A stretch of 64,000 nt of DNA from Alphaproteobacteria bacterium (lineage in GTDB: Bacteria > Pseudomonadota > Alphaproteobacteria > UBA828). The position numbers were made by a program, and so were the translations under genes. The notes under the pieces are model-generated. The model saw nothing but the letters and a program-made list of their open reading frames with translations. It ran no database searches and was not told the DNA's origin. Numbering within the stretch: position 1 is the first letter of the stretch; the number at the start of each line of letters is the position of its first letter. Shown here piece by piece: positions 1 to 64,000 of the stretch. The stretch spans positions 992,001 through 1,056,000 of the forward strand of contig CAXXMU010000001.1 in NCBI GenBank assembly GCA_963667785.2, given 5' to 3'.

Positions 1-2969
1 CCGGCCTCGATCCAGTCGTCCTCGTCCGTCGGGTCGGCGGAGCCCGCGTAGTACCGCACGTCGTAGTCGGTGAGCGGAGAATCATTAATGTCCGGCGGTA
101 TCCAGTTCACGCTCAGGCTGAGCGCGTCCGTCACCGCAGCCACCGACGGCGCAAGGGGAGCATCGGGCGGGCCCGGCCGGCTAACCCTCACCGGCATGTT
201 GGTGAAGCCGGCTACCGCTTGGCTGTCGATGTCGAGAATGTTGTTCGTCGTCTTGCGCGCGTAGCTCACCGTGACGGTCTGACCGCGCGTGATCGGATCG
301 GTTACGCTCACGGGGATGGTCAGCCGGTTGTCCCTGACGGTCGCTTTGGACAGCGGGGTCTTGTCGACCCCGTCCACGGCCACCGTGAAGTTGGTCTTGT
401 CGAGGCTGTCCGTCACACGGTTGAGACGGTGCAGGTCCTTGGTGAAATAAACGTACACCGCCTCCCCGGTGGAGGTAGTCTGCGCGCTCAGGAACCGGGC
501 CGCGCCGGTGTGCCCCTTGCCCGCCTCCGACCAGTCGCCGGCGCCCTCGCGGTTCGTCGCCCGCACCTGCGCCTCAAATTTGGCGCCCCGCATCAGGCCG
601 ACGATCGTGGCCGTCGTGGCGGTGCCGGTGTGGTCGTGCTCCGTCCACGCCGTGTCGCCCTCGCGCCGGTAGCGCACGTCGTAGTCGCTGACCGCCGGCC
701 ACGCCTCCGGGGCCGCCCAGGTCACGGTCAGCCTGGTGCCGTCCGTCTTCGACACCGTCGGCGCCGCGGGGGCGGCGGGAGGGGTGCCGGGATGGTTGGT
801 GTGGACCGCCATCTTGCGAGTCTTGGTAGCGGTAACCCACGTGTTAGAGCCGGCGGACGCCCGTTCGAGAGTCGTGTCGATGCTCCACCCGGGCGCGGCG
901 CCCGCATCCTCACCGGTCGAGTTCGTGGCCCTCCAGCCGACGTTGTCGTTCGCCCCGGAGGTCACGTCGAGGACCACCGAATACCGCGTACTGGGTTTCA
1001 GGTGGATGCCGGCGCCCGCGGCCGTGAAGCGGTTGGTGCCGGACTTCAGGGAGGCCGGATTCGTCAGCGTGCCGAGCAACTTTGAGCCATAAAATTCTTG
1101 GAGCTCCACTCGGTAGCCCGGCTTCGAGCCGGAGCCGACCTGCAGGTCCAGGTCGACGCCGGTCAGCGTGTAGCCGCCGGCGTGGCTGCCGGTGTTGACT
1201 GCCTGGAGGTGGTCCTTGCTGAAGCCGACATTGCCCCCGTCCGCCTGCCCGATATTGCTCACCACGGCCCCGCCCCCGGCGGAACCGCCGCCCCCCGGCG
1301 CGGCGCGCTTGTTTTTGGCGTGGATGCCGATCTTGAGGGCGCGGCTGGAATTCATCGCGGCCCACGAGGTGCCCCCCGAATCCCTCCAAAAGCCCGAGTT
1401 CGCGATGCTCCACCCCGCCGCCGCTCCGGTGTCCTCGGCGTCGGACGTCGTGACCTTCACCCCGGGCGGGTTGGCCCCGGCGCCGCTCGCGTCGACCACC
1501 ATCCAGTACTTTGTGCCGGGCTTCAGGTCGATGCCCCCGAAGGAGGCTTCGAACAGCTGGACCCCCGCGCTCAGCGCCGACGGCCTTCTCAGTGTGCCCA
1601 GGCTCCTGCCCGGCCTGCCGGACGAGTCCGAATAGATGTGCACCGCGTAGGACAGCCCCGCGTTCGATGCCGAACCGCTGAAGTCGATGTCGAGGCTCGC
1701 GCCGGTCAGCTTGTAGCCCGCGGCATGGTTCCCGGTCGTGAACGCCTGCGCGTGGTCGTCATTGAAATCCCTGCTGGCGCTGCTGTCGGTCGTCTGCGTG
1801 ATGTTGGCCACCACCGCCGCCCCCACCCGCGACGGGGAATCGTCGGCGCGCGCAGTGCCCCGGATGGCGAACTTCACCTTTGGGGATCTGGTCAGAAAAT
1901 TGTTGCTGCCGGAGCTGCGCGACGCGCTGTAGTTGGCAATCGTCCACCCCGCCGCCGCGCCGCCGTCCCGCTGGTTCGAATTGGTCCCCCATACCAGTGT
2001 GGTGCTGTCCGCCGTGCTGACGTCCAGCACCACCCAGTACGTCGTGTTGGCCTTGAGCGTGACAGCGCTGGAGGTCGTGAAGAGGGCGTTATGGTCGCCG
2101 CTTTGCGAGGTCGGGTTGGTCAGCGTTCTCAGGACAGTCCCCGGAAGGCCACCCCAGTTCGCCTCCGCGATGGAGACGGTGTAGACCGGCGTCCCGGTCC
2201 CGCCCCTCAATGCAAGCCACACGCCGGTCAGGTCGTAGCCGGGGGCGTGGCTGCCGGTGGTGAACGCCTGCGCCACGTCGTGGGCCATCGAAACCGTGTC
2301 GTCCGATGACTTGCCGGCGTTGCTCACCAGCGCCCCGCTGGCAAACGTGGGAATGCTGCCGCTGTACCCGGTGTCGTCGTCCTTGATCGTGACATGACAC
2401 CTGTCGTTCTTGCCCCCACGCATCCAATAGTCTCTCATCGTGATGGTGAAGGTCTCATCGCTTTCGTCGAGATCATCCTGTTTGGTGTGAAATCTAACCC
2501 GTCCTTTGTCGCCACCACCCCAAGTGTGCTGCGTGTTCACCACGTTTACGTAGTCGTTGGTGCCAGCGGTCCCCGCAATCGTATCGAACCAGCCGCCATA
2601 ACCATGTGAAGACGCCCTTTCGTGACGAACGACAACGTCGAACGACTCACCTTCGGTTACCACTATGGTGTTGGGCGACTCCCTGTGGTTGGATGACGTC
2701 GCGTCTGGTGGACATTCCAGGTAGTACCTCCCTGCAAAGGCAGGCTCCAACACGCCAACGGTCAACCCGACGAGCAGGCAGGCACCGGCGAGCCAGCGTT
2801 CGGCGCGGAGCCGCGGCGCGGGGGAACGCTTGAGACCCGCGCCCACAGCGCGCCGCAGCCGCGGCAGGAACCCGGCGAAGGAAGGGGAGGAAGCAGGCGC
2901 CGCCGGGCGGCGGAGAGGGGAATTCAGGCGGGAATAGCGCCTCCGCCGGACAGGGTGCGGGCGTCTCAT
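1..2969 (-). CDS. Large secreted multidomain adhesin-like protein, truncated by window start (long signal peptide, Calx-beta-like domain, 3 'VSNxxQ...AQxFTTG...GYxLTG' repeats resembling choice-of-anchor R, FN3, SwmB-like, FN3)
   Basis: Not in the ORF track; translated by hand from ATG 2969 (ATGA overlap with the stop of the upstream ORF). Reads MRRPHPVRRR...WLAGACLLVGLTVGVLEPAFA|GRYY...VTEGESFDV...DETFTITM...VTIKDDD, then LVSNAGKS..VAQAFTTGSHAPGYDLTGV, VANITQTT..HAQAFTTGNHAAGYKLTGA, FN3 (PAAPTVSKTDGTRLTVTWAAP..DYDVRYR..VRATNREGAGDWS) and VYFTKDL..GQTVTVSY. The frame at base 3 (WIEA) matches the frame of the start codon. Confidence 0.88.
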   Translation of the reverse strand, partial: MRRPHPVRRRRYSRLNSPLRRPAAPASSPSFAGFLPRLRRAVGAGLKRSPAPRLRAERWLAGACLLVGLTVGVLEPAFAGRYYLECPPDATSSNHRESPNTIVVTEGESFDVVVRHERASSHGYGGWFDTIAGTAGTNDYVNVVNTQHTWGGGDKGRVRFHTKQDDLDESDETFTITMRDYWMRGGKNDRCHVTIKDDDTGYSGSIPTFASGALVSNAGKSSDDTVSMAHDVAQAFTTGSHAPGYDLTGVWLALRGGTGTPVYTVSIAEANWGGLPGTVLRTLTNPTSQSGDHNALFTTSSAVTLKANTTYWVVLDVSTADSTTLVWGTNSNQRDGGAAAGWTIANYSASRSSGSNNFLTRSPKVKFAIRGTARADDSPSRVGAAVVANITQTTDSSASRDFNDDHAQAFTTGNHAAGYKLTGASLDIDFSGSASNAGLSYAVHIYSDSSGRPGRSLGTLRRPSALSAGVQLFEASFGGIDLKPGTKYWMVVDASGAGANPPGVKVTTSDAEDTGAAAGWSIANSGFWRDSGGTSWAAMNSSRALKIGIHAKNKRAAPGGGGSAGGGAVVSNIGQADGGNVGFSKDHLQAVNTGSHAGGYTLTGVDLDLQVGSGSKPGYRVELQEFYGSKLLGTLTNPASLKSGTNRFTAAGAGIHLKPSTRYSVVLDVTSGANDNVGWRATNSTGEDAGAAPGWSIDTTLERASAGSNTWVTATKTRKMAVHTNHPGTPPAAPAAPTVSKTDGTRLTVTWAAPEAWPAVSDYDVRYRREGDTAWTEHDHTGTATTATIVGLMRGAKFEAQVRATNREGAGDWSEAGKGHTGAARFLSAQTTSTGEAVYVYFTKDLHRLNRVTDSLDKTNFTVAVDGVDKTPLSKATVRDNRLTIPVSVTDPITRGQTVTVSYARKTTNNILDIDSQAVAGFTNMPVRVSRPGPPDAPLAPSVAAVTDALSLSVNWIPPDINDSPLTDYDVRYYAGSADPTDEDDWIEA

Positions 2970-4057
2970 GGCGTCATCCCCGCGCTGCGAATGAGGGTGC
3001 CGGAATTCGCCCCGCTATCCGTGCTGCGTCCGGGCCGATCGCCCTGAGGAGCAAAATGCGTGGCATCCGCGGTCTGAGCGGCCCGGCCTAACTCCGGAAG
3101 GTCGTTGCCATTCAGCGACGTTGACAATCCGGTCGGGTTCGCTGTCTTGTTTCCAGTCGCGTAGCGAAAATGGGATTTGTCGCTCGTGGCTGTAGCTGCG
3201 TTAGCGTGGCCAACGACGAGCATCCTTATGGGGCCGGAGTCGGTGCCGGAGACCTCTGAAAACGGTCCCGTCGTGCCGCTCGTCCGGACCAGTCGGTAGT
3301 TGGCAATGCTCCAGCCGGTGGTGCTCTCGGCGTCCTCGGCGTGGGAGGACGTGCCCGAAAGCTTGCCGCTCGATCCCTGGAGCACCACCCAGTACGTCCT
3401 GTCGGCAGCGAGCCGGGTGTCGGCGGGCGCTATGAAATAGACGTGGCCGCCGCCACTGCCCGGCGCCACCGCTGCGGTCAGGGTCGCAACCTCGGCGGTG
3501 TTGCCCGGCAGCCCCGTCGCCACTTTCGCGGTCATGCCGGTGGCGAGGTTGAAAACTTGCAGCTGAACACCGTCGAGGAGGTAGCCGTTGGGGTTGCTGC
3601 CAGTGATGAACCCCTGCGCAACGTCCGATGCGCCATAGTCAACTGTCAGGCCGGCCCCTTGATCGAAATTGCCCACCAGTAGCTGATGCGCCACCGCCGG
3701 CGCGGCGAGAGCGAGGGCCGCCAGCACGGCCAACGCCGCTGCCCAGGCGCCCAGGCGCCGCCGCTTGCTGCGGAAAGAGGAGAGGGAAGAAGGCCCCGCC
3801 GGACAGCGGAGGCGGAAGGTCAGACGGCGGGAACGGCGCTCCCGACGGGTGCTGCGCGCGCGGCCCATGGTGTCAGCCGCGCGGCCTAGAAGATGTCGAG
3901 GGAAGCCACCCTGCGAGCGGACGCAGGAGCGGCTCGGCTCGGCTCGGCTCGGCTCGGCTCGGCTCGGCTCGGCTCGGCTCGGCTCGGCTCGGCTCGGCTC
4001 GGCTCGGCTCGGCTCGGCTCGGCTCGGCTCGGCTCGGCTCGGCTCAATTATAATCAT
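2966..4057 (-). CDS. Secreted protein with one copy of the same repeat domain; start at 4057 (includes AEPSR repeat) or 3868
   Basis: Signal peptide GAWAAALAVLAALALAAPAVA followed by LLVGNFDQG..VAQGFITGSNPNGYLLDGVQL..TYWVVL..GWSIAN. The DNA at ATG 3868 is homologous to the start region of the downstream adhesin. Confidence 0.75.
   Translation of the reverse strand: MIIIEPSRAEPSRAEPSRAEPSRAEPSRAEPSRAEPSRAEPSRSCVRSQGGFPRHLLGRAADTMGRARSTRRERRSRRLTFRLRCPAGPSSLSSFRSKRRRLGAWAAALAVLAALALAAPAVAHQLLVGNFDQGAGLTVDYGASDVAQGFITGSNPNGYLLDGVQLQVFNLATGMTAKVATGLPGNTAEVATLTAAVAPGSGGGHVYFIAPADTRLAADRTYWVVLQGSSGKLSGTSSHAEDAESTTGWSIANYRLVRTSGTTGPFSEVSGTDSGPIRMLVVGHANAATATSDKSHFRYATGNKTANPTGLSTSLNGNDLPELGRAAQTADATHFAPQGDRPGRSTDSGANSGTLIRSAGMTP
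3931..4045. repeat. Perfect pentanucleotide simple sequence repeat (GGCTC)23 = (GAGCC)23 on the coding strand
   Basis: 23 uninterrupted units counted directly (115 bp). Confidence 0.97.
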
Positions 4058-4091
4058 CCTCGCCACCCCGCGAGCTACACGTTCCCACCCG

Positions 4092-4137
4092 AGCCTAATC
4101 GGACCCAAGGGCCTGCAAAATCCTGCAAAATTGAAGG
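4092..4137 (-). promoter_or_regulatory. Palindromic operator copy 1 (CCTGCAAAATTGAAGG, 4122-4137) plus -10-like TAGGCT (4092-4097)
   Basis: Matches a motif repeated at 5594, 10042 and 13458; 24 bp spacing to the TAnnnT hexamer. Confidence 0.65.
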
Positions 4138-4205
4138 TATCGGCAGCCCGCCGGGACCGCGCAGATCACAGCCGCGGGCTACGCCCCAGCACCGCCCGGC
4201 GGCGG

Positions 4206-5348
4206 TCAGCGCCGCGGCAGGGCGTCCGCCGCCAGCACCTGCCGCACCAGGGCGACCTGCCCCGACACGCCCAGCTTCCGGTAGGTCTGCTGGATCAGCC
4301 AGCGCACGTAGTTCTCGGACCAGCCCCCGACCGCGGCAATCTCGGGCACCTTCATGCCCTCGGCCAGCAACGCCGACACCCGGCTCTCCGACGGCGTCAG
4401 CCCGAGCATCGCCGCCACCCGCTGAGCGTCGATGCGCGGTTTCCGCGCCGGGTCGACCAGCAGCACCAGCGCCGCCACCCGGCGCCCGCCGAAATCACCC
4501 GCACCGTCACCCACCGGGCTCACGTGCAGTCCCAGCCGGGACCGGCCCGAAGGATGTTGGATCGTCATCGAACCGCCGCTCGGGACCTCCCCCCACAAGT
4601 CCGGCAGCGCCCGCCCCAGCAGTCTCTGCAGGCGGCTGCGGTCCGCCGGCAGCCAGGCCTCCAGTGCGCCATCGCGGTCGAGCAGCCCATCGCCGCGGCG
4701 CAGGATGTCCAGCGCCGGCCCGTTCGCCTCCAGCACCCGCCCGGCGCGGTCCAGCTGCACCACGCCGATGCGGTCGTTGGCGAGCAGGCCGGCGAGGCCG
4801 GCGCCCAGCGCTTCGGCCGCCGCCAGCGCCTGGCGCAGGCCGATGAACTGGCGGACATGCGGCAGCAGGCGCTCGACCAGCCGGACTCCGCCAGACTCCC
4901 AGCCGTCGCCGCCCTCGGGGTCGCCCAGCACCCAGACCACGCGCAGCTCGTCCGGCGCGCCGAAATGCACGGTCAGGCCGTTCTGCCCGCCCAGGCGGCG
5001 CCAGCCCTCGTTGTACGCGACCGACGTCTTCAGCTCCTCTTCGGTGTAGAGCTCCCGGGCAGGAGCCAGCCGGCCCTCGCGAAGCGCCATGCGCCGGCGC
5101 GGCGCCTCGTCGTGCGGGAAGTAGAGCTCGAAATATTCCTGCGCCATGTCCGGGCGATCGTCGCCGCGGTAGAGCAGGCGGGCGAAGTCGACGCGCTCGT
5201 AGTCGGCCCCGTCGCCGACCACCATGAAATTGCCGACCGCGCCGCAGGCCTCCTCGATCAGCGCGCTGGCCGCCGGCCAGTGGGCGTCGTCGCGCGCGGC
5301 CCGGTACAGCGCCTCCAGGATGCGCTGGAAGGCATCGTCCGGGTTCAC
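4206..5348 (-). CDS. LuxR-family transcriptional regulator with N-terminal sensor region, PAS-like segment and C-terminal HTH
   Basis: C-terminal LTPSESRVSALLAEGMKVPEIA...YRKLGVSGQVALVRQV is a LuxR/CsgD-type HTH; GVVQLDRAGRVLEANGPA is PAS-like; no receiver domain. Confidence 0.9.
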   Translation of the reverse strand: MNPDDAFQRILEALYRAARDDAHWPAASALIEEACGAVGNFMVVGDGADYERVDFARLLYRGDDRPDMAQEYFELYFPHDEAPRRRMALREGRLAPARELYTEEELKTSVAYNEGWRRLGGQNGLTVHFGAPDELRVVWVLGDPEGGDGWESGGVRLVERLLPHVRQFIGLRQALAAAEALGAGLAGLLANDRIGVVQLDRAGRVLEANGPALDILRRGDGLLDRDGALEAWLPADRSRLQRLLGRALPDLWGEVPSGGSMTIQHPSGRSRLGLHVSPVGDGAGDFGGRRVAALVLLVDPARKPRIDAQRVAAMLGLTPSESRVSALLAEGMKVPEIAAVGGWSENYVRWLIQQTYRKLGVSGQVALVRQVLAADALPRR

Positions 5349-5563
5349 GCCGCCTCCCCCCGGCGGCGCGTCCCCGCCCGTGTCACCCGCGAAGCGGATG
5401 GCTGAAGAATGGCGCCGTTACACACGCTTCTCCTCGATCCGGCAAATCGACCGGACTCCGAACTCCGCCCACCAGCCGTTCCGCAAACACTCGCGCCGGA
5501 CGCCCAACCGCGACGTCGGCGGCCGCTTGCCCGGACAGGCCCGGTGGAGGGTCGGCGCAGCGT

Positions 5564-5609
5564 TCCATACGCGAACCCGGGAAACGCTGCCACCCTTCAA
5601 AATTGAAGG
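5564..5609 (-). promoter_or_regulatory. Palindromic operator copy 2 (CCTTCAAAATTGAAGG, 5594-5609) plus TATGGA (5564-5569), upstream of the LuxR gene
   Basis: 7-2-7 inverted repeat, 24 bp from a TA-starting hexamer. Confidence 0.65.
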
Positions 5610-5982
5610 TATTGCGAAAAACGCGGCGGAAAAAAATGCGCCTATTCCCGGTCAAATTCCAGCGATGAGGGTCTATTGTGGCTTGGAGCTGGTTCGTGCG
5701 GCGCTATGGACGAAGCGCGGGATCACGGCCTTGAGGTTGTAGCGCAAGGCGACGCTGGCGAGGCAGCGCTCGGCAGGGTCGGCTCCGAGCTTACGCTGGA
5801 TTCCGGTGATCGCGCTCGTGATGTTGCCGAGCGTCATATTGGCAACGGACCCGGACCGGGAAAGGCGGATCCTCGTATCGCGGACGGGCGACACGGGCCG
5901 CCCGCGCCGATCGGTCATCCGGGTCCGGCCGCAGGAAGGCCCAGGTCTCGGCGCCGCGGACCGTCACCATGCCCGCCGTCCG

Positions 5983-8900
5983 CTACCAGCGGATCGCGCC
6001 CCTGAGCATGAGGCCGTGCTCGGGCGGCTCGTTGCCGTTGGCCGGCTCCGTGCGCATGCCGTCGAGGCTGACCTCGAACCCCGGATCGCCCTCCACCGCC
6101 GAGGTCAGCCGCCAGCCGATGCGGTACTCGCGCGCGGTGTCCGAGAGCCCGAAGCCCAAGTTGGGCGTGCCGGTGAAGCGGTCGCCGAACAGCGCCAGCC
6201 CGTAGCCCATCTCGCCCTGGAGGCCGCGCGACGCCTCGAACGTGCCGTCCGGCGCAAGGCCCTGCGCATCGCGCGCGCCCCACAGCCGCTCCGCCCCGCT
6301 CGACGCCGCGCCCAGCGTCGGGGCGAGCGAGAAGGAGAGCCCGCGCCCGCGCTCATTGGGCGCCAGGCGCACCGTGCCCGACACGCCCCATTCCTCGTAG
6401 TCCGAAGCCGCGTGCGCCACCAGCATCCGCGCCTTCGCCTCGACCGAGAGGCCGGTGCCCGGATCGGCGTAGCTCACCCCGCCGCCGAACTCGACCCCGG
6501 TCCCGGTCTCCGCGTCGCCGCCGTCATGGCGCAGCCCGAGCTCGAGAGACGGGCGCAGCACCGCGCCGCCGCCCATGTCGAACGCGCGGCTGCCCTCGAC
6601 GATCAGCCGCACCCGGTTCGCCGCCGCCGTCGTCCTGCCCTCGTTCGAGACCGGGTCGGACTCGGTCTCCACATGGAACGCGTCCGCCTTGAGCGCGAGG
6701 TCCATGACGCCGGTCTCGTCCTGCGTCAGCAGCGCGCCCCGGCCGCCCAACGCCGCGAGACGCATCGCGAGGTCGGTCCGGGTCGTCCGCTCCGGCTGGC
6801 CGCGGTCGTTCGCCGCCTGGGTAATGGTCATGTCGCCGGCGCCCCAGCCGGCCAGGCCCCACACCGAGACCCGGTCGGTCACCATGAACCGCGCATAGGG
6901 GCTCACGGTGGTCATCGTGCTCTCGATCGTGCCCGAGTCGACGCCCGGATTGTCGAAGCCGCCCTCGCCCTCGCTCACCGAGATGGCGACGCCGGCCAGA
7001 AGCCGGTTCCATTCCGCGTCCGCGCCGAGGATCCCGGTGGTCACGCTGCCGTCGATGCGCACCTTCCCCGTATCCGCCGGCGCCGCGCCGTCGAAGCCGC
7101 CCACCGTCACCCGGCCCCAGGCCGCAAGGCCCGGAGCGGCGCCGTCGCCGTCCCTGGCGAGATGGAACGCGCTCCCGAGCAGCAGCTCGCGGCCCGACAA
7201 CTCGCGCATCGGCGCGCTGCCGGACGCGGGCGCGCTATCGAAGGCGGGGGACCCGCCAGCGCCCGCTCCCAGGCCGGTTCCCGGCCAGCCGTCCCTTTCG
7301 GGCGCCGGCCCTTCCGACGCGCCCATGATCTGCGCGACCGAGGTCAGCGTCCGGCCGAGCCAGACATCGTCCTGCGTCTCCGCGAGATTGACGGTCTGCC
7401 CGCCCACCGTCACCTGCGCGCCCGAGAGCGGGCCGGCAAGCCGGTCGGAGACCGCCTCCGTCACATGGCCCGCCACCGTGCGCCCGAAGCGCGCGAGCCA
7501 CATCTTCTGCAGCGGGTCCGCGTTCTCGATCGTCCCCGTCGCCTCGCCGTCGGCGATCCGCGCGCCGCTCGCATTCGAGAGCCTGAGCGCGAAGGTCTCG
7601 CTTCCCTCGTCGAGCGCGTCGTCGAGCACCGGCACCGAGACGGTCTTCTCCGTCTCGCCCGCCGCGAAGGTGAGCGTGCCGCTGGTCGCGGTGTAGTCCT
7701 CGCCCGCCTTCGCCGAGCCGTCCGCCGTGGCGTAGTCCACCGTGACCGCGCCGGAGGCCGCCCGCGAGAGCGTCACCGCGAAGTCCACCGCCGGTTCTGG
7801 CCCGGGTCACGCGCTTCGCGCCCGTGACCCGCCCGTTGGTCGCCTGCAACGCCTCGTCCCTCAGTGTCTTGTAGCGAAGGGCGCCCGGGAAGTTCTCGCT
7901 GAAGCGCAGCTCGAAGCCGAACCGCCGGCCGTCATGCTCCGCCGGCACGCCAACGAACGACGCCGTCAGCGGCGGCGCTTGCGCCACCGTGTCCTCCACC
8001 GGCTCGGGGCCGAAGCTTTCGATCGCCAGACCGCCCGCGTCGCGCAGCGCCGGCCCGCCGGCAGGCATCGTGTAGACCGGCCTGACCGTCTGGCCCCGCA
8101 CCGGAGTTATCGAACACCGTTGCCAGCAGGCATTCGGATTCGCGTAGGCCACCGTGACCGTTTCGCCCGGCCGCACCGGCTCCGCCAGCACAAGGCCCAC
8201 CCTGTTGTCTCTCCAGAAGGCTTGCCGCGTCTCCCGGCGCTCGCCGCCGACCACCACCGTGTAGTCCGTGTGGACCCCCGCGGCCAGGACATCCCTGGAG
8301 AAGGCGAGCCACAGGCCACGCCCCTGTTCCTCCATCGCGGTGCTCTCCAGCCGGGCCGGGTAAGAACGGAACTCGATGGCGAAGTGCTCGAACTTCGGCA
8401 CGTCGGGATTGCCCTCGCCGGCGCCCTGGAGCGGGACAGAGGCCGGCTTGTAATAGGTCACGGTGGTACTTCGTCTCGCCGACGGCACCGCATCGGGAAG
8501 GGTGACCTTGACCAGCGACCCCGCGACCATCGCCGTGCCGATGCCGTAGATGTCGCGCCTGGGGAGGTTATTGGGAACGTCGGACGAACTCACCCGGAAG
8601 GCGCTCCCGGCCGGGCGCGACGCCTCGTTCAGTGCGCCGTCGAATTCCACCGTCAGCAGCGTCCCCGCCAACCGCGCCCGCAACGGCCGGGGCGCCGCGC
8701 CGTCGCCTGCCGTGCGGTTCGTCACCGCAAACTCCTGGAACGGCGGCGCCTCGGTGCCGCCGCCGTCCCTCAACACCCCGTCGTCGACCGCTTGGTAGCT
8801 CACCGTCAGCATCTGGCCGGCGCGGGCCGGCGGGGCCAGACTCAGCGTCGCTGTCGCGCCGCTCATGGAAACCGCGTAGGGATGCACCACGCCTTTGCGG

Positions 8901-9643
8901 GCGCCGGCCTCGACGTCGGTGCCCCGCACGGCGAGGGCGAACTTGAGATCGCGCGTGTCCACCGACCCGTCCAGCGCCTTGTCGAAGGTCACCGTCAGCG
9001 TCGCGCCGTTCACCGACCCGCTCACGGGCCGCGGTCCCGCCACACCCGTCACGCTGCCGTCGACCCTGTGCTTCGCGTCGCCCGACCCGGGCAGGCCGCG
9101 CAACGTCAGGTCGGCGGCCGCGCCCGTCCATGTGCCGACCGCCGTCCCCAGGAACAGCACTTTGCCGTTGTCGAACGTCTGCACCCACACCCCGTCCGGA
9201 TCCGCGTCGCCGGGCCTGACCGTGTGCTCGAAGCGCAGCAGCATGCCGTTCATATCGCTGTAGTCCGAGAGCACGATGCGGCTGTTGCCGGGATCGGCGT
9301 CGTCACGACCGAGGTCCAGCCGCAGACGAAGGGCGTCGCTGGTGACCGTTATCGGCTCGCTGAACACCACGTCGACCAGGATCTTGTCGCCCCGGACATA
9401 GGTGTCGTACGCGCCGTCGCCGTCCGCGTCGTGGGACGGCGCCGAGACGATCCGCACCTGCTCGATCGTCGGCCCGTCCTGCGCGCCGGCGGGCGCGGCG
9501 AACAGGATCGCCGCCAGCGCCAGGAGGACCGCCGGAACTCCCCGGTGCCACGGTAGAACGCCTCCGTCGCCACCGCTTCCTTCGGGCCGATGCTCGTCCG
9601 AATCGGGGCCGATAGTCCCAACTGCTTCAGAAAAACCTTCCAT
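5983..9643 (-). pseudogene. Disrupted autotransporter-like adhesin: N-part 9643..~7800 (signal peptide, SwmB-like repeats); C-part 7788..5983 (Calx-beta plus beta-barrel)
   Basis: The N-terminal frame degenerates after VTGAKRVT (~7805). The C-part starts mid Calx-beta (VDFAVTLSRAASGAVTVDYATADGSA..DY..SGTLTF) and ends in the BAM-type motif GLMLRGAIRW. Confidence 0.8.
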
Positions 9644-10012
9644 CCCCCAGGCAAACCCGTGAAACCATCTCCCGTGACGCGGAGAGCCGGCGGCGGTCGG
9701 CGGGCAGGCCGCCGCTGCTCGACATACCCTTCAGATCGCTGCGGTAGGTCTTGCCGCCACCGGCGCCAACGCGAACCGGTCCCCTCCGCCCGCGCGACCG
9801 ATCTCGCCCGTCGCCGGGCGGCGGACCGCAACGGCGCCGGTGGTCAGTGTCGTGGATGATTGGCTATGGGGCGTCGCTACCTACACGGCAGCTGAGTTGC
9901 GGTCGGACGCCGCGCGTCACCTGCCCAGTGCGAACTACGAACTTCAATCGGTACGCTGTTTGTCGCCCCCAGTCCGGCCCCTGATCGCTGCCGGCATTTC
10001 ACCAAAGGCAAC

Positions 10013-10057
10013 AGCGTAGATAAGCCCAAACTCCTGTAAATCCTTCAATATTGAAGG
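10013..10057 (-). promoter_or_regulatory. Palindromic operator copy 3 (perfect CCTTCAATATTGAAGG, 10042-10057) plus TTTACA/TACGCT promoter upstream of the autotransporter
   Basis: Perfect 16-bp palindrome, 23 bp from TACGCT (10013-10018). Confidence 0.65.
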
Positions 10058-10237
10058 TGGAGCTGCCACGCTTCGCGCCAATGCCAGCGCCGTTGGTGGA
10101 CCCGACGCCGCTGCTGCTGGGGGCACGGGTCGAAGGGATGAGCCTCCTCAACGGCGGGATCGTCTGCAATGTGGAGTTCCGTAGCGCGCCGCGGCCGATC
10201 CTTGGACTGGTCACGGCGAAACCGGCGGCCGAAGACG

Positions 10238-10744
10238 CTACTTCTGCCAGGTGCAGTCCGCTGTCAGGACCAAGCGGTTGCCCGGCAGGTGTTGCGCGTC
10301 GTAGGGGCATTGGCCGCTCAAGCCGACATACTTGCCGGTGCCGCCCAGCAATTCCCATCGGCCGGCACCGACGCTCCCCGCCTCGACCCCGCCGGCGCTT
10401 CTCTTCGCCCGCGCGTACCAACTGTCGCCGGAGGCATCGGCGAACGTGCAGGATGCCCGGATATCGGTGTCGGCCTCCGAAATCGTCGCATAGACTACGC
10501 ACGTCATGAGGTGAGCCGCTCCCTCGGCAAAGACTCCACCGCTACTCTGGAACACGGTGCTGGTCCCGGTCGAGCTGCCGCCGGTGACCTTCGCGCCGGC
10601 ATGGTCGATCGTCGTGTAGTCGTAAACGACGCTCATCAGCGCACGGAAACTGCCGCTCACCTCCGCCGCTGCGCCGTGAGTCCAGAACGCGAAGCCCATT
10701 GCAGCAATGGCCAACGCAGCTACCGTCATCCTTCCTGAATGCAT
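10238..10744 (-). CDS. Small secreted beta-rich protein with 4 Cys and a GGTG motif (allene-oxide-cyclase/dirigent-like barrel?)
   Basis: RBS GAGGAAAGGG before ATG 10744; signal peptide ending AAA|E; clear paralog of 59386..59889. Confidence 0.8.
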   Translation of the reverse strand: MHSGRMTVAALAIAAMGFAFWTHGAAAEVSGSFRALMSVVYDYTTIDHAGAKVTGGSSTGTSTVFQSSGGVFAEGAAHLMTCVVYATISEADTDIRASCTFADASGDSWYARAKRSAGGVEAGSVGAGRWELLGGTGKYVGLSGQCPYDAQHLPGNRLVLTADCTWQK

Positions 10745-11137
10745 CGCTGTCCCTTTCCTCAATGCCAGCCGATCGTGAGAATGGCGGGGTCGGCGCCTCC
10801 ATCGGCCGTCGAGAATGTGGCCGTGGCCCATCTCGCGCAGCCTCTCCTTCACGAGTTCGAGCTGAGCGCTCGCCTCGGTGAACTCTTGCAGATCCCTCAC
10901 GACCTGCGCCGGCGCCATGTTCACCCCGGCCCGGGCACTGGCGGGGGTGCCCGGCCATCTACAGGCGAACGTCTGTCCGCTGTGGGAAACGCCGACATCA
11001 TCCAGGCCGGTCTCCGGTGCCGCCGCGAGCTGCCTGGCGTCGGTGGCGAACTGCCCGATGCTTTGCCGAAGACCGAGAACCCTCTTCTTCAACCGACTGT
11101 ATTCCAGGAGCGTGTCGGCAGGCGCCGAGTCCATCAT
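10745..11137 (-). CDS. Hypothetical helical protein, in-frame read-through into the downstream secreted protein
   Basis: GAGGTG RBS before ATG; helical, charged sequence; no stop codon before 10744. Confidence 0.45.
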
Positions 11138-11347
11138 CTACTTCACCTCGTGCGATCGGTCTAAATGGCGGATCAAGAGGCCCAAGATCGCGAACCCGAT
11201 ACCCTTCCCGGCCGACGGCTGTCGCGACGGTCCCGGCATGGGCACGGGCCTTGCGTCGGGCAAGCTGCGCGTCATGGCCGAAGCCCCGCCGATGAAGCGA
11301 TTGATCGCCATCGATTATCGTGAACATGCTCGGCAATCGCGCCTGAG

Positions 11348-11881
11348 TTACCGCCGCAGGCGAATCCACAACCACCGGAGCGTGCCGACGGCCGCCGCCG
11401 CCGCAGTGGCGGCAATGAGCACCGTCTTGACCAGCGTGAACGTTGCCGCCAGCCATGCGAGCGGCGATGGCGACCCGGCATGGCTCAACGCCAGCCCCGC
11501 GACGGTCATGTTCTCCAGCATGTCGGCGGCCGCCATCGCGAGCGGCAGCAGAAAGAGCGGCGCCCCGCCCCGGAACAGGCGGAACAGCAGGATCGCCAGC
11601 AGCAGGCCGTAGGCGACGGGGAACGCCATGTCGATGGTGAGCCCGGTCGCCGCATAGACCAGCCTCGCGCTGGCGTCGAGCCGGTCGAGCCCGTCGAACA
11701 GGGCCGCAGCCTCGCCCGGCGTGTACCAGCCCCGGCTGTCCAGGAGCTCGAGGCCGCCCAGCCGCTGTTGCCGCCAGACCAGGCCCGCCACGCAGGCGGC
11801 GACGCCGGCCATTGCCGCGGCCGCCACCCGCCGGGTCGCGTATCGCCGCAGCGCCGAACGGATGAACATCGCCATCGCCAT
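11348..11881 (-). CDS. Hypothetical membrane protein (~4-5 TM)
   Basis: Several hydrophobic segments; D..FP..Y and AD..EN motifs. Confidence 0.7.
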   Translation of the reverse strand: MAMAMFIRSALRRYATRRVAAAAMAGVAACVAGLVWRQQRLGGLELLDSRGWYTPGEAAALFDGLDRLDASARLVYAATGLTIDMAFPVAYGLLLAILLFRLFRGGAPLFLLPLAMAAADMLENMTVAGLALSHAGSPSPLAWLAATFTLVKTVLIAATAAAAAVGTLRWLWIRLRR

Positions 11882-12169
11882 ACCCCGGTCGCAGCGGCTC
11901 GGCCAGCGGCATTCTCGCCACCCCTAGCCGAAGGCGCCAGCAGCGTGCCTCCGAACATGCCGCGGCGACATCGAGGTAGCTGGACACGGCGTTGTCATGT
12001 CCACCCTCGTGCCGTTAGTGGACTCGGTTCTGCACGTGGCGCAGACGGACGGATGGCAGGATCCCGAGCGGCGCTGCGCCGCGGCGAGCCCCCCGGCGAG
12101 GAGCGTCCTCGCTTTGGAGGTTTGACCGGCTCCTTGGGGCCCCTTTCGCGTGACTGCCGGCGCGGAGAG

Positions 12170-12290
12170 GGTGTGCGGCATTTTCAGGCGCCATGGCATC
12201 GCGGAGTCGTTCGGCGGCAGGCGCGCTGGCGGCCGCCCTCTCGCTCGCGGCCTGCGGCGGAGGCAGCGATACCGTGCCCCCCCCCCACAC
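12170..12290 (+). pseudogene. Deleted remnant of the 13668..14579 lipoprotein (leader and lipobox only)
   Basis: gcgctggcggccgccctctcgctcgcggcctgcggcggaggcagcgat matches ~13695-13742; joined at a C10 run (12277-12286) to sequence matching ~14725 onward. Confidence 0.7.
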
Positions 12291-12341
12291 AAACCGCGAC
12301 GTTGCCGGTGTCCACGATAACGGATCGAATTCGCGGGAAGA

Positions 12342-13070
12342 TTACGGCTGCGCTGCCTCTGTCGGCTGACCGGGAGTGCGCAGCGCGCCGAACACGCCCG
12401 CGAGGCCGTCCCGGTCGAAGGTGCCGGCTGCGCCTTCATGGTCCGCGCCGTAGAACGAGCCGTCGATATCCTGGGTCGCGCCCCCGAATGCGCCGTGGTC
12501 CAGGGTGAGCCCGGACCACGACATGTCCACCCGATCGTTGTCGAAGCTCGTGAGATCCACATCGACGGTCCCCGCCGCCAGGTCGACTTCCAGCCGCGAT
12601 TCGCCTTCCACCGGCGACGAGGTCGCTGTGGGCGTCGTCCCGGATTGCATGGCCTGCTTCTCGTAGGCACGGACAGCCCCGGTCCATACGGCGCTTCCGG
12701 CGGTCGGCGAGGTTCCCGATCGCTTGCCTTCCACCGATGCGACGATCGACCCGTCGAGCCCGGTATTCAGGTGTGCCCAGAATATGGGCTCGCCCGCGGG
12801 CGGACAGCCGATCGCCGTACAGGTGACCACGTCCGCACGCAGATCTCCTCCCCACAGTCCCCAGTTGTCGAAGTCGTGGTCCGGCGTGCCGTCGATCGCG
12901 GTAGTCCGGTACTCGCCCGTGGCGTGCAGCGTCGCGGTGGGAGGACTCATCGTCGAGCCGTCGCCCGACATCGTCGGGGAGACGCCGCTCCCCCCTCCGC
13001 CGCAGCCGGTCAGCGCCAGCGCGACCGCCGCGGCGATCGAAAGAACCAGTGGTGAGCAATTCATGGGCAT
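12342..13070 (-). CDS. Surface lipoprotein with TbpB/fHbp-like C-terminal beta-barrel
   Basis: Lipobox LTG|CGGGGSG; AVWTG; GSFYGADHEGAAGTFDRDGLAGVFGA terminus. Confidence 0.82.
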   Translation of the reverse strand: MPMNCSPLVLSIAAAVALALTGCGGGGSGVSPTMSGDGSTMSPPTATLHATGEYRTTAIDGTPDHDFDNWGLWGGDLRADVVTCTAIGCPPAGEPIFWAHLNTGLDGSIVASVEGKRSGTSPTAGSAVWTGAVRAYEKQAMQSGTTPTATSSPVEGESRLEVDLAAGTVDVDLTSFDNDRVDMSWSGLTLDHGAFGGATQDIDGSFYGADHEGAAGTFDRDGLAGVFGALRTPGQPTEAAQP

Positions 13071-13091
13071 GCCGCGTTACTCCTCATGCTG

Positions 13092-13125
13092 GCTCTAACG
13101 GGCCGAACGTGCTGCATATTGAAGA
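13092..13125 (-). promoter_or_regulatory. Degenerate operator copy 4 (GCTGCATATTGAAGA) upstream of the lipoprotein
   Basis: Partial match to the motif and to the flanks of copy 1; spacing is shortened. Confidence 0.4.
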
Positions 13126-13194
13126 TATCTTGGGCGACACTGTTGTCAGGCACACTCTGTCGATCTCCCCCCGCAATCCAGCCAGGTCGATGTG

Positions 13195-13254
13195 TCACCG
13201 CGCCGTTCGGTACAGCGACTCCAGGATGCGCAAGAAAGTATCGTCCGGGTTCAC
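13195..13254 (-). pseudogene. Truncated copy of the LuxR regulator (MNPDDTFLRILESLYRTAR*)
   Basis: Aligns to MNPDDAFQRILEALYRAAR at 5348; its upstream region (to ~13480) is homologous to 5349-5615. Confidence 0.85.
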
Positions 13255-13427
13255 GCCGCGTCCCCCCGGCGGCGCGTCCCTGCCGGTGTCGACCGCGAAG
13301 CGGATGGCTGGAGACCGGCGTCACTGCCCACGATACACCTCGCGCTGGCACTTCGATCGGCAACCGCTCCGGAGGACCACCGACCGCCGCAAGCCCGGAC
13401 AGGTCCGGTGCGGGGACCGCGCGGCGA

Positions 13428-13473
13428 AATCTAGGCGAAGCCCGGTAGTGCGGCCATCCTTCAAAATTGAAGG
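13428..13473 (-). promoter_or_regulatory. Palindromic operator copy 5 (CCTTCAAAATTGAAGG, 13458-13473) plus TAGATT (13428-13433)
   Basis: Identical to copy 2; 24 bp from the TAnnnT hexamer. Confidence 0.65.
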
Positions 13474-13667
13474 TAACGCCAAAGGGGACAAAGGCCTTCG
13501 CGGCCCGGCGCGGACATCCAACTCGCGGCGCAGGTCGGCGCGGCGCTGCGCCGCATCGCCGGGCGTGTAGGCGGCCTTTTCGAGTACGATGGCATTGTGG
13601 GGCATTCGGCGGCAGGTGCGCGACCGACTGCCTCCTGTGCGTCGATCGGCGGCAACGGGAGGCCCAC

Positions 13668-14579
13668 ATGAGACGCTATTCCGTGTGCGGCGTGGCGCTG
13701 GCGGCGACCCTCTCGCTCGCGGCCTGCGGCGGGGGCGGCGATAGCGTGTCCGAGAGGGCGCCCACATTGAGCGAGATCAGGGCGCTGACCGGCCTGTCGG
13801 CGCCGGTCGAGACGGCGGAGGCGGCGCAGGCGCGCAGCCTGGACATCTTCGCGCGCGCCGATTCCCTGATCCTGTCCACGATCCACGGGGAAACGGACAA
13901 TGCGGAGATTCCCACGTTCCGCCACACGACACAGTGCAGCGGATCGCGGTGCACCGTGACAGAGCCGCTGAGCGGCACCGTCGATACCATCGAGCTTGCC
14001 AACACCCCCCTCAGGCACGGCGCCGCTACCGCCATCGGCTCGAAGCACGGCATCACCCTGGTGTCGGAGGCCTCGGTCCATACGGGCGCGGACCTCGCCA
14101 GTCTCGGCGCCTGGCTGGAGCACGGTACGTTCGCGATCCTGAACGAGCGCCAGACCGGCGACGAGGGCACGGTCGACGTCTGGTACGGGATAATCGTGGG
14201 CGGCCTCACGGGAACCGCTCCGACCGGGCGCGCGACCTGGCTCGGCATCATGGTGGGAACGCCCGTCGCCGGGGAATCCCGCGGCGAGCGGCTCGTGGGA
14301 GACGCGGCCCTGACCTACGACTTTTCTTCCGGGGGCGGCGGGTCCGGGCCTTCCCTCGACGCCGCGTTCGGCGGGATCAAGAACATCGACCGCGGGGCGG
14401 CGCACACGGTCGAGACGGTGATCTTCTCCGACCTCGCGGTCGGTGCGGACGGGACCTTCGCGAGGGGCCAGTCCGGCGCGCGCATTCAGGGCGGCTTCCA
14501 CGGCTCCGGCCACGCCGAGGCGGCGGGCATCTTCGAGCAGTCCGACATCGTCGGCGCCTTCGGCGCGACGCGGCAGTAG
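13668..14579 (+). CDS. Surface lipoprotein with TbpB-like beta-barrel
   Basis: GGGAGG RBS; lipobox LAA|CGGGG; ATWLGIMVG; GGFHGSGHAEAAGIFEQSDIVGAFGATRQ. Confidence 0.85.
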   Translation: MRRYSVCGVALAATLSLAACGGGGDSVSERAPTLSEIRALTGLSAPVETAEAAQARSLDIFARADSLILSTIHGETDNAEIPTFRHTTQCSGSRCTVTEPLSGTVDTIELANTPLRHGAATAIGSKHGITLVSEASVHTGADLASLGAWLEHGTFAILNERQTGDEGTVDVWYGIIVGGLTGTAPTGRATWLGIMVGTPVAGESRGERLVGDAALTYDFSSGGGGSGPSLDAAFGGIKNIDRGAAHTVETVIFSDLAVGADGTFARGQSGARIQGGFHGSGHAEAAGIFEQSDIVGAFGATRQ

Positions 14580-14724
14580 ACGCGCCTCCGTATCGCCGGC
14601 TCCGCCGCGCGGCGGAGACGGTGCCCGCGGGCCGAATCGAGGAAGACGACGAGATGGGCATCGGCCAACGGCGACGGCCCCGCTTCACGCTCCAGGACGA
14701 GGCTCGGCGAACCGCTACCCCATC

Positions 14725-14878
14725 CCCCTGACACACGAACCGTGACGTCGCCGGCGTCCACCAAAACGGATCGGGTTCACGGGGAGATTACGGCCGCGCT
14801 GCTTCCGTCGCCCGACCGGGAGTGCGCAGCGCGCCGAACACGCCTGCGAGACCGTCCCGGTCGAAGGTGCCGGCTGCA
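14725..14878 (-). pseudogene. 3' remnant of a second copy of the 12342..13070 lipoprotein, ending ~60 bp from the integrase stop
   Basis: High similarity to ~12280-12432 (encodes AAGTFDRDGLAGVFGALRTPG..*). Confidence 0.8.
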
Positions 14879-14937
14879 CGAATGTCGGGAGGGGGCGCAC
14901 CGCACGGTCGTCATGGCAGTGCCGGAGCGAGCTGCCG

Positions 14938-16137
14938 TCACGAAATCGATGCCTGTCCGGAATACCCCGTCAGAACATCGGCGGCGATACTGTCGGAAAC
15001 CCGCGCCGCCGAGCCGCGCACCGAGTCCTTCGCAAGATGCGCGTAGCGCGCCGTCGTCTCGACCTGCGTGTGGCCCAGCAGGCGCCCGATCATCGGGAGC
15101 GATTCGCCGAGCGCCAGCGCGCGCGAGGCGTAAGAGTGGCGGCAATCGTGAATGCGAAGGTCCCCGAGCCCCGCGCGCTTGCGGATCGACTGCCAGGTGT
15201 CGTCGATGTTGCGCATCGGCCGTCCGGGGACCCGGCCCGGAATTACGTGCGGGTTGCCCTCGATGCGCGGCACCGCCGCCAGCACGTCCGCCGCCTCCGG
15301 CGAGAGCGAGACCGTGCGCGGCCCGGTCTTGGAGTCGCCGAGGCGAATCTCGTTCGCCTCCAGCTCCACCTCGTCCCACCGAAGGTTCAGGATCTCGCCC
15401 TTGCGGCAGCCGGTCAGCAGCAGCAGACGGATCGCCGCCACCGCATGCGCAGACACCCCCCATGTCTCCGCCTCGTCCAGCACCGCCCCCAGGCGCCGCA
15501 GCTCCTCGTCGGTGAGGAAGCGCTCGCGGCGGCGCTCCCGGTTCTTCGCCACCAGCCGGCACGGATTGTTGCCTGGCGGGATCAGCCCCCGGTCCGCGGC
15601 CGCGTTGTAGACCCGGGACAGCACGTCGACGGCCCGGTTCGCCATCACCGGCGTCTGCCGCAGGCTCTGGTGCAGCTCCGTCACGTGGCCGTGCCCGACC
15701 GCCAGCGCCGGCATCGCGCCGAGCGCCGGCACGATGTGCTTGCCCACCACCTGCCGGTAGGTCTCCGCCGTCTTCGGCTTGCAGTGCGCCGCGACATGGT
15801 CCTCCAGCCAGCGCCGGGCGAGCTCCGCCACCGTCGGACCTTCCCGCTGCGCCGACAGCGGCTCCGCCACCGCGTCCTCGCCCGCCTTGATGCGCGCGAC
15901 GATCAGCGCCGCCCGCCGGCGCGCCTCTTCGGCGCTGATCACCCCGTGCCGGCCCACCGTCACCCGCTTCGCCGCCTTGCCGCCCGCCCGGGTCTGCACC
16001 ACGTAATGCTTGCTCCCGCTGGGATAGACACGCACCCCGAAGCCCGACAGTTCGGAGTCCCAGAACACCGTGTCCTTCTCGACCTTCAGCGCCTCGACCG
16101 TGCGCCGCGAGATCGTCTTCGTCCGGAACCTCGCCAT
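14938..16137 (-). CDS. Tyrosine recombinase/integrase with N-terminal arm-binding domain
   Basis: FWDSELSGFGVRV arm domain; catalytic TGCRKGEI, DSKTG, HDCRH, LLGH, TARYAH. Confidence 0.96.
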   Translation of the reverse strand: MARFRTKTISRRTVEALKVEKDTVFWDSELSGFGVRVYPSGSKHYVVQTRAGGKAAKRVTVGRHGVISAEEARRRAALIVARIKAGEDAVAEPLSAQREGPTVAELARRWLEDHVAAHCKPKTAETYRQVVGKHIVPALGAMPALAVGHGHVTELHQSLRQTPVMANRAVDVLSRVYNAAADRGLIPPGNNPCRLVAKNRERRRERFLTDEELRRLGAVLDEAETWGVSAHAVAAIRLLLLTGCRKGEILNLRWDEVELEANEIRLGDSKTGPRTVSLSPEAADVLAAVPRIEGNPHVIPGRVPGRPMRNIDDTWQSIRKRAGLGDLRIHDCRHSYASRALALGESLPMIGRLLGHTQVETTARYAHLAKDSVRGSAARVSDSIAADVLTGYSGQASIS

Positions 16138-16148
16138 TACCCTTTTCC

Positions 16149-17348
16149 CTACGCCCCGGCTTCCGCCGCGCGCCGCCCGCCGCCGAACAGGTCGGCGCCG
16201 ATGCTCCCGCCCACCTTCGCCGCGGCCGCCTTCTCGGTGTCGCGCGCGAGATGCGCATAGCGCGCCGTCGTCGCGACCTTGCGATGCCCCAGCAGCTCGC
16301 CGATCATCGGCAGCCCCTCGCCGAGAGCCAGCGCCCGCGAGGCAAAGCTGTGGCGGCAGTCATGAATGCGCACGCCGTCCAGTCCGGCGCGCACGCAGAT
16401 GCGCCGCCAGGGCTCGTCGAGGTTCGACAGATGCGTCCCGGGCTTCCTGCCCGCGATCACCCAGGGGTTCTCCTCACTGCGCGGGATGCGGCCGAGCACC
16501 CAATCCACGGCCGGCGTCAGCGGCACCCGCCGCGTGCCCGTCTTCGCATCCGTCAGCCTGATCTCGCCCGCCGTGCGGTCGAGGTCGTCCCACCTGAGCC
16601 TCACGATCTCCATCTTGCGGCATCCCGTCAGCAGCAGGAGGCGGATCGCCGCGATCGCCGAGCCCATCACGGAGCCGTCCGCCTCCGCCGCGTCGAGCGC
16701 CGCGCCGAGCCGGCGGTATTCGTCTGTCGAGAGAAACCGCTCCCGCGGGCGCTCCCGGTAGCGCCGCACCGAGCGGCACGGGTTGCGGTCCGCCGGCACC
16801 AGCCCCCAGGCCTCTGCCAGGCTGTACATCCGGGCGACCGTGTCCACCGTGCGGTTGGCCTGGTAGGGCGTCTCGCGCATCCGGTCGTGCAGCGCCGCGA
16901 TGTGCGAGCGCTCCACCGCGGAGATTGCCAGCGCGCCGAGCTGCGGCACCACGTGCAGCCGGAGGATCGCCCCGAGCGTCTCGACGGTCTTGGGCCGGCA
17001 GTTCACCTCGACATGCGCCTTCATGAAGCGCTCCGCGAGATCGGCCACCGTGGGCTCCGGCTCCGGCTCGCGCGGCACCGGCTCCTCGCCACGCCTGATG
17101 CGGTCGATCATCGCCGCCGCCTGCCGCCGCGCCGCCTTGGGCTGCATCTTGCCGTGACGGCCGACCACGGCCCGCTTCGTTCCCCCCGAAGGCCCCCGCG
17201 CCTGTGCGATGTAGACCTTGCGCCCGCTGCGGTACACTCTCACCCCGAACCCCGGCAGGTCGCGGTCCCAGAACATCGTGTCGCGGCCTGTCGCGGTGAG
17301 CGCGTCCACGCTGCGCACGGTGAGCCTGAGACCGGTATCGCTCGACAT
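16149..17348 (-). CDS. Second tandem tyrosine recombinase/integrase, paralog of the first
   Basis: FWDRDLPGFGVRV; TGCRKMEI, DAKTG, HDCRH, LLGH, TARYAH all intact. Confidence 0.96.
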   Translation of the reverse strand: MSSDTGLRLTVRSVDALTATGRDTMFWDRDLPGFGVRVYRSGRKVYIAQARGPSGGTKRAVVGRHGKMQPKAARRQAAAMIDRIRRGEEPVPREPEPEPTVADLAERFMKAHVEVNCRPKTVETLGAILRLHVVPQLGALAISAVERSHIAALHDRMRETPYQANRTVDTVARMYSLAEAWGLVPADRNPCRSVRRYRERPRERFLSTDEYRRLGAALDAAEADGSVMGSAIAAIRLLLLTGCRKMEIVRLRWDDLDRTAGEIRLTDAKTGTRRVPLTPAVDWVLGRIPRSEENPWVIAGRKPGTHLSNLDEPWRRICVRAGLDGVRIHDCRHSFASRALALGEGLPMIGELLGHRKVATTARYAHLARDTEKAAAAKVGGSIGADLFGGGRRAAEAGA

Positions 17349-17463
17349 GTCCGCCCACTCCCTCGCTGACCCCAGCGACGCCGCCACCGGCATCGCCCGT
17401 GCATCCGAGCCCGTGGCTTGCCTCTCCCGCCCGGTGGCCGAATCGGACCGAAGTTGTCCTGCG

Positions 17464-17601
17464 CGGGACCGGTCCCGGATTGCGGAAGCGGATCGCAACC
17501 GACTGGAAACGAATGCGCGCCAATCAAAACCTGTTTCTGCCGCCGATGCAACAGGAGAAAAACAGTGGGGTCAAAATTATTCAGGCGATATCAACCTGTT
17601 A
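17464..17601. promoter_or_regulatory. Putative att-arm region: 14-bp palindrome, 10-bp-periodic imperfect repeats and an IHF consensus site
   Basis: CGGGACCGGTCCCG (17464-17477); CGGAAGCG/CGCAACCG/TGGAAACG (17483-17511); TATCAACCTGTTA (17589-17601) matches WATCAANNNNTTR. Confidence 0.45.
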
Positions 17602-17941
17602 CCGGACGCCTGTCCGCTCTTGGCATCCACGCGGAGCATGCCGCACCCGGTCCAGAGCATACACGATCTGCGTCGCGTCCAGGCGTTCGATCCGCCAGGA
17701 GCGGGCCGAATAGCGTAGCGGGGACTACGGTTGAGGCCCGCGACACCGCGGGCGGGCGCCTGGGCGCGACCCGAAGGGCGACGCTCTCCGGCCGACAGTG
17801 TGCGTCGAGGCGCTTGCCCGATGTCCCCGCATCGCGCTACGCGCCTCTCCTACCCTGTCGGCCGGACAGCGCCGCGCAGACCATGACCGTGGTGAGAAAT
17901 GCAGGCTAGCCGAGGCGCGCTCGGATGTCTGTGGTCCGCGC

Positions 17942-18472
<531 letters not shown>

Positions 18473-18530
18473 GGTTCATCTCCCGTTGGCGGCCACGCAT
18501 GTGGCCGACGCTAGTGTGTTTGTTGCACCA

Positions 18531-19226
18531 TCAATACGGTCTTTTCCCCTGACTTGGGAGTCGGGATGGCGTATCGGCGGCAGCGACCGCGGCCATGAAG
18601 GCGGCGAGCCGGGCCGGATCGAGGGCGCCATCCGTGCGCACGCCGGTGCAGAGATCGACGCCATAGGGGCGGACCCGGCGGATCGCGTCGGCCACGTTCT
18701 CCGCCCTGAGCCCGCCGGCGAGGAACACCGGGCAGGGCGAGTCCGCCACGATGCGCCGGCTGAGCGCCCAGTCGTGCACGCGCCCGGTGCCGCCCAGCTC
18801 CTTCACCGCGCGCGTCGGGTTGCCCGAATCGAGCAGCAGCCCGTCGACCATGGCGGCGATGCTGGCGGCCTCCGCCACGCTCTCCTCGCCGCGCACGTGG
18901 ATCACCTGCACGAGCCTCACGCCGGGCATCGCCTCCTTCAGCGCCGGGTAGGCGGCCGTCGCGAGCGCATCGCAGAGCTGGACGGTGTTGACGCCGCAGC
19001 GGCGCTGCTGGGCGACAATGGCGCCCGCCTCGGTCTCCGAGGTGAGCAGGAAGGTGCCGACGGCAGGCGGCACCGCGGCGGCGATCTCGGCGATCAGCGC
19101 CTCGGCGATTACGCCCGGCCCGCTCGGCATCGCCGAGACCAGCCCGAGCGCATCGGCGCCGGCGGCGACGGCGGCCTCGGCCTCCGCCCGGCTCGAGATG
19201 CAGCAGATCTTGATCCGCGTCCGCAC
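18531..19226 (-). CDS. trpF: Phosphoribosylanthranilate isomerase
   Basis: RIKICCI, LLLDS, GGTGRVHDW, FLAGGL, GVDLCTGV. Confidence 0.9.
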   Translation of the reverse strand: MRTRIKICCISSRAEAEAAVAAGADALGLVSAMPSGPGVIAEALIAEIAAAVPPAVGTFLLTSETEAGAIVAQQRRCGVNTVQLCDALATAAYPALKEAMPGVRLVQVIHVRGEESVAEAASIAAMVDGLLLDSGNPTRAVKELGGTGRVHDWALSRRIVADSPCPVFLAGGLRAENVADAIRRVRPYGVDLCTGVRTDGALDPARLAAFMAAVAAADTPSRLPSQGKRPY

Positions 19227-19291
19227 CGGTCTCGTTCGTATCGGCGGAGTGGCCCGGCCAGACGTCCCTGCCGTCCGGTCCCCGGGCGCGG

Positions 19292-20404
19292 CTAGGCTGC
19301 CGCCCGGTCGCCGAGGGCGCGCCTCAGCCTCGGCATCACCTCCTCGGCCACGAGGCGCATGGAGTTGAGTTGGTGCGCCTTGTGGGTCTCGTTCAGGCAG
19401 TCGGTCGCCGTCATCAGGATGGTGCCGAAGGGCCCCACGTCCTCGCGCAGCGCGAGGATCTGTTCGGCGACCGAGTCCGGATCGCCGGCGATCGAGAAGG
19501 CGTCGCAGGCGTAAGCGGGAGTCACGTCTTCGTCCGCCATCTCGGGCCCGCTCTTCATGATGGCGTGGAAGGCGGCGCGCCGGACGAGCGTCACCAGGTA
19601 GCCGTAGTAGTGGGCGAACGGGCCCTCCGGATCGCGCACGTAGGCCTTGGCCCAGGCGTCGTCGTCTGCAACGAAGATCGAGCGGGCGACGCGCCAGTCC
19701 GCCGGCCCCGGCTCGCGGCCGCTCCGCGCGCAGCCGTCGACGAAGCCCTGCCAGTGGTTCCTGATCGTGGAGACCGGCACGAAGTTGGCCGAGATCACCC
19801 CCCAGCCGCGCGCCGCAGCAGAGCTCACGCCGCCGGATTCCGGGCTCATGGCAGACGCGACCAGCGGCGGATGCGGCTTCTGATAGGGCTTGATCATGGC
19901 GCCCACGCCGAGGTCGGGCCAGTGGTAGTCCTCGAGCCTGAGGGTCCAGTACTTGCCCCTGATGTCGTAGGGCGGATCGGTCGACCAGAGCTTGAGCACC
20001 GTCTCGATGGCTTCTCCCGCCATCTCGCGGCGGACCTGCAGGTCGGTCACGCCGAACATCTCGAAGTCGCTGACGAGGCCGCCGGGGCTCACGCCGAGGA
20101 TCAGCCTTCCGTCGCTGAGGTGATCCAGCAGGGCCGCGTGGGCGGCGGTCTGCACCGGATGGCGCTGAGGCAGGTTGACCACGCCGGTGCCGAGCTTCAT
20201 GTGCGTGGTCCGCGCGATCAGGTTGGAGAGGAACATGAAGGGACAGGTCACCGGCTCGCTCAGCGTAGTGTAGTGCTCGCCGATCCAGAACTCGTCGAAG
20301 CCGAGGCGGTCGCAGGCGACCGCGATCTCCACGTCCTCCTTGAGAACCGTGTGGGTATCCCGCCGGTGGTCGTTCACCGGCATCATGAACATGCCGAGCT
20401 TCAT
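19292..20404 (-). CDS. LLM-class (luciferase-like) flavin-dependent oxidoreductase
   Basis: DRLGFDEFWIGEHY, LGTGVVNLP, LDHLSDGRLILGV. Confidence 0.93.
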   Translation of the reverse strand: MKLGMFMMPVNDHRRDTHTVLKEDVEIAVACDRLGFDEFWIGEHYTTLSEPVTCPFMFLSNLIARTTHMKLGTGVVNLPQRHPVQTAAHAALLDHLSDGRLILGVSPGGLVSDFEMFGVTDLQVRREMAGEAIETVLKLWSTDPPYDIRGKYWTLRLEDYHWPDLGVGAMIKPYQKPHPPLVASAMSPESGGVSSAAARGWGVISANFVPVSTIRNHWQGFVDGCARSGREPGPADWRVARSIFVADDDAWAKAYVRDPEGPFAHYYGYLVTLVRRAAFHAIMKSGPEMADEDVTPAYACDAFSIAGDPDSVAEQILALREDVGPFGTILMTATDCLNETHKAHQLNSMRLVAEEVMPRLRRALGDRAAA

Positions 20405-20498
20405 GCCGCCCCCTCTTCAGGCCGGGCCGGACTGAAACACGGACCGGCGGTGCGGGGCAAGCGTCGGCCCCGGCGCGGCCGGCTCGGCCGGCGCGGGC

Positions 20499-21536
20499 TC
20501 AGCACTCTTCGATCGCGCCGCCGGCCTCGCGCCACGAGGCGATGCCGCCGATCATGTGGCAGACATTGCCGATGCCGCCCTGGCGCGAGGTCTCGACCGC
20601 CATCGCCGAGCGCTCGCCGAAGGCGCAGTAGTAGACGAGCCGGTGCCCGGGACGCGCGGCCAGCGCGCGCAGCACGCCGCCTGGGCCGATCATGTCCGCC
20701 AGTCCGCCGTAGGGCGCGTGGATGGAGCCGGGGATCGCCCCCTCGCGCTCGCGCTCGCCGGTCTCCCGCAGGTCGACGAGGATGTCGTCGGGCCGGTGGC
20801 CATGCATGACCTCGTCTGCGCTCAGCGCGCACTCGGGGTGCGCGTCGTCCGCCTGGCCGCGGCCGACGCGGAGATTGGCCGGCACCGCCACGTCCATCAT
20901 CTTCGGGTTGGCAAGGTCCAGCGCATTCATCAGCGCGGCATAGTCGGCGGCCGAGGCGGCCTGGAGGCGGGGATTGAAGCGCCGCTCCTCGCCGATGGTG
21001 CTCACCGTGTCGCCCTTGTAGTCGTGGCCGGGATAGACCAGCGTCTCGTCCGGCAGCGTCAGCAGCTTGCCGAAGAGCGAATCGTACTGCTGCAGGGCAT
21101 CGCCGTTCTGGAAGTCGGTGCGCCCGGTGCCCCGGATCAGCAGCGTGTCGCCTGTGAAGACGCGGTCCTCCATGACGAAGCTGTAGGATTCGGCCGTATG
21201 GCCGGGGGTGTGCAGCGCGCGCAGGCTGACGCCGTCGACCGCCACCTCGTCGCCGTCGCCGACGCGCATGGAGACCACGTCCACCGGCGCCTCCCGGCCC
21301 ATCACGGTGACGCAGCGCGTGCGGTCGCGGAGCTCCGCCATGCCGCTGATGTGGTCGGCGTGGACGTGGGTGTCCACGACCTTGGCGAGCGTCAGCCCGA
21401 GCTCGTCGAGCAGGGTGAGATAGCGCTCCACCTGCTCCTGCACCGGGTCGATGACGAGGGCCTCGCCGCCGGCGCGGCCGCCGAGCAGGTAGGTGTAGGT
21501 CCCCGAGGTCTGGTGATAGAGCTGGCGAAAGATCAT
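20499..21536 (-). CDS. ETHE1-type persulfide dioxygenase (MBL fold)-rhodanese fusion
   Basis: THVHADHISG, TPGHT, GTGRTDFQNG, YPGHDYKG; C-terminal rhodanese YCAFGERS. Confidence 0.9.
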   Translation of the reverse strand: MIFRQLYHQTSGTYTYLLGGRAGGEALVIDPVQEQVERYLTLLDELGLTLAKVVDTHVHADHISGMAELRDRTRCVTVMGREAPVDVVSMRVGDGDEVAVDGVSLRALHTPGHTAESYSFVMEDRVFTGDTLLIRGTGRTDFQNGDALQQYDSLFGKLLTLPDETLVYPGHDYKGDTVSTIGEERRFNPRLQAASAADYAALMNALDLANPKMMDVAVPANLRVGRGQADDAHPECALSADEVMHGHRPDDILVDLRETGEREREGAIPGSIHAPYGGLADMIGPGGVLRALAARPGHRLVYYCAFGERSAMAVETSRQGGIGNVCHMIGGIASWREAGGAIEEC

Positions 21537-21631
21537 CGCCCGTCATCCGCCGGTCGAATCGTCCGCGCCATTGTAAGGCCTCGGCGCACCCTCGGACCAC
21601 CGGGCAACGCTGTCGGTAGCGGAGGCTGCCG

Positions 21632-22276
21632 CTACCGCCGTTCCCCGCATTTGCGCCAGACCGTCGCCAGCCAGGGCTGCTCGGCGCGGGGGCGGCCGGG
21701 CGGCCGGTAGTAGTGGTGGAGCTCGGCGAAGCCTGCGCCGGTGACGAGCGCCCGCCAGGTCTCGAGGTCGTAGAAGCAGCCGTAGCGGCCGCCGACCCAG
21801 CCTTCCTCGTTGGCGCCGCGCGGGTTCGAGCAGAAGAGCACGCCGCCGGGCTTCAGCGCCGCCGCGAGATCGGCCAGCACGCGCGCAATCTGGCTGCTCG
21901 GCACGTGGAAGAGCGCGGCGTTGGCGAAGATCCCGTCGAAGCGGGCGTGCGGCAGGTCGAGGGCGAGGAAATCCTGGTGCAGCACCGGGCAGTCGCCCTC
22001 GGCCCGTGCCAGCGCCACCAGCGCACCTGCGCCGTCGAGCCCCGTCACGTCGTGGCCGAGGGCAGCGAAGGCGCGCAGATCCCGGCCCGGGCCGCAGCCG
22101 AGATCGAGGATCGAATAGGGCGCTTCGCCCTCGATCGCCTCCAGGAGCGCCGCGATGTTCTGGCTCACGTCGTGGTCTGCCGTGCCGAGGCGGTAGGCAT
22201 CCGCCATGCGGTCGTATTCCGCCAGCGTGATGGCGACAGCCTCCCTGGCTTCCTCGTCTCGCGCGGATCTGTTCAT
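21632..22276 (-). CDS. Class I SAM-dependent methyltransferase
   Basis: ILDLGCGPGRD; FDGIFANAALFHV. Confidence 0.92.
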   Translation of the reverse strand: MNRSARDEEAREAVAITLAEYDRMADAYRLGTADHDVSQNIAALLEAIEGEAPYSILDLGCGPGRDLRAFAALGHDVTGLDGAGALVALARAEGDCPVLHQDFLALDLPHARFDGIFANAALFHVPSSQIARVLADLAAALKPGGVLFCSNPRGANEEGWVGGRYGCFYDLETWRALVTGAGFAELHHYYRPPGRPRAEQPWLATVWRKCGERR

Positions 22277-22347
22277 TGAATCAATGCGTTGGCGGCGCGA
22301 TGGCCGCAGGGGTGGGACTGCGCTAGACTCGGGGGAAGGGAGGCCGC

Positions 22348-24714
22348 ATGAGCCAGCTCGTGAACGAACCGGCCGTCGCGCCGGAGACCCTTGCCTGCCT
22401 GAACGCGCTCGAGCGCAAAGTGCTGTGGCTGTCGTCGTGGATGGTCCACAACGCGAACCATCTTCGCCCGGCCGAGGACGGGCTCAAGGTGGGCGGGCAC
22501 CAGGCCTCCTGCGCCTCGGTCGCGACGCTGATGACGGCGCTCTACTTCGATGTGCTCGGGCCGAACGACCGGGTCGCGGTGAAGCCCCACGCGAGCCCGG
22601 TCTTCCACGCGATCCAGTACCTCTTCGGCAACCAGACTCAGGCCAAGCTGGAGGGCTTCAGGGCCTTCGGCGGGGCGCAGAGCTATCCGTCGCGCACCAA
22701 GGACAGCGACGATGTCGACATCTCCACGGGCTCGGTCGGGCTCGGCGTCGGCATGACGCTCTTCGCCTCCATGGTCCAGGACTATGTGCGCTTCCACAAG
22801 CTCGCGCCGGAGGAGCGCGCGCCCGGCCGCATGATCGCGATCGTGGGCGACGCGGAGCTCGACGAGGGCAACGTCTTCGAGGCGCTGCTGGAGGGCTGGA
22901 AGCACGATGTCCACAACCTCTGGTGGATCATCGACTATAACCGCCAGAGCCTCGATCGCGTGGTCTCCGATCGGCTGTTCCAGAAGATCAAGGACTTCTT
23001 CCAGGCGGTCGGCTGGAAGGTGGTGATCCTGAAGTACGGCCGCCGCCAGCAGGCCGCCTTCGCCAGGCCCGGCGGCGAGTCGCTCCGCCAGTGGATCGAC
23101 GACTGCCCCAACGAGCTCTACTGCGCGCTCACCTTCAAGGGCGGCGCCGCCTGGCGCGAACGGCTGCTGCAGGACATCGGCACTGTCGCCGGCGTGAAGA
23201 CGCTGCTCGCCGGCTACGACGACGACGGCCTGCAGGACCTGATGACCAATCTCGCCGGTCACGACATGGAAGCGGTGCTGGAGGCGCTGCGCGAGGTCGA
23301 TTCCGACGTTCCCCACTGCTTCATTGCTTACACCATCAAGGGCTTCGGCCTCCCCTTCGCCGGCCACAAGGACAACCACGCCGGCATCATGACCGAAGAG
23401 CAGATGGCCGGATTCCGCGCCGCGATGGACGTGGACGAGGGCGCCGAGTGGTCGCGCTTCGCCGGCCTCGGGCTCGACGAGAAGACCCTGAAGGAGTTCA
23501 TCGCGGCGGTGCCCTTCAACCGCAAGCCGGGCCGGCACTCGGCGCCCCGCGTGGCGCTGCCCGACTCGCTGCCCTTCCGCCCCGGCCCCCGCATGTCCAC
23601 GCAGGAGGCCTTCGGCCGCATCCTCAACGAGCTCGGCAAGGGCGAGAGCGCGCTCGCCGAGCGCATCGTCACCACCTCGCCCGATGTCACGGTCTCCACC
23701 AATCTCGGCGGCTGGGTGAACCAGCGCGGCATCTTCGACCGTGCCGACCGGGAGGACGTCTTCCGCTCGGAAAAGGTGGTCTCGATGCAGAAGTGGTCGC
23801 TCAGCCGGAACGGCCAGCACATCGAGCTCGGGATCGCGGAGAACAACCTCTTCCTGCTGCTGGCGGCGCTCGGGCTCGCGGACGGCTTCTACGGCACCCG
23901 GCTGCTGCCGGTGGGCACGGTGTACGATCCCTTCATCGCCCGCGGCCTCGATGCGCTCAACTACGCCTGCTATCAGGACGCGCGCTTCATGCTGGCGGGC
24001 ACGCCGTCCGGCATTACGCTGGCACCCGAGGGCGGCGCGCACCAGTCGGTCGGCACGCCGCTGCTCGGCATGGGCCAGCCGGGGCTCACCTCGTTCGAGC
24101 CCGCCTTCGCCGACGAGCTCGCCGAGATCATGCTGTGGGGCTTCGGCCACCTGCAGGAGCCTTCGGGCGGCGCCTTCTATTGCCGCCTCTCCACCCGCAC
24201 CATCGACCAGCCGGCGCGCGAGGTCGATGCGGCGCTGCGGAGCGACATCCTGGCCGGCGGCTACTGGCAGGTGGAGCCCGGCGCGCAGGCGCCGCTGGCC
24301 GTGGTCTATTCCGGCGCCGTCGCGCCCGAGGTCCAGGCGGCCCACGAAGCGCTGGCGGACGAGATACCGGGGATCGGCCTGCTCTGCGTCACCTCGGCCG
24401 ACCGGCTCTATTCGGATCTGCTTGCGGCGGCCGGCGCGCGCGCGAGCGGCGAGGTGCCGCCCGTGGCGCATGCGGAGACCCTGCTCGCCCGGCTGCCGGC
24501 CGATGCGTCGCTGGTCACCGTACTGGACGGTCACCCGGCGGCGCTCTCATGGCTCGGTACGGTCGCAGGCCACCGCGCCTATCCGCTGGGCGTCACGGGC
24601 TTCGGCGAATCCGGCGACATCCCTGCGCTCTACGCCAAGCACCGGATCGACACCGACGCCATCCTCGACATGGCAGCGCTCGCCTGCGTCGACCGCGCCC
24701 GGCGCCGCAACTGA
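22348..24714 (+). CDS. Homodimeric 2-oxoacid (pyruvate) dehydrogenase E1-like ThDP enzyme (AceE/transketolase family)
   Basis: KVGGHQAS, KPHASP, STGSVGLG, ThDP motif GDAELDEG..NRQSLD, LGIAENN, EGGAHQS. Confidence 0.88.
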   Translation: MSQLVNEPAVAPETLACLNALERKVLWLSSWMVHNANHLRPAEDGLKVGGHQASCASVATLMTALYFDVLGPNDRVAVKPHASPVFHAIQYLFGNQTQAKLEGFRAFGGAQSYPSRTKDSDDVDISTGSVGLGVGMTLFASMVQDYVRFHKLAPEERAPGRMIAIVGDAELDEGNVFEALLEGWKHDVHNLWWIIDYNRQSLDRVVSDRLFQKIKDFFQAVGWKVVILKYGRRQQAAFARPGGESLRQWIDDCPNELYCALTFKGGAAWRERLLQDIGTVAGVKTLLAGYDDDGLQDLMTNLAGHDMEAVLEALREVDSDVPHCFIAYTIKGFGLPFAGHKDNHAGIMTEEQMAGFRAAMDVDEGAEWSRFAGLGLDEKTLKEFIAAVPFNRKPGRHSAPRVALPDSLPFRPGPRMSTQEAFGRILNELGKGESALAERIVTTSPDVTVSTNLGGWVNQRGIFDRADREDVFRSEKVVSMQKWSLSRNGQHIELGIAENNLFLLLAALGLADGFYGTRLLPVGTVYDPFIARGLDALNYACYQDARFMLAGTPSGITLAPEGGAHQSVGTPLLGMGQPGLTSFEPAFADELAEIMLWGFGHLQEPSGGAFYCRLSTRTIDQPAREVDAALRSDILAGGYWQVEPGAQAPLAVVYSGAVAPEVQAAHEALADEIPGIGLLCVTSADRLYSDLLAAAGARASGEVPPVAHAETLLARLPADASLVTVLDGHPAALSWLGTVAGHRAYPLGVTGFGESGDIPALYAKHRIDTDAILDMAALACVDRARRRN

Positions 24715-24724
24715 CCTCGGCAGG

Positions 24725-25912
24725 CTAGCCGGCCGGCTCGGTGCGCATGTGGGGCGGCATCCAGCGCACCTGGTCCTCGGTGCCGTAAGCCAAGAACTCG
24801 GACGGCTTGCGCCGCTGCTTCAGCATCCAGGGGTGCAGGACCGGCATGTTGTAGTAGAACCGCGCCGCCCAGTGGGGCCAGAGAATGAGCGGCCAGGTGA
24901 TCGTCGACCAGAGCTGCGTGTGCTCCGAGATCGGCCGCTGGCGCTCTTCCCAGTGGTTCAGAACCCGGTCAATGTCGTCGGATTCGCGCAGCATGTTGGC
25001 GAGCGAGAGGGCGTTGGAGATCGCGGTGCCGCAGCCCTGGCCGAGCCCCGGCGACATGGCATGGGCCGAATCGCCCACGATGGCGACACGGCCCTTGCTC
25101 CAGGCCTTGAGCTTGATCGTCTCGAAGCGGTCGTAGCGGCCCTCGTCCGGGACCCGCTCGATCATGGAGGCGAGGTGCGGGAAGGCCTCGGTCCAGAGTG
25201 ACTTCGGCAAGGGCAGCCGCGATGCCTCGGTATCGCGCGCGAGCATGATGAACGCCAGATAGAAGACCTCGCGCGTGCACGGCGTGTAGAGCACCCGGCG
25301 ATAGCCGTTCCACCACTCGCGGATGGTGCGGCCCTCCTCGGTGTCGGCATAGCCCGGCTCGTGCGGCACGAGGACGCGGATGGCGCCGTCCACGTGGGGC
25401 TTGCGGCTCTTCAGCAGGCCGAGAGAATCGCGCACCTTGGAGTTGATCCCGTCGGCAGCGATGACGAGGTCCGCCGGCCACTCGCGCCCGTCCTCGGTAA
25501 CGAGCGTGCCCTCCGGCCGCGCCGCGCTCGCCGTCGAGCTGGTCACGATCTCGACGCCCGCCCGCTCCGCTGCGCCCAGGATCGCAGCGAGGAGCTGCTG
25601 GCGGGTGATGCAGAACATGCGCGAGCGGTCGGTGCTGGTGATGGGCGCAAACGGCACCTCGTCGATGAAGCGGCCCCTGGCGTCGCGGCTGATGTAGGTG
25701 GGCGCCTCGGTGCAGCCCTCCAGCGCCTCGTCGGCGGCGCCGATGGCCTTCAGCACGCGCACGCCGTTGTCCCAGATCCAGATGCCGGCACCGAAGGCGC
25801 GGATCTCCGGCGTGCGCTCGTGGACGCGCACGCTCCAGCCGGCCTGGGCCAGCGCCGCGCCCATGGTGAGCCCGGTGAAGCCGCCGCCGGCGATCTCCGC
25901 GTGTCGCGCCAT
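24725..25912 (-). CDS. FAD-dependent oxygenase, MHPCO (2-methyl-3-hydroxypyridine-5-carboxylate oxygenase)-like, copy 2
   Basis: Real start MARHAEIAGGGFTG at 25912 (GAGGAGG RBS); RAFGAGIWIW, ADGINSKVRD, GDSAHAMSPGLGQG. Confidence 0.88.
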   Translation of the reverse strand: MARHAEIAGGGFTGLTMGAALAQAGWSVRVHERTPEIRAFGAGIWIWDNGVRVLKAIGAADEALEGCTEAPTYISRDARGRFIDEVPFAPITSTDRSRMFCITRQQLLAAILGAAERAGVEIVTSSTASAARPEGTLVTEDGREWPADLVIAADGINSKVRDSLGLLKSRKPHVDGAIRVLVPHEPGYADTEEGRTIREWWNGYRRVLYTPCTREVFYLAFIMLARDTEASRLPLPKSLWTEAFPHLASMIERVPDEGRYDRFETIKLKAWSKGRVAIVGDSAHAMSPGLGQGCGTAISNALSLANMLRESDDIDRVLNHWEERQRPISEHTQLWSTITWPLILWPHWAARFYYNMPVLHPWMLKQRRKPSEFLAYGTEDQVRWMPPHMRTEPAG

Positions 25913-25935
25913 GCCCTCCTCGCGCCGAGCCCCGT

Positions 25936-27129
25936 CTACGCGGCGGCCTCGGCCTCGCTGCGCATGTGGGGCGGCATCCAGCGCACCTGGTCCTCGGTGC
26001 CGTAGGCGTAGAACTCCGACGGTTTGCGCCGCTGCTTCAGCACCCAGGGATGCAGGATCGGCATGTTGTAGTACATGCGCGCCGCCCAGTGCGGCCAGAG
26101 GGTGAGCGGCCAGGTGATGGTCGACCAGAGTTGGGTGTGTTCGGAGATCGACCGTTGGCGGGCTTCCCACCGCGCGAGCACGCGCTCGATATCGTCGGAC
26201 TCGCGCAGCATGTTGACGAGGGAGAGGGCGTTGGAGATCGCCGTGCCGCAGCCCTGGCCGAGCCCCGGCGACATGGCGTGGGCCGAATCGCCCACGATGG
26301 CGACGCGGCCCTTGCTCCAGGCCTTGAGCTTGATGGTCTCGAAGCGGTCGTAGCGGCCCTCGTCCGGCACCCGGTCGATCATCGACTTGAGGTGCGGAAA
26401 GGCCTCGGTCCAGACCGCCCGCGGCAGGGGAATCTGGGCCGCCGCCGCATCGCTCGCGAGCATGGTGAAGCAGAGGTAGAAGACGTCGCGGTTGCAGGGC
26501 GTATAGAGCACCCGCCGATAGCCGCTCCACCACTCGCGGATGGTGCGGCCCTCCTCGGTGTCGGCGTAGCCCGGCTCGTGCGGCACGAGGACGCGGATGG
26601 CGCCGTCCACGTGGGGCTTGCGGCTCTTCAGCAGGCCGAGCGAATCCCGCACCTTGGAGTTGATCCCGTCGGCGGCGATGACGAGGTCCGCCGGCCACTC
26701 GCGCCCGCCCTCGGTGATGAGAGTGCCGTCGGCCTTCGCGCCTGTCGCGTGCGAATCGGTGATGATCTCGACGCCCGCGCGCTCCGCCGCGCCGAAGATC
26801 GCGGCGAGAAGCTGCTGGCGGGTGATGCAGAACATGCGCGATTGATCGGTGCTGGTGATGGGCGCGAAGGGCATCTCGTCGATGAAGCGGCCCCTGGCGT
26901 CGCGGCTGATATAGGTCGGCGCCTCGGTGCAGCCTTCCAGCGCCTCGTCGGCGGCGCCGATCGCCTTCAGCACGCGCACCCCGTTGTCCCAGATCCAGAT
27001 GCCGGCGCCGAAGGCGCGGATCTCCTCCGTGCGCTCGTGCACCCGTGCGGTCCAGCCGGCCTGGGCGAGCGCCGCGCCCATGGTGAGCCCGGTGAAGCCG
27101 CCGCCGGCGATCTCGACATGTCGCGTCAT
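25936..27129 (-). CDS. FAD-dependent oxygenase, MHPCO-like, copy 1
   Basis: Same motifs; near-identical tandem paralog. Confidence 0.88.
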   Translation of the reverse strand: MTRHVEIAGGGFTGLTMGAALAQAGWTARVHERTEEIRAFGAGIWIWDNGVRVLKAIGAADEALEGCTEAPTYISRDARGRFIDEMPFAPITSTDQSRMFCITRQQLLAAIFGAAERAGVEIITDSHATGAKADGTLITEGGREWPADLVIAADGINSKVRDSLGLLKSRKPHVDGAIRVLVPHEPGYADTEEGRTIREWWSGYRRVLYTPCNRDVFYLCFTMLASDAAAAQIPLPRAVWTEAFPHLKSMIDRVPDEGRYDRFETIKLKAWSKGRVAIVGDSAHAMSPGLGQGCGTAISNALSLVNMLRESDDIERVLARWEARQRSISEHTQLWSTITWPLTLWPHWAARMYYNMPILHPWVLKQRRKPSEFYAYGTEDQVRWMPPHMRSEAEAAA

Positions 27130-27175
27130 GGTCGTCCCGTTTGCTTGGCTCGTCGTCTCGTTGCGCCCGGCCGGA

Positions 27176-28906
27176 CTATACCCGGACGCAGTCGAGCAGG
27201 TGCTGGGTATAGGGGTGGCGGGGGGTGTCGAACAGGCGATCGGTCTCGTTGATCTCGACGATCCGCCCTGCCTGCATCACCGCCACCGTGTCGCAATAGT
27301 GCGCGGCGATGCCGAGGTCGCCGGTGATGAGGAGGCGCGCCGTGCCGGCGTCCTCGGCAAGCGTGCGGGTGAGGTCGAGCACCTGGCGCTGGATCGTCAC
27401 GTCGAGCCCGGCGGTGGGCTCGTCCGCGATGAGCAGCTTGGGGTGGTACATCAGCGCCATGGCGAGGCAGACCCGCTGGGCCATGCCGCCGCTCAGCTCG
27501 TGGGGGAAGGCGTTCAGCCGCTGCGCCGGGTCGACGATGCCCACCATCTCCAGGAGCTGGATCGCGCGCGCCTCGGCGTCCTTCGCCCTGATCTTCTCAT
27601 GGGCCTGCAGCGCGCTGCGCAGCATGTCGCCGACGCTGGTGAGCGGATTGAGCTGCGACTTCGCGTTGGGCAGGATTGCCGCGATCTGCGTCGTGCGCAT
27701 CGCCCGCATGGAGCGCTTGTCGATCCCGAGCAGCTCGCGGTCGAGGTAGCGCACGGAGCCCGAGGTGACGGCGAGCTCCGGGGGCAGGAGCTGCAGCAGC
27801 GCCTTCACCAGAACCGACTTGCCCGAGCCGGATTCGCCCACGATCCCCATACTGTGACCGGCCTCGAGCGCAAGATGGATTTCGCTCAGCAGCGGCTGGC
27901 GCGAGTCGACGGCGACGACACCCAGGTGCTCCACCGCGAGCACCGGTTCGCTCATGTGAGAGAGGGCGAGGGTTGGGGCCTCGGGCACCTCGGGCTCGTC
28001 GCCGCCCGTCTCCAGCGCGGCCTCCCGGCGGCGGTCGGTCTCGCGCCTGACCGCGCGCGGCTCCATAACCTGGGTCATGATCTCGCCGAAGATGCCGAAG
28101 GAGAAGACGATCAGGCCGAGCGCGATGCCGGGGAAGAACGCGGCCCACCACTGCCCGATCTCCAGGTACTTGGCGCCCGAGGCGATCATGGCGCCGAGCT
28201 CGGGCGTCGGCGGCTTGACGCCTGCGCCGACGAAGCTGAGCCCCGCCGTGAGCAGGATGGCGAAGCCCACCGTGACCGAGACTTGCACGATGACCGTCGG
28301 CAGCGCGTTGGGCAGCACGTGGCGGAAGCCGATGCGCACCTCGCGGTTGCCGGCGGCACGCGCGGCCTCGGCGAAGGGCCGCTGCACCAGCGAGAGCACG
28401 TCCGAGCGCACGATGCGCACGAAGACCGGCGTGTTCACGAAGGCGATGGCGATGATGATGTTGGTGACGCTGCCGCCGAAGACCGCGACCAGCACCATCG
28501 CGAAGACGAACACGGGGAAGGACTGGATCACCTCCAGCAGGCGCATGAAGGTCTCGGCGAACGCCGTCGAACCCGCGCCGCCCCGGCTCTCGTAGAGCGC
28601 CACGATGACGCCGAGCGGCGTGCCGATGACGACCGAGAGCGCGGTGGCGACGACGCCGATCACCACATCGGTGCGGGGCGCCGCCAGCACGCGGGAGAAG
28701 ATGTCGATCCCGTTCTCGTCGGTGCCGAAGGGATACGTGCCGCTGGGCGGCAGCAGGCGGGTGGTGGGTTCGGCGACCTCGGTGGCGAAGGGCGCGAGAT
28801 AGGGGCCGAAGATGGTGAGGAAGATCCACCCGAAGAACATCACCAGCACGGCGAGCTGCCACTTGGGCAGCGCCCTGAGCGTGCGCATGATGCGGAGCCA
28901 GACCAT
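27176..28906 (-). CDS. Peptide/nickel-type ABC transporter permease-ATPase fusion (DppC-DppD like)
   Basis: FGTDENGIDIFSR and EAARAAG permease; GESGSGKS, LSGGMAQR, IADEPT ATPase. Confidence 0.9.
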   Translation of the reverse strand: MVWLRIMRTLRALPKWQLAVLVMFFGWIFLTIFGPYLAPFATEVAEPTTRLLPPSGTYPFGTDENGIDIFSRVLAAPRTDVVIGVVATALSVVIGTPLGVIVALYESRGGAGSTAFAETFMRLLEVIQSFPVFVFAMVLVAVFGGSVTNIIIAIAFVNTPVFVRIVRSDVLSLVQRPFAEAARAAGNREVRIGFRHVLPNALPTVIVQVSVTVGFAILLTAGLSFVGAGVKPPTPELGAMIASGAKYLEIGQWWAAFFPGIALGLIVFSFGIFGEIMTQVMEPRAVRRETDRRREAALETGGDEPEVPEAPTLALSHMSEPVLAVEHLGVVAVDSRQPLLSEIHLALEAGHSMGIVGESGSGKSVLVKALLQLLPPELAVTSGSVRYLDRELLGIDKRSMRAMRTTQIAAILPNAKSQLNPLTSVGDMLRSALQAHEKIRAKDAEARAIQLLEMVGIVDPAQRLNAFPHELSGGMAQRVCLAMALMYHPKLLIADEPTAGLDVTIQRQVLDLTRTLAEDAGTARLLITGDLGIAAHYCDTVAVMQAGRIVEINETDRLFDTPRHPYTQHLLDCVRV

Positions 28907-28921
28907 CGCCCGCCGCCGCCT

Positions 28922-29977
28922 CTAGGCCTCGGTCCCGCCGATCTTGATGCGGGGGTCCATCGCGAAGTGGATCAGGTCCACGGCGAGATAGACCAGCATC
29001 GTGAAGATCGCGGCGAAGCAGACGAAGCCCTGGATCGGGGCATAGTCGGCGGTGACGATGCCGTTGATCGCGTACTGGCCGAGCCCGACGTAGTTGAACA
29101 CCCGCTCCACCAGCACCGCGCCGCCCAGCAGGAACATCACGACGACGCCGGTGATCACCAGAGTCGGGCCGGCGGCGACCCGGGCCGCGCGCGTGAGCAC
29201 GATCCGAGGCGCCAGCCCCACGGCCTCCGCGTAGGTCGTGTAGTCGGCCTTGAGCGCGCCTTCCATCTGGCTGCGCAGCATCTTGAAGATCGGCGCGCCG
29301 TAGACGAAGGCCAGCGTGAAGACCGGCATGATCAGGTGCATGAAGCCCGACCAGAAGATCTCCATGTCGCCCGCGACCAGCGAGTCGATGAGGATCGAGC
29401 CGGTCACGAAGGGCGGCTCGAAATCGAGGATGCCGAGCCTGCCCTCCGGCCCCGGCAGGATCTCGGCCGGCATCAGCCCGGCGGCGCCGGCGAAGAGGAA
29501 GAAGATCAGCACCAGGCCGAGCAGGAAGTCGGGCAAGGCGCCGGCCAGCATGCCGTAGCCGAAGGTGATGTTCTGGAACACCCGCACGATCAGGTTCCGT
29601 GTGCGGCTCGCGGTGATGATCGCGAGCGGGACCAGAACCAGAAAGACCACGAACAGCGCGAGGAAGATGAGTTCCAGGGTCACCGGAATGCGGTGAACCA
29701 GATCGTCGATCACCTGCGTGTTGTTGACCCAGGATTCGCCGAGATCGCCCTGAAAGGCGTTCTCCAGCCAGATCACGTACTGCTCGGGGATCGGCCGGTC
29801 GAGATACATCTTCGCGCGCAGCGCCTCGACCGAGGATTCCGGCGCGAGCGGGCCTAACGAGAGCCGCGCCGGATCGCCCGGCAGCAGGCGCACCAGCACG
29901 AAGGTGATGAACGAGATCAGAAAGACCTGAGGAATCAGGAAGAGGAAGCGGCGCCCGATATAGAGGGCAAGACGCAT
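28922..29977 (-). CDS. Peptide-type ABC permease (DppB-like)
   Basis: LLPGDPA, GDLGES, GAVLVERVF, DY..IQG, DPRI. Confidence 0.92.
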   Translation of the reverse strand: MRLALYIGRRFLFLIPQVFLISFITFVLVRLLPGDPARLSLGPLAPESSVEALRAKMYLDRPIPEQYVIWLENAFQGDLGESWVNNTQVIDDLVHRIPVTLELIFLALFVVFLVLVPLAIITASRTRNLIVRVFQNITFGYGMLAGALPDFLLGLVLIFFLFAGAAGLMPAEILPGPEGRLGILDFEPPFVTGSILIDSLVAGDMEIFWSGFMHLIMPVFTLAFVYGAPIFKMLRSQMEGALKADYTTYAEAVGLAPRIVLTRAARVAAGPTLVITGVVVMFLLGGAVLVERVFNYVGLGQYAINGIVTADYAPIQGFVCFAAIFTMLVYLAVDLIHFAMDPRIKIGGTEA

Positions 29978-30068
29978 GGCCCGTCCCGCTCAGGTCGCCG
30001 TGCCGCGCCCGGCACGGCGGGCGCACACATGCGCCGGCGACGCCGGGGCAGCAGGCGGGCATGAAAGT

Positions 30069-30097
30069 CGGGGCGGCGGGGGAAGCCCGCCGCCCCG
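30069..30097 (-). terminator. GC hairpin between the binding-protein and permease genes (terminator or mRNA stabiliser)
   Basis: CGGGGCGGCGGG-GGAAG-CCCGCCGCCCCG, 12-bp stem, followed by ACTTT on the minus strand. Confidence 0.55.
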
Positions 30098-30148
30098 GCC
30101 CGGCGCCGTCATGGCGCTCGTCCCGAGGGACGCTCTACAGTCTCGCCG

Positions 30149-31816
30149 TCAGTCGGCGATGCTCATTTCCGCCACGTGGTAGTACTGCGTCGTGTACCAG
30201 CGGAAGTTGCTGACCTTGCGCGAGAGGCCGACGGCGAAATAGTGCTCGCCGATCCAGCCCAGCGGGGCGAGGTCGTGGATGTACTCCTGGATTCCGGCGT
30301 GCGCAGCGATGCGCGCCTCCGCGTCCACTACGCCCTGGCCATCCTGCAGCACCTGGTCGACCTTCGCGTCGGAGAAGTTGTGGTAGTTGACCAGCGCGTT
30401 GGTCGGCCACACCAGCTTCAGCGCGTAGTTGATGTCGGGCTGGATGGGCATGTCCGTCCACAGCGCGAGCGAGCCCTGCTTGCTCATCACGTTGTCAGAG
30501 TTCGCGGCGGTCGGCAGCTTCCTCAGCGAGAGATTGATGCCGGCCTTCTTGAAGTCGCTCTGCAGCAGGACGCCGATCGACTCCATCGCCGAAACGGCCG
30601 CGTCGAACGAGAGCTCGGCGTCGAAGCCGTCGGGATAGCCGGCCTCGGCGAGCAGCGCCTTGGCCTTCTCCGGGTTGAAGTCGTACTTGAGGTGCTCCTC
30701 ATAGCCCGGATAGGTGCTCGGCATCACGCCCTGCCACGCATTCATCATGCCGTGGTAGATGTCGCGGATGATCGCCTCCTGGTTGATGAGGTGATTCATC
30801 GCCTGGCGCACCTTCACGTCGTCGTAGGGCGGCAGCGTGTTGTTGATCATCATCCACATGGACTGGTTGCCGCGCACGGCGACGCCCCGCGCATTCGCAT
30901 CGTCGGCCAGCGCCACGATCTCGTCCGGCGACAACCCCTCGGCCATGTGCACCTTGCCCTGCTTGAGCAGGGCCACGCGGTTGGCCGATTCCGGCACCAC
31001 CAGATAAATGATCCGCTTGATCTCCGGCGCGCCGCGCCAGTAGTCCTCGTTGGCCTCCATGACGACCCGCTTGCCGGCGGTCCACTCGGTCACCCGGTAG
31101 CCGCCGAAGCCGCCGCCGTTGGTCGCGACCCACTTGTCGCCCCAGGGGTCCTCCTCGGTGGCGTGCTTCATGATCTCGGTGGAGTCGAGCCAAGCGTTGT
31201 AGTAGTTGGTCAGCCCCTTGCAGGCGAGTGGCATGGGCCGCGACGAGGTCAGCTCGACCGTGTAGTCGTCGATCTTGGCGTAGCCCCCGCTCTCCGGCGG
31301 GTCGATGGTCTGGCCCGGCATGCTGAGCAGGAACTCGAGGAAATTGTTGATCGCCTGCGTGGCCTTGCCGCGCTCGATCCGCCAGAGCACGTCGTCGGCG
31401 GTGAACTCGTTGCCCCAGGGCGAGATCACGCCCTTGCGCAGGTGATAGACGGCGCGCAGGCCGTCCGGCTGCATCTCGCACTTCTCGATGATGCCCGGCA
31501 CCAGGGTCTTCTGACCCATGTAGTCGGGATACTTGAAACCGGGGATCGTGGAGGGGTCCCAGGCGTCGCCCGTCGAGAAGGGGAAGTCGATCGACTCCCA
31601 GTTCATCCCATCCTCGAACACCTGCGCGCCCATGCTCCAGGTCTGTGGGCTCACGTGCTTGTCGAGGTCGATACCCTGCGGCAGGGCGCCGATGGCGATC
31701 ACCATCGTGTCCTGATTCGCGGATGCGGTCTTCGGCGGTGCCGCCACCACCAGCGCGGCGAGCGCTGCTGTGGCCGCGACCGCGAGGCCGCGTCTCGTGA
31801 TGTCACCCAAGGTCAT
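30149..31816 (-). CDS. Peptide-type ABC substrate-binding protein (family 5)
   Basis: Signal peptide; LRKGV..GNEFTADDV; DVKVRQAMN; YDFNPEKAKALLAEAGY. Confidence 0.92.
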   Translation of the reverse strand: MTLGDITRRGLAVAATAALAALVVAAPPKTASANQDTMVIAIGALPQGIDLDKHVSPQTWSMGAQVFEDGMNWESIDFPFSTGDAWDPSTIPGFKYPDYMGQKTLVPGIIEKCEMQPDGLRAVYHLRKGVISPWGNEFTADDVLWRIERGKATQAINNFLEFLLSMPGQTIDPPESGGYAKIDDYTVELTSSRPMPLACKGLTNYYNAWLDSTEIMKHATEEDPWGDKWVATNGGGFGGYRVTEWTAGKRVVMEANEDYWRGAPEIKRIIYLVVPESANRVALLKQGKVHMAEGLSPDEIVALADDANARGVAVRGNQSMWMMINNTLPPYDDVKVRQAMNHLINQEAIIRDIYHGMMNAWQGVMPSTYPGYEEHLKYDFNPEKAKALLAEAGYPDGFDAELSFDAAVSAMESIGVLLQSDFKKAGINLSLRKLPTAANSDNVMSKQGSLALWTDMPIQPDINYALKLVWPTNALVNYHNFSDAKVDQVLQDGQGVVDAEARIAAHAGIQEYIHDLAPLGWIGEHYFAVGLSRKVSNFRWYTTQYYHVAEMSIAD

Positions 31817-31986
31817 GTCGTCTCTCCCTCAGTCTCCCTCTGCGCCGCAGGATCAGCCGCCGCGCACCGGCGCGCGCGTCGCGGATCGCGGCGGCATTCT
31901 AAAAGAAAATTATAACAATCGCTCGTTCAAATTTGCCGGGCGGCAGCATCCGCCGAGTCCGCCCCGCCGCCGCGCCCGTCGCCCCG

Positions 31987-32967
31987 CTATGTCAGGCTGC
32001 GCGCGTCCGCCATCGAGGCCGCGACGTCGTCCCAGCGGCGGCAGGCTGAATAGTGCTCCGCCTCGATCTCCAGCAGCGGCGGCACCGCCTCGCGGCAGGC
32101 ATCCTCGCGGATCGGGCAGCGGCCGTAGAGCGGGCATTCCGGCCGGGGATTGATCGCGGTCGGGATCTCGCCCTCGATGACGTAGGGGTCGGGGCGACGC
32201 TTCGGGTCCGGGAACAGCACCGCAGAAAGCAACGCGCGGCTGTAGGGGTGCCGCTGGCTCTCCATGATGATCTCGGTCGGCGCGTGCTCGACGATATGGC
32301 CGAGATACATGATCGCGATGCGATGGCTGATCTTGGCGACCGAGGTCAGGTCGTGGGAGATGAAGATATAGGCGGTATCGGTCTCGCTCTGGATCGCCTT
32401 GAGGAGGTCCAGGATCTCGGCCCGCGCGGAAGGGTCGAGCATCGACGTGGGCTCGTCGAGCACCACGAACTCGGGCTCGGTGACCAGCGCGCGCGCGATG
32501 CCCACCCGCTGCTGCTCGCTCGCGGTGAGATCCGCCGGATAGTAGTTGAAGACGTCGGCCGAGAGGCCGACGCGCTCGAGCATGGCGGCGACGCGGGGCC
32601 TGCGCTCGGTGCGGTTCACGCCGTGCAGCGCGAGCGGCTCGTCCACCGTCTGGTAGACCGTGAGCCTGGGATTGAGCGAGCCGAAGGGGTCCTGGAAGAC
32701 GAGCTGCATCCGCGCCCTGAGCGCCCGGAGGCGCGCCGGGTCGAGGTCGCTGATCTCCTCGTCGCCGAGGGCGATCCGCCCTTCGGTCGGCTCGATGAGC
32801 CTGAGCACGCAGCGCCCGACCGTGGTCTTGCCGGAGCCGCTCTCGCCGACCAGGCCCAGCGTCTCGCCGCGCTCCAGCTCGAACGAGACGTTGTTGACCG
32901 CGATCAGGTTCTCGTCCTTGCCGACCACGAAGATCTTGGTCAGATTTTCGACCGTGAGCAGCGCCAC
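31987..32967 (-). CDS. Peptide-type ABC ATPase (DppF-like)
   Basis: [27 protein letters not shown]-terminal CP..GRCP...C. Confidence 0.92.
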
Positions 32968-33107
32968 CGCACCTCGTCCCGCCGCCTGCGGCGCGCCAGC
33001 GCTGCCGCCGTGTCGCCTCCCTATCGCAAGCGGTCGGTGCGGGCAAGGGTGGCGGCCCGGTCGGGCGAGCGCGATCCCGCCCTTTCGCCCTTCCGGCCGG
33101 TCCGCTA

Positions 33108-33899
33108 ATGACGACCCCCATGAGTGAGCAGGATTACACCGCCGACGAGATGATGACGGTCGCGGCGTCCAGGCTGATCGACGACGGCACGGTGTGCTTC
33201 GTCGGCATCGGCCTGCCGAGCGCAGCCGCCAACCTCGCCCGCGTCACCCATGCGCCTGGCGCCGTGTTGATCTACGAATCCGGCACCGTGGGCGCGAAGC
33301 CCAGCCTGCTGCCGCTTTCGATCGGCGACAGCGAGCTTGCCGAGACCGCCGACATGGTGGTCTCCACCGCCGAGATCTTCCGCTACTGGCTCCAGGGCGG
33401 GCGTATCACGGTGGGCTTTCTCGGGGCGGCGCAGATCGACCGCTTCGGCAACATCAACACGACCGTGATAGGCGAGTACGCGCAGCCGAAGACGCGACTC
33501 CCCGGCGCTGGCGGCGCGCCGGAGATCGCGGCGCTCGCCGGCCAGGTCTTCGTCATCATGCGCCAGTCGCGGCGCGGCTTCGTCGAGCAGGTCGATTTCG
33601 TGACCTCGGCCGGCCATCTGACCGGCGGCGACTGGCGAGAACGCGCCGGGCTTCCCGGGCGCGGGCCCAGCACGGTGATTACCGATCTCGGCGTCCTCGA
33701 ACCCCACCCGGAGAGCCGCGAGCTCGTCCTCACCCATGTCCATCCGGGTATCGAGGTGGACGACGTGCGGGCCGCCACCGGCTGGACGCTCGCGGTGGCG
33801 GACGACCTTGCCGTCACGCCGGCACCGAGCGAGGGCGAGCTGGCCGCGCTGCGCGGGCTGCACGAGCGCACCCGGGCTGCGCGCGATCGCGCCGGCTAA
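33108..33899 (+). CDS. CoA-transferase beta subunit (glutaconate/3-oxoadipate CoA-transferase type)
   Basis: [44 protein letters not shown]. Confidence 0.88.
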
Positions 33900-33951
33900 A
33901 GCGTATCCGCCTCGGACGTCTCCGCGAGAGGCCGTAAGCGCTACCCGGCGC

Positions 33952-34392
33952 TCACCAGCTCCCGGTATTGGGCATGCTCTTCCACGGCTCGGCCGGCGCG
34001 AGCGGCTTGCCCTTCTGCAGCAGCTCGATCGAGATCCCGTCCGGCGAGCGGATGAACGCCATGTGGCCGTCCCGGGGCGGCCGGTTGATGGTGACGCCCT
34101 TCTCGTGCAGGCCGGCGCAGATCTCGTAGATGTCGTCCACGCGGTAGGCGAGATGGCCGAAATTGCGGCCGCCGCCGAGCTCCTCCGGGTCCCAGTTGTA
34201 GGTGAGCTCGACCAGCGGCGCGTGGTCCTGCTTCGCCCTAGCGACGTCGCCCGGCGCGGACAGGAAGATCAGGGTGAAGCGGCCCTGCTCGCTCTCGTAG
34301 CGCGTGGTCTCCACCAGGCCGAGCTTCGCGCAGTAGAAGTCGAGCGCCTCGTCCAGGTCCGTGACCCGCACCATGGTATGCAGATACTCCAC
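33952..34392 (-). CDS. gloA: Lactoylglutathione lyase (glyoxalase I)
   Basis: [34 protein letters not shown]. Confidence 0.85.
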
Positions 34393-34422
34393 GCGTCGTT
34401 CCTCCTTCGTCGTCGGGCGGGC

Positions 34423-35097
34423 TCACTCCGCCGCAGGCGCGAGCAGCGGCAGCGCGCGCAGGGCGGCACAGGCCGCGCCGTAGCCGTTGTCGATGTTGAC
34501 GACCGCGACGCCTGGCGCGCAGGAGCCGAGGATGGCCATGAGCGCGGTGGCGCCGCCCTGGGCGATACCGTAGCCCGTCGAGGTCGGCACCGCGATCACC
34601 AGGCCGGGCACGAGGCCGCCCACCACCGAGGGGAGCGCGGCATCCATGCCGGCCGCGACGATGACGATGGGGAAGGCCCTGATCTCGTCGATCCTCTCCA
34701 TCAGGCGCCACAGGCCGGCGACGCCCACGTCGCCGATCTCCACCGCGGGGTGGCCGTGATAGGCGAGGGTGCGGGCGGCCTCGCGGCTCACCGGCTGGTC
34801 GGAGGTGCCGGCCGAGACGATCGCGACCCTGGTCTCGCCCGCAGGCGCGGCGACCTCGCCGAAGAAGCCGGTCCGCGACAGCGGCTCGTGGTCGATGCGG
34901 CCGGCGAGTTCGGCCGGCAAGGCTTCGCGCTGGGCCTCGTCGAGGCGCGTCAGCAGCAGGCTCACGCCGGCCTCGTCCGCACGGCGGAGGATGTCGGCGA
35001 GCTGCTCGTCGGTCTTGCCGGCGCAGAGCACGGCTTCCTCGATGCCGAGGCGGGCGCGGCGCTCCAGATCGAGGGTGATGGCGGTGGGCGTGCTCAC
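34423..35097 (-). CDS. larB: Nickel-pincer cofactor biosynthesis protein LarB
   Basis: GTG start overlapping the larE stop; AGTSD, DVGVAGLWR, AGMDAALPSVVGG, PTSTGYG, VVNIDNGYGAA. Confidence 0.9.
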   Translation of the reverse strand: MSTPTAITLDLERRARLGIEEAVLCAGKTDEQLADILRRADEAGVSLLLTRLDEAQREALPAELAGRIDHEPLSRTGFFGEVAAPAGETRVAIVSAGTSDQPVSREAARTLAYHGHPAVEIGDVGVAGLWRLMERIDEIRAFPIVIVAAGMDAALPSVVGGLVPGLVIAVPTSTGYGIAQGGATALMAILGSCAPGVAVVNIDNGYGAACAALRALPLLAPAAE

Positions 35098-35915
35098 GCC
35101 GGGAGTGCCGGCCTCAGGAAGGCGCTGCCGGTCCGATAGGGCGCGAAGCTGACCTGCCCGGCGCGCGCGCCCTGGTCGAACATGCCGGCGACGGCGGCGC
35201 CGAGAACGGCCCGGCGGCTCTCGCTCAGCGCATCGAGGGTGGGCCCGTCGAGCTCGATCACGATGCCGGCCCTGCGCTTGCGGCAGCGTACCGTCTCGGG
35301 CCGCAACTGCCGGGCCAGATAGCGCTCGGCGGCGTGAATCGAGGCGAGGTCGTCCGCCTCGACGCGGAGCCCGGTCTCGATGCGGCTGGAGAGGCAGGGG
35401 GCGGCCGGCAGCCCGGCCAGATCGTCGAAGCCGAGCGCGGCCGCGATGGCGCGAATCTGTGCCTTGCCGATGCCGGCCTCGACGAAGGGATGGCGCACGC
35501 CGTGCGCCTGCGCCGCCTTCAGCCCCGGCCGCCAGTCGTCGAGGTCGTCCACGTTGGTGCCGGAAAGCAGAGTGGCGTCGCTGCGCGCTGCCAACGCGGC
35601 GTAAAGATTCGTCTTGCAGTAATAACAGCGGTCTGCCGGATTGGCGCGGTAGGCGGGATCCTCGAACTCGCCCGCATCCAGCACCGTGAGTAGCCACCCC
35701 TCCCGCGCGGCGAACGTCCGCACCCGCGCCGTCGCCTCCGGCGGCACTGCCGGCGAGACGGCATGGAACATCGCGCAGTCCCGGCCCTGACGACGGCCGG
35801 CGAGCAGAGCCAGCGTCATGCTGTCCACGCCACCGCTCACCGCGACCGCAGCCGGGCCGATCCCGTCCAGCACCCCGTGCAGGGCGCGCACGCGCGCGGC
35901 TGCCGGCTCAGCCAT
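35094..35915 (-). CDS. larE: LarE-like ATP-dependent sulfur insertase
   Basis: PP-loop SGGVDS, RCYYCK, GTNVDDLDDWRPGLKAA, APCLSSRI. Confidence 0.88.
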   Translation of the reverse strand: MAEPAAARVRALHGVLDGIGPAAVAVSGGVDSMTLALLAGRRQGRDCAMFHAVSPAVPPEATARVRTFAAREGWLLTVLDAGEFEDPAYRANPADRCYYCKTNLYAALAARSDATLLSGTNVDDLDDWRPGLKAAQAHGVRHPFVEAGIGKAQIRAIAAALGFDDLAGLPAAPCLSSRIETGLRVEADDLASIHAAERYLARQLRPETVRCRKRRAGIVIELDGPTLDALSESRRAVLGAAVAGMFDQGARAGQVSFAPYRTGSAFLRPALPA

Positions 35916-37176
35916 TGCCGCGCTGCCTCCGTGCCGCCGCCTCGGCGCCCCGCCGGCGCTCCTCGCGGGCGGCATGGCCTGCGCTCCCCGCGAGGTCGGC
36001 GAGCTCGGCCTTGGCGGTCACGGCGCCGGCCGGTCGCCGCGCGCGCTTCACCTGCACCGTGCCGCGCGAATCCGCATGGGAGGTCGTCTCCCGCGCGAGC
36101 GTGCTGCGGGCGATCCGCGACCAGCGGATGCCGAGGGTGGTGGTCTCGTCGAAGACCGCATCGAGCGCCGCGTCGAGCGCTGCCGCCTCCGCCAGAACCT
36201 GCACCGCAGCCAGCATGCGGCCCTTCTTGCCGTAGACCGGCCACTGCACCACGTCGAGGATGCCGGGCCGGGCGCGCAGACGCTCCAGCCCGAGCGCGAG
36301 ATCCTCCGGCGTCTGGTCGTCGATCTCGAAGCGCAGCATCGCCACCGCCTCCTGCCGGGCGGCGGGTGCGATGGGCGCGAATTCCATGACGCGCAGCACG
36401 TTGCCGAGGCCGGGCAGGGAGCGGCTGCCGAGGCCGGTTCCGGTGCCCACCAGCGTTTCCGGCTCGGCGGCCGGCGCCTGGTCCGGCGCGAGGTGCCTGA
36501 GGATCGCCGCGCCGGTCGGCGTCACCCGCTCGCCGGCGATGCCGTCGTCGAAAGTGGCGAGCCCGTTCAGCAGATGCACCACCGCCGGCGCCGGCACCGG
36601 CAGCAGACCGTGGGCGCAGCGCACCCGGCCCGAGCCAAGGGGGACGGCACCGCACGACCAGCGCGCCGGGCCCAGTGCCTCGATCAGATGAGCCGCCGCG
36701 ACGATGTCCACGGTCGCATCCCAGGCGCCGACTTCGTGGAAGGTGACCTCGGCCGGGTCCATGCCGTGCACCGCACCCTCGGCTTCGGCAAGCAGCGTGA
36801 AGATCGCAAGCGCCCGCCTGCGCACGGCCGGCACGATGCGGGCGGCCTCCAGCCGCTCGGCCACGTCGGCGAGCCGCACATGGCCGTGGTCACCGTCGTC
36901 CGCGCCGCCCACGCGGAAGCGCGTGCCCGCAAGCGCCGCGTCTCGCTGCGCCTCGATGGCGACGGACACGGAAGGCGGCAGGCCGAGAGCGTCGATCGTC
37001 GCGCGCAGGCCGTCGGCAAGCGCCGGGCGGGCATCGAGCAGCGCGGCGGCGAACATGTCGCCGGCGATGCCGCCGACCGGGTCGAGGTGAAAGCGCGGCC
37101 GGGGGTCGCTCCGCGCCGAACCTTCCGTCTCGTCCCCGTCCACGGCCGCCGCTGCGGGGGGCGGTGCGTTGTCCAT
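35908..37176 (-). CDS. larC: LarC nickel insertion protein
   Basis: GGIAGDMF, AEAEGAVHG..FHEVGAWD..VDIV, CAHGLLPVPAPA, TPTGAA, EIDDQTPE, GKKGR, TTTLGIR. Confidence 0.9.
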   Translation of the reverse strand: MDNAPPPAAAAVDGDETEGSARSDPRPRFHLDPVGGIAGDMFAAALLDARPALADGLRATIDALGLPPSVSVAIEAQRDAALAGTRFRVGGADDGDHGHVRLADVAERLEAARIVPAVRRRALAIFTLLAEAEGAVHGMDPAEVTFHEVGAWDATVDIVAAAHLIEALGPARWSCGAVPLGSGRVRCAHGLLPVPAPAVVHLLNGLATFDDGIAGERVTPTGAAILRHLAPDQAPAAEPETLVGTGTGLGSRSLPGLGNVLRVMEFAPIAPAARQEAVAMLRFEIDDQTPEDLALGLERLRARPGILDVVQWPVYGKKGRMLAAVQVLAEAAALDAALDAVFDETTTLGIRWSRIARSTLARETTSHADSRGTVQVKRARRPAGAVTAKAELADLAGSAGHAAREERRRGAEAAARRQRGNG

Positions 37177-37183
37177 GCGGCCG

Positions 37184-37975
37184 CTACTCTCCCTTGAAGA
37201 CCGGCTTGCGCTTCTCCGTGAAGGACGCGACGCCCTCGGCGAAGTCGGCCGACGAGCGCAGCCTACCATAGGCCTCGCCCTCGAGGGCGATGGCGACGTG
37301 CAGCGGCGCGTCCTCGGCCTCGTTGAGGAGCTTCTTGGCAGTGCGCTGGGCGAGCGGGGAGAAGCCCCTGAGCTCGTCGACGAGGGCGTCGGTCGCCGCG
37401 GCGAGCTTCTCCTCGGGCACGCAATCCAGCGCGATGCCCCACGCGAGCGCTTCCGGGCCGGGGAGCCGCCGGGCCCGCATCACCAGGTCCTTGGTGCGTC
37501 CGATGCCGATCATCCTGGCGAGGCGCGCGGAGCCGCCGGAACCGGGGATCATGCCGATGCGCTGCTCCGGCAGGCCGAGCAGGGCGTTCTCGGTGACGAT
37601 GCGGAAGTCGCAGGCGAGCGCAAGCTCGAAGGCGACGCCGAAGCAGTAGCCGTGGATCGCCGCGATCACCGGCTGGCGGCAGCGCTCCGGCGCGGCGACG
37701 TTGCGCGCGAGCACGGCGAGCTGCTCGGGTTCGCGCGTCATGAAGCCCGGAATGTCGCCGCCGCTCGAGAAGTGCTTGCCCTCTGCGCGGAGCACGATCA
37801 CGCGCACGCTGTCGTCGGCATCGAGCGTGGCAAAGACGGCGGCGAGCTGGTCCCGCTCAGGCATGCTCACGACGTTGAGCGGCGGGCGGGCGAGGACGAT
37901 ATCGGCGCGCGCCGCCGCATGGTCGACCTCGACGCGGAAGCCGTCGAGATCGTCGAAGGGGCCGCCTGTCGTCAT
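37184..37975 (-). CDS. hmfE: Enoyl-CoA hydratase family, HmfE-like 2-oxoglutaroyl-CoA hydrolase
   Basis: LDGFRVEVD..RADIVL, FSSGGDI, NVAAPERC, IPGSGGSARL, FSPLAQRTAKKLLN resemble HmfE as I recall it; operon context fits. Confidence 0.8.
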   Translation of the reverse strand: MTTGGPFDDLDGFRVEVDHAAARADIVLARPPLNVVSMPERDQLAAVFATLDADDSVRVIVLRAEGKHFSSGGDIPGFMTREPEQLAVLARNVAAPERCRQPVIAAIHGYCFGVAFELALACDFRIVTENALLGLPEQRIGMIPGSGGSARLARMIGIGRTKDLVMRARRLPGPEALAWGIALDCVPEEKLAAATDALVDELRGFSPLAQRTAKKLLNEAEDAPLHVAIALEGEAYGRLRSSADFAEGVASFTEKRKPVFKGE

Positions 37976-39531
37976 GCAAGTCTCCCGCCGCCGGCTCGTG
38001 CGTCGCCGGCGTCATCGTCTTCCTCGTAGTCGCCGGCAATCAGCAGGCGGCGCAGGACCTTGCCGACCGGGGACTTCGGGATTGCGCGGACGAAGACGTA
38101 GGCGCGCGGCCGCTTGAAGTCCGCCAGCGCAGAGGCGCGGCAGTGGGCGTCGAGCGCGGCGGCGTCCACCGGCCCGGCCCGCACGACGAAGGCGGCCACC
38201 TTCTTGCCCCAGCGCTCGTCATCGAGGCCTGCAACCGCCGCCTCCGCCACGGCCGGGTGGACCGAGAGCACGCTCTCGATCTCTGCCGGCAGCACGTTCT
38301 CGCCGCCGCTGATGATCATGTCGTCGACCCGGCCCGTCACGAAGAGATCGCCGTCTTCGTCGCAATAGCCGACATCGCCGGTGAAATACCAGCCCAGCCG
38401 GAGCGCGCGCGCGTCCGCGTCCGGCCGCTGCCAGTAGCCGGCGAAGGCCTCCTCGCTGTCGAGACTGGCGATCACCTCGCCGTCCGTGCCGGGTGGGACG
38501 ATGCGGTCCGGGTCGCCCGCGCCGATCTCGACCACGCGGATACGCTGGTTGAGGCCTGCCTTGCCGGCCGAGCCCGGCTTCGCAGCCGCGTTCTGGTCGA
38601 TGGTGAAGGTGTAGATCTCCGAGGAGCCGTAGTGGTTGACGAAGAGCTCGGGCTGGAAGGCGTTCTCGACGCGCCGCAGCAGGCCCTCCGCCATCGGTGC
38701 CCCGGCGAAGCCGAGCTTGCGCACCGAGGAGAGGTCGGCGTGGGCAAAGCGCGGGCTTGCCAGCAGGTCGAAATAGAGCGTCGACACGAGGTAGAGGGCG
38801 GTGATCCGCTCCGCCTCGATCAGGCCGAGCGCGCCCTGCGCCTCGAAGCGCGGCTGGCAGACGAATGTGCCGCCCAGCGGCGCCATGGCGAGCAGCGAGC
38901 GCACCCCCATGGTGTGGTAGAGCGGCATGACGCCGAGGGTCCGCTCGCCCGTGCGGTAGCAGTTCTGCGCGATGTGGGCCAGCGCCGCGGCGCGCTCGGC
39001 GCGGTGGCTGCGGGGGACCCCCTTGCCGCGCCCGGTGGTGCCGGAGGTGTAGAGCATGAGCGAGAGATCGTCCTCGCCGGCCCGGGGCGTTGGCGCAGCC
39101 GGCGCCGCCAACAGCTCGGCGAGATCGACCGTGCCCGCCGGCCCGTTGCCGACGGCGATGCGGCGGAGCCGGGCGGCGCGGGCGGAGCCTGCGACGGCAG
39201 CCGCGGCGGAAGCGTCGAAGGCCAGCGCCTTGGCGCCGGAATCGCTGAGGAAGAAATCGAGCTCGTCCTCGCCGCTCCGCCAGTTGAGCGGCACCACGAC
39301 GACGCCGGCAAGCTGGCAGGCCCAGTGGAGCGCCGCCATCTCCCAGCGGTTCTGCATGATGACGGCGAGCCGGTCGCCCGGCGCGAGGTCGAGTCCGCCG
39401 AGGCCGCCTGCGAGGCGCGCTGCGGTATCGAGCCACGCGCCATAGTCGAAGCGCCTCTCGCCGTCGACGACCGCGAGCGCACCCGGGTGCCGCTCGGCGG
39501 CGGCGATCAGCGTGCGGCCCAGGTCGGTCAC
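37972..39531 (-). CDS. hmfD: AMP-forming CoA ligase, HmfD-like 2-furoyl-CoA synthetase
   Basis: YTSGTTGRGKG, YGSSE, FTGD, GRVDDMIISGGEN, KSPVGK. Confidence 0.8.
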   Translation of the reverse strand: MTDLGRTLIAAAERHPGALAVVDGERRFDYGAWLDTAARLAGGLGGLDLAPGDRLAVIMQNRWEMAALHWACQLAGVVVVPLNWRSGEDELDFFLSDSGAKALAFDASAAAAVAGSARAARLRRIAVGNGPAGTVDLAELLAAPAAPTPRAGEDDLSLMLYTSGTTGRGKGVPRSHRAERAAALAHIAQNCYRTGERTLGVMPLYHTMGVRSLLAMAPLGGTFVCQPRFEAQGALGLIEAERITALYLVSTLYFDLLASPRFAHADLSSVRKLGFAGAPMAEGLLRRVENAFQPELFVNHYGSSEIYTFTIDQNAAAKPGSAGKAGLNQRIRVVEIGAGDPDRIVPPGTDGEVIASLDSEEAFAGYWQRPDADARALRLGWYFTGDVGYCDEDGDLFVTGRVDDMIISGGENVLPAEIESVLSVHPAVAEAAVAGLDDERWGKKVAAFVVRAGPVDAAALDAHCRASALADFKRPRAYVFVRAIPKSPVGKVLRRLLIAGDYEEDDDAGDARAGGGRLA

Positions 39532-39534
39532 GCG

Positions 39535-40047
39535 TCAGTCGTCCTCGCCCGTATCCCCGGCCCGAGCGGTGCGCGCGGCCTCCAGCGCGGCCGCGACGAT
39601 GCCGCCATAGCCGGTGCAGCGGCAGAGGTGGCCGCTGAGGAGTTCGCGGATCTCGCCCTCGTCCGGCGCCGGCCTGCCGTCGAGCCAGGCATCGAGCGAC
39701 ATGAGGATGCCGGGAGTGCAGAAGCCGCACTGGAGCGCGTGGTGGCGGCGGAACGCCTTCTGCAGGTCGTTCAGCTCGCCCTCCGGTGCCAGCCCCTCCA
39801 CCGTGTCCACGCGCCTGCCCTCGGCCTGGACGGCGAGCGTCAGGCAGGCGCGCACGGGCGCCCCGTCGAGGCGCACCGTGCAGGCGCCGCAGACGCCGTG
39901 CTCGCATCCCACGTGCGTGCCCGTGGCGCCAAGCGCGTGGCGCAGGAAATCGCTCAGCAGCATGCGCGGCTCGGCCCAGCCGCCCGTCTCGCGGCCGTTG
40001 AGGGTGAGGCCGATGCGGTGGCGGCTCTCGGCGCCGAGCCGCTTCAT
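39535..40047 (-). CDS. hmfC: Mo-hydroxylase 2Fe-2S subunit (HmfC-like)
   Basis: GCEHGVCGACT, QCGFCTPG, LCRCTGY. Confidence 0.82.
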   Translation of the reverse strand: MKRLGAESRHRIGLTLNGRETGGWAEPRMLLSDFLRHALGATGTHVGCEHGVCGACTVRLDGAPVRACLTLAVQAEGRRVDTVEGLAPEGELNDLQKAFRRHHALQCGFCTPGILMSLDAWLDGRPAPDEGEIRELLSGHLCRCTGYGGIVAAALEAARTARAGDTGEDD

Positions 40048-40871
40048 GGCCGCGTCTCCTGCGCCGCCTGCACGGTCCGCTTGCCCAGGCCCCGCACCAG
40101 CTCGCGCCGGTAGCGGGCGCTGGCGTGATGGTCGTCGGCGGCATCGAGGGACCAGGCGAGCGAATCGAGCGCGTCGTCGAGGGCGCTGCCGGCGAGCGGC
40201 GGCCAGTCCTGCACCACCGGCCGCTCGCAGGCACCGCCGACGCCGATCCTGATGCCGTTCTCCCGCGCAATCGCGGCGACGGCGACGACGGCGAAGTCGC
40301 CGTGGCGTCGGGCGAACTCGGTGAACGCGTAGCCCGCGCCCGGCTCCGCGGCGGGGAAGCGCACCGCCGCCACCATCTCGTCCGCCCGGCAGGCGGTCGA
40401 CAGCATGCCCGTCTGGAACGCGGCGGCCGGCAGCGTCCGTGTGCCGGCGCGCGAGCGCAGCACCACCTCGCCGTCGAGGGTGGCGAGGCAGAGCGGCAGC
40501 TCCGCGCTCGGGTCGGCGAAGGCGATCGAGCCGCAGACGGTGCCGCGGCTCCGGGTCTGGACGTGGCCGATCAGGGGGAGCGCCCGGGCCAGCAGGGGGG
40601 CACGCGCGGACAACGGGGGCCAGGCCTCGAGGCTCGCCTGGGTCGCCGCCGCGCCGACCTCGATGACGGTGCCGTCGTCCTCGATCCCGGCGCGGCCGGG
40701 CAGCCGGGAGATGTCGATGAGGACCGCCGGCTCCACCAGCCGCATGTTGAGCATGGGCATCAGCGTCTGGCCGCCGGCCAGCAGGCGCGCGTCATCGCCG
40801 GCCTCGGCGAGAGCGGCCACCGCCTCTTCCTCGTCGTCTGCGCGCAGGTAGTCGAACGGCGCGGGCTTCAT
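40044..40871 (-). CDS. hmfB: Mo-hydroxylase FAD subunit (HmfB-like)
   Basis: MKPAPFDY, AGGQTLMPMLNMR, RGTVCGS..ADPSAE, RRHGDFA. Confidence 0.82.
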   Translation of the reverse strand: MKPAPFDYLRADDEEEAVAALAEAGDDARLLAGGQTLMPMLNMRLVEPAVLIDISRLPGRAGIEDDGTVIEVGAAATQASLEAWPPLSARAPLLARALPLIGHVQTRSRGTVCGSIAFADPSAELPLCLATLDGEVVLRSRAGTRTLPAAAFQTGMLSTACRADEMVAAVRFPAAEPGAGYAFTEFARRHGDFAVVAVAAIARENGIRIGVGGACERPVVQDWPPLAGSALDDALDSLAWSLDAADDHHASARYRRELVRGLGKRTVQAAQETRP

Positions 40872-41017
40872 GGCGTCCCTATACCCGGATCACGGTCGTG
40901 TTGGTATCATGACCCGGTCCCCCGTGCCTCTACCGGCGCGCTGTCGAGAGCCCGCCTGTTTGCCCGTACCCTTGTGGCCGGGCCAGCAGGCGAGGCGAAA
41001 CGGACGAGGAGCGAGCC

Positions 41018-41221
41018 GTGAAGCTCAAGGTAATCGTGCACGAGGCCGAAGAGGGCGGATACTGGGCCGAAGTGCCGGCGATCCCCGGATGCGCCACACA
41101 GGGCGAGACCTTCGAGGAGCTGCTGACCAACCTCTACGAGGCGGTCGAGGGCTGCCTCTCCGTTGATGTCCGCGATATCGCCACATCGGACTCCGACAGG
41201 ATCGTCGAGATCGCCGTGTGA
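41018..41221 (+). CDS. hicB: HicB-family antitoxin (short form)
   Basis: EEGGYWAEVPAIPGCATQGETFEE. Confidence 0.9.
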   Translation: MKLKVIVHEAEEGGYWAEVPAIPGCATQGETFEELLTNLYEAVEGCLSVDVRDIATSDSDRIVEIAV

Positions 41222-41424
41222 AGACGGTCAGCGGCAAGCGGTTTTGCCGGGTGCTGGAACTGCGGGGTTGGACGTTGATGCGCACCAGCGGGAGTCACCG
41301 CATCTACGCCAAGGCGGGTTCGGATGTCCGCATCTCCGTTCCGGTTCACGGCACTGCGTCGCTCAAGCGCGGCCTGCAACGACACCTGATGAAGCTTGCG
41401 GAGATCGAGGACTCGGAGCTGTAG
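41218..41424 (+). CDS. hicA: HicA-family toxin
   Basis: GW..R.SGSHRIY...VPVHG..LKRG; GTGA overlap with hicB. Confidence 0.9.
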   Translation: MKTVSGKRFCRVLELRGWTLMRTSGSHRIYAKAGSDVRISVPVHGTASLKRGLQRHLMKLAEIEDSEL

Positions 41425-41451
41425 GCCCCAAGGTCCCGTCGGGCATCTCGC

Positions 41452-43854
41452 CTAGGGCGGCGCGCCCTCCGGCCCGTGGATCACGGCGGCGATGCGGGCG
41501 GGCGTGAGCGGCAGGTCGGGGATCGCCGCCTCCAGCGCGTCGGCCACGGCATTGGCGAGGCAGACCGGCGTGGTCATGCAGTTGCCCTCGCCCACCCCCT
41601 TGGCGCCGAGCGGCGTCACCGGGCTCGGCACGTCGCGGTGCAGGATCAGCGGATCGGGAACCTCGCAGGCGGTCGGCACCAGATAGTCGGCGAGCGTGCC
41701 GGAGAGGAAGCTGCCGTCGTCTGCGTAGGCGAGCTCCTCGTAGAACGCCGCGCCCACGGCATGGGCGAAGGCGCCGCGGATCTGGCCATCCACCAGCGCC
41801 GGGTTGAGGCGGCGGCCGGCATCGTGGGTGGTGACGTAGCGGTCGATGGCGACGGCGCCGGTGAGGCGGTCCACCTCGACCCCGCAGAAATCGAAGATGA
41901 AGCCGTAGGCTGCCGAGCTGTTGACCCGGTCGTCGTCCGTCGGCGGGGTGAGCGCGGGCGGTGTCCAGCGCGCGGTCTCGCGCAGCGCCGGCGGCACGCC
42001 CTCCGGCAGGCTGCCGGGCGACCAGTGGGCGAGCGCCGCCACCCGGCGGAAATCGAGATCGTTGCCGGGGTTGCCGGCGGCGAAGATGCGGCCCTGCTCG
42101 AAGCGCACCTCCTCCTCCGGGCAGTTGAGCCCCTGGCTCGCGATGCGCGCGAGCCGCTCCCGCACGCGCACCGCCGCCAGGTGGGCCGCGCCGGCGACGG
42201 CGCCCGAGAAGCGGCTCGCATAGTTGCCGGCGGCGATCGACCAGGGGTCCCGCTGGCTGTCGTGCTCGAGCGCGACCGTGACCTGCTCGGGCACGAGGCC
42301 CAGCGCATCCCCCACCACTTGCGCCAGGACCGTGCGGTGTCCCTGCCCCTGGGGCAGCGAGTCGGCGGTCACGCTGACGGCCCCGAGCGGATCCACCGAG
42401 ACCGTGGCGTGGGAGACGGCGCCGTTCTTGGGCCCGGCCCGGCGCCGCTCCTCGGCCGTCAGAACGGTGGTGATGTAGCCCATGTTGGAGATGCTGGGCT
42501 CGACGGCGGCGGCGAAGCCGATGCCGTAGAGCCTGCCGTCGGCCCGTGCCGCGTCGCGCCTCGCGCGGAGATCGTCGAGCGCACCCTCCGCCGCCCCGTA
42601 GTCCGCCGTGGCGGGGAAGTCGCCCGAATCCAGCACGGCGCCGGCGGCGGCGCGATAGGGCATGGCGTCCGCCGGCACCAGGTTGCGCCGGATCACGTCG
42701 AACGGATCGAGGTCGAGGGTCGCGGCGATTCGCTGCATCAGCCGCTCCAGCGCGTAGTAGAGCTGCGGCCCGCCGAAGCCCCGGTTGAGCCCTGTCGGCG
42801 TCTTGTTGGTCAGCACGACGCGGTTGGTCACCGCGAGATGCGCGATGCGATAGGGCCCGGTGAGGTTGCCGTGGTTGCGGTAGAGCGTCGCCGGCTCGGG
42901 CGCACGCAGGTACGCGCCGCAATCCTCGAGCTGGTCGAGACGGAGCGCCGCGATCCGGCCGTCGGCTTCCACCGCGGCCTCGATCCGCGTCACCCGGTTG
43001 GTGGCCGACGTCGCCGCCAGCAGGTGCTCCAGTCGATCCTCGATCCACTTGACCGGGCGCTCCGCCTTCCGCGCCGCGAGCGCCATGGCGACGATGAGCG
43101 GGAAGAGCGCCTGCTTGACCCCGAAGCTGCCGCCGGACTCCGGCACCGAGCGCAACCGGAGCCGCGGCCCCGGCACCTTGAGCGCCCGCGCCATCACCGG
43201 GTGCAGGGTCATCGGCCCCTGGAAGGGGGAGAGCACGTCGTAGACGCCCTCGCCGGGGTCGTAGGCGGCGATCAGCCCCAGGCACTCGATCGGGGTGCAG
43301 GAATTGCGAGGGTAGCGCACGGTGGCCGTGACGGTGTGCGCAGCGTCGGCGAACGCCGCCTCCGGCTCGCCGTAGCGGAACTCCCGCTCGCTGACGAGGT
43401 TGCCGCCCATCCCCTCGTGCAGCACCGGCGCGTCCGGGCCGAGCGTGGCCTCGGGATCGACGATGGCGGGCAGCGGCTCGTAGCGCACGTCGATGAGCGC
43501 CAGCGCGTCCTCGGCCCGGTAACGGTCCTCGGCCACCACGACGGCGACGGGCTCGCCGGCATAGCGCACCCTGTCCGTGGCGACGCACCAGTGCTCCATG
43601 GGCTGGCGCACGCCCACCAGGAAGGGCGTGGACCACGCGCGCGCATCCGCGCCGGTGACCACGGCGTGGACGCCGGGCAGCGCGAGCGCCGCCGCCGCGT
43701 CGATCTCCAGCAGGCGCGCATGGGGGTGCGGCGAGCGCAGGATGGCGGCGTGCCCGGTGCCGGGCGCCGTCGGCATGTCGTCGATGTAGCGGCCGCGGCC
43801 CATCAACAGGCTCGCGTCCTCGACGCGCTCGCGCGCGGTGCCGAGCGTGCTCAC
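41452..43854 (-). CDS. hmfA: Xanthine dehydrogenase-family molybdopterin subunit (HmfA-like 2-furoyl-CoA dehydrogenase)
   Basis: RVED..L.GRGRY.DD, RSPHPHA, GGSFGVK, RGFGGPQ, QGQGH, GAKGVGEG. Confidence 0.82.
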   Translation of the reverse strand: MSTLGTARERVEDASLLMGRGRYIDDMPTAPGTGHAAILRSPHPHARLLEIDAAAALALPGVHAVVTGADARAWSTPFLVGVRQPMEHWCVATDRVRYAGEPVAVVVAEDRYRAEDALALIDVRYEPLPAIVDPEATLGPDAPVLHEGMGGNLVSEREFRYGEPEAAFADAAHTVTATVRYPRNSCTPIECLGLIAAYDPGEGVYDVLSPFQGPMTLHPVMARALKVPGPRLRLRSVPESGGSFGVKQALFPLIVAMALAARKAERPVKWIEDRLEHLLAATSATNRVTRIEAAVEADGRIAALRLDQLEDCGAYLRAPEPATLYRNHGNLTGPYRIAHLAVTNRVVLTNKTPTGLNRGFGGPQLYYALERLMQRIAATLDLDPFDVIRRNLVPADAMPYRAAAGAVLDSGDFPATADYGAAEGALDDLRARRDAARADGRLYGIGFAAAVEPSISNMGYITTVLTAEERRRAGPKNGAVSHATVSVDPLGAVSVTADSLPQGQGHRTVLAQVVGDALGLVPEQVTVALEHDSQRDPWSIAAGNYASRFSGAVAGAAHLAAVRVRERLARIASQGLNCPEEEVRFEQGRIFAAGNPGNDLDFRRVAALAHWSPGSLPEGVPPALRETARWTPPALTPPTDDDRVNSSAAYGFIFDFCGVEVDRLTGAVAIDRYVTTHDAGRRLNPALVDGQIRGAFAHAVGAAFYEELAYADDGSFLSGTLADYLVPTACEVPDPLILHRDVPSPVTPLGAKGVGEGNCMTTPVCLANAVADALEAAIPDLPLTPARIAAVIHGPEGAPP

Positions 43855-43891
43855 GGGGCGCGTGGCGCCGGCTGCGCCATCGGCGTCAGCC

Positions 43892-45127
43892 TCAGTCCCG
43901 GCCGTCCTGCGCCCAGCCGGGGATCAGGCGGTTGGACGGCAGCGTCTCGTCCGCCGCCTTGCGCGCGGTCTCTGCGCCGGCCACGGGCAGCCCGTCCGCC
44001 TCCAGCAGGCCGACCTGCACCAGCACCGAGGCCTGGTCCCAGTAGATGTGCTCGTGGTGGACCCTGCCGCCGCGGAAGGCGACGATCGCCACCAGCGGCA
44101 CGCTGACCGTCCTGCCCGTGGGCGCGACGCCGGGGAGCATCCAGTCGATCTCCTCGTCGTGGGTGAAGCTGAAGATCAGCTCGTCCACCACGCGGTCCGC
44201 GCCGACGGTGCGGGAGAGGGGGGTGAGCGCCGTGTCCTTCGGCATCTTGGGGATGAAGTGCTCGGCGTAGAAGCGGCTGAGCGCGTCCGCCCCCGTGCCG
44301 CCGGTCATGGTCGGGATGTGGTTGACGTAGGGCTCGGCTACCATGGTCGCCATGGTCGCCGCCGTGTCCCGCCCGGTGAACTCGTGGTGCAGGTGGCCCT
44401 CCCACAGCGACTCAAGGTCGTAGGCCGGGCCGATGGCGCGGCGCAGCAGGGCGATGGTGCGCGAATGCGCGATCATGGCCGACGGCCGGTGGTAGACGTC
44501 GCTCCGCGCGTGGTTGTAGAAGGCGTGATCGACGCCGGGATAGACGTGGATCCTGATCTCCGGCCTCCCGGCGAAGTGGGCCGAGACGGCATCCACGGCG
44601 GCCTGCGGCACGAAGGAATCCTCGCCCGCGAAGTGCATGAGCAGGGGACAGGCGATGCCGCCGGATTCGTCCAGCGCCTCCTCGATGCCGACGCCGTAGA
44701 ACGAGACCGCCGCGTCCACCTCGTGGCGGGCGGCCGTGAGGTAGGCGAGCTTGCCGCCGAGGCAGAAGCCCATGGCGGCGACGGGACCTGAGCATTCCGG
44801 CCGCGCCCTGAGCGCCGCCAGCGCCGCGCCGATGTCGGACACGCCCTGGTCCACGTCGAAGCGCGCGTAGAAGTCCAGGGCCTTGGCGAAATCCTCCTCG
44901 CCGTAGCCGAGATCGACGCCCGGCTCCATCCGCCAGAAGAGATCGGGCACGAGGCAGACGTAGCCTTCCTCGGCGTAGAGGTCGGCGACCGCGCGCAGGC
45001 TCGCATTGACCCCGAAGACCTCCTGCTCGATCAGGAGGCCCGGCCCGCGGCCCTCCTCCGGCACCGCGAGATATCCGCTGAACCCGCCGCCGCCGGCGAC
45101 GGCGATGTCGACCATCGTACCTGCCAT
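43892..45127 (-). CDS. Dienelactone hydrolase fused to a SnoaL-like domain
   Basis: QEVFGVN, PDLFWR, nucleophile GFCLGG, YPGVDHAF; C-terminal WEGHLHHEF..PYVNHIPT..HEHIYWDQASVL. Confidence 0.88.
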   Translation of the reverse strand: MAGTMVDIAVAGGGGFSGYLAVPEEGRGPGLLIEQEVFGVNASLRAVADLYAEEGYVCLVPDLFWRMEPGVDLGYGEEDFAKALDFYARFDVDQGVSDIGAALAALRARPECSGPVAAMGFCLGGKLAYLTAARHEVDAAVSFYGVGIEEALDESGGIACPLLMHFAGEDSFVPQAAVDAVSAHFAGRPEIRIHVYPGVDHAFYNHARSDVYHRPSAMIAHSRTIALLRRAIGPAYDLESLWEGHLHHEFTGRDTAATMATMVAEPYVNHIPTMTGGTGADALSRFYAEHFIPKMPKDTALTPLSRTVGADRVVDELIFSFTHDEEIDWMLPGVAPTGRTVSVPLVAIVAFRGGRVHHEHIYWDQASVLVQVGLLEADGLPVAGAETARKAADETLPSNRLIPGWAQDGRD

Positions 45128-45246
45128 GAATGGCTCCCCGCTCTCGTCCCGCGCGGCCGCTGCCGCCCGGCCATTCTGCGCATCGCCCGCCTGCGCCGCA
45201 ACGCGGGGACGGGGGGCGGATGGCGAGGCGCGCACTGCTTGCGGCG

Positions 45247-45265
45247 TGTAGCGCCTCACGCTACA
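45247..45265 (+). promoter_or_regulatory. Inverted-repeat operator of higBA
   Basis: TGTAGCG-CCTCA-CGCTACA overlapping TACAGT just before the GTG start. Confidence 0.65.
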
Positions 45266-45273
45266 GTCGGCGC

Positions 45274-45546
45274 GTGAAGATCAGGCACAAGGGTCTGCGG
45301 GCGTTGCATGAGCGGGACGACCCTGCTCGATTGCCCGCCGCCCTGGTGCCGCGGCTTCGGCGCATACTCTTCCGCCTGCAGGAGGCCGCGCATCCGCTGA
45401 GCGCCGATGCGCCCGGCTTCCCGCTGCATCGGCTGACCGGCGACCGGGCGGGCCAGTGGAGCGTGCGCGTCTCCGGGAACTGGCGGATTGTGTTCCGGTT
45501 CGAGGACGGCGAGGCCGTGGACGTGGACCTTGTGGACTATCACTGA
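45274..45546 (+). CDS. higB: HigB/RelE-family toxin
   Basis: IRHKGLR..LHRLTGDRAGQWSVRVSGNWRIVFRFEDG..VDLVDYH. Confidence 0.9.
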   Translation: MKIRHKGLRALHERDDPARLPAALVPRLRRILFRLQEAAHPLSADAPGFPLHRLTGDRAGQWSVRVSGNWRIVFRFEDGEAVDVDLVDYH

Positions 45547-45565
45547 CCGAGGGGGGGGCGAACCG

Positions 45566-45880
45566 ATGATGGACGACGATGACGACCGTGTCGGCCCGAT
45601 GCGCAATCCGCCGCATCTGGGGGAGCTGATCCGCGAGAGCATGGACGAGGTCGGCTGGTCCGTGACCGGGACGGCGGCGCGTCTCGGCTGCGAGCGTGGA
45701 ACCCTCTCGCGCGTCCTCAATGGCAGGGCCGGCGTCTCGGCGAACATGGCGCTCGCGCTGGAGGACATCGGCTGGGGCACCGCCGAGCACTGGATGCGCA
45801 TGCAGGCGAGCTACGAGCTTGCTCAGGCGCGCCGGGCGCGGGCGAGCGCGGACCATCCGGCCGGCGCCGCCGTCACGTGA
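45566..45880 (+). CDS. higA: HigA antitoxin (Xre HTH)
   Basis: NPPHLGELIRE..TLSRVLNGRAGVSANMA..WMRMQASYEL. Confidence 0.9.
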   Translation: MMDDDDDRVGPMRNPPHLGELIRESMDEVGWSVTGTAARLGCERGTLSRVLNGRAGVSANMALALEDIGWGTAEHWMRMQASYELAQARRARASADHPAGAAVT

Positions 45881-45993
45881 CCATGCAGCACGGAGGCGCG
45901 GCGCAGGTCGGCGGGGTCTTGAGCGGGCGGGCCGGACGGCGTTAGATCGGCGATCGGGCGCGCCGCGCACGGCCCTATCGAGAAGGCACCCCC

Positions 45994-47139
45994 ATGACGC
46001 TCACCGGCACCTGGTCCTATCCCACCGCCATCCGCTTCGGCGCAGGGCGCATCGAGGAGTTGCCTGCCGCCTGCGCCCAGGCCGGCATCGAGAGGCCCCT
46101 CTTCGTCACCGACCGCGGGCTCGCCGCGCTGCCCGTGACCGGGAGCGCCCTCGACATCCTCGAGGCAGGCGGCCTCGGCCGCGCCTGCTTCGCCGAGGTC
46201 GACCCGAACCCGACGGAGCGGAACCTGGATGCCGGCGTCGCGGCCTTTCGCGCCGGGCGCCATGACGGCGTCGTCGCCTTCGGCGGCGGCTCGGCGCTCG
46301 ATCTCGGCAAGATGATCGCCTTCATGGCCGGCCAGACCCGGCCGGTCTGGGACTTCGAGGACGTGGGCGACTGGTGGACCCGGGCCGATGCGGACGCGAT
46401 CGCGCCCACCGTCGCCGTCCCCACCACCGCCGGCACCGGCTCCGAGGTCGGCCGCGCCAGCGTCATCACCAACTCCGAGACCCGGGTGAAGAAGATCATC
46501 TTCCACCCGAAGGTGCTGCCGGTGGTGGTGATCGCCGATCCAGCCCTCACCGTCGGCATGCCGAAGCCGATCACCGCCGGCACGGGCATGGACGCCTTCG
46601 CCCACTGCCTGGAGGCCTACTGCTCGCCCTTCTACCACCCCATGGGCCAGGGCATCGCGCTGGAGGGGATGCGCCTCGTGCACGAGAACCTCTGCCGCGC
46701 CTACGCCGACGGCGGCGACCTGGAGGCGCGCGCGCACATGATGGCGGCCGCCTCCATGGGGGCGACGGCGTTCCAGAAGGGTTTGGGGGCGATCCACGCC
46801 CTGAGCCACCCGGTGGGCGCGGTCTTCGACACCCACCACGGCACCACCAACGCCTGCGTCATGCCCTACGTGCTCGACATGAACCGCCCTGCGGTGGCCG
46901 AACGCCTGGCGCAGGCCGCCGCCTATCTCGGGATCGAGGGCGGCTACGCGGGCTTCCACGACCGCGTGCTGGAGCTGCGCGAGACGCTCGGCATCCCGAA
47001 GACGCTGGGCGCCATGGGGGTGAGCGCCGACCGCCTCGACGACCTCGCCGCCATGGCGCTGGAGGACCCCACGGCGGGCGGGAACCCGGTGCCCATGACG
47101 GCGGAGAACACGCGGGCGCTGCTGGAGGCGTGCTTCTAG
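45994..47139 (+). CDS. Iron-containing alcohol dehydrogenase
   Basis: GGGSALD, PTTAGTGSE, GMDAFAHCLE, IHALSH, HHG. Confidence 0.93.
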   Translation: MTLTGTWSYPTAIRFGAGRIEELPAACAQAGIERPLFVTDRGLAALPVTGSALDILEAGGLGRACFAEVDPNPTERNLDAGVAAFRAGRHDGVVAFGGGSALDLGKMIAFMAGQTRPVWDFEDVGDWWTRADADAIAPTVAVPTTAGTGSEVGRASVITNSETRVKKIIFHPKVLPVVVIADPALTVGMPKPITAGTGMDAFAHCLEAYCSPFYHPMGQGIALEGMRLVHENLCRAYADGGDLEARAHMMAAASMGATAFQKGLGAIHALSHPVGAVFDTHHGTTNACVMPYVLDMNRPAVAERLAQAAAYLGIEGGYAGFHDRVLELRETLGIPKTLGAMGVSADRLDDLAAMALEDPTAGGNPVPMTAENTRALLEACF

Positions 47140-47151
47140 GCCCTCGTTTTC

Positions 47152-47598
47152 CTACGACGGGCCGGCACGCGCCGCGGCTTGCGCGACGGGCAGGATGCAA
47201 TCGGCCAGATAGGGGTGGCCGCGGACCCTGTCGTGGAAGCGGACGTCCGCGGTCACCACCGGGTACTGCGTCTGGATGGCAAGCGCGAGGTAGAAGCAGT
47301 CGTAGGCCGGATGGTCGAGGTCGGTCGCGAGCCGCGCGGCGGCAGGCGCAAGGAGTGCCATGGAGACGGGCACCGATAGTGGCGCCGCCTGCAGGGTATG
47401 CACCGCATCGGCCAGATCGTCGGCGTCGATGTCGCCGCGCCTGTGCATCGCCCACAACGCGTTGGTTGCCTCGGCGAAGACAAGCGCCGGCGCGACGAGG
47501 GTCGATCCGCCGTCCAGCAGACCGGCCGCGTCGTCGGAATGGGTCTCGCTCACCAGCCACTTCACGGCGACGCTGGCATCGACGACGTAGCCGGTCAT
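47152..47598 (-). CDS. vapC: VapC/PIN-domain toxin
   Basis: VVDASVAVKW, E..NAL, YDCFYLALA, VTAD. Confidence 0.9.
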   Translation of the reverse strand: MTGYVVDASVAVKWLVSETHSDDAAGLLDGGSTLVAPALVFAEATNALWAMHRRGDIDADDLADAVHTLQAAPLSVPVSMALLAPAAARLATDLDHPAYDCFYLALAIQTQYPVVTADVRFHDRVRGHPYLADCILPVAQAAARAGPS

Positions 47599-47831
47599 GC
47601 GCGACGATCCCGGTCGCGGTCCGCCCGGATGATGTCGGTGCTGTCCAGCGAGGAGCGTAGCCGTCGCCGCAAGGCCTTGGCCTGCACCGCGAAATTCGCG
47701 TCAGGCTCGAGCAGCGCAGCACGCAGGAGCTCTCGGTGCTCGGCCTCCGCAGAGCGGCCGTTGGCGGCGGCCCGGCGCTTCAGTGCGCCCACCACCTCGT
47801 TGCTGACGTTTCGGACCGTGAGTTGCGCCAT
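47595..47831 (-). CDS. FitA/VapB-like ribbon-helix-helix antitoxin
   Basis: MAQLTVRNV..LKRRAAANGRSAEAEHRELL; ATGA overlap with vapC. Confidence 0.88.
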   Translation of the reverse strand: MAQLTVRNVSNEVVGALKRRAAANGRSAEAEHRELLRAALLEPDANFAVQAKALRRRLRSSLDSTDIIRADRDRDRRA

Positions 47832-47837
47832 GACGTC

Positions 47838-47868
47838 TGCCTGCAATGGTGTGCCTTCAATGCAGGCA
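47838..47868. promoter_or_regulatory. Inverted-repeat operator of the vapBC pair
   Basis: TGCCTGCA-N15-TGCAGGCA with an internal TGCCTTCA half-site. Confidence 0.55.
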
Positions 47869-47929
47869 TCCTTGTAACCGGGTCGCGCCCGTTTGCCAAG
47901 GCCTGCGCCCCGCCGTTACCCTGCCGCCG

Positions 47930-48931
47930 ATGCCGGCGGCACCGCAGAAGAAGAACACGGCCAGCGGCGGCCCGTCGGCGAGAAGCGCGGGCGCGGACGC
48001 CGGCGAGGGTGGCGGAAAGCTGCGCGGGCGCGCGCTCATCGTGCCGACCCTGCTCCTCCTCCTCGGCGGCATCTCCTACGGCGGCATCTTCTCGGCCAAC
48101 AAGCTCGCCGCCGGCGCCTCCTTCCCGGTCTTCGCCTACACCTTCTGGATCGCCCTCTTCGCCGGGCTGGCGCTGCTGATCGTGTGTGCGATCCGCGGCA
48201 CGCTGCCGCCGCTCAGCCGCGCACACGTGCTGCAGTATCTCCGTCTTGCCCTGCTCGCGGTGATGCTGCCGGTGCTGGCGACCGCCATCGCCGCCCGCGA
48301 GCTGCCGGCCGGGGTCATTACCCTGGTGCTCACGCTGGTGCCGGGGCTCACTTACCTGATGTCCTTCGCCGCGAGGCTGGAGCGTTTCGAGGCGCTGAGC
48401 CTCGCGGGCCTCGCGCTCGGCGCGGGCGGCGTGCTGCTGATCGTGCTGCCGGAGCAGAGCCTGCCGGAGGCCGGCGCCTGGGTGTGGATGCTGGTGGCGC
48501 TGGTGGCGGCGGTCGCGGCCGCGGGCTCCAACGTGGTCGCTGCCGCCTACCGCCCGCCGCGCTCGCACTCGCTCGCGCTCGCCTGCGGCATCCTGCTCGC
48601 CGCCGCCGTCGTGATGCTGCCGGTGATGCTGGTGGCGGACGGCCCCTATCTCTTCGCCGACGCAGGCTGGCGCGGCATCGCCGGCATGGCCTGGGCCGCG
48701 GCCATCCACTGCGTCACCTTCTATTGCTTCCAGGAGGTGACGCGGCGTGCCGGCGCGGTCTTCTTCGCGCAGTTCAACTATCTCGTGGTCGCCGCCGGCA
48801 TCTTCTGGGCGCTGCTGATCTTCGACGAGACGCTGGGCCTCTGGGTGTGGGCGGCGCTGGCCTGCATGGTGGTCGGGCTCTTTCTCGTCAATACGGGGCA
48901 GCGGCGCCGTGCCGTTGCCGCCGCATCGTGA
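47930..48931 (+). CDS. DMT/EamA family transporter
   Basis: ~10 TM segments in two EamA-like repeats. Confidence 0.85.
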   Translation: MPAAPQKKNTASGGPSARSAGADAGEGGGKLRGRALIVPTLLLLLGGISYGGIFSANKLAAGASFPVFAYTFWIALFAGLALLIVCAIRGTLPPLSRAHVLQYLRLALLAVMLPVLATAIAARELPAGVITLVLTLVPGLTYLMSFAARLERFEALSLAGLALGAGGVLLIVLPEQSLPEAGAWVWMLVALVAAVAAAGSNVVAAAYRPPRSHSLALACGILLAAAVVMLPVMLVADGPYLFADAGWRGIAGMAWAAAIHCVTFYCFQEVTRRAGAVFFAQFNYLVVAAGIFWALLIFDETLGLWVWAALACMVVGLFLVNTGQRRRAVAAAS

Positions 48932-49017
48932 GCGGCCCCGGGCGACCGGCGCGGCCCGGCGCAGCGGCGGCGGCGCCTGCTACAATCTGCGGCCCTTGAT
49001 CATTGCGGAGGCAAGCC

Positions 49018-49974
49018 GTGCGCGCGATCTTCTTCGACTGTCCCACCTTCCTGGCCGATCTCTACGACGACGAGCTCCGGGCTATCGTCCCCGACCTGGC
49101 GGTGACCATCGACGACGTGCCGGGCGACGACGTGGCGGCCTACGTCGGCGACGCGGTCGGCGTGATCAACGACCACACCTATCTCTCGGAGGAGATTCTC
49201 GCCGCCTGCCGGGCGCTGAAGGTGATCGTCTTCATGGGCACCGGCGCCTCCAGCTATATCGACGTGGCGGCCGCCGAGCGGCTCGGCATCGAGGTGCGCA
49301 CCATCAAGGGCTACGGCGACCGCACGGTGGCCGAGCATGCGCTCGCGCTGATGTTCGATTGCGGCCGCCAGACCGCGCGGATGGACCGCGCTCTCCGCGC
49401 CGGCACCTGGCACACGCTGGACAGCGTGGAGTTCGCGGGCAAGACCCTCGGCGTGGTCGGCACCGGCGGCGTCGGCCGCGAGATGGTGCGGCTGGGCCAC
49501 GGGCTCGGCATGAACGTCATCGCCTGGAACCGCAGCGGCGTGCCGGCGGATCTCCCCTGCGCCGCGGCGGAGACCCTGGATGCGCTGCTCGCAGACGCCC
49601 ACGTGGTCTCGCTCCATCTCGGCCTCAACGACGAGACCGAGGGCATGATCGACGCGCGCCGGCTCGCCCTGATGCGGCCCGGCGCGATGCTCGTCAACAC
49701 CGCGCGCGGCGCGGTCGTCAACGAGGCGGCTCTGGTGGAGGCGCTCGGCGAGGGCAGGCTCCGCGCCGCCGGGCTCGACGTCTTCGCCGACGAGCCCATC
49801 GGCGCCGATCATCCCCTGGCGGCCCTGGAGAACGTCACGCTCACGCCCCATGCCGCGTTCATGACCGCCGAGGCGTCATACCGCCTGCTGCGCATGGCGC
49901 TGGAGCAGATGCGGGATGCGCTGGAGGGGCTCGGCCTGCCGGCGCCTGACGGGGACGCGGGCGCCGGCCCGTGA
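49018..49974 (+). CDS. D-2-hydroxyacid dehydrogenase family
   Basis: GTGGVG, LVNTARG, LDVF..EP, TPHAAF. Confidence 0.92.
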   Translation: MRAIFFDCPTFLADLYDDELRAIVPDLAVTIDDVPGDDVAAYVGDAVGVINDHTYLSEEILAACRALKVIVFMGTGASSYIDVAAAERLGIEVRTIKGYGDRTVAEHALALMFDCGRQTARMDRALRAGTWHTLDSVEFAGKTLGVVGTGGVGREMVRLGHGLGMNVIAWNRSGVPADLPCAAAETLDALLADAHVVSLHLGLNDETEGMIDARRLALMRPGAMLVNTARGAVVNEAALVEALGEGRLRAAGLDVFADEPIGADHPLAALENVTLTPHAAFMTAEASYRLLRMALEQMRDALEGLGLPAPDGDAGAGP

Positions 49975-52900
49975 GCGAGGCTCCCGGCCGTCGCCGGCTC
50001 GGCGTCGATGTCGGCGGCACCTTCACCGACCTGCTGCTGGTCGACCACGCGTCGGGCGCCATGCACGTCGCCAAGGTGCCGTCGACGCCCGGGGACCAGT
50101 CCGAGGGCTTCATGGCCGGGCTCGCCCGGCTCGGCGAGGCGGTCGGCGGGTGCGAGACGGTCGTGCACGGCACCACGGTCGGCACCAACGCCGTGCTGGA
50201 GCGCAAGGGGGTGCGCTGCGCGCTGATCACCACCGAGGGCTTCCGCGACACGCTGGAGCTCGGCCGCCGCACCCGCCCGAACCCGTGGGGCATGGTGGGC
50301 CACTTCGAGCCGATCGTGCCGCGCGAGCGCCGCTTCGAGGTGGCGGAGCGGATCGACGCGTCGGGAGGGGTGGTGACCCCGCTCGACGAGGACGGCGTGC
50401 GGGAGGCCGCCCGGGCGGCGCGCGCGAGCGGCGCCGAGGCGCTGGTCATCCACTTCATCCACGCCTATCTCAATCCCGACCACGAGCGGCAGGCGCGGGC
50501 CATCGCCCGCGAGGCCTGGCCCGGCGTCCACATCACGCTGGGCTCCGACATCCTGCGCGAGGTGCGCGAGTTCGAGCGCGGCAGCACGGCCGCGCTCAAC
50601 GGCTACATCCAGCCCATCATGACCCGCTATCTCGCGCGTATCGCGGCCCGGCTCGAGGCCGAGGCCGGCGAGGCTCAGCTCCTGGTGATGCAGGGCAACG
50701 GCGGCATGATGACCGCCGGAATCGCCGGTGAGAAGGCGGTGCAGACGGTCATGTCGGGGCCGGCCGCTGGCGTCATCGCCGCGGCCCGGCTCGGCGCCGC
50801 CGCCGGCTTCCCCAATCTCATAAGCTGCGACATGGGCGGCACCAGCTTCGACATCGCCATCGTGCGGGGCGGGGTGCCGGCCACCACGACGGAGAAGGAC
50901 ATCGCCTACGGCATGCCGCTCCGCGTGCCCATGGTGGACATCCAGACCATCGGCGCCGGCGGCGGCAGCATCGCCCGGGTGGACGCGGGCGGCATCCTGC
51001 GGGTGGGTCCCGAGAGCGCCGGCGCGGCGCCGGGGCCTATCTGTTACGGCAGGGGCGGGCGCGAGCCGACCGTGACCGACGCCAACCTGCTGCTCGGCCG
51101 CATCGACGCCCGCGCTATCGGCGGGCTCGAGAGCGCGCCCGATATCGACGAGGTGCGCCGGATCGTCCGCGAGAAGATCGGCGACCCCCTGGGCCTCGAC
51201 GAAGCGGAGGCCGCGGCCGCGATCATCGACGTGGTGGACCACCAGATGGCGGGCGCGGCGCGGCTGGTCTCCGTGGACAAGGGGCACGACCCGCGCGATT
51301 TCGCCCTCTTCGCGTTCGGCGGCGCGGGGCCCATGCATGCCGCTGCCATCGCGGCCGAGCTTGGCGTACCCCACGTGCTGGTGCCGCGCTTTCCGGGCAT
51401 CACCTCTGCGCTCGGCTGCGTGCTCGCCGACGTACGCCACGATTTCGTACGCACCCTGCACCAGCCGCTCGAAGAGGTGGATGCGGCGGCAGCCGACCGA
51501 ATCCTGGCGGAGCAGGGGGCGGAGGGGCGGGCGCTGCTGGCCGAGGAGGGGGTCACGGTCGCCGCGGCGGAGATCGAGCACGAGGCGGACCTCTTCTATC
51601 GCGGCCAGAGCCACGTCTTCCGCGTGCCGGTCGACGAGGCGGGGTTTTCCGCCGCTGCCGTGCGCGATGCCTTCGCGGCGCTCTACCGCGAGCGCTTCGA
51701 CATCGTGCTGCCGGAGATGCAGCCCGTCCTCGTCAACCTGCGGACGACGGTGCTGGGCGTCCGGCCGCCGCTCGAGCTCACGCTCGCGCCGGAGGACGGG
51801 GCTGCGACGCTGGAGGCGGCGCTGATCGAGACCCGGCCGGTCCATTTCGACGGCGCCTGGGTGGAGACTCCGGTCTACCGCCGCGAGGCGCTGCCGGGGG
51901 ATGCGGCGATCGAAGGCCCCGCCATCATCCAGCAGCTCGACACCACGATCCTGGTGGAGCCCGGCGCGCATGCCCGCGCCGATACCCTCGGCAATCTCGT
52001 GCTCAGCGTGCCGCGGGCGGCAGAGGAGGTCGGAGAGGCCGGCGCGCGCGATCTCGACCCGGTAACGCTGGCGGTGATCGAGAGCGGCCTGCAGCAGGTC
52101 GCGAGCGAGATGGACCTGGTGCACCAGCGGACTTCGTTCTCGCCGGTGATCTCGGAGGCCTACGACCGCTCGAACGGCATCTACGCGCCCGACACCGGCC
52201 AGATCATCGCCCAGGGAGAGCTCGGCTTGCCCATCTTCCTCGGCGTCATGCAGTCGACCACCCAGGCGGTGATCGAGGCGCGCGACGACCTGGAACCCGG
52301 CGACATCGTGCTGGTCAACGACCCCTATTTCGGCGGCACCCATCTGATGGACGTGAAGATGGTGCGGCCCTTCTTCTATCGCGGCCGGCTCTGGGCCTAT
52401 CTCTCCAACACCGGCCACTGGCCCGATACCGGCGGCATGGTGCCGGGCGGCTTCCCCTCTCAGGCGACCGAGATCCAGCAGGAGGGTCTGCGCCTGCCGC
52501 CGGTCAAGCTGCACCGGCGCGGCGTGCTCGACGACGACATCCTGCAGATCGTGCTCGCCAACATCCGCGTGCCGGAGGAGCGGATCGGCGATATCCGCGC
52601 CCAGATCGGCGCGCTGTCGGTGGGCGAGCGGCGGCTCGCCGAGCTTCTCGACAGGCACGGCGAGGCCACGGTCAACCGCGCCATCGAGGTGCTGAAGGAG
52701 CGTTCGGAGCGGCGCATGCGCGCCCACATCGCCTCCATCCCCGATGGCGCGTACGCCTTCTCCAGCTACATGGATTCCGACGGCGTCGACGACGAGGCGC
52801 TGGAAGTGCGCGCCCGGGTCACCGTCGACGGCAGCGACCTCAGCGTCGATCTTGCCGGCTCCAGCCCGCCCTGCCGCGGGCCGGTGAACTCGGTCTGGGC

Positions 52901-53738
52901 GACCACGCTGGCCTCGGTCTATTGCGCGCTCAAGCACGTCTTCCCCGACGTGCCGATCAACGCCGGGTGCTTTCGTCCGATCGCCGTCGCGCCGCCGCAC
53001 GGCACCTTCCTCTATGCCGAGTACCCCCGGCCGGTCTCGGGCTGCGCCGCCGAGACCGCGCAGCGGATCATGGAGGCCGTGTTCGGCGCGCTCGGCGAGG
53101 CCATGCCGGAGCGCATGTTCGCGGCCCCCGCCGGGACCAGCGGCAACTTCAGCTTGGGCGGCGACGACCCGGCCGAGGGTCGCCGCTACGTCATGTACAT
53201 CTTCTCCGGCGGCGGCTACGGCGGCTGGTGGGAGGGCGACGGGCTCACCAATGGGTGCTCGTCGGTCGGCATCTCCAAGACCCAGCCGGCGGAGATCCTG
53301 GAGCAGCACTACCCCATCCTGTTCGAGGAATACGCGCTGCGCGAGGGCTCCGGCGGTGCCGGCCGGCACCGGGGCGGGTTCGGCGTGAGCTACCGCGTGC
53401 GCCTGCTCAGGGGCGAGGCGAAGGCGTCCTTCATGATGGACCACGGCCGCACCGGCCCCCACGGCCTCGCCGGCGGCCTGCCCGGCGCCTGCAACCGCAT
53501 CGAGGTGCGCCGCGGCAACGAGGTCGAGGCGCCGCCGCATCTCTCCAAGGGCGAGGGCTATCACCTGGCGCCCGGCGACACGGTCCAGGTGCGGACCCCC
53601 GGCGGCGGCGGCCTGGGCGATCCCCGCCTGCGTCCGCGCTCGCGCGTCGCCGCCGACATCGGCCGCGGCTATCTCTCCGAGGCCGAGGCGGCGCGGGATT
53701 ACGGCTACGATCCCGGCGCCGACGAGGCGGCGGAGTAG
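49971..53738 (+). CDS. Fused hydantoinase A/B (5-oxoprolinase / N-methylhydantoinase family)
   Basis: DVGGTFTD, DMGGTSFD, VGPESAGA; B domain NDPYFGGTHLMD, HWPDTGG, PGGGG. Confidence 0.93.
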   Translation: MSEAPGRRRLGVDVGGTFTDLLLVDHASGAMHVAKVPSTPGDQSEGFMAGLARLGEAVGGCETVVHGTTVGTNAVLERKGVRCALITTEGFRDTLELGRRTRPNPWGMVGHFEPIVPRERRFEVAERIDASGGVVTPLDEDGVREAARAARASGAEALVIHFIHAYLNPDHERQARAIAREAWPGVHITLGSDILREVREFERGSTAALNGYIQPIMTRYLARIAARLEAEAGEAQLLVMQGNGGMMTAGIAGEKAVQTVMSGPAAGVIAAARLGAAAGFPNLISCDMGGTSFDIAIVRGGVPATTTEKDIAYGMPLRVPMVDIQTIGAGGGSIARVDAGGILRVGPESAGAAPGPICYGRGGREPTVTDANLLLGRIDARAIGGLESAPDIDEVRRIVREKIGDPLGLDEAEAAAAIIDVVDHQMAGAARLVSVDKGHDPRDFALFAFGGAGPMHAAAIAAELGVPHVLVPRFPGITSALGCVLADVRHDFVRTLHQPLEEVDAAAADRILAEQGAEGRALLAEEGVTVAAAEIEHEADLFYRGQSHVFRVPVDEAGFSAAAVRDAFAALYRERFDIVLPEMQPVLVNLRTTVLGVRPPLELTLAPEDGAATLEAALIETRPVHFDGAWVETPVYRREALPGDAAIEGPAIIQQLDTTILVEPGAHARADTLGNLVLSVPRAAEEVGEAGARDLDPVTLAVIESGLQQVASEMDLVHQRTSFSPVISEAYDRSNGIYAPDTGQIIAQGELGLPIFLGVMQSTTQAVIEARDDLEPGDIVLVNDPYFGGTHLMDVKMVRPFFYRGRLWAYLSNTGHWPDTGGMVPGGFPSQATEIQQEGLRLPPVKLHRRGVLDDDILQIVLANIRVPEERIGDIRAQIGALSVGERRLAELLDRHGEATVNRAIEVLKERSERRMRAHIASIPDGAYAFSSYMDSDGVDDEALEVRARVTVDGSDLSVDLAGSSPPCRGPVNSVWATTLASVYCALKHVFPDVPINAGCFRPIAVAPPHGTFLYAEYPRPVSGCAAETAQRIMEAVFGALGEAMPERMFAAPAGTSGNFSLGGDDPAEGRRYVMYIFSGGGYGGWWEGDGLTNGCSSVGISKTQPAEILEQHYPILFEEYALREGSGGAGRHRGGFGVSYRVRLLRGEAKASFMMDHGRTGPHGLAGGLPGACNRIEVRRGNEVEAPPHLSKGEGYHLAPGDTVQVRTPGGGGLGDPRLRPRSRVAADIGRGYLSEAEAARDYGYDPGADEAAE

Positions 53739-53764
53739 CGAGGCGGGTTACCGGCGACGCGCGT

Positions 53765-54079
53765 TTAAGGAGCTGCCCGGCTCTCGGCGCGGGCGCGGAC
53801 ACGCGCGCGTATGTCCCTGCCGCTCTCGACCAGTGCCCTGGAGAGTTCATGGGTCTTCTGGGCATTCATCCAGAACTCCGGGCTCTGGCCGAAATAGGCG
53901 CCCAGCGCGATCGCGGTCTCCGCGCTGACGCCGCGCCGCTCGTGGACGATCTCGTGCAGGCGGGTCGCCGGCAGGCCGCTGTCGCGCGCGACGCCGTGAA
54001 CGGTGAGCCCCATCTCCTCGATCTGCTCCCGCAGCAAGGCGCCCGGGTGGGTCGCGATCCGATTGGTGGGCACTGACAT
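53765..54079 (-). CDS. higA: HigA antitoxin
   Basis: THPGALLRE..RLHEIVHERRGVSAETA..FGQSPEFWMNAQ. Confidence 0.9.
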   Translation of the reverse strand: MSVPTNRIATHPGALLREQIEEMGLTVHGVARDSGLPATRLHEIVHERRGVSAETAIALGAYFGQSPEFWMNAQKTHELSRALVESGRDIRARVRARAESRAAP

Positions 54080-54098
54080 CGGTGTCCCTCCTTACGCA

Positions 54099-54383
54099 TC
54101 AATCGTAGTGGTTGTTCAACGTCACCTCGAAAGCGTGCCCATCTTGCCAGCAGAAGCAGATCCGCCATCCCCGAGAAACCCGAATGCTATGTTGCCCTTC
54201 ACGATTGCCGCTCAACCGTTCGAGACGGTTTCCGGGCGGTATGCGAAGGTCATCGAGCCGCGCTGCATAGTTGATCCGGTCCAGCTTGTTCCGCGCACGT
54301 TTCAGGATCGATGGCGGAAAGGACGGCTCGCTCACACCATTGAAGACGTTTTCCGTTCGCCGGTCGGCGAAAGTCCGGATCAT
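54099..54383 (-). CDS. higB: HigB toxin (plasmid-killer type)
   Basis: MIRTFAD..DLRIPPGNRLERLSGNREGQHSIRV..WRICFCW. Confidence 0.92.
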   Translation of the reverse strand: MIRTFADRRTENVFNGVSEPSFPPSILKRARNKLDRINYAARLDDLRIPPGNRLERLSGNREGQHSIRVSRGWRICFCWQDGHAFEVTLNNHYD

Positions 54384-54398
54384 CCCACTCGCTTCGAT

Positions 54399-54427
54399 AT
54401 GATAGACGTTATACGCAAAAAGTACAA
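54399..54427 (-). promoter_or_regulatory. sigma70-like promoter of higBA
   Basis: TTGTAC-17bp-TATCAT. Confidence 0.7.
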
Positions 54428-54511
54428 TCAGGTGCCAAGGTGCTCAAGGATTGACGGGTGAGCTCACGGCATCGGGGGGGTCGGAGGGGTTCCGCCCCGC
54501 GCGCCCCGCCG

Positions 54512-54540
54512 TTGACTCGTGCGCCCCTTCTCTCCACACT
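54512..54540 (+). promoter_or_regulatory. Candidate sigma70 promoter of the small-protein/hydantoinase operon
   Basis: TTGACT-17bp-CACACT. Confidence 0.45.
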
Positions 54541-54591
54541 CCGGCGGCTTGTCGAGGGCCGGCGCGACGGGCCGGAGGCGGAGGGAGGCGT

Positions 54592-54807
54592 ATGCGCTTT
54601 TCGGACAACGGGTATTACATCGAGCGCTATGTGAAGTGCGACAATTGCGGCGTGCTCATCTATGACGAGGGGATCGCCGCCACCGTCAAGGGCAAGGACC
54701 AGCTCTTCTGCTCGGACTGGTGCGTCCAGTGGTTCACGGCGAGGGCCGACGGCGTCGAGCAGCCGCGCATCCCGCTGCCGAAGCAGGGCATTCACGAGAC
54801 AGGCTGA
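54592..54807 (+). CDS. Small Cys-rich metal-binding protein (TRASH/YHS-like)
   Basis: GGGAGG RBS; CDNC..FCSDWC. Confidence 0.78.
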   Translation: MRFSDNGYYIERYVKCDNCGVLIYDEGIAATVKGKDQLFCSDWCVQWFTARADGVEQPRIPLPKQGIHETG

Positions 54808-54864
54808 GGGCGCGGCGGCGAACGTCACCCTCACTCGATCGGCCGGCCGGAAGGGCGGAGCAGC

Positions 54865-56904
54865 ATGAGCGATCTGGTCGGGATCGACGTGGGCGGCACC
54901 TTCACTGACTTCGTCCGCTACGATCCCGAGACCCAGGCGGTCGACGTCTGGAAGACCCTGTCGACACCGGCCGATCCCATCGAGGGGATCGTCGGCGGGC
55001 TCGACAGCTCCGGCAATACCGGCGCCATCGGCAACATCCGCTTCGGCACCACCATCGCCACCAACGCGATCCTCGAGCGCAAGGGCGCTACCGTCGCCTA
55101 CCTCACCACCACCGGCTTTCGCGACGTGCCCTTCATCCAGCGGGGCAAGCGCAAGAGCCACTACGACATCACCTGGATCAAGGCCAAGCCGCTGGTGAAG
55201 CGGCGCCACTGCTACGAGGTGGACGAGCGGATTCTGGCGCGGGGCGAGGTCTACCGTGCGCTGGATGCCGAGCGCGTCCGCGCCATCGCCCGCGCGATCA
55301 AGACCCAAGGCGGGGTCGAGGCGGTCGCCATCAACTTCCTCTTCTCCTTCGTGACGCCCGACCACGAGCGCGAGGCGCGGGCGATATTCGCGGAGGAATG
55401 CCCGGAGCTCCCGGTCAGCATCTCCTACGAGGTGCTGCCCAAGTGGAAGGAGTTCGAGCGCTCGTCGACCACCATCACCGACGCCTACATCAAGCCCGTC
55501 GTGAGCCGTCATCTGGGCACCATGCGGGCGCGGCTGGACGAGAAGGGCATCACCCGCCAGGTCGCCGCGATCAAGTCCAACGGCGGCGAGATGACCCTCG
55601 AGGAAGCCTCCCGGCACCCCATCCAGATGACCCTCTCGGGTCCCACGGGCGGCGTGGTCGGCGCCAAGCAGATCGCCCGCAGCGTCGGCGTGGACCACCT
55701 GGTCACCCTCGACATGGGCGGCACCTCGACCGACGTCTCCACCGTGGTCGGCGGCAACGAGAGCTTCACCACCAGCTTCGAGATCGAGTTCGGCCTGCCG
55801 ATCCAGATCCCCATGATCGACATCCGCACCATGGGCGCGGGCGGCGGCTCGCTTGCCTGGATCGACAAGGGCGGCATGCTGCGCGTAGGCCCGGAGAGCG
55901 CCGGCGCCAATCCGGGCCCGGCCTGCTACAGCCTCGGCGGCACGCAGGCGACGGCGACCGACGCCAACCTCGCGCTCGGCCGCATCAACCCGGCCAACTT
56001 CCTCGGCGGCGCCATGGCGCTCGATGCGGGTGCGGCGGCGGCGGCGATCTCCCGCGTCGCGGATGCGATCGGCAAGCCGGTCGAGGAGACCGCGCTCGCC
56101 ATGGTGCAGATCGCCAACAACAACATGATCGGCGCGCTGCGCTCGGTGCTGACCGAGCGCGGCCTCGATCCGCGCGACTTCACCCTGCTGGCCTTCGGCG
56201 GCGCCGGCCCGGTCCACGTCGCCGACCTCATGGTCAACGCCAATATCCCGAGCGGCATCGTGCCCAACCATCCGGGGCAGTTCTCGGCCTTCGGCTTCCT
56301 CATGACCGATGCCCGCGTCGATCTGGAGCGGACGGCGCAGATGACGTCCGCCGCCTTCGACCAGGACCACGCCAACCGCGTGCTCTCCGACCTGATCGGC
56401 GAGGGCGTCGCCGCGCTGGAAGAGCAGGGCTACACCAGGAACATCGAGATCCACCGCTCGCTGGAGATGCGCTATCTCGGCCAGAACCACGAGCTCGACG
56501 TGCCCGTCGCCTTCGACCGCTTCGACGAGAGCACGCTGCCGGGGCTGTGGGAGGCCTTCCACCGGGCGCACCGCGACCGCTTCAATTTCGACATTCCGGG
56601 CGAGAAGATCGAGATGACCTCGGTCAAGGTCACCGCGGTCTCGGTGACCGACAAGCCCACGCTTGCGGAAATCGGCGAGGCGGACGGCGAGCCCGTGCCG
56701 GCGGCGACGCGGCGGGTGCTCTTCGAGGAGGGCTGGGAGGAGACTCCGGTCCACGACCGGGCTGCGCTCCGTCACGGGCATCGCTTCGAAGGCCCCGTGC
56801 TGATCGAGGAGCCCGCCTCGGTCACCGTCGTCCGCCCGGGCCAGCCGGTGCGGATCGACCGCTACGGCAATATTCTGGTCGGCGAGATCGCGCGCCAGAA
56901 CTGA
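54865..56904 (+). CDS. Hydantoinase/oxoprolinase A subunit
   Basis: DVGGTFTD, DMGGTSTD, VGPESAGANPGPACY. Confidence 0.93.
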   Translation: MSDLVGIDVGGTFTDFVRYDPETQAVDVWKTLSTPADPIEGIVGGLDSSGNTGAIGNIRFGTTIATNAILERKGATVAYLTTTGFRDVPFIQRGKRKSHYDITWIKAKPLVKRRHCYEVDERILARGEVYRALDAERVRAIARAIKTQGGVEAVAINFLFSFVTPDHEREARAIFAEECPELPVSISYEVLPKWKEFERSSTTITDAYIKPVVSRHLGTMRARLDEKGITRQVAAIKSNGGEMTLEEASRHPIQMTLSGPTGGVVGAKQIARSVGVDHLVTLDMGGTSTDVSTVVGGNESFTTSFEIEFGLPIQIPMIDIRTMGAGGGSLAWIDKGGMLRVGPESAGANPGPACYSLGGTQATATDANLALGRINPANFLGGAMALDAGAAAAAISRVADAIGKPVEETALAMVQIANNNMIGALRSVLTERGLDPRDFTLLAFGGAGPVHVADLMVNANIPSGIVPNHPGQFSAFGFLMTDARVDLERTAQMTSAAFDQDHANRVLSDLIGEGVAALEEQGYTRNIEIHRSLEMRYLGQNHELDVPVAFDRFDESTLPGLWEAFHRAHRDRFNFDIPGEKIEMTSVKVTAVSVTDKPTLAEIGEADGEPVPAATRRVLFEEGWEETPVHDRAALRHGHRFEGPVLIEEPASVTVVRPGQPVRIDRYGNILVGEIARQN

Positions 56905-56945
56905 CCCCCAGCTCGGGTCCGCGCGCGGGAGGAAAGGAAGCCGTC

Positions 56946-58685
56946 ATGGACATGGTCACGATGAACATCATCGAATCCGCCATAGTCGCGATCTGCCGCG
57001 AAATGGGCGTCAATGTGCAGAAGACCGCCTATTCGACGATCTTTTCCGAAGCCGAGGACTTCACGTGCGCGCTCGCCAACGCCGAAGGCGAGATGATCGC
57101 CGTCGGCGAGTTCTGCCCGGCGCAGATCGGCGGCGTGCCCCTGCTCGTGCGCTCGATGGTGAAGGAGATTTCGCTCGACGAGATCGACGAGGGCGACGTG
57201 ATCGTCCACAACGACCCCTACCGCGGCGGCCTGCACACGCCCGAGCACACCATGTTCAAGCCGATCTTCGTCGACGGCGAGCTGATGGGCTTCGCCGTCG
57301 CCATCGGGCACTTCGTCGAGACCGGCGGCATGGTGCCCGGCGGCTTCCCCGGTGAGGCCACCGAGATCTTCCACGAAGGGCTGCGCGTGCCCCCGGTCAA
57401 GATCAAGAAGCGCGGCGAGGATGTGGTCGAGGTCTGGAAGCTGATGCTCGCCAACGTCCGCACCCCGCGCCAGAACTACGGCGACATTCGCGCGCTGATC
57501 TCCGCCGTCGACCTCGGCGAGGCGCGCTTGAAGGAGCTGATCGGCAAGTACGGCCGCGAGACCTTCCGCCGCACCGTCACCGACCTCATGGACTACTCCG
57601 AAGCCCGCATGCGGGCCGAGATCGGGGCCTTCCCCGACGGCTGCTACCGCTTCGAGGACGGGATGGAGGACGACGGCATCGAGGAGAAGGAGTTCACCAT
57701 CCGTTGCGCCGTCCATGTCCAGGGCGACGAGGTGGTGATCGACTACACCGGCTCCTCGCCCCAGGCGCTCGGCCCGATCAACGCCACCCTCGGCGTCGCC
57801 TGGTCGGCCTCCTACAACGCCATGCTGCACCTGACCGACCAGACGATCCCGAAGAACTCGGGCTGCTTCCGCCCGATCCGCGTCATCGCGCCGGCCGGCA
57901 CTCTGATGAACGTGGACTATCCCGGCTCCGAGGTCGGCGGCAACACCGAGACCCATCCCCTCATCGTCGCGATCATCCTGGGCGCGATGGCGCCAGCGGC
58001 GCCGGACCGCGTGATGGCCTCCGAAGGCACCACCCACGGCTGCTTCGTCTTCGGCGGCTACGATGCGCGCAACGACGAGCCCATCGGCGCGTTCGATTTC
58101 TCCTACGTGGGCTACGGCGGGCGCAGCTTCGCCGACGGCAACGACGCCACCGATTCGATCAACGGCAATTGCGCCAACACGCCGACCGAGGTGTTCGAGA
58201 CGCGCTTTCCGTGGATCGTCGAGGAATATGCGCTGCGCCAGGATTCGGCCGGTGCCGGCGCCCATCGCGGGGGCCTGAGCATCTCCAAGACCATGCTCTG
58301 CACCGGCGACGTGATGATCAGCCAGATGACCAACAAGCACAAGAAGGTCGCCTGGGGGCTCAACGGCGGCGGCTCCGGCATTCCGGGCGCGACGCTCTAC
58401 CAGAAGGAGGGCGCCAACCGCTGGACGACGGTCGGCGAGGCCTTCGGCAAGATCTCCACCAGCAAGTACTCGAATGTCCCGATCCGCCCTGGCGAGCGGG
58501 TCTCGGTCAAGGCGCCGGGCGGCGGCGGCTACGGCGAGCCGCGCGAGCGCGACCCCCGCGCCGTGGTGGAGGACGTGCTCGAGGGATATGTCAGCGCCGA
58601 GGCGGCGGCGCGGGACTACGGCTACGAATCGTCGTGGATCGCCCGCTACGGCACCGATGCCCCGCTGCCGGAGGCCGCCGAATAG
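56946..58685 (+). CDS. Hydantoinase/oxoprolinase B subunit
   Basis: GGAAAGGAAG RBS; TAYSTIFSEAEDF, NDPYRGGLHTPE, EIFHEGL, PGGGGYG. Confidence 0.92.
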   Translation: MDMVTMNIIESAIVAICREMGVNVQKTAYSTIFSEAEDFTCALANAEGEMIAVGEFCPAQIGGVPLLVRSMVKEISLDEIDEGDVIVHNDPYRGGLHTPEHTMFKPIFVDGELMGFAVAIGHFVETGGMVPGGFPGEATEIFHEGLRVPPVKIKKRGEDVVEVWKLMLANVRTPRQNYGDIRALISAVDLGEARLKELIGKYGRETFRRTVTDLMDYSEARMRAEIGAFPDGCYRFEDGMEDDGIEEKEFTIRCAVHVQGDEVVIDYTGSSPQALGPINATLGVAWSASYNAMLHLTDQTIPKNSGCFRPIRVIAPAGTLMNVDYPGSEVGGNTETHPLIVAIILGAMAPAAPDRVMASEGTTHGCFVFGGYDARNDEPIGAFDFSYVGYGGRSFADGNDATDSINGNCANTPTEVFETRFPWIVEEYALRQDSAGAGAHRGGLSISKTMLCTGDVMISQMTNKHKKVAWGLNGGGSGIPGATLYQKEGANRWTTVGEAFGKISTSKYSNVPIRPGERVSVKAPGGGGYGEPRERDPRAVVEDVLEGYVSAEAAARDYGYESSWIARYGTDAPLPEAAE

Positions 58686-58710
58686 GGTAGCCCGGACGGG
58701 GGCGGGCGAG

Positions 58711-59352
58711 ATGGCTGGGAGCGACGGGGCCGGTCAGGCCTCGGCGGATACCGTCACCATCAAGAAGTACGCCAACCGGCGGCTCTACAACACCGCCACC
58801 AGCAGCTACGTGACCCTCGATACCCTGTGCGACATGGTGAGGAACGGCGATGACTTCGTCGTGGTCGACGCGAAGTCCGGCGACGATATCACCCGCCAGG
58901 TGCTGACCCAGATCATCGTCGAGCAGGAGGCCAAGGGGCATAACATGCTGCCCCTCAGCTTCCTCCGCCAGTTGATCCAGCTCTACGGCGACAACGTCCA
59001 GGCGTTCGTTCCGCGCTATCTCGAGCTCACCATGGAGACGTTCGCGCGCAACCAGGGCGATATCCGCGCGCGGATGAACGATGCGTTCGGCGGCATGCTG
59101 CCGGTCGAGGATATCGAGGCCATGACCGAGCGCAACGTCCAACTGATGAAGCGCACCATGGAGATGTTCTCGGGCGTCCCGGCCGGGCAGGCGGGCGCGG
59201 CGCCGAATGCCGCCTCGGGCGGAGATGCGGGCGACGACACCGGCGGCGACGGGGCGGCCGATGTCGGCGCCGTCATGGACAGGCTCGACAAGATGCAGCA
59301 GCAGCTCGACGCCCTCAGCGGCCGCGACCGGAAGGACGCAGACGACGGCTGA
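58711..59352 (+). CDS. phaR: Polyhydroxyalkanoate synthesis repressor PhaR
   Basis: IKKYANRRLYNT..SYVTL..DAKSGDDITRQVLTQII..FLRQLI. Confidence 0.95.
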   Translation: MAGSDGAGQASADTVTIKKYANRRLYNTATSSYVTLDTLCDMVRNGDDFVVVDAKSGDDITRQVLTQIIVEQEAKGHNMLPLSFLRQLIQLYGDNVQAFVPRYLELTMETFARNQGDIRARMNDAFGGMLPVEDIEAMTERNVQLMKRTMEMFSGVPAGQAGAAPNAASGGDAGDDTGGDGAADVGAVMDRLDKMQQQLDALSGRDRKDADDG

Positions 59353-59385
59353 GGGCGCGGCTCGTCCGAAGGAACGGGGAGAGGC

Positions 59386-59889
59386 ATGAATTCAGTTGGG
59401 AAGATCACGGTGGCGCTCGCCGCCGCGGCAGGAATCACGTGCGCGGCCCATGGCGCCGCTGCCGAGGAGAGCGGCACCGTCCGGTTCATCCGGACCTACG
59501 TTCAGGACTACACGACCATCGACTACGGCAGCGGCAGCGCCACCGGCGGCACCCTGGAAGGCGTCGTCACCATCCTCGAGAGCAGCGGCGGGCCGTTCGT
59601 CGCAGGAACGCGCCATCGCGTGACCTGCGTCGTCTACATCAGGCGCTCCGATGCCGCCATCGACCTGGAGGCGCCCTGCGAGACGACCGCTCCGTCGGGC
59701 GAGACGTGGTTCACGATGTCGAGGCGGAGCGAGGGCGACATCGAGACGGGCGGCGGCGGCCCGGGCACCCTGGAGATCCTTGGCGGTACGGGCGTCTACG
59801 AGGGCGTCGGCGGGAGCTGCACCTATGGCGTCGACTACCTGCCGGACGGCTGGGTCTCCATGATCGCGGACTGCACCTGGCGGAAGTAA
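59386..59889 (+). CDS. Small secreted beta-rich protein, paralog of 10238..10744
   Basis: Signal peptide; DYTTID, SSGG, TCVVY, LGGTG, ADCTW shared with the paralog. Confidence 0.82.
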   Translation: MNSVGKITVALAAAAGITCAAHGAAAEESGTVRFIRTYVQDYTTIDYGSGSATGGTLEGVVTILESSGGPFVAGTRHRVTCVVYIRRSDAAIDLEAPCETTAPSGETWFTMSRRSEGDIETGGGGPGTLEILGGTGVYEGVGGSCTYGVDYLPDGWVSMIADCTWRK

Positions 59890-59941
59890 GCGGGCTTCGG
59901 GCGGCCGAGGGCCGGGCGGCAGCGCCCTTCACCTCCCCGGC

Positions 59942-60355
59942 TCAGACCGTTCGCGGGGCGCCCACCCAGGCATAGATCTCCCAGAGGTTGTCGTCCGGAT
60001 CGCTGAAGTATGTGGTGCGCGCGTTCCAGGGATGCGTGGTCGGCGGCTGGACGATGCGCACGCCCTTGCTAGCCAGCTCGTCGTGGAGCGCATCGACGGC
60101 GTCCGCCGTCTCGACGCGGACCGCGACCATCGCGCTCAAGCCCTGGCGGGGCGTCTCGGCGAGCGCGAGCGCCTCGGTCACGTCGGAGACCTCCCAGAGC
60201 GCGAGCCCCACGCCGTTGGTGTGGAACTCGGCGAAGCCGAAGTCGTGGCGCTTGAGCTCGAAGCCGAGCGTCTCGCCGTAGAAGGCCATGGCGCGCTCAA
60301 GGTCGGCGACGAAGAGGCCGATGTCGGTCAGGTTGCGCAGGGGTTCGAGGCTCAT
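59942..60355 (-). CDS. VOC (glyoxalase/bleomycin resistance) family protein
   Basis: VADLERAMAFY..LGF; PW..RTTYFSDPDDNLWEI. Confidence 0.9.
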   Translation of the reverse strand: MSLEPLRNLTDIGLFVADLERAMAFYGETLGFELKRHDFGFAEFHTNGVGLALWEVSDVTEALALAETPRQGLSAMVAVRVETADAVDALHDELASKGVRIVQPPTTHPWNARTTYFSDPDDNLWEIYAWVGAPRTV

Positions 60356-60408
60356 GGGCGCCCTCCGGCCGCCCGATCACGGGTCGCGATCGGGGTGAGA
60401 AATCGGGG

Positions 60409-60924
60409 CTAGCGCTCGCCGATGGGAGCGTGGCGGCTGCGCTCCTCCTGCATGGCGGGAGTCTTCTCGATGAGCGCGGCCCACTCCGCGAGCAGAGCGC
60501 TCCCCTCCGCGCCGAGCACGCGCTCGGCCGGCGTGGTCCGCTCGTGGATCGGCTTGCCGACGTCGATTCGCAGCGGCTCGAAGTCCGAGCCATGTCCGCG
60601 GCAGTCCTCCAGCGAAGCCCCGTAATAGACCTTGGCGATGTTGGTCAGCCAGATCGCGCTGGAGCAGAGCGAGCAGGGCTCGCAGCTCGTGTAGAGCTCG
60701 CAGCCCGTGAGGTCCATCGTGCCGAGCCGCTTGCAGGCGTCGCGGATCGCCACGATCTCGCCATGGCCGGTGGGGTCGAGGGAGAAGCCCATGTCGTTGC
60801 ACCCCTCGCCCACCACCTCGCCGTCCCTGACGATGAGGCAGCCGTAGGGCCAGTAGCCGGTGCCCTCGAGCATCTTCTCGCGCCCGAGGTCGATCGCCCG
60901 CTTCATGTAGTCCGTCTTGTCCAT
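60409..60924 (-). CDS. Zinc-dependent nucleobase/nucleoside deaminase (CDA fold)
   Basis: DPTGHGEI, YTSCEPCSLC. Confidence 0.9.
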   Translation of the reverse strand: MDKTDYMKRAIDLGREKMLEGTGYWPYGCLIVRDGEVVGEGCNDMGFSLDPTGHGEIVAIRDACKRLGTMDLTGCELYTSCEPCSLCSSAIWLTNIAKVYYGASLEDCRGHGSDFEPLRIDVGKPIHERTTPAERVLGAEGSALLAEWAALIEKTPAMQEERSRHAPIGER

Positions 60925-60956
60925 CGCGGTTTCCTTCCGTGAGTCGTGGCGTGCCG

Positions 60957-61775
60957 TCACGTCGCGCGGCGTCGCATGAAGAGCGGAATGATGAGCAGCT
61001 CGGCGCCGAGCAGGGTCAGCAGCAGCAGGCCGAAGACGATCGTCCCGATCGCGTTGAGCGAGGTATCGTGCGAGGCGATCATCACGCTGTAGACGGCGAC
61101 CGGCAGCGTCTGGTCGAAGCCCGAGACGAACCAGGCGATGATGAACTCGTCGAACGAGAAGGTGAACGCCAGCAGCCAGCCGCCGACGATGCCCGGCAGC
61201 GCCCAGGGCAGCACGACGCGCCAGACCGTCTGCAGCTCGTTCGCGCCGAGATCCCAGGCGGCCTCCTCAAGCGTCGGCGGCATCTGCGCCAGCCTGAGCT
61301 GGATGATCGCCATCGCGGGCGCCGTCAGCAGCAGCGTGTGCGCGAGGATGATGCTGTAGAGCTCGCCGTGCAGGCCGAGGCGGGAGAGCAGGCCCAGCAT
61401 CGAGACGCCCAGAATCAGCGGCGGGATCAGGATCGGCAGGATTAGGATCGTTGCCGTCAGGATGCGGCCGGGAAAGACGAAGCGGTTGAGCGCGTAAGCC
61501 GCGAGGAAGCCGATGATCGAGGCGCACGTCGCCGCGACCGGCGAGACGTAGAGGCTGTTCAGCAGCGCGTCGAAGAGGACCCCGTCGTCTATCAGCTTGT
61601 CGTACCACTTGAGGGACCAGCCCTGCAGCGGCAGCGAGGAGTAGACGTTCTCCTGGAACGAGAAGAGGACCAGGAAGGCGATCGGCAGCAGCAGGAAGAT
61701 GAAGCCGAGGAAGAGATAGACCCTGCCCGCGATGCGATAGCCGTTCTCGCGCAGATAAACGTTGACCCGGCCCAT
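60957..61775 (-). CDS. Pot-type ABC permease (PotC-like)
   Basis: LEEAAWDLGA, FTFSFDEF, TLPV. Confidence 0.92.
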   Translation of the reverse strand: MGRVNVYLRENGYRIAGRVYLFLGFIFLLLPIAFLVLFSFQENVYSSLPLQGWSLKWYDKLIDDGVLFDALLNSLYVSPVAATCASIIGFLAAYALNRFVFPGRILTATILILPILIPPLILGVSMLGLLSRLGLHGELYSIILAHTLLLTAPAMAIIQLRLAQMPPTLEEAAWDLGANELQTVWRVVLPWALPGIVGGWLLAFTFSFDEFIIAWFVSGFDQTLPVAVYSVMIASHDTSLNAIGTIVFGLLLLTLLGAELLIIPLFMRRRAT

Positions 61776-61777
61776 GG

Positions 61778-62686
61778 TCAGCCCTGCCGCTGCCTGGCCC
61801 GGTCGGCCATGCGGTAGGCCACCACCAGCATCACCACCATGATGACCACCATGATCGTCGCCATTGCGGCGGTGCGGGGCAGGTTGGTGTAGCTGTTGTA
61901 GTCGGCCATGACCATGTTGGAGTAGAGCGGGTAGGAGCCGAGCCAGGACTGGCCGACGCCGCCGCCGACCAGGAGCCCCGACAGCACGTCGCCGAAGCTG
62001 ACGATCACGCCGAAGCCGAAGGCGAAGACCAGGCCCAGCCGGCTGAGCGGCACGATGACCCGCCAGAACGCCTGCAGGCGCGTGGCGCCCAGCTCGCGCG
62101 CCGCCTCGATCAGGTTCCGGTTCACGTTGATGAGCGTGACGTAGAGGATGATGATCAGGATCGGCGAGAGGTAGTGGATGAGGCCGATGCGCGTGCCGAT
62201 CTGCGTGTTGGTGATGATCAGCGGATCGTCGAGGCCGAGCTCGCCGAGGACGTAGTTGAGCACCCCCTTCTGCGCCAGGATCAGCTGCCAGGCGAAGAGC
62301 CTGAGGATGTAGCTGCTCCAGAAGGGCAGGATCGCCAGCACGAGGAAGAGCCGCTGGTAGCGCTCGGGGATACAGAAGACGATCCCCATCGCCAGGAGGT
62401 AGCAGAAGATCACGGCGAAGACGCTGGTGGTCACCGCGACGTAGATCGACTGGATCAGCGCCCAGCCGAAACGCGAGCGGCTGAAGAACTGGGAGAAGAT
62501 GTCGACGTAGTTGCCGACCGAGAACTCGGCGACGATCTGATAGTCGCGGACGATCCAGAAGCCGAGCACGATCAGGAACGCCAGCGGCGCGATGAAGAAG
62601 ATCAGGTAGTAGCCGATCGGCGGCGCCAGGAAGGCAGGCTTGAGCAGGCTCCTGTTTGAAGGGGGGATGACGCTGTCGTCGGTCAC
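61778..62686 (-). CDS. Pot-type ABC permease (PotB-like)
   Basis: LPFWSSYILR, LIEAARELGA, IVPLS. Confidence 0.92.
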   Translation of the reverse strand: MTDDSVIPPSNRSLLKPAFLAPPIGYYLIFFIAPLAFLIVLGFWIVRDYQIVAEFSVGNYVDIFSQFFSRSRFGWALIQSIYVAVTTSVFAVIFCYLLAMGIVFCIPERYQRLFLVLAILPFWSSYILRLFAWQLILAQKGVLNYVLGELGLDDPLIITNTQIGTRIGLIHYLSPILIIILYVTLINVNRNLIEAARELGATRLQAFWRVIVPLSRLGLVFAFGFGVIVSFGDVLSGLLVGGGVGQSWLGSYPLYSNMVMADYNSYTNLPRTAAMATIMVVIMVVMLVVAYRMADRARQRQG

Positions 62687-62725
62687 GGGGTCCCCGTCCT
62701 CAGCCGGGCGTCGAGCGCGCCGTTC

Positions 62726-63859
62726 TCACGGCAGGCCGGCGTCCCGGTGCCCGAGGATGACGGTGTCCTCCGGCGCCCAGCAGAGCTCCATCTCGGTATT
62801 GATCTCGGTCCCCTCGCCCTCGGTGAAGGGTTCCTGCAGGACCATCTTGACCTCGACGCCCTGGGCGGTTTCCAGGTAGTAGATCACCTGCGAGCCGGTG
62901 AACTCGCGCCCCTTCAGGACCGCCCGAATCGTGTTCTGGCCGCCCTCGCCGTCCTGGCGGCGTCGCAGCTTGTCCGCCTGCACCACGAGCTCGACCGCGG
63001 CACCTCTTTCGATCTCGTTCCGGTGCCCGGCGATGCGGACCGCGCCGTGGCTGCACTCGACGACGACCGTTCCCTCCGCCGTCTCCGCGACCCGGCCCTC
63101 GAAGATGTTGTTGGCGCCCACGAACTCGGCGACGAAGTGGCTGGCCGGGCGGTTGTAGATCTCGGCCGGCCGGCCGACCTGCTCCACCACCCCCTTGTTC
63201 ATCACCACCACCCGGTCCGCCATCGCAAACGCCTCGCTCTGGTTGTGGGTGACGTAGATGAAGGAGATGCCGAGTTCCCTCTGCAGCACCGTGAGCTCGC
63301 TCTGCACCTTGATCCGCAGGTGCGCGTCGAGCGAGCTGAGCGGCTCGTCGAGGAGCAGGATCTCCGGCTCGGTGACCAGCGCCCGGGCGATGGCGACCCG
63401 CTGCTTCTCGCCGCCGCTGAGCTGGCCGATGCGGCGCGAGAGCAGATGGCCCAGGTGAACCTGCTCCGCCACGGCCTCCACCTTGCTGCGCACCGCCTTC
63501 TTGTCGTGGCGCTTGAGCGTCAGCCCGAACTCGATGTTCTTGCGCACGTTGAGGAAGGGGAAGAGCGAGTAGTCCTGCCAGATCAGCCGGGTGCTGCGCT
63601 TGTGCACCGGCACGTCGCTGATGTCGTCCCCGCGCAGCAGCAGCGTGCCTTCGTCCGCTCTCTCGAGCCCGGCGATGATCCGGAGCAGCGTCGTCTTGCC
63701 GCAGCCGCTCGGCCCCATGACGGCGACGAACTCGCCGCGCTGGACGTCGATGTCGACCCGCTCGATGGCGACCACCGGGCCGAAGCGCTTGGCGATTCCG
63801 CGCACCTCCAGGTCGGCGACCGTGCCTCCCCCTAGCGCGCTCTCGCTCTCATGCACCAT
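62726..63859 (-). CDS. Pot-type ABC ATPase (PotA-like)
   Basis: GPSGCGKTT, LSGGEKQR, LLDEP, VTHNQ. Confidence 0.94.
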   Translation of the reverse strand: MVHESESALGGGTVADLEVRGIAKRFGPVVAIERVDIDVQRGEFVAVMGPSGCGKTTLLRIIAGLERADEGTLLLRGDDISDVPVHKRSTRLIWQDYSLFPFLNVRKNIEFGLTLKRHDKKAVRSKVEAVAEQVHLGHLLSRRIGQLSGGEKQRVAIARALVTEPEILLLDEPLSSLDAHLRIKVQSELTVLQRELGISFIYVTHNQSEAFAMADRVVVMNKGVVEQVGRPAEIYNRPASHFVAEFVGANNIFEGRVAETAEGTVVVECSHGAVRIAGHRNEIERGAAVELVVQADKLRRRQDGEGGQNTIRAVLKGREFTGSQVIYYLETAQGVEVKMVLQEPFTEGEGTEINTEMELCWAPEDTVILGHRDAGLP

Positions 63860-63960
63860 CGTCGGCCAGGCTTGCGAAAATCAGGCGTGAAACGAAGAGA
63901 GGAGGGGGCGGCGCCCCGACACGCCGCGGCACCGCCACCTCGCTGCCTGCCGGGCCGCGG

Positions 63961-64000
63961 CTAACCCGTCTTGAACTCGTTGAAGATGTCGATCCAGGCC
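63961..64000 (-). CDS. C-terminus of a probable PotD-like binding protein (partial)
   Basis: AWIDIFNEFKTG* immediately upstream of the ATPase; only 12 residues visible. Confidence 0.55.
   Translation of the reverse strand, partial: AWIDIFNEFKTG

Follow-up and report, generated by a model that had tools for sequence, protein, structure and literature searches.

In Neisseria opa genes, a (CTCTT)n repeat lies within the signal-peptide coding region, in Moraxella catarrhalis uspA2 an (AGAT)n repeat occupies the 5'-UTR, and in Neisseria meningitidis nadA a (TAAA)n repeat is found upstream of the promoter. To our knowledge, nearly all known cases of repeat-driven phase variation come from a small number of host-adapted pathogens whose genomes are A+T-rich. 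The lav autotransporter is described as having an in-ORF (GCAA)n switch (PMC9022572), and promoter or leader 'rheostat' repeats have been presented as a general class (PMC12721329). In Haemophilus influenzae, (ATCTTTC)n is located in the 5'-UTR of the giant adhesin operons hmw1A and hmw2A (PMC12721329; PMC8262952), where it tunes the level of expression and not the reading frame (PMC12721329); according to the abstract and a section heading of the same report, changes in the repeat require transcription and a 5'-UTR hairpin (PMC12721329). TAACTGA intergenic direct repeats are reported from Beggiatoaceae, Cyanobacteria, and Bacteroidetes, with arrays just upstream of start codons in distant lineages, a distribution that suggests horizontal spread and a post-transcriptional role without a known mechanism (PMC4679880).

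We analyzed a G+C-rich pentanucleotide tract in the genome of an alphaproteobacterium with 70% G+C content. The tract is located in a window of 64,000 nucleotides (i.e., the whole stretch of DNA that was analyzed, to which the positions below refer), together with the following features.

1..2969, minus strand: 5' part of gene 2, which extends beyond the window to G000:C1:986090 and encodes 2959 aa.
2966..3868, minus strand: gene 1, 300 aa from ATG 3868 (NF041539, 72.1 bits, cut-off 30).
2970..3110, minus strand: paralog of the leader that lacks a tract, immediately ahead of gene 2 (found by alignment).
3869..3930, minus strand: 62-nt spacer from the tract to ATG 3868, kept in sequence and length (61–63 nt) among orthologs.
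3931..4045, minus strand: perfect pentanucleotide tract (GAGCC)23 (Tandem Repeats Finder, genome-wide count).
4047..4052, minus strand: perfect TATAAT, resembling a -10 hexamer, with 1 nt between it and the tract (sequence inspection).
4112..4131, minus strand: direct repeat (ATTTTGCAGG)x2 (Tandem Repeats Finder: period 10, 2.0 copies, 100%).
4206..5348, minus strand: gene of a LuxR/GerE-type helix-turn-helix regulator, upstream on the same strand (GerE 21.9 bits, below the cut-off of 23.5).

The closest analogue of this arrangement is the 5'-UTR heptamer of hmw1A in Haemophilus influenzae. In both systems, a non-triplet repeat precedes the start codon of a gene for a very large secreted adhesin, in a leader that is transcribed in hmw and predicted to be transcribed here, and copy number varies, with paralogous loci differing in copy number. 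The hmw repeat is an A+T-rich 7-mer, whereas the host studied here is a 70% G+C bacterium and its repeat a G+C-rich 5-mer, which would begin at about +1 and, by prediction, folds back on its own units without pairing to a long G-rich downstream arm (conserved downstream complementarity spans only 4–8 nt [GGCUU..], compared to the long arm in hmw). RNase III dependence and an inverse relation between length and expression are features described for hmw. The tract described here is probably a length-variable control of expression and not a reading-frame switch. Our favored reading, which we hold with moderate confidence, is that it constitutes a hypermutable simple sequence repeat (SSR) that makes up the first, non-coding part of the 5' leader of gene 1, and probably of gene 2 as well.

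The 23 perfect pentamers of the original prediction are present with 100% purity when the minus strand is read from 4045 to 3931 (Tandem Repeats Finder: 3930–4045, period 5, 23.2 copies, 100% matches, score 232). A whole-genome count (4,094,588 bp) returned a single GAGCC tract of at least three units, i.e., the (GAGCC)23 at the adhesin gene pair, which is also the only non-homopolymer simple repeat longer than 24 nt in this genome. Clusters of poly-G/C tracts were considered as a sign of a wider phase-variation habit and rejected, because they sit in three Mu-like prophage copies and not at surface-gene loci. Some of the poly-G/C tracts in the genome may be homopolymer errors. The exact copy number of 23 comes from one assembly and short-read contigs are unable to resolve it; in addition, the G014 assembly breaks within a GAGCC tract of the same kind. 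It is nonetheless barely conceivable that mis-assembly produced the tract or its length, because contigs of two samples reach the tract from the upstream flank at an identical junction, and because a tract in the same place occurs at orthologous or paralogous loci of seven other genus genomes and in named public genomes. In this contig-based comparison, a contig of run X1, possibly the source sample, is exact over positions 4055–4400 and continues into the tract, and sample X2 shows 8 differences in 224 nt with the junction of tract, TATAAT, and ATG kept. Metagenome scans with two tract junctions yielded no match in one case and, in the other, one unrelated match with two GAGCC units only.

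To place the tract relative to the coding region, the two candidate start codons were compared. ATG 4057 is followed by ATT ATA ATT and then by the tract, with 11 nt between its A and the first G of the repeat, and it shares its frame with ATG 3868, at a distance of 189 nt. This layout, ATG 3868 as an in-frame alternative start, and the TATAAT adjoining the tract had all been described correctly. With 23 units, an open frame stretches from TTG 4108 down to the stop codon at 2966 and translates the tract as (EPSRA)n, which mimics the opa/lav layout; further likenesses to these two systems are the pentanucleotide unit (opa), the surface or autotransporter gene, and a tract near the signal-peptide region. 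Accordingly, the locus could be read as a translational on/off switch that starts at ATG 4057 (or TTG 4108) and encodes (EPSRA)n before the signal peptide, with a frameshift for each change of one or two units. Seven of the 10 related loci checked have some in-frame ATG, GTG, or TTG upstream of the tract at their present n, so that translation through the tract could still take place there, and the out-of-frame loci G007a and G007c could represent 'off' states. However, these upstream starts are found at different, unrelated positions from locus to locus, and open frames are common in 70% G+C DNA. ATG 4057 is retained in sample X2, but it overlaps the perfect TATAAT (ATGATTATAAT) and therefore its retention does not separate the two readings; it is not conserved in the orthologs.

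The start context that is conserved lies downstream of the tract. In all four orthologs (4/4), the ATG 3868 context ..CTGAC(A/G)CCATGGGCCG.. was kept along with the spacer of 61–63 nt, and the ATGGGCCG start context is common to G005, G010, and L125. The ATG beside TATAAT in G005 reaches a TAA after three codons, ahead of the tract, whereas G010 has no such ATG, and 18 nt ahead of its conserved start there is a TAG in frame. This TAG blocks read-through from the tract into the gene, which places the tract outside the G010 ORF at any n. At five other loci (G007-3, G008, and, from the public-genome set, L060, L077, and L078), no more than 1 nt separates the tract from a following ATG. Tract lengths modulo 3 in the four orthologs, at 1, 2, 2, and 0, favor neither reading. 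Unlike in opa and lav, the tract does not interrupt the ORF behind its true start codon; it is an intergenic element that precedes the start codon, in the sense orientation of the adjoining gene. Given the conserved start 3' of the tract and the G010 stop, the locus does not fit the in-ORF SSR frameshift class (opa/lav type). The frameshift in an ORF from ATG 4057, which the original prediction had put first, is not supported (the ATG is not conserved, it overlaps TATAAT, and G010 has an in-frame stop) and we regard such a switch as very improbable; its secondary idea, action in the 5' leader with translation from ATG 3868, is the reading favored by the comparative data. A 'CTGA..TTCC' leader motif was also considered as an RNA element and discarded, because it encodes conserved pre-signal extension peptides (R-L-S-F in one subfamily, P-E-S-S in another) in different frames.

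The perfect TATAAT is one of 58 occurrences on both strands of the genome, and the chance that a given site has a copy in the 10 nt ahead of it is low (p ~8e-5). Its gap to the tract is 1 nt here, 3 nt in G005, and 1 nt in G013. Perfect TTGACA hexamers end 29–32 nt ahead of the tract at four G007 loci and in G008, G012, G014, and G077. This placement of TATAAT and TTGACA predicts a +1 at the tract. Some hexamer spacers are awkward (G007a–c: TTGACA-20-TACAAT; G012: TTGACA-15-CACAAT), and a consensus sigma-70 scan of positions 3700–4400 returned no promoter-like sites, with a poor -35 region at the locus. Over the 11 genus tracts, the best promoter-like scores range from 6–10 upstream versus 4–8 on the opposite side; a score of at least 8 is found at 1.2% of random genome positions.

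The poor -35 region suggests activator dependence. The LuxR-type gene is conserved upstream here, in G005, and in G010, its 3' end matching the sequence 240–350 nt upstream of the G005 and G010 tracts, and the direct repeat (ATTTTGCAGG)x2, about 60–80 nt upstream of TATAAT, is a possible activator site. These features would also suit a spacer or binding array at the DNA level, in which promoter or operator elements flank the tract or a regulator (e.g., the neighboring LuxR-type protein) binds the repeat, and in which length alters geometry or occupancy, as in nadA. Like uspA2 and nadA, where the repeat modulates the amount of product, the locus has an intergenic non-triplet repeat beside an adhesin or autotransporter gene. 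Unlike in those systems, the tract neither separates promoter elements nor precedes them but is located at the predicted transcription start, GAGCC arrays are far longer (reaching about 60 units in G013), and the GAGCC unit recurs across phyla. Not only are promoter-like hexamers absent from the tract to the ATG, but at many loci the tract adjoins both the -10 and the start codon, which leaves no room for a downstream promoter. Given that phyla sharing the identical unit are unlikely to share one specific regulator, a DNA-level array appears improbable.

Downstream of the tract, gene 1 encodes an arginine-rich N-terminal extension, a signal-peptide-like stretch (..AAPAVA followed by HQ, judged by eye), and one choice-of-anchor R domain (NCBIfam NF041539). 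Gene 2 encodes three choice-of-anchor R domains (NF041539: 229.1 bits in 3 stretches, cut-off 30), FN3, SWM repeats, He_PIG, and Calx-beta. In a language-model look-alike search, its C-terminal region resembles an autotransporter beta-domain (0.98 to PF03797 clusters, with 28 of 30 matches in the PF03797 set), which is a lead and not a proof; searches of the last 480 aa against Pfam, even at E<=5, and against PDB sequences gave no matches. The stop of gene 1 and the ATG of gene 2 overlap as ATGA at 2969–2966, as had been proposed for the tract gene and its giant neighbor. No terminator-like site was found between the two genes, and the single one in 2600–3700 lies inside gene 1 at chance level. 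A polar effect of the tract on both genes is therefore plausible. The coding signal of gene 1 is weak over its last ~85 codons (about 3220–2966), and the tract-less paralog immediately ahead of gene 2 can be aligned to the spacer and start context found at gene 1, in G005, and in L125, with degenerate sequence at the place of the tract and no GAGCC run of at least three units. Because the ATGA overlap falls in this weakly coding stretch, within a paralog of the leader, gene 2 may have its own signals.

In the predicted minimum-energy structure, the tract is self-paired by GC/GC steps that leave the A bulged out, and modeled self-folding of the leader contributes ~-2.4 kcal/mol per unit. Leader folding was no better than that of shuffled sequence (z = -0.89), and in thermodynamic folding with n = 0–40 the accessibility of the start codon was independent of n. 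A search of 3500–4400 against Rfam gave no matches at E<=1. We rejected an hmw-type RNase III hairpin, because the tract folds on itself and forms no long duplex with a downstream arm; in the four-sequence consensus, pairing with a conserved GGCU(U) segment is limited to the last two units. The hairpin predicted for the spacer from these four sequences places the AUG at the border of loop and stem, with weak covariation (2 of 28 pairs changed on both sides).

Among relatives, the position and purity of the tract are kept together with the surrounding module, and its length changes rapidly between relatives and between paralogs. Tracts occur in eight of the 21 genus genomes, where they are followed by genes for giant Ig-like/Calx/FN3 proteins or by a type IIG restriction-modification ORF, and the orthologous tracts are pure (G005: n = 16; G010: n = 10; L125, a named Silicimonas MAG: n = 9). 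The paralogs G007b and G007c are identical over 400/400 nt downstream, yet they carry 20 vs 12 units, and G007-3 and G008, which match at 398/400 nt, carry 27 vs 39. The tract of G013 comprises 5+55 units. These differences beside near-identical flanks show that the repeat is hypermutable, which agrees with the original prediction. Purity persists even while flank identity falls to about 60–80%. Nine of the 11 genus loci precede surface-protein genes (eight giant Calx/FN3/SWM genes, and gene 1 here, which is followed by the giant gene 2), and the other two precede a type IIG restriction-modification TRD-like ORF; the gene classes of G008 and G007c were assigned via their 398/400 and 400/400 nt identity to scanned loci. 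These gene classes are typical of contingency loci. Of 201 genomes sampled evenly across the class, 2 have the tract, this one and G077, which belongs to the same family.

A scan of public genomes found at least 115 stretches, and 80 loci were examined. Using the 75 loci with enough flank, we found a perfect TTGACA ending 26–36 nt upstream of (GAGCC)n at 13 (0.1 expected), with a count of 2/74 on the other strand, which indicates that the tract begins at about +1. Promoter-like scores of at least 8 occur at 16/69 loci upstream of GAGCC compared to 3/69 upstream of GGCTC (11 of the 80 had flanks too short to be scored). The downstream ORFs encode FN3, Calx, cadherin, PKD, Big, SWM, Lcl_C, or Slr4 domains in 11/68 cases, compared to 0/68 for ORFs on the opposite side. 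In several bacterial phyla, the repeat is thus found where adhesin-like genes begin. The tract-bearing records include Pseudomonadota, Bacillota, Acidobacteriota, Nitrospirota, Gemmatimonadota, and Candidatus Entotheonella.

Many G+C-rich genomes, those of actinomycetes among them, also contain tracts of at least six units, which are often set in disordered microsatellite regions whose flanks are not promoter-like. This distribution, together with the predicted self-pairing of the unit and the unchanged start-codon accessibility, is consistent with a mutational by-product, in which hairpin-forming GAGCC expands most easily in G+C-rich DNA, is favored at strongly transcribed starts, and is tolerated but controls nothing. 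The same would be in line with the dependence of hmw repeat changes on transcription and a 5'-UTR hairpin, as given in the abstract and a heading of that report (PMC12721329). Several results argue against it. Orientation and position are constant relative to promoters (13/75 vs 0.1 expected), the tracts are associated with surface-protein (11/68 vs 0/68) and restriction-modification genes, and pure tracts outlast the divergence of flanks among orthologs. A degenerate search for six units of A plus four G/C, (ASSSS)x6, served as a control in the 21 genus genomes (the reversed pattern merely rotates the same repeat). It recovered the same eight genomes, with per-genome counts within 1 of the GAGCC search, and all 151 matches listed, of 210, consist of AGCCG units, i.e., no other pentamer tracts of this composition were found among them. 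We consider a by-product without function unlikely.

As for the TAACTGA arrays, one specific short unit is found here in tandem near gene starts of distantly related lineages. TAACTGA is an A+T-rich 7-mer, mostly in 2–6 copies, at many loci per genome and with no gene-function pattern, whereas GAGCC forms long arrays at 1–4 loci per genome with a bias to surface-protein and restriction-modification genes. A literature search (main texts; at least three units, any rotation, either strand) found no description of a GAGCC repeat in bacteria; in the phase-variation papers that were retrieved, GAGCC occurs once each, apparently in primers, and the main text of PMC12699852 contains neither GAGCC nor GGCTC.

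Returning to the leader repeat that we favor, transcription would proceed from a promoter with TATAAT 4052–4047 as its -10. We infer a transcription start at the tract, which would place the RNA 5' end within the first one or two GAGCC units, and translation would begin at the conserved ATG 3868, 62 nt past the tract. The number of units would be altered by slipped-strand mispairing, which may be favored because the unit folds back via G-C pairs with a bulged A. Such changes would shift no frame but would alter the length of a self-folding 5' leader and, through it, the amount of transcript or protein. This control could act on promoter escape or elongation, or on RNA processing or stability, and it might be graded or work by a threshold. 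That tract length affects expression, and in which direction, is suggested by analogy with the described systems.

A broader reading is that (GAGCC)n at the transcription start represents a distinct, sequence-specific contingency module of at least six phyla that travels with giant-adhesin 5' ends and restriction-modification genes, with its length read by a conserved mechanism and its length changes driven by transcription. We put this forward only tentatively, as a possible but doubtful extension. Such a module would carry the promoter, the leader, and an arginine/proline-rich pre-signal extension along with the adhesin 5' ends, and its length might be read by, e.g., a hairpin of the non-template strand or RNA (G-C pairs with a bulged A) that acts on RNA polymerase or an RNase.

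For annotation, the long open frame across the tract should not be called a coding sequence. If the favored reading is true, a G+C-rich pentamer would play a role in a 70% G+C bacterium like that of the repeats in host-adapted pathogens. In unrelated phyla, the unit recurs with the same orientation and the same position, ~+1 of a promoter, before giant Ig-like, FN3, Calx, or cadherin surface proteins and before a restriction-modification gene. If copy number controls expression, the locus would offer a second independent system beside hmw for studying how a transcribed leader repeat determines expression and how transcription in turn affects the instability of the repeat. It would also provide a simple sequence signature to find such loci in metagenomes, and stochastic surface variation would be far more common in environmental and symbiotic bacteria than has been recognized.

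Tandem Repeats Finder (score 232, 100% matches) placed a 5-nt unit, repeated 23.2 times without a mismatch, at window positions 3930–4045, and the sequence check confirmed the perfect (GAGCC)23 tract of the original prediction. In the G000 genome (4.09 Mb, 70% G+C, 14 contigs), in which the window spans C1:992001–1056000, this tract is the only long non-homopolymer repeat, and no second run of ≥3 GAGCC units exists genome-wide. The locus contains the following features:

5348–4206, minus strand: LuxR/GerE-type regulator gene (GerE, 21.9 bits, slightly below the Pfam cut-off)
338-nt gap between the LuxR/GerE gene and gene 1, minus strand: contains a 10-nt direct repeat, TATAAT, the tract and a 62-nt spacer
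4045 to 3931, minus strand: (GAGCC)23, pure pentamer tract
ATG 3868 to 2966, minus strand: gene 1 (300 aa)
ATG 2969 to C1:986090, minus strand: gene 2 (2959 aa)

Homopolymers include a C10 run at window 12277–12286 (G000:C1:1004277–1004286) and poly-G/poly-C runs of 9–14 nt clustered at C1:198000–209500, C6:499000–519000, and C6:1199000–1205778. These clusters fall between the genes in three copies of a Mu-like prophage (GemA, Gp27, Mu transposase C-terminal domain, terminase, tail tube), with some runs exactly at ORF junctions and others splitting an ORF; they could be variable tracts carried by the prophages, or assembly errors in homopolymers.

The original prediction placed the tract within an ORF starting at ATG 4057, where gain or loss of units would switch the frame, with a 5′ leader element ahead of ATG 3868 as the alternative. 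Its sequence details were verified: ATG 4057 is followed by ATT ATA ATT and the tract, TATAAT lies next to the tract at 4052–4047, ATG 3868 shares the frame of ATG 4057, and the stop at 2966 and the following ATG overlap as ATGA. The same layout, with pure tracts, was found in three relatives: two genomes of the genus, G005 (n = 16 units) and G010 (n = 10), and a named Silicimonas MAG (L125; n = 9). A conserved spacer of 62, 61, and 63 nt, respectively, follows the tract, then ..CTGACGCCATGGGCCG.. in each. No conserved equivalent of ATG 4057 exists in these three relatives. The ATG adjoining TATAAT in G005 reaches a TAA ahead of the tract. G010 is without such an ATG, and an in-frame TAG precedes its conserved ATG by 18 nt, so its tract cannot be translated into the protein at any n. 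Translation of the tract would agree with the frame in G000, which at n = 23 runs uninterrupted between TTG 4108 and the stop at 2966, with the tract encoding (EPSRA)n, and with in-frame ATG, GTG or TTG codons upstream of the tract in 7/10 related loci; however, the positions of those codons are unrelated, and DNA of 70% G+C commonly contains open frames. We consider the frameshift switch highly improbable. Position and comparative data support the tract as a probable leader repeat.

TATAAT is rare in G000 (58 copies over both strands; the chance of a copy lying ≤10 nt from a given site is ~8e-5), yet perfect copies end 1, 3, and 1 nt ahead of the tract in G000, G005, and G013 (same genus), respectively. 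Perfect TTGACA ends 29–32 nt before the tract at four loci of G007 and in G008, G012, G014 (all of the genus), and G077 (same family), which is the distance between a −35 hexamer and the transcription start (+1). Promoter spacers are less than ideal in three G007 loci (G007a–c, 20 nt) and G012 (15 nt), and a strict sigma-70 scan of the G000 tract locus returned no promoter. For a wider comparison, 80 loci were fetched from named public genomes, out of at least 115 stretches with the tract. Perfect TTGACA ended 26–36 nt upstream of (GAGCC)n in 13 of the 75 loci with enough flank (expectation at that distance: 0.1; opposite strand: 2/74), and the record titles included gammaproteobacterial MAGs, Thiobaca, Acidobacteriota, Nitrospirales, Gemmatimonadota, Candidatus Entotheonella, Ruminococcus, and Lachnospiraceae. 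The spacing of TATAAT and TTGACA in the genus, and of TTGACA in public genomes, suggests that the tract begins approximately at the transcription start. At six gut Firmicutes and Actinomycetota loci (L089, L116, L072, L090, L075, L098; Ruminococcus, Clostridiales, Lachnospiraceae, and Collinsella records), promoter-like sites flank the tract on both sides, including TTGACA ending 30 nt from each tract end in L089, where the two sites face each other across the repeat; opposite-side genes at such loci carry Beta_helix_3, VWA_2 or Listeria-Bacteroides repeats.

Length comparisons mark the tract as hypermutable. Two G007 paralogs share all 400/400 nt downstream, yet have n = 20 and n = 12, and the G007-3 locus matches G008 at 398/400 nt with n = 27 vs. 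n = 39. The G013 tract has 5+55 units, the G014 assembly is broken within its tract, and runs with the locus have contigs ending inside the repeat. Purity is maintained where flanks fall to about 60–80% identity. Tracts of ≥6 units occur in 8/21 genus genomes; among the matches listed for the 21 genomes, no other A+4(G/C) pentamer forms such tracts. In a sample spread evenly over the class, 2/201 genomes bear the tract. At six public-genome loci (L062, L066, L068, L086, L099, L117), GAGCC adjoins related-pentamer tracts (GAACC, AAGCC, GAGCT, CAAAC), forming compound microsatellites whose evolution seems to proceed by unit mutation.

Surface adhesins and restriction-modification genes are classic contingency-locus classes. 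Of 11 tract-bearing loci in the genus, nine precede surface-protein genes: eight are giant secreted genes with Calx-beta, FN3, SWM or PKD domains (two of these, G007c and G008, assigned by near-identity to scanned loci), and the ninth is gene 1 of G000, followed by giant gene 2. In the other two (G012, G014), the tract precedes an ORF that resembles the target-recognition C-terminus of type IIG restriction-methylases, directly after an Eco57I/DrmMI-like methylase gene; this locus type, a second conserved setting of the repeat, also occurs in G077 and an Arenicellales MAG (L103). At these loci (L045, G012:C13, 169–5078; G014, L003 and L049; G077, L167 3186–3250, minus strand; L103), a TTGACA promoter-like site and (GAGCC)8–33 lie between a 1244-aa type IIG methylase ORF and the 256–296 aa target-recognition-like ORF (PADLOC PDLC03620, E 7.8e-4 and 3.7e-5), and may form a length-variable specificity or restriction module. 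In the wide set, using crude ORF calling (longest ORF beginning ≤400 nt from the tract, each side) on non-independent loci, FN3, Calx, cadherin, PKD, Big, SWM, Lcl_C or Slr4 domains were found in 11/68 downstream ORFs and 0/68 opposite-side ORFs. Other surface repeats were present in 3/68 opposite-side ORFs, all at gut Firmicutes loci with promoter-like sites on both sides.

The gene 1 product has one choice-of-anchor R domain (NF041539, 72.1 bits) as well as an arginine-rich extension and a stretch resembling a signal peptide. Gene 2 encodes three choice-of-anchor R domains, FN3, SWM repeats, He_PIG, and Calx-beta. Its last 369 aa resemble an autotransporter beta-domain in a language-model search (0.98; 28/30 hits in the PF03797 set) but had no match in Pfam or PDB sequence searches, so gene 2 is a probable autotransporter. 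In gene order along its length, the giant gene behind the G005 tract corresponds to gene 2 and not to gene 1, with collinear sequence at 48% identity across 1353 aa. Upstream of gene 2, a stretch of 140 nt can be aligned to the leader and start context of both gene 1 and the orthologous loci, and has no GAGCC tract; coding signal is weak across about 3250–2970. We read these 5′ ends as a probable tandem partial duplication of a 5′ module, of which only the upstream copy kept the long tract. Giant proteins behind tracts (window 2969–2730 and 3868–3690; L041–L048, L060, L066, L077, L114, L121, L125) have in common a long extension, rich in arginine and proline and with no Pfam family match, that precedes the signal peptide. 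It forms two subfamilies (..RERHSRLSF.. and ..W.RR..PPESS..F(E/D)PSPAR..RRGL..) that share a similar CCTGAG(T)CTTCC nucleotide stretch in different reading frames. The 3′ end of the LuxR-type gene (helix-turn-helix part, window 4200–4330) had many divergent contigs in every run examined and several matching places in related genomes; the gene is a member of a multi-copy regulator family.

In predicted folds, the GAGCC unit self-pairs via GC/GC steps with a bulged A, favoring slipped structures and a growing 5′-terminal hairpin, to which each unit adds about 2.4 kcal/mol. A conserved GGCU(U) segment is able to pair with the final units, and the AUG lies inside a small conserved hairpin, with weak covariation (four sequences). 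Predicted start-codon accessibility did not change with n and the leader fold had no special stability vs. shuffled sequence (z = −0.89), therefore simple occlusion of the ribosome binding site is not supported.

The closest known case is the hmw1A/2A heptamer of Haemophilus influenzae, a transcribed 5′-UTR repeat before a giant adhesin gene, the length of which sets expression via a hairpin cut by RNase III and the changes of which need transcription (PMC12721329). The GAGCC tract differs in its unit, in its probable beginning at +1, in its predicted self-folding where hmw pairs with a G-rich arm, and in its spread across phyla. One unit recurring across phyla is a puzzle shared with TAACTGA repeats (PMC4679880). 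A literature search of main texts found no mention of ≥3 GAGCC units in a bacterium. Slipped structures, helped by unit self-pairing, would change n, and by analogy with hmw1A, leader length may set transcript yield or stability as a graded or threshold effect. It is plausible that the GAGCC tract is a module common to several phyla.

Follow-up and report, generated by a model that had tools for sequence, protein, structure and literature searches.

The stretch of DNA analysed here (the window, 64 kb in all) carries a LuxR-type regulator gene among genes for large surface proteins, with integrase genes at the right edge of the island that holds them. The genes and reading frames are as follows.

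3..2969, minus strand: second surface-protein gene of an operon (three choice-of-anchor R domains, fn3, SWM repeat), extending beyond the window; its start overlaps the upstream stop (ATGA)
2966..4057, minus strand: gene for a secreted choice-of-anchor R domain protein, with a conserved start ATG at 3868 and a signal peptide ending in ...APAVA
3930..4045, minus strand: simple-sequence repeat, (CGGCT)x23 on the plus strand and (AGCCG)n on the coding strand, between the putative promoter and the conserved start codon
4206..5348, minus strand: regulator gene, 380 aa, with a GAF-like N-terminal domain, a long helix, a PAS domain and a C-terminal LuxR/NarL-type helix-turn-helix
5345..5425, minus strand: leader ORF, 26 codons, beginning at GTG behind the Shine-Dalgarno sequence GAGGAGA and ending in a TGA that overlaps the regulator GTG start (GTGA)
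5983..9643, minus strand: large surface-protein gene with SWM repeats and Calx-beta, broken by a frame change near 7803-7808
12342..13070, minus strand: gene for a lipoprotein with a TbpB-type beta-barrel (Slam-dependent-lipoprotein-like), downstream of a damaged palindrome
13102..13360, minus strand: remnant of a second regulator gene (leader plus the first ~39 codons), recognized by duplication and a 39-residue match at 13102-13254
14938..17498, minus strand: two tandem tyrosine integrase genes, 14938..16359 and 16149..17498, at the island's right edge

The C-terminal ~620 aa of the 5983..9643 product are 72% identical to giant proteins of two related loci (L001 and L005; see below). An earlier reading of the same DNA from its letters only (the sequence-only reading) had named an autotransporter behind the palindrome at 10042; no search supports that label, and SWM_repeat and Calx-beta domains were found instead. 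The window holds no tRNA genes, hence no tRNA-type attachment site for the island.

Between these genes lies a repeated 16-base motif, CCT(T/G)CAA-WA-TTGAAGG, a 7-2-7 inverted repeat. Searched across the whole 64 kb, the exact pattern CCTKCAAWATTGAAGG has four sites (4122-4137, 5594-5609, 10042-10057 and 13458-13473), compared with a mean of 0.00 in 100 dinucleotide-preserving shuffles of the window. The search tool lists five matches for these four sites because the perfect palindrome at 10042 scores on both strands. The sequence-only reading had described the same four copies as all intergenic and without further full copies, and each part of that description holds: all four lie between ORFs with coding signal, and the 64 kb contain no other exact match. 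When up to three mismatches were allowed, the window gave one poor match outside the known sites, at 31924 (5 matches in total versus 0.65 expected). All four palindromes share one orientation. The exact motif strings occur in none of the papers searched. We call sites upstream of a regulator gene type A and those past its stop type B.

5594..5609, minus strand: type A palindrome (exact pattern), putative operator, upstream of the regulator gene
4122..4137, minus strand: type B palindrome, putative operator, 69 nt past the regulator stop and ahead of the surface-protein operon
10042..10057, minus strand: orphan type B palindrome (exact pattern), a perfect 16-mer
13458..13473, minus strand: type A palindrome of a decayed second cassette (exact pattern and duplication)
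13100..13119, minus strand: damaged type B site, with the right half TTGAAGA intact, a conserved TATC (GATA) flank and a left half lacking one base

The last of these corresponds to a degenerate copy noted earlier at ~13110. A site had also been placed ahead of the lipoprotein gene; it is indeed present there, but damaged, with only one intact half-site. Two aligned segments, 5293-5454 with 13199-13360 (81%) and 5517-5619 with 13381-13483 (75%), bear out the claim that the copies at 5594 and 13458 come from one duplication. The supposed dead luxR copy is likewise genuine, as a remnant of the regulator's first 39 residues.

Downstream of each full palindrome on the minus strand is a candidate -10 hexamer, and past the first there is a further box.

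4112..4121, minus strand: ATTTTGCAGG box directly past the palindrome at 4122, read as a third half-site or as a -35-like element (most relatives have TTTACA here)
4092..4097, minus strand: -10-like hexamer TAGGCT, 24 nt past the palindrome; predicted transcription start ~4085
5564..5569, minus strand: -10-like hexamer TATGGA, 24 nt past the palindrome; predicted transcription start ~5557
10013..10018, minus strand: -10-like hexamer TACGCT, 23 nt past the palindrome; predicted transcription start ~10006
13428..13433, minus strand: -10-like hexamer TAGATT, 24 nt past the palindrome

These positions reproduce the 24, 24, 23 and 24 nt originally reported between palindromes and TA-starting hexamers. 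The hexamers are weak: TACGCT agrees with the consensus at 3/6 positions, and TATGGA, in the regulator's own putative promoter, lacks the usual final T, its column in the alignment of related loci being filled by TAGGTT, TAGAGT or TAGTTT. A TAnnnT hexamer stands 23-25 nt past the palindrome in 21 of 32 sites (9/16 type A and 12/16 type B, with TACGCT in nine of type B), versus 0.5% of 20,000 random positions, and ATTT(T)ACAGG comes right after type B sites. This spacing would centre the palindrome near -44.5, like NarL 7-2-7 sites; those at E. coli yeaR and ogt have centres of -43.5 and -44.5, just upstream of -35 (PMC10853779). A generic sigma-70 scan of 3800-14000, which needs at least 4/6 matches in each hexamer, called none of the predicted promoters and one unrelated site. 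Two other readings were dropped. One was a sigma-54 interpretation of the TGGCAG box past type A sites: judged by eye from the alignment, L006, L007 and L011 lack one base between GG and GC, and neither the window nor L004 has the GC element. The other was an FNR, FixK or CRP box, whose consensus half-sites have the opposite orientation to those of the palindrome.

To characterize the regulator we combined profile, structure and family searches. Its earlier description as a PAS-LuxR protein stands across 66 family members: Pfam GerE matches 64 of them (best 1.1e-11), and PAS_8, PAS and PAS_4 match 38, 23 and 17. The window copy itself scores 21.9 bits with GerE, just below the 23.5 cut-off (E=1.4e-4), and matches PAS_4 at residues 194-249 with E=0.081. 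Against the PDB, the family profile finds NarL, RcsB, GerE, VraR and EL222 at about 2e-7 over residues 317-373. An AlphaFold model (pLDDT 88.4) comprises an N-terminal alpha/beta domain plus a long helix, a PAS-like fold at 185-300 and helices at 308-376. Foldseek matched the model to VqmA, EL222 and the ligand-binding domains of CviR, TraR and RhlR, with a TM score, normalised by target, of 0.65-0.72 for the CviR and VqsR ligand-binding domains. An Atlas search with residues 1-180 gave unnamed clusters with weak GAF and Autoind_bind leads, the latter at 0.92 in a cluster with PF03472 on 25% of members; Autoind_bind (PF03472) itself matched 0/66 family members at E<=0.1. Response_reg has no match in the regulator and, in keeping with the earlier claim that the window lacks a LuxI or kinase, neither these nor a receiver domain was found among the 48 window ORFs scanned. 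The family is very large: at E<=0.001 it takes in 12,856 representative clusters, at 1e-30 still 291, and its members are annotated merely as 'helix-turn-helix transcriptional regulator'.

Modelled as a homodimer, the regulator reached an ipSAE of 0.57 versus 0.00 for the best of three controls, part of which may reflect likeness to solved dimers, since dimers of LuxR-type DNA-binding domains are already among solved structures. In calibration, the ipSAE mark was reached by 20/30 proteins solved as one-chain pairs and by 1/23 solved as single chains. The homodimer runs had at least 82% of contacts in common, with a partner pLDDT of at least 82, and the modelled interface consists of helix 169-189 and the last helix of the DNA-binding domain.

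We compared the window with 13 related loci (L001-L013) from uncultured Alphaproteobacteria-like genomes, giving 14 regulator genes, a small sample in which some loci are paralogues from a single genome (L002, L002b, L012; L001 contributes two copies). The palindrome keeps two fixed places in these loci, ~200-260 nt upstream of the regulator gene and ~70-100 nt past its stop, the second preceding a giant surface-protein or lipoprotein gene. A scan of relatives for the motif, proposed in the sequence-only reading, shows it to be non-randomly distributed: 209,059 nt of non-redundant related loci contain 9 exact sites, 18 at up to one mismatch and 24 at up to two, whereas the means over 30 first-order Markov simulations were 0, 0 and 1.03. 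At the upstream place, 8 of the 14 regulator genes have a site with at most two mismatches; in L001 and L005 the same alignment column holds a variant palindrome, CCTCCC(A/G)NNTGGGAGG; L003 and L009 have degenerate sites, and L010 and L013 have none. The type A element also keeps its GATA and ATGGCAG flanks in the same place as in the window. At the post-stop place, ten of 13 assessable loci have a site at up to two mismatches, L001 and L005 have the variant half-site, and L003 has no site. Perfect palindromes make up 7/13 type A and 4/15 type B sites, type B being consistently asymmetric.

The motif accompanies the regulator gene in genomes labelled as different orders and flanks even truncated gene copies; the whole cassette recurs, duplicated and truncated or decayed, in several related loci. 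Clear secreted or surface proteins stand behind 9 of 16 type B sites, while six precede decayed leaders or unrelated genes and one more meets a contig end. The notion of a regulon is overstated, as what is seen so far is a local cassette. A tblastn search of plasmids returned 74 records, all below 60% identity and one covering at least 80% of the query, and gained no extra close loci.

The half-site sequence changes together with the recognition helix. We defined a helix class by the residue before Y in the helix GW.E-x-YVRW. Class N (or T) pairs with half-site CCTTCAA (window, L004, L007, L011, L010 and L008), class S with CCTGCAA (L002, L002b, L006 and L012), and class D, accompanied by T-K four and five residues past Y (an L-T-K-Q stretch), with CCTCCCA (L001 and L005), so that class and half-site agree in 12/12 assignable pairs. 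A tree built from residues 1-305, which excludes the DNA-binding domain, pairs L006 (S) with L011 (N) as sisters (support 0.986), puts the L002 pair (S) in a clade of its own (0.977) and does not make sisters of L001 and L005 (D). Half-site and helix have thus changed together in non-sister lineages, for which descent alone is an insufficient explanation. The changing positions align with RcsB K180 and with RcsB K187/NarL K192, which are base-contacting residues (PMC5758874, PMC10853779). Among 87 close homologues parsed of 120, N is found 58 times at the class-defining position, S 10 times, D 8 times and T 5 times, and D is accompanied by T-K in 7/8. The promoter-proximal half of type B sites is (T/G)(T/G)GCAGG regardless of helix class, so the co-variation is carried by type A sites together with the distal half-sites of type B.

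The 16-base palindrome is very probably where the neighbouring LuxR-type sensor-regulator docks, as predicted from sequence. This protein appears to govern its own gene and the adjoining large surface-protein genes, both here and in related uncultured bacteria. We put at roughly 0.75 the probability that the adjacent 380-aa GAF-like/PAS/LuxR-HTH regulator uses the palindrome as its operator and activates both sets of genes. The operator half of this proposal, made earlier for the 4206..5348 gene, is well supported by the position conserved across 13 loci, the spacing to -10-like hexamers, the co-change of half-site and helix, and the predicted symmetric dimer. A regulator dimer would set one recognition helix on each 7-bp half-site. 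The site would end 2-3 bp upstream of a -35-like box, with its centre near -44.5 and the -10 hexamer 23-25 bp downstream. The type A promoter would drive the regulator itself (autoregulation) and the type B promoter, past the regulator stop codon, a secreted giant repeat protein or lipoprotein gene, both presumably being activated once the sensor domains bind a signal. Regulator, two operators and target gene would then make up one cassette, which in the window sits inside the integrase-bounded island.

The same dimer on the same site could instead act as a repressor or autorepressor, blocking RNA polymerase or its alpha-subunit beside -35 until released by a ligand. A position near -44 is by itself compatible with activation or repression, and type B promoters have a near-consensus -35-like TTTACA, so they might fire unaided. 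In type A promoters, however, the -35 region (TGGCAG) is poor and the -10 hexamers are weak, as is typical of activator dependence. Overlap with the interval from -35 to +1 is commoner for repressor sites, and the geometry of the palindrome equals that of NarL-activated yeaR and ogt. We consider repression unlikely. Much less probable still is binding by another transcription factor encoded elsewhere, for which the LuxR-type gene would be merely one target. The type B proximal half-site is independent of helix class, as such a factor would allow, but the motif moves with the regulator gene across order labels and stays beside truncated copies, and the half-site co-changes with recognition-helix residues in non-sister lineages.

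Readings that dispense with a regulatory protein fare worst. A hairpin in RNA or DNA, as a terminator past the regulator gene or an attenuator, would suit a type B site ~70-100 nt past the regulator stop that is followed by ATTTT, and compensatory changes do keep type A palindromic (the 7/13 perfect sites). As RNA, though, the 16-mers fold weakly (mean MFE -5.9 kcal/mol in type A, -3.4 in type B), the 2-nt centre is too short for a loop, type B is asymmetric, transcription is predicted to start downstream of type A sites, and a terminator scan of 3800-14000 gave 0 hits, with nothing from Rfam; we regard a hairpin as highly implausible. We give as little credence to the palindromes being recombination sites at which island recombinases excise or rearrange the regulator cassette. 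The two tyrosine integrase genes at 14938-17498, the duplicated and truncated cassettes in several loci and the common orientation of the window copies would all fit, but a 2-bp centre is unlike tyrosine recombinase core sites, and recombination offers no role for the conserved -35/-10 spacing or the helix co-change.

Taking the palindrome as an operator, its closest counterparts in format are the NarL sites at yeaR and ogt, which are likewise 16-bp sites, two inverted heptamers separated by 2 bp, bound by dimeric LuxR/NarL-type helix-turn-helix domains (here predicted). The heptamer sequences are unrelated, and unlike NarL, a phosphorylated response regulator with a receiver domain, the window regulator has GAF-like and PAS domains and no receiver. 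Streptomyces PimM, PteF and CfaR are described as one-component PAS plus LuxR-HTH proteins that bind the 16-bp palindrome CTVGGGAWWTCCCBAG, located at the -35 region of target genes nearby (PMC9774167). They share the PAS domain fused directly to the LuxR helix-turn-helix and the 7-2-7 format, but are about 190-220 aa long with one PAS and control antibiotic gene clusters, whereas the window regulator has 380 aa and its family candidate surface-protein targets. The window family further differs in its extra N-terminal domain, long dimerisation helix, half-site and Alphaproteobacteria-like hosts, and we saw no close sequence relationship between the two. VqmA (of Vibrio and phage) and EL222, both top Foldseek or profile matches, also join PAS or LOV to a LuxR-type helix-turn-helix and act as dimers, gated by ligand or light, at DNA palindromes. 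With one sensor domain each, they have a length of about 200-250 aa, and the match covers the last ~200 regulator residues at 16-20% identity. TraR, CviR, RhlR and SdiA are dimeric activators whose palindrome lies beside or overlaps -35, and their ligand-binding domains are fold-level matches. The regulator differs from acyl-homoserine-lactone LuxR receptors in the lack of Autoind_bind matches across the family and of a LuxI among the scanned window ORFs; the lux box, CTG-N10-CAG, is 20 bp long, compared with 16 bp for the window site.

Mechanistically nothing here is unprecedented, and the value lies in a well-defined, testable new system rather than a new principle. A very large unnamed LuxR-type family can be tied, at least provisionally, to a DNA site, a promoter geometry and a target class (surface lipoproteins and giant repeat adhesins). 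Helix class and half-site pair naturally, which amounts to a small recognition code that could predict operators for hundreds of homologues.

Two leader reading frames add possible layers of control. The NTGA overlap at the regulator start is found in 12 of 13 sequences, and a leader ORF of 24-27 codons preceded by a Shine-Dalgarno sequence in seven. An Rfam search of 1-18000 at E<=1 yielded nothing beyond a chance IRES_mnt match (18.4 bits versus a gathering score of 100), so the leaders are without a known RNA element. Ahead of the adhesin gene, the (AGCCG)n tract sits inside a second leader frame that begins at ATG 4057. Tracts of 5-mers or 7-mers, (AGCCG)n or (AGCCGAG)n, in 10-16 copies occupy the same place in L001, L004, L005, L006 and L007, inside a leader frame in four of them. 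Their unit is not a multiple of three and, as in contingency loci, stands in a reading frame or promoter region of a surface-protein gene. Compared between genomes, with one assembled sequence each, the leader frame is fused in frame to the choice-of-anchor R protein in the window, stops 4 nt before the adhesin start in L001 and overlaps that start in L005 and L006. A literature search on LuxR, PAS, adhesin and phase variation found nothing relevant.

More speculatively, and with distinctly less confidence than in the operator itself, these elements might form a self-contained, horizontally mobile 'sense-and-stick' module with three layers of control. In the first, a ligand-gated, positively autoregulated GAF-PAS-LuxR dimer would act on a private operator whose half-site code (N to T, S to G, D/K to C...C) has perhaps been rewritten several times. 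In the second, the leader peptide would be translationally coupled to the regulator start codon. In the third, slippage of the (AGCCG)n or (AGCCGAG)n tract would shift the stop of the second leader frame relative to the conserved adhesin start and so switch giant-adhesin translation heritably among three states (fused, coupled or occluded). If real, the module would give bistable, phase-variable surface display in uncultured Alphaproteobacteria-like bacteria; environmental members of this group may use repeat-based adhesin switching, which has been studied mostly in host-adapted pathogens. Neisseria Opa proteins carry (CTCTT)n in the leader peptide. In H. influenzae, HMW1A has (ATCTTTC)n in its 5' UTR and undergoes repeat-driven phase variation (PMC12721329). 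In these cases as here, repeats of 5 or 7 nt separate the promoter, putative in the window, from the mature portion of a large adhesin. The window tract differs from them in lying in a separate leader frame, whose stop position relative to the adhesin start is set by the repeat number.

The 7-2-7 palindrome CCT(T/G)CAA-WA-TTGAAGG is predicted to be the operator of the 380-aa GAF-like, PAS and LuxR-type helix-turn-helix regulator encoded beside it, a reading to which we assign a probability of about 0.75 on the basis of linkage, joint change of half-site and recognition helix, and dimer symmetry. Across the 64-kb window, CCTKCAAWATTGAAGG is found in exact form at 4122, 5594, 10042 and 13458, against 0.00 occurrences expected from shuffles; allowing up to three mismatches added a single match at 31924, and a poor one. 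Because the window is ~70% G+C, a chance origin of this A+T-rich 16-mer is improbable. On the plus strand, GGT(A/G) follows all four copies, and TATC or TAAC follows three of them. The neighbouring genes are all coded on the minus strand; there, TA-starting hexamers begin 24, 24, 23 and 24 nt past the palindromes. Both the four copies and these spacings had been reported by the sequence-only reading and were reproduced, as was its degenerate copy near 13110: at 13100-13119 the flank and one half-site are preserved, and the other half lacks one base. The same reading derived copies 5594 and 13458 from one duplication and described a dead luxR copy; the duplication was recovered (81% identity over 162 nt, 75% over 103 nt) and also preserves, as a remnant, the first 39 codons of the regulator.

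The copies lie in an island occupying positions 1-17,500, beyond which the window carries ordinary metabolic and transport genes. Its features are:

4206..5348 (-), regulator gene
ending at 2966 (-), directly 3' of the regulator, secreted choice-of-anchor R protein
extending off the window (-), second, larger surface protein with choice-of-anchor R, fn3 and SWM repeat
9643..5983 (-), SWM-repeat and Calx-beta gene
13070..12342 (-), TbpB-barrel lipoprotein, behind the damaged site 13100-13119
13668..14579 (+), second TbpB-barrel lipoprotein gene
14938..16359 and 16149..17498, two tandem tyrosine integrase genes at the right end of the island

The integrase genes are partly similar to each other (76% identity over 88 nt); no tRNA gene was found in the window and no clear attachment-site repeat at the integrase edge (14938-17498). 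An earlier description of gene 9643..5983 as an autotransporter found no support in any search, the domains being SWM-repeat and Calx-beta. Relative to the giant proteins of two related loci, L001 and L005, this gene has a frame change near 7803-7808, which is either a pseudogene mutation or an assembly error, and about 60 residues of those proteins have no counterpart in it. The giant proteins have a common C-terminal part of ~620 aa (72% identical). The proposal that a palindrome precedes a lipoprotein gene held in that 13070..12342 does lie behind a site, but that site is damaged; on the 13668..14579 side of the 13458 palindrome, no TAnnnT was seen at the expected distance. The lipoprotein genes and their surroundings contain two direct repeats (12223-12279 and 13695-13751, 57 nt, 89% identity; 12267-12431 and 14713-14877, 165 nt, 85% identity), which suggest paralogous surface lipoproteins in the island. 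Both 57-nt copies encode a lipoprotein signal peptide on the plus strand, the second inside 13668..14579 and the first within 12342..13070, opposite to that gene, where it could be part of a plus-strand paralogue that is not annotated.

A scan of genome contigs yielded 13 related loci (L001-L013). Their non-redundant sequence (209,059 nt) contains 9 exact copies of CCTKCAANNTTGMAGG, 18 copies at one mismatch or fewer and 24 at two or fewer, compared with means of 0, 0 and 1.03 in Markov simulations, and the sites fall into two conserved contexts. Type A sites lie ~200-260 nt 5' of the regulator start, in the order A/T tract, gcGATA, palindrome, ATGGCAG, ~17 nt and TAG(G/A)(G/T)T. Among 14 regulator genes (window and L001-L013), the type A site is present at two mismatches or fewer in 8, is degenerate in L003 and L009, and is absent from L010 and L013; in L001 and L005, a different, equally symmetric palindrome, CCTCCC(A/G)NNTGGGAGG, occupies the same alignment column. 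Type B sites lie ~70-100 nt 3' of the regulator stop (cGATA, palindrome, ATTT(T)ACAGG, 13-14 nt, TACGCT) and occur at two mismatches or fewer in 10 of 13 assessable loci, with the variant palindrome in two and none in L003. Right after the regulator stop in L003 (11230-11681), the sequence turns from G+C-rich to A+T-rich and differs in character, possibly an insertion or assembly join. Decayed leaders or unrelated genes follow 6 of 16 type B sites, and one site is cut by a contig end.

TAnnnT lies 23-25 nt past the palindrome in 9/16 type A and 12/16 type B sites; random positions show it in 0.5%. The site lists include near-identical L001 duplicates and L002 and L012 paralogues, so that not all sites are independent. 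As a predicted promoter, type B reads TTTACA, 16 nt, TACGCT; the palindrome stops 2 bp short of the -35 box on its 5' side and is centred at about -44.5. The -10 hexamers are weak, and a generic promoter scan calls none of them. In excerpts of PMC10853779, NarL 7-2-7 sites are centred at -43.5 (yeaR) and -44.5 (ogt), the same geometry as type B, and an excerpt of PMC9774167 describes Streptomyces PAS-LuxR proteins with the same format, a 16-bp palindrome at the -35 region. We lean towards the regulator acting as an activator; repression instead is a less likely but serious alternative.

Over residues 317-373, the profile of the regulator's family aligns with the DNA-binding domains of NarL, RcsB, GerE, VraR and EL222 (~2e-7). 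Among 66 family members, the GerE model matches 64, PAS models match 38, 23 and 17, and Autoind_bind matches none. In an AlphaFold model (mean pLDDT 88.4), residues 1-145 form an N-terminal alpha/beta domain, 152-177 a long helix and 185-300 a PAS-like domain, followed by the four-helix DNA-binding domain. Foldseek matched the model to VqmA, EL222 and phytochrome sensor modules, and also to the ligand-binding domains of CviR, TraR, RhlR, SdiA and VqsR; for residues 1-180, the Atlas gave only unnamed clusters with weak GAF and Autoind_bind leads. The family is large: at E<=0.001 it counts 12,856 representative clusters, and at 1e-30 it counts 291. Each of the 120 closest homologues shares at least 67% identity and is ~380 aa long; the few that bear source names come from Rhodospirillales, Alphaproteobacteria and other MAGs and are called 'hypothetical protein' or 'helix-turn-helix transcriptional regulator'. 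Modelled as a homodimer, the regulator reached an ipSAE of 0.57 (runs 0.60, 0.57 and 0.51; best of three controls, 0.00); in calibration, the mark was attained by 20/30 proteins solved as same-chain pairs versus 1/23 solved as single chains. The runs had at least 82% of contacts in common and a partner pLDDT of at least 82. The predicted interface is formed by helix 169-189 together with the final helix of the DNA-binding domain. Since LuxR-type DNA-binding-domain dimers have already been solved, part of this score may reflect likeness to them.

Linkage is one line of evidence: the motif flanks the regulator gene in genomes labelled Alphaproteobacteria, Rhodobacteraceae, Paracoccaceae, Defluviicoccus and Rhodospirillaceae, as well as in one 'Gammaproteobacteria' bin, and likewise flanks truncated copies of the gene. 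In the recognition helix GW.E-x-YVRW, the residue before Y (x) follows the half-site: N (T in L008) with CCTTCAA, S with CCTGCAA, and D, plus T-K four and five residues past Y, with CCTCCCA, consistently in 12/12 assignable pairs. A tree of residues 1-305, which excludes the DNA-binding domain and the truncated L009, L012 and L013, places L006 (S) as sister to L011 (N; support 0.986) and the L002 pair (S; the second a paralogue) in a separate clade (0.977); L001 and L005 (both D) are not sisters. On this topology, helix and operator shifted in concert on more than one occasion. Both of the varying helix positions align with RcsB K180 and with RcsB K187/NarL K192, which contact bases or are required for binding according to excerpts of PMC5758874 and PMC10853779. 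Among 87 parsed of the 120 close homologues, 58 are N, 10 S, 8 D and 5 T, with D coupled to T-K in 7/8. Counting against the operator reading, the promoter-proximal half of type B is (T/G)(T/G)GCAGG in every helix class; it may be constrained by the adjoining -35-like box, or be a weaker generic half-site.

That half-site and helix change together is hard to reconcile with a different transcription factor reading the palindrome. A hairpin role is improbable: as RNA, the 16-mers form weak hairpins (mean MFE -5.9 kcal/mol for type A, -3.4 for type B), type B is consistently asymmetric (4/15 perfect), type A sites precede the predicted transcription start, and neither a terminator scan nor Rfam gave a match. 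Were the palindrome a recombination site, the promoter spacing would be left unexplained. Extra regulator-cassette copies, full, truncated or nearly erased, occur at L001 6323-7443, L002 1974-2332 and 8142-9371, L003 2-877 and L012 9913-10798, and palindromes still flank each; the cassette duplicates and decays within genomes.

The operator reading would involve a mechanism of known kind, a LuxR/NarL-type dimer on a 7-2-7 site beside the -35 element, and the PAS-LuxR one-component architecture is also known. The regulator is not a NarL-type response regulator (it lacks a receiver domain), an acyl-homoserine-lactone receptor (no Autoind_bind domain, no nearby LuxI) or a member of the short Streptomyces PAS-LuxR group (length, domains and operator all differ). 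A literature search, with ~1.7 million PMC articles outside its reach, found no paper on the family or motif. New here are the family-specific predicted operator together with a small recognition code, a conserved cassette that includes giant adhesin genes, the two leader reading frames, and the repeat tract.

This tract, a simple-sequence repeat, separates the type B promoter from the conserved adhesin start codon (context CTGAC(G/A)CC-ATG-GGCCG):

window 3930-4045, (AGCCG)x23
L001 about 11391-11467, (AGCCGAG)x11
L004 from about 10320, (AGCCG), at least 10 copies, cut by contig end
L005 about 11405-11484, (AGCCG)x16
L006 about 9963-10027, (AGCCG)x13
L007 about 11401-11450, (AGCCG)x10

L002 and L013 retain relics. 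An upstream frame with a strong Shine-Dalgarno (GGAGGAG, 7 nt, ATG) spans the repeat in L001, L005 and L006; L007 has ATT in place of ATG. This leader frame is fused in frame with the adhesin in the window, ends in L001 at a TGA that lies 4 nt ahead of the start, and runs beyond the start, overlapping it, in L005 and L006. All three phases are thus present among four genomes, one sequence each, as would be expected of slippage of 5- or 7-nt units, making the repeat a candidate phase-variation switch.

At the regulator itself, the start codon is directly followed by A (NTGA) in 12/13 sequences, and in 7/13 a 24-27-codon leader frame with a Shine-Dalgarno ends at this TGA:

5345-5425 (-), leader ORF in the window, in the same place in L001, L002, L005, L006, L008 and L011

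The overlap of leader stop and regulator start suggests translational coupling. The regulator leader region also contains a conserved block, CCGGGCCTGTCCGGGC, ~30 nt past the -10 hexamer.
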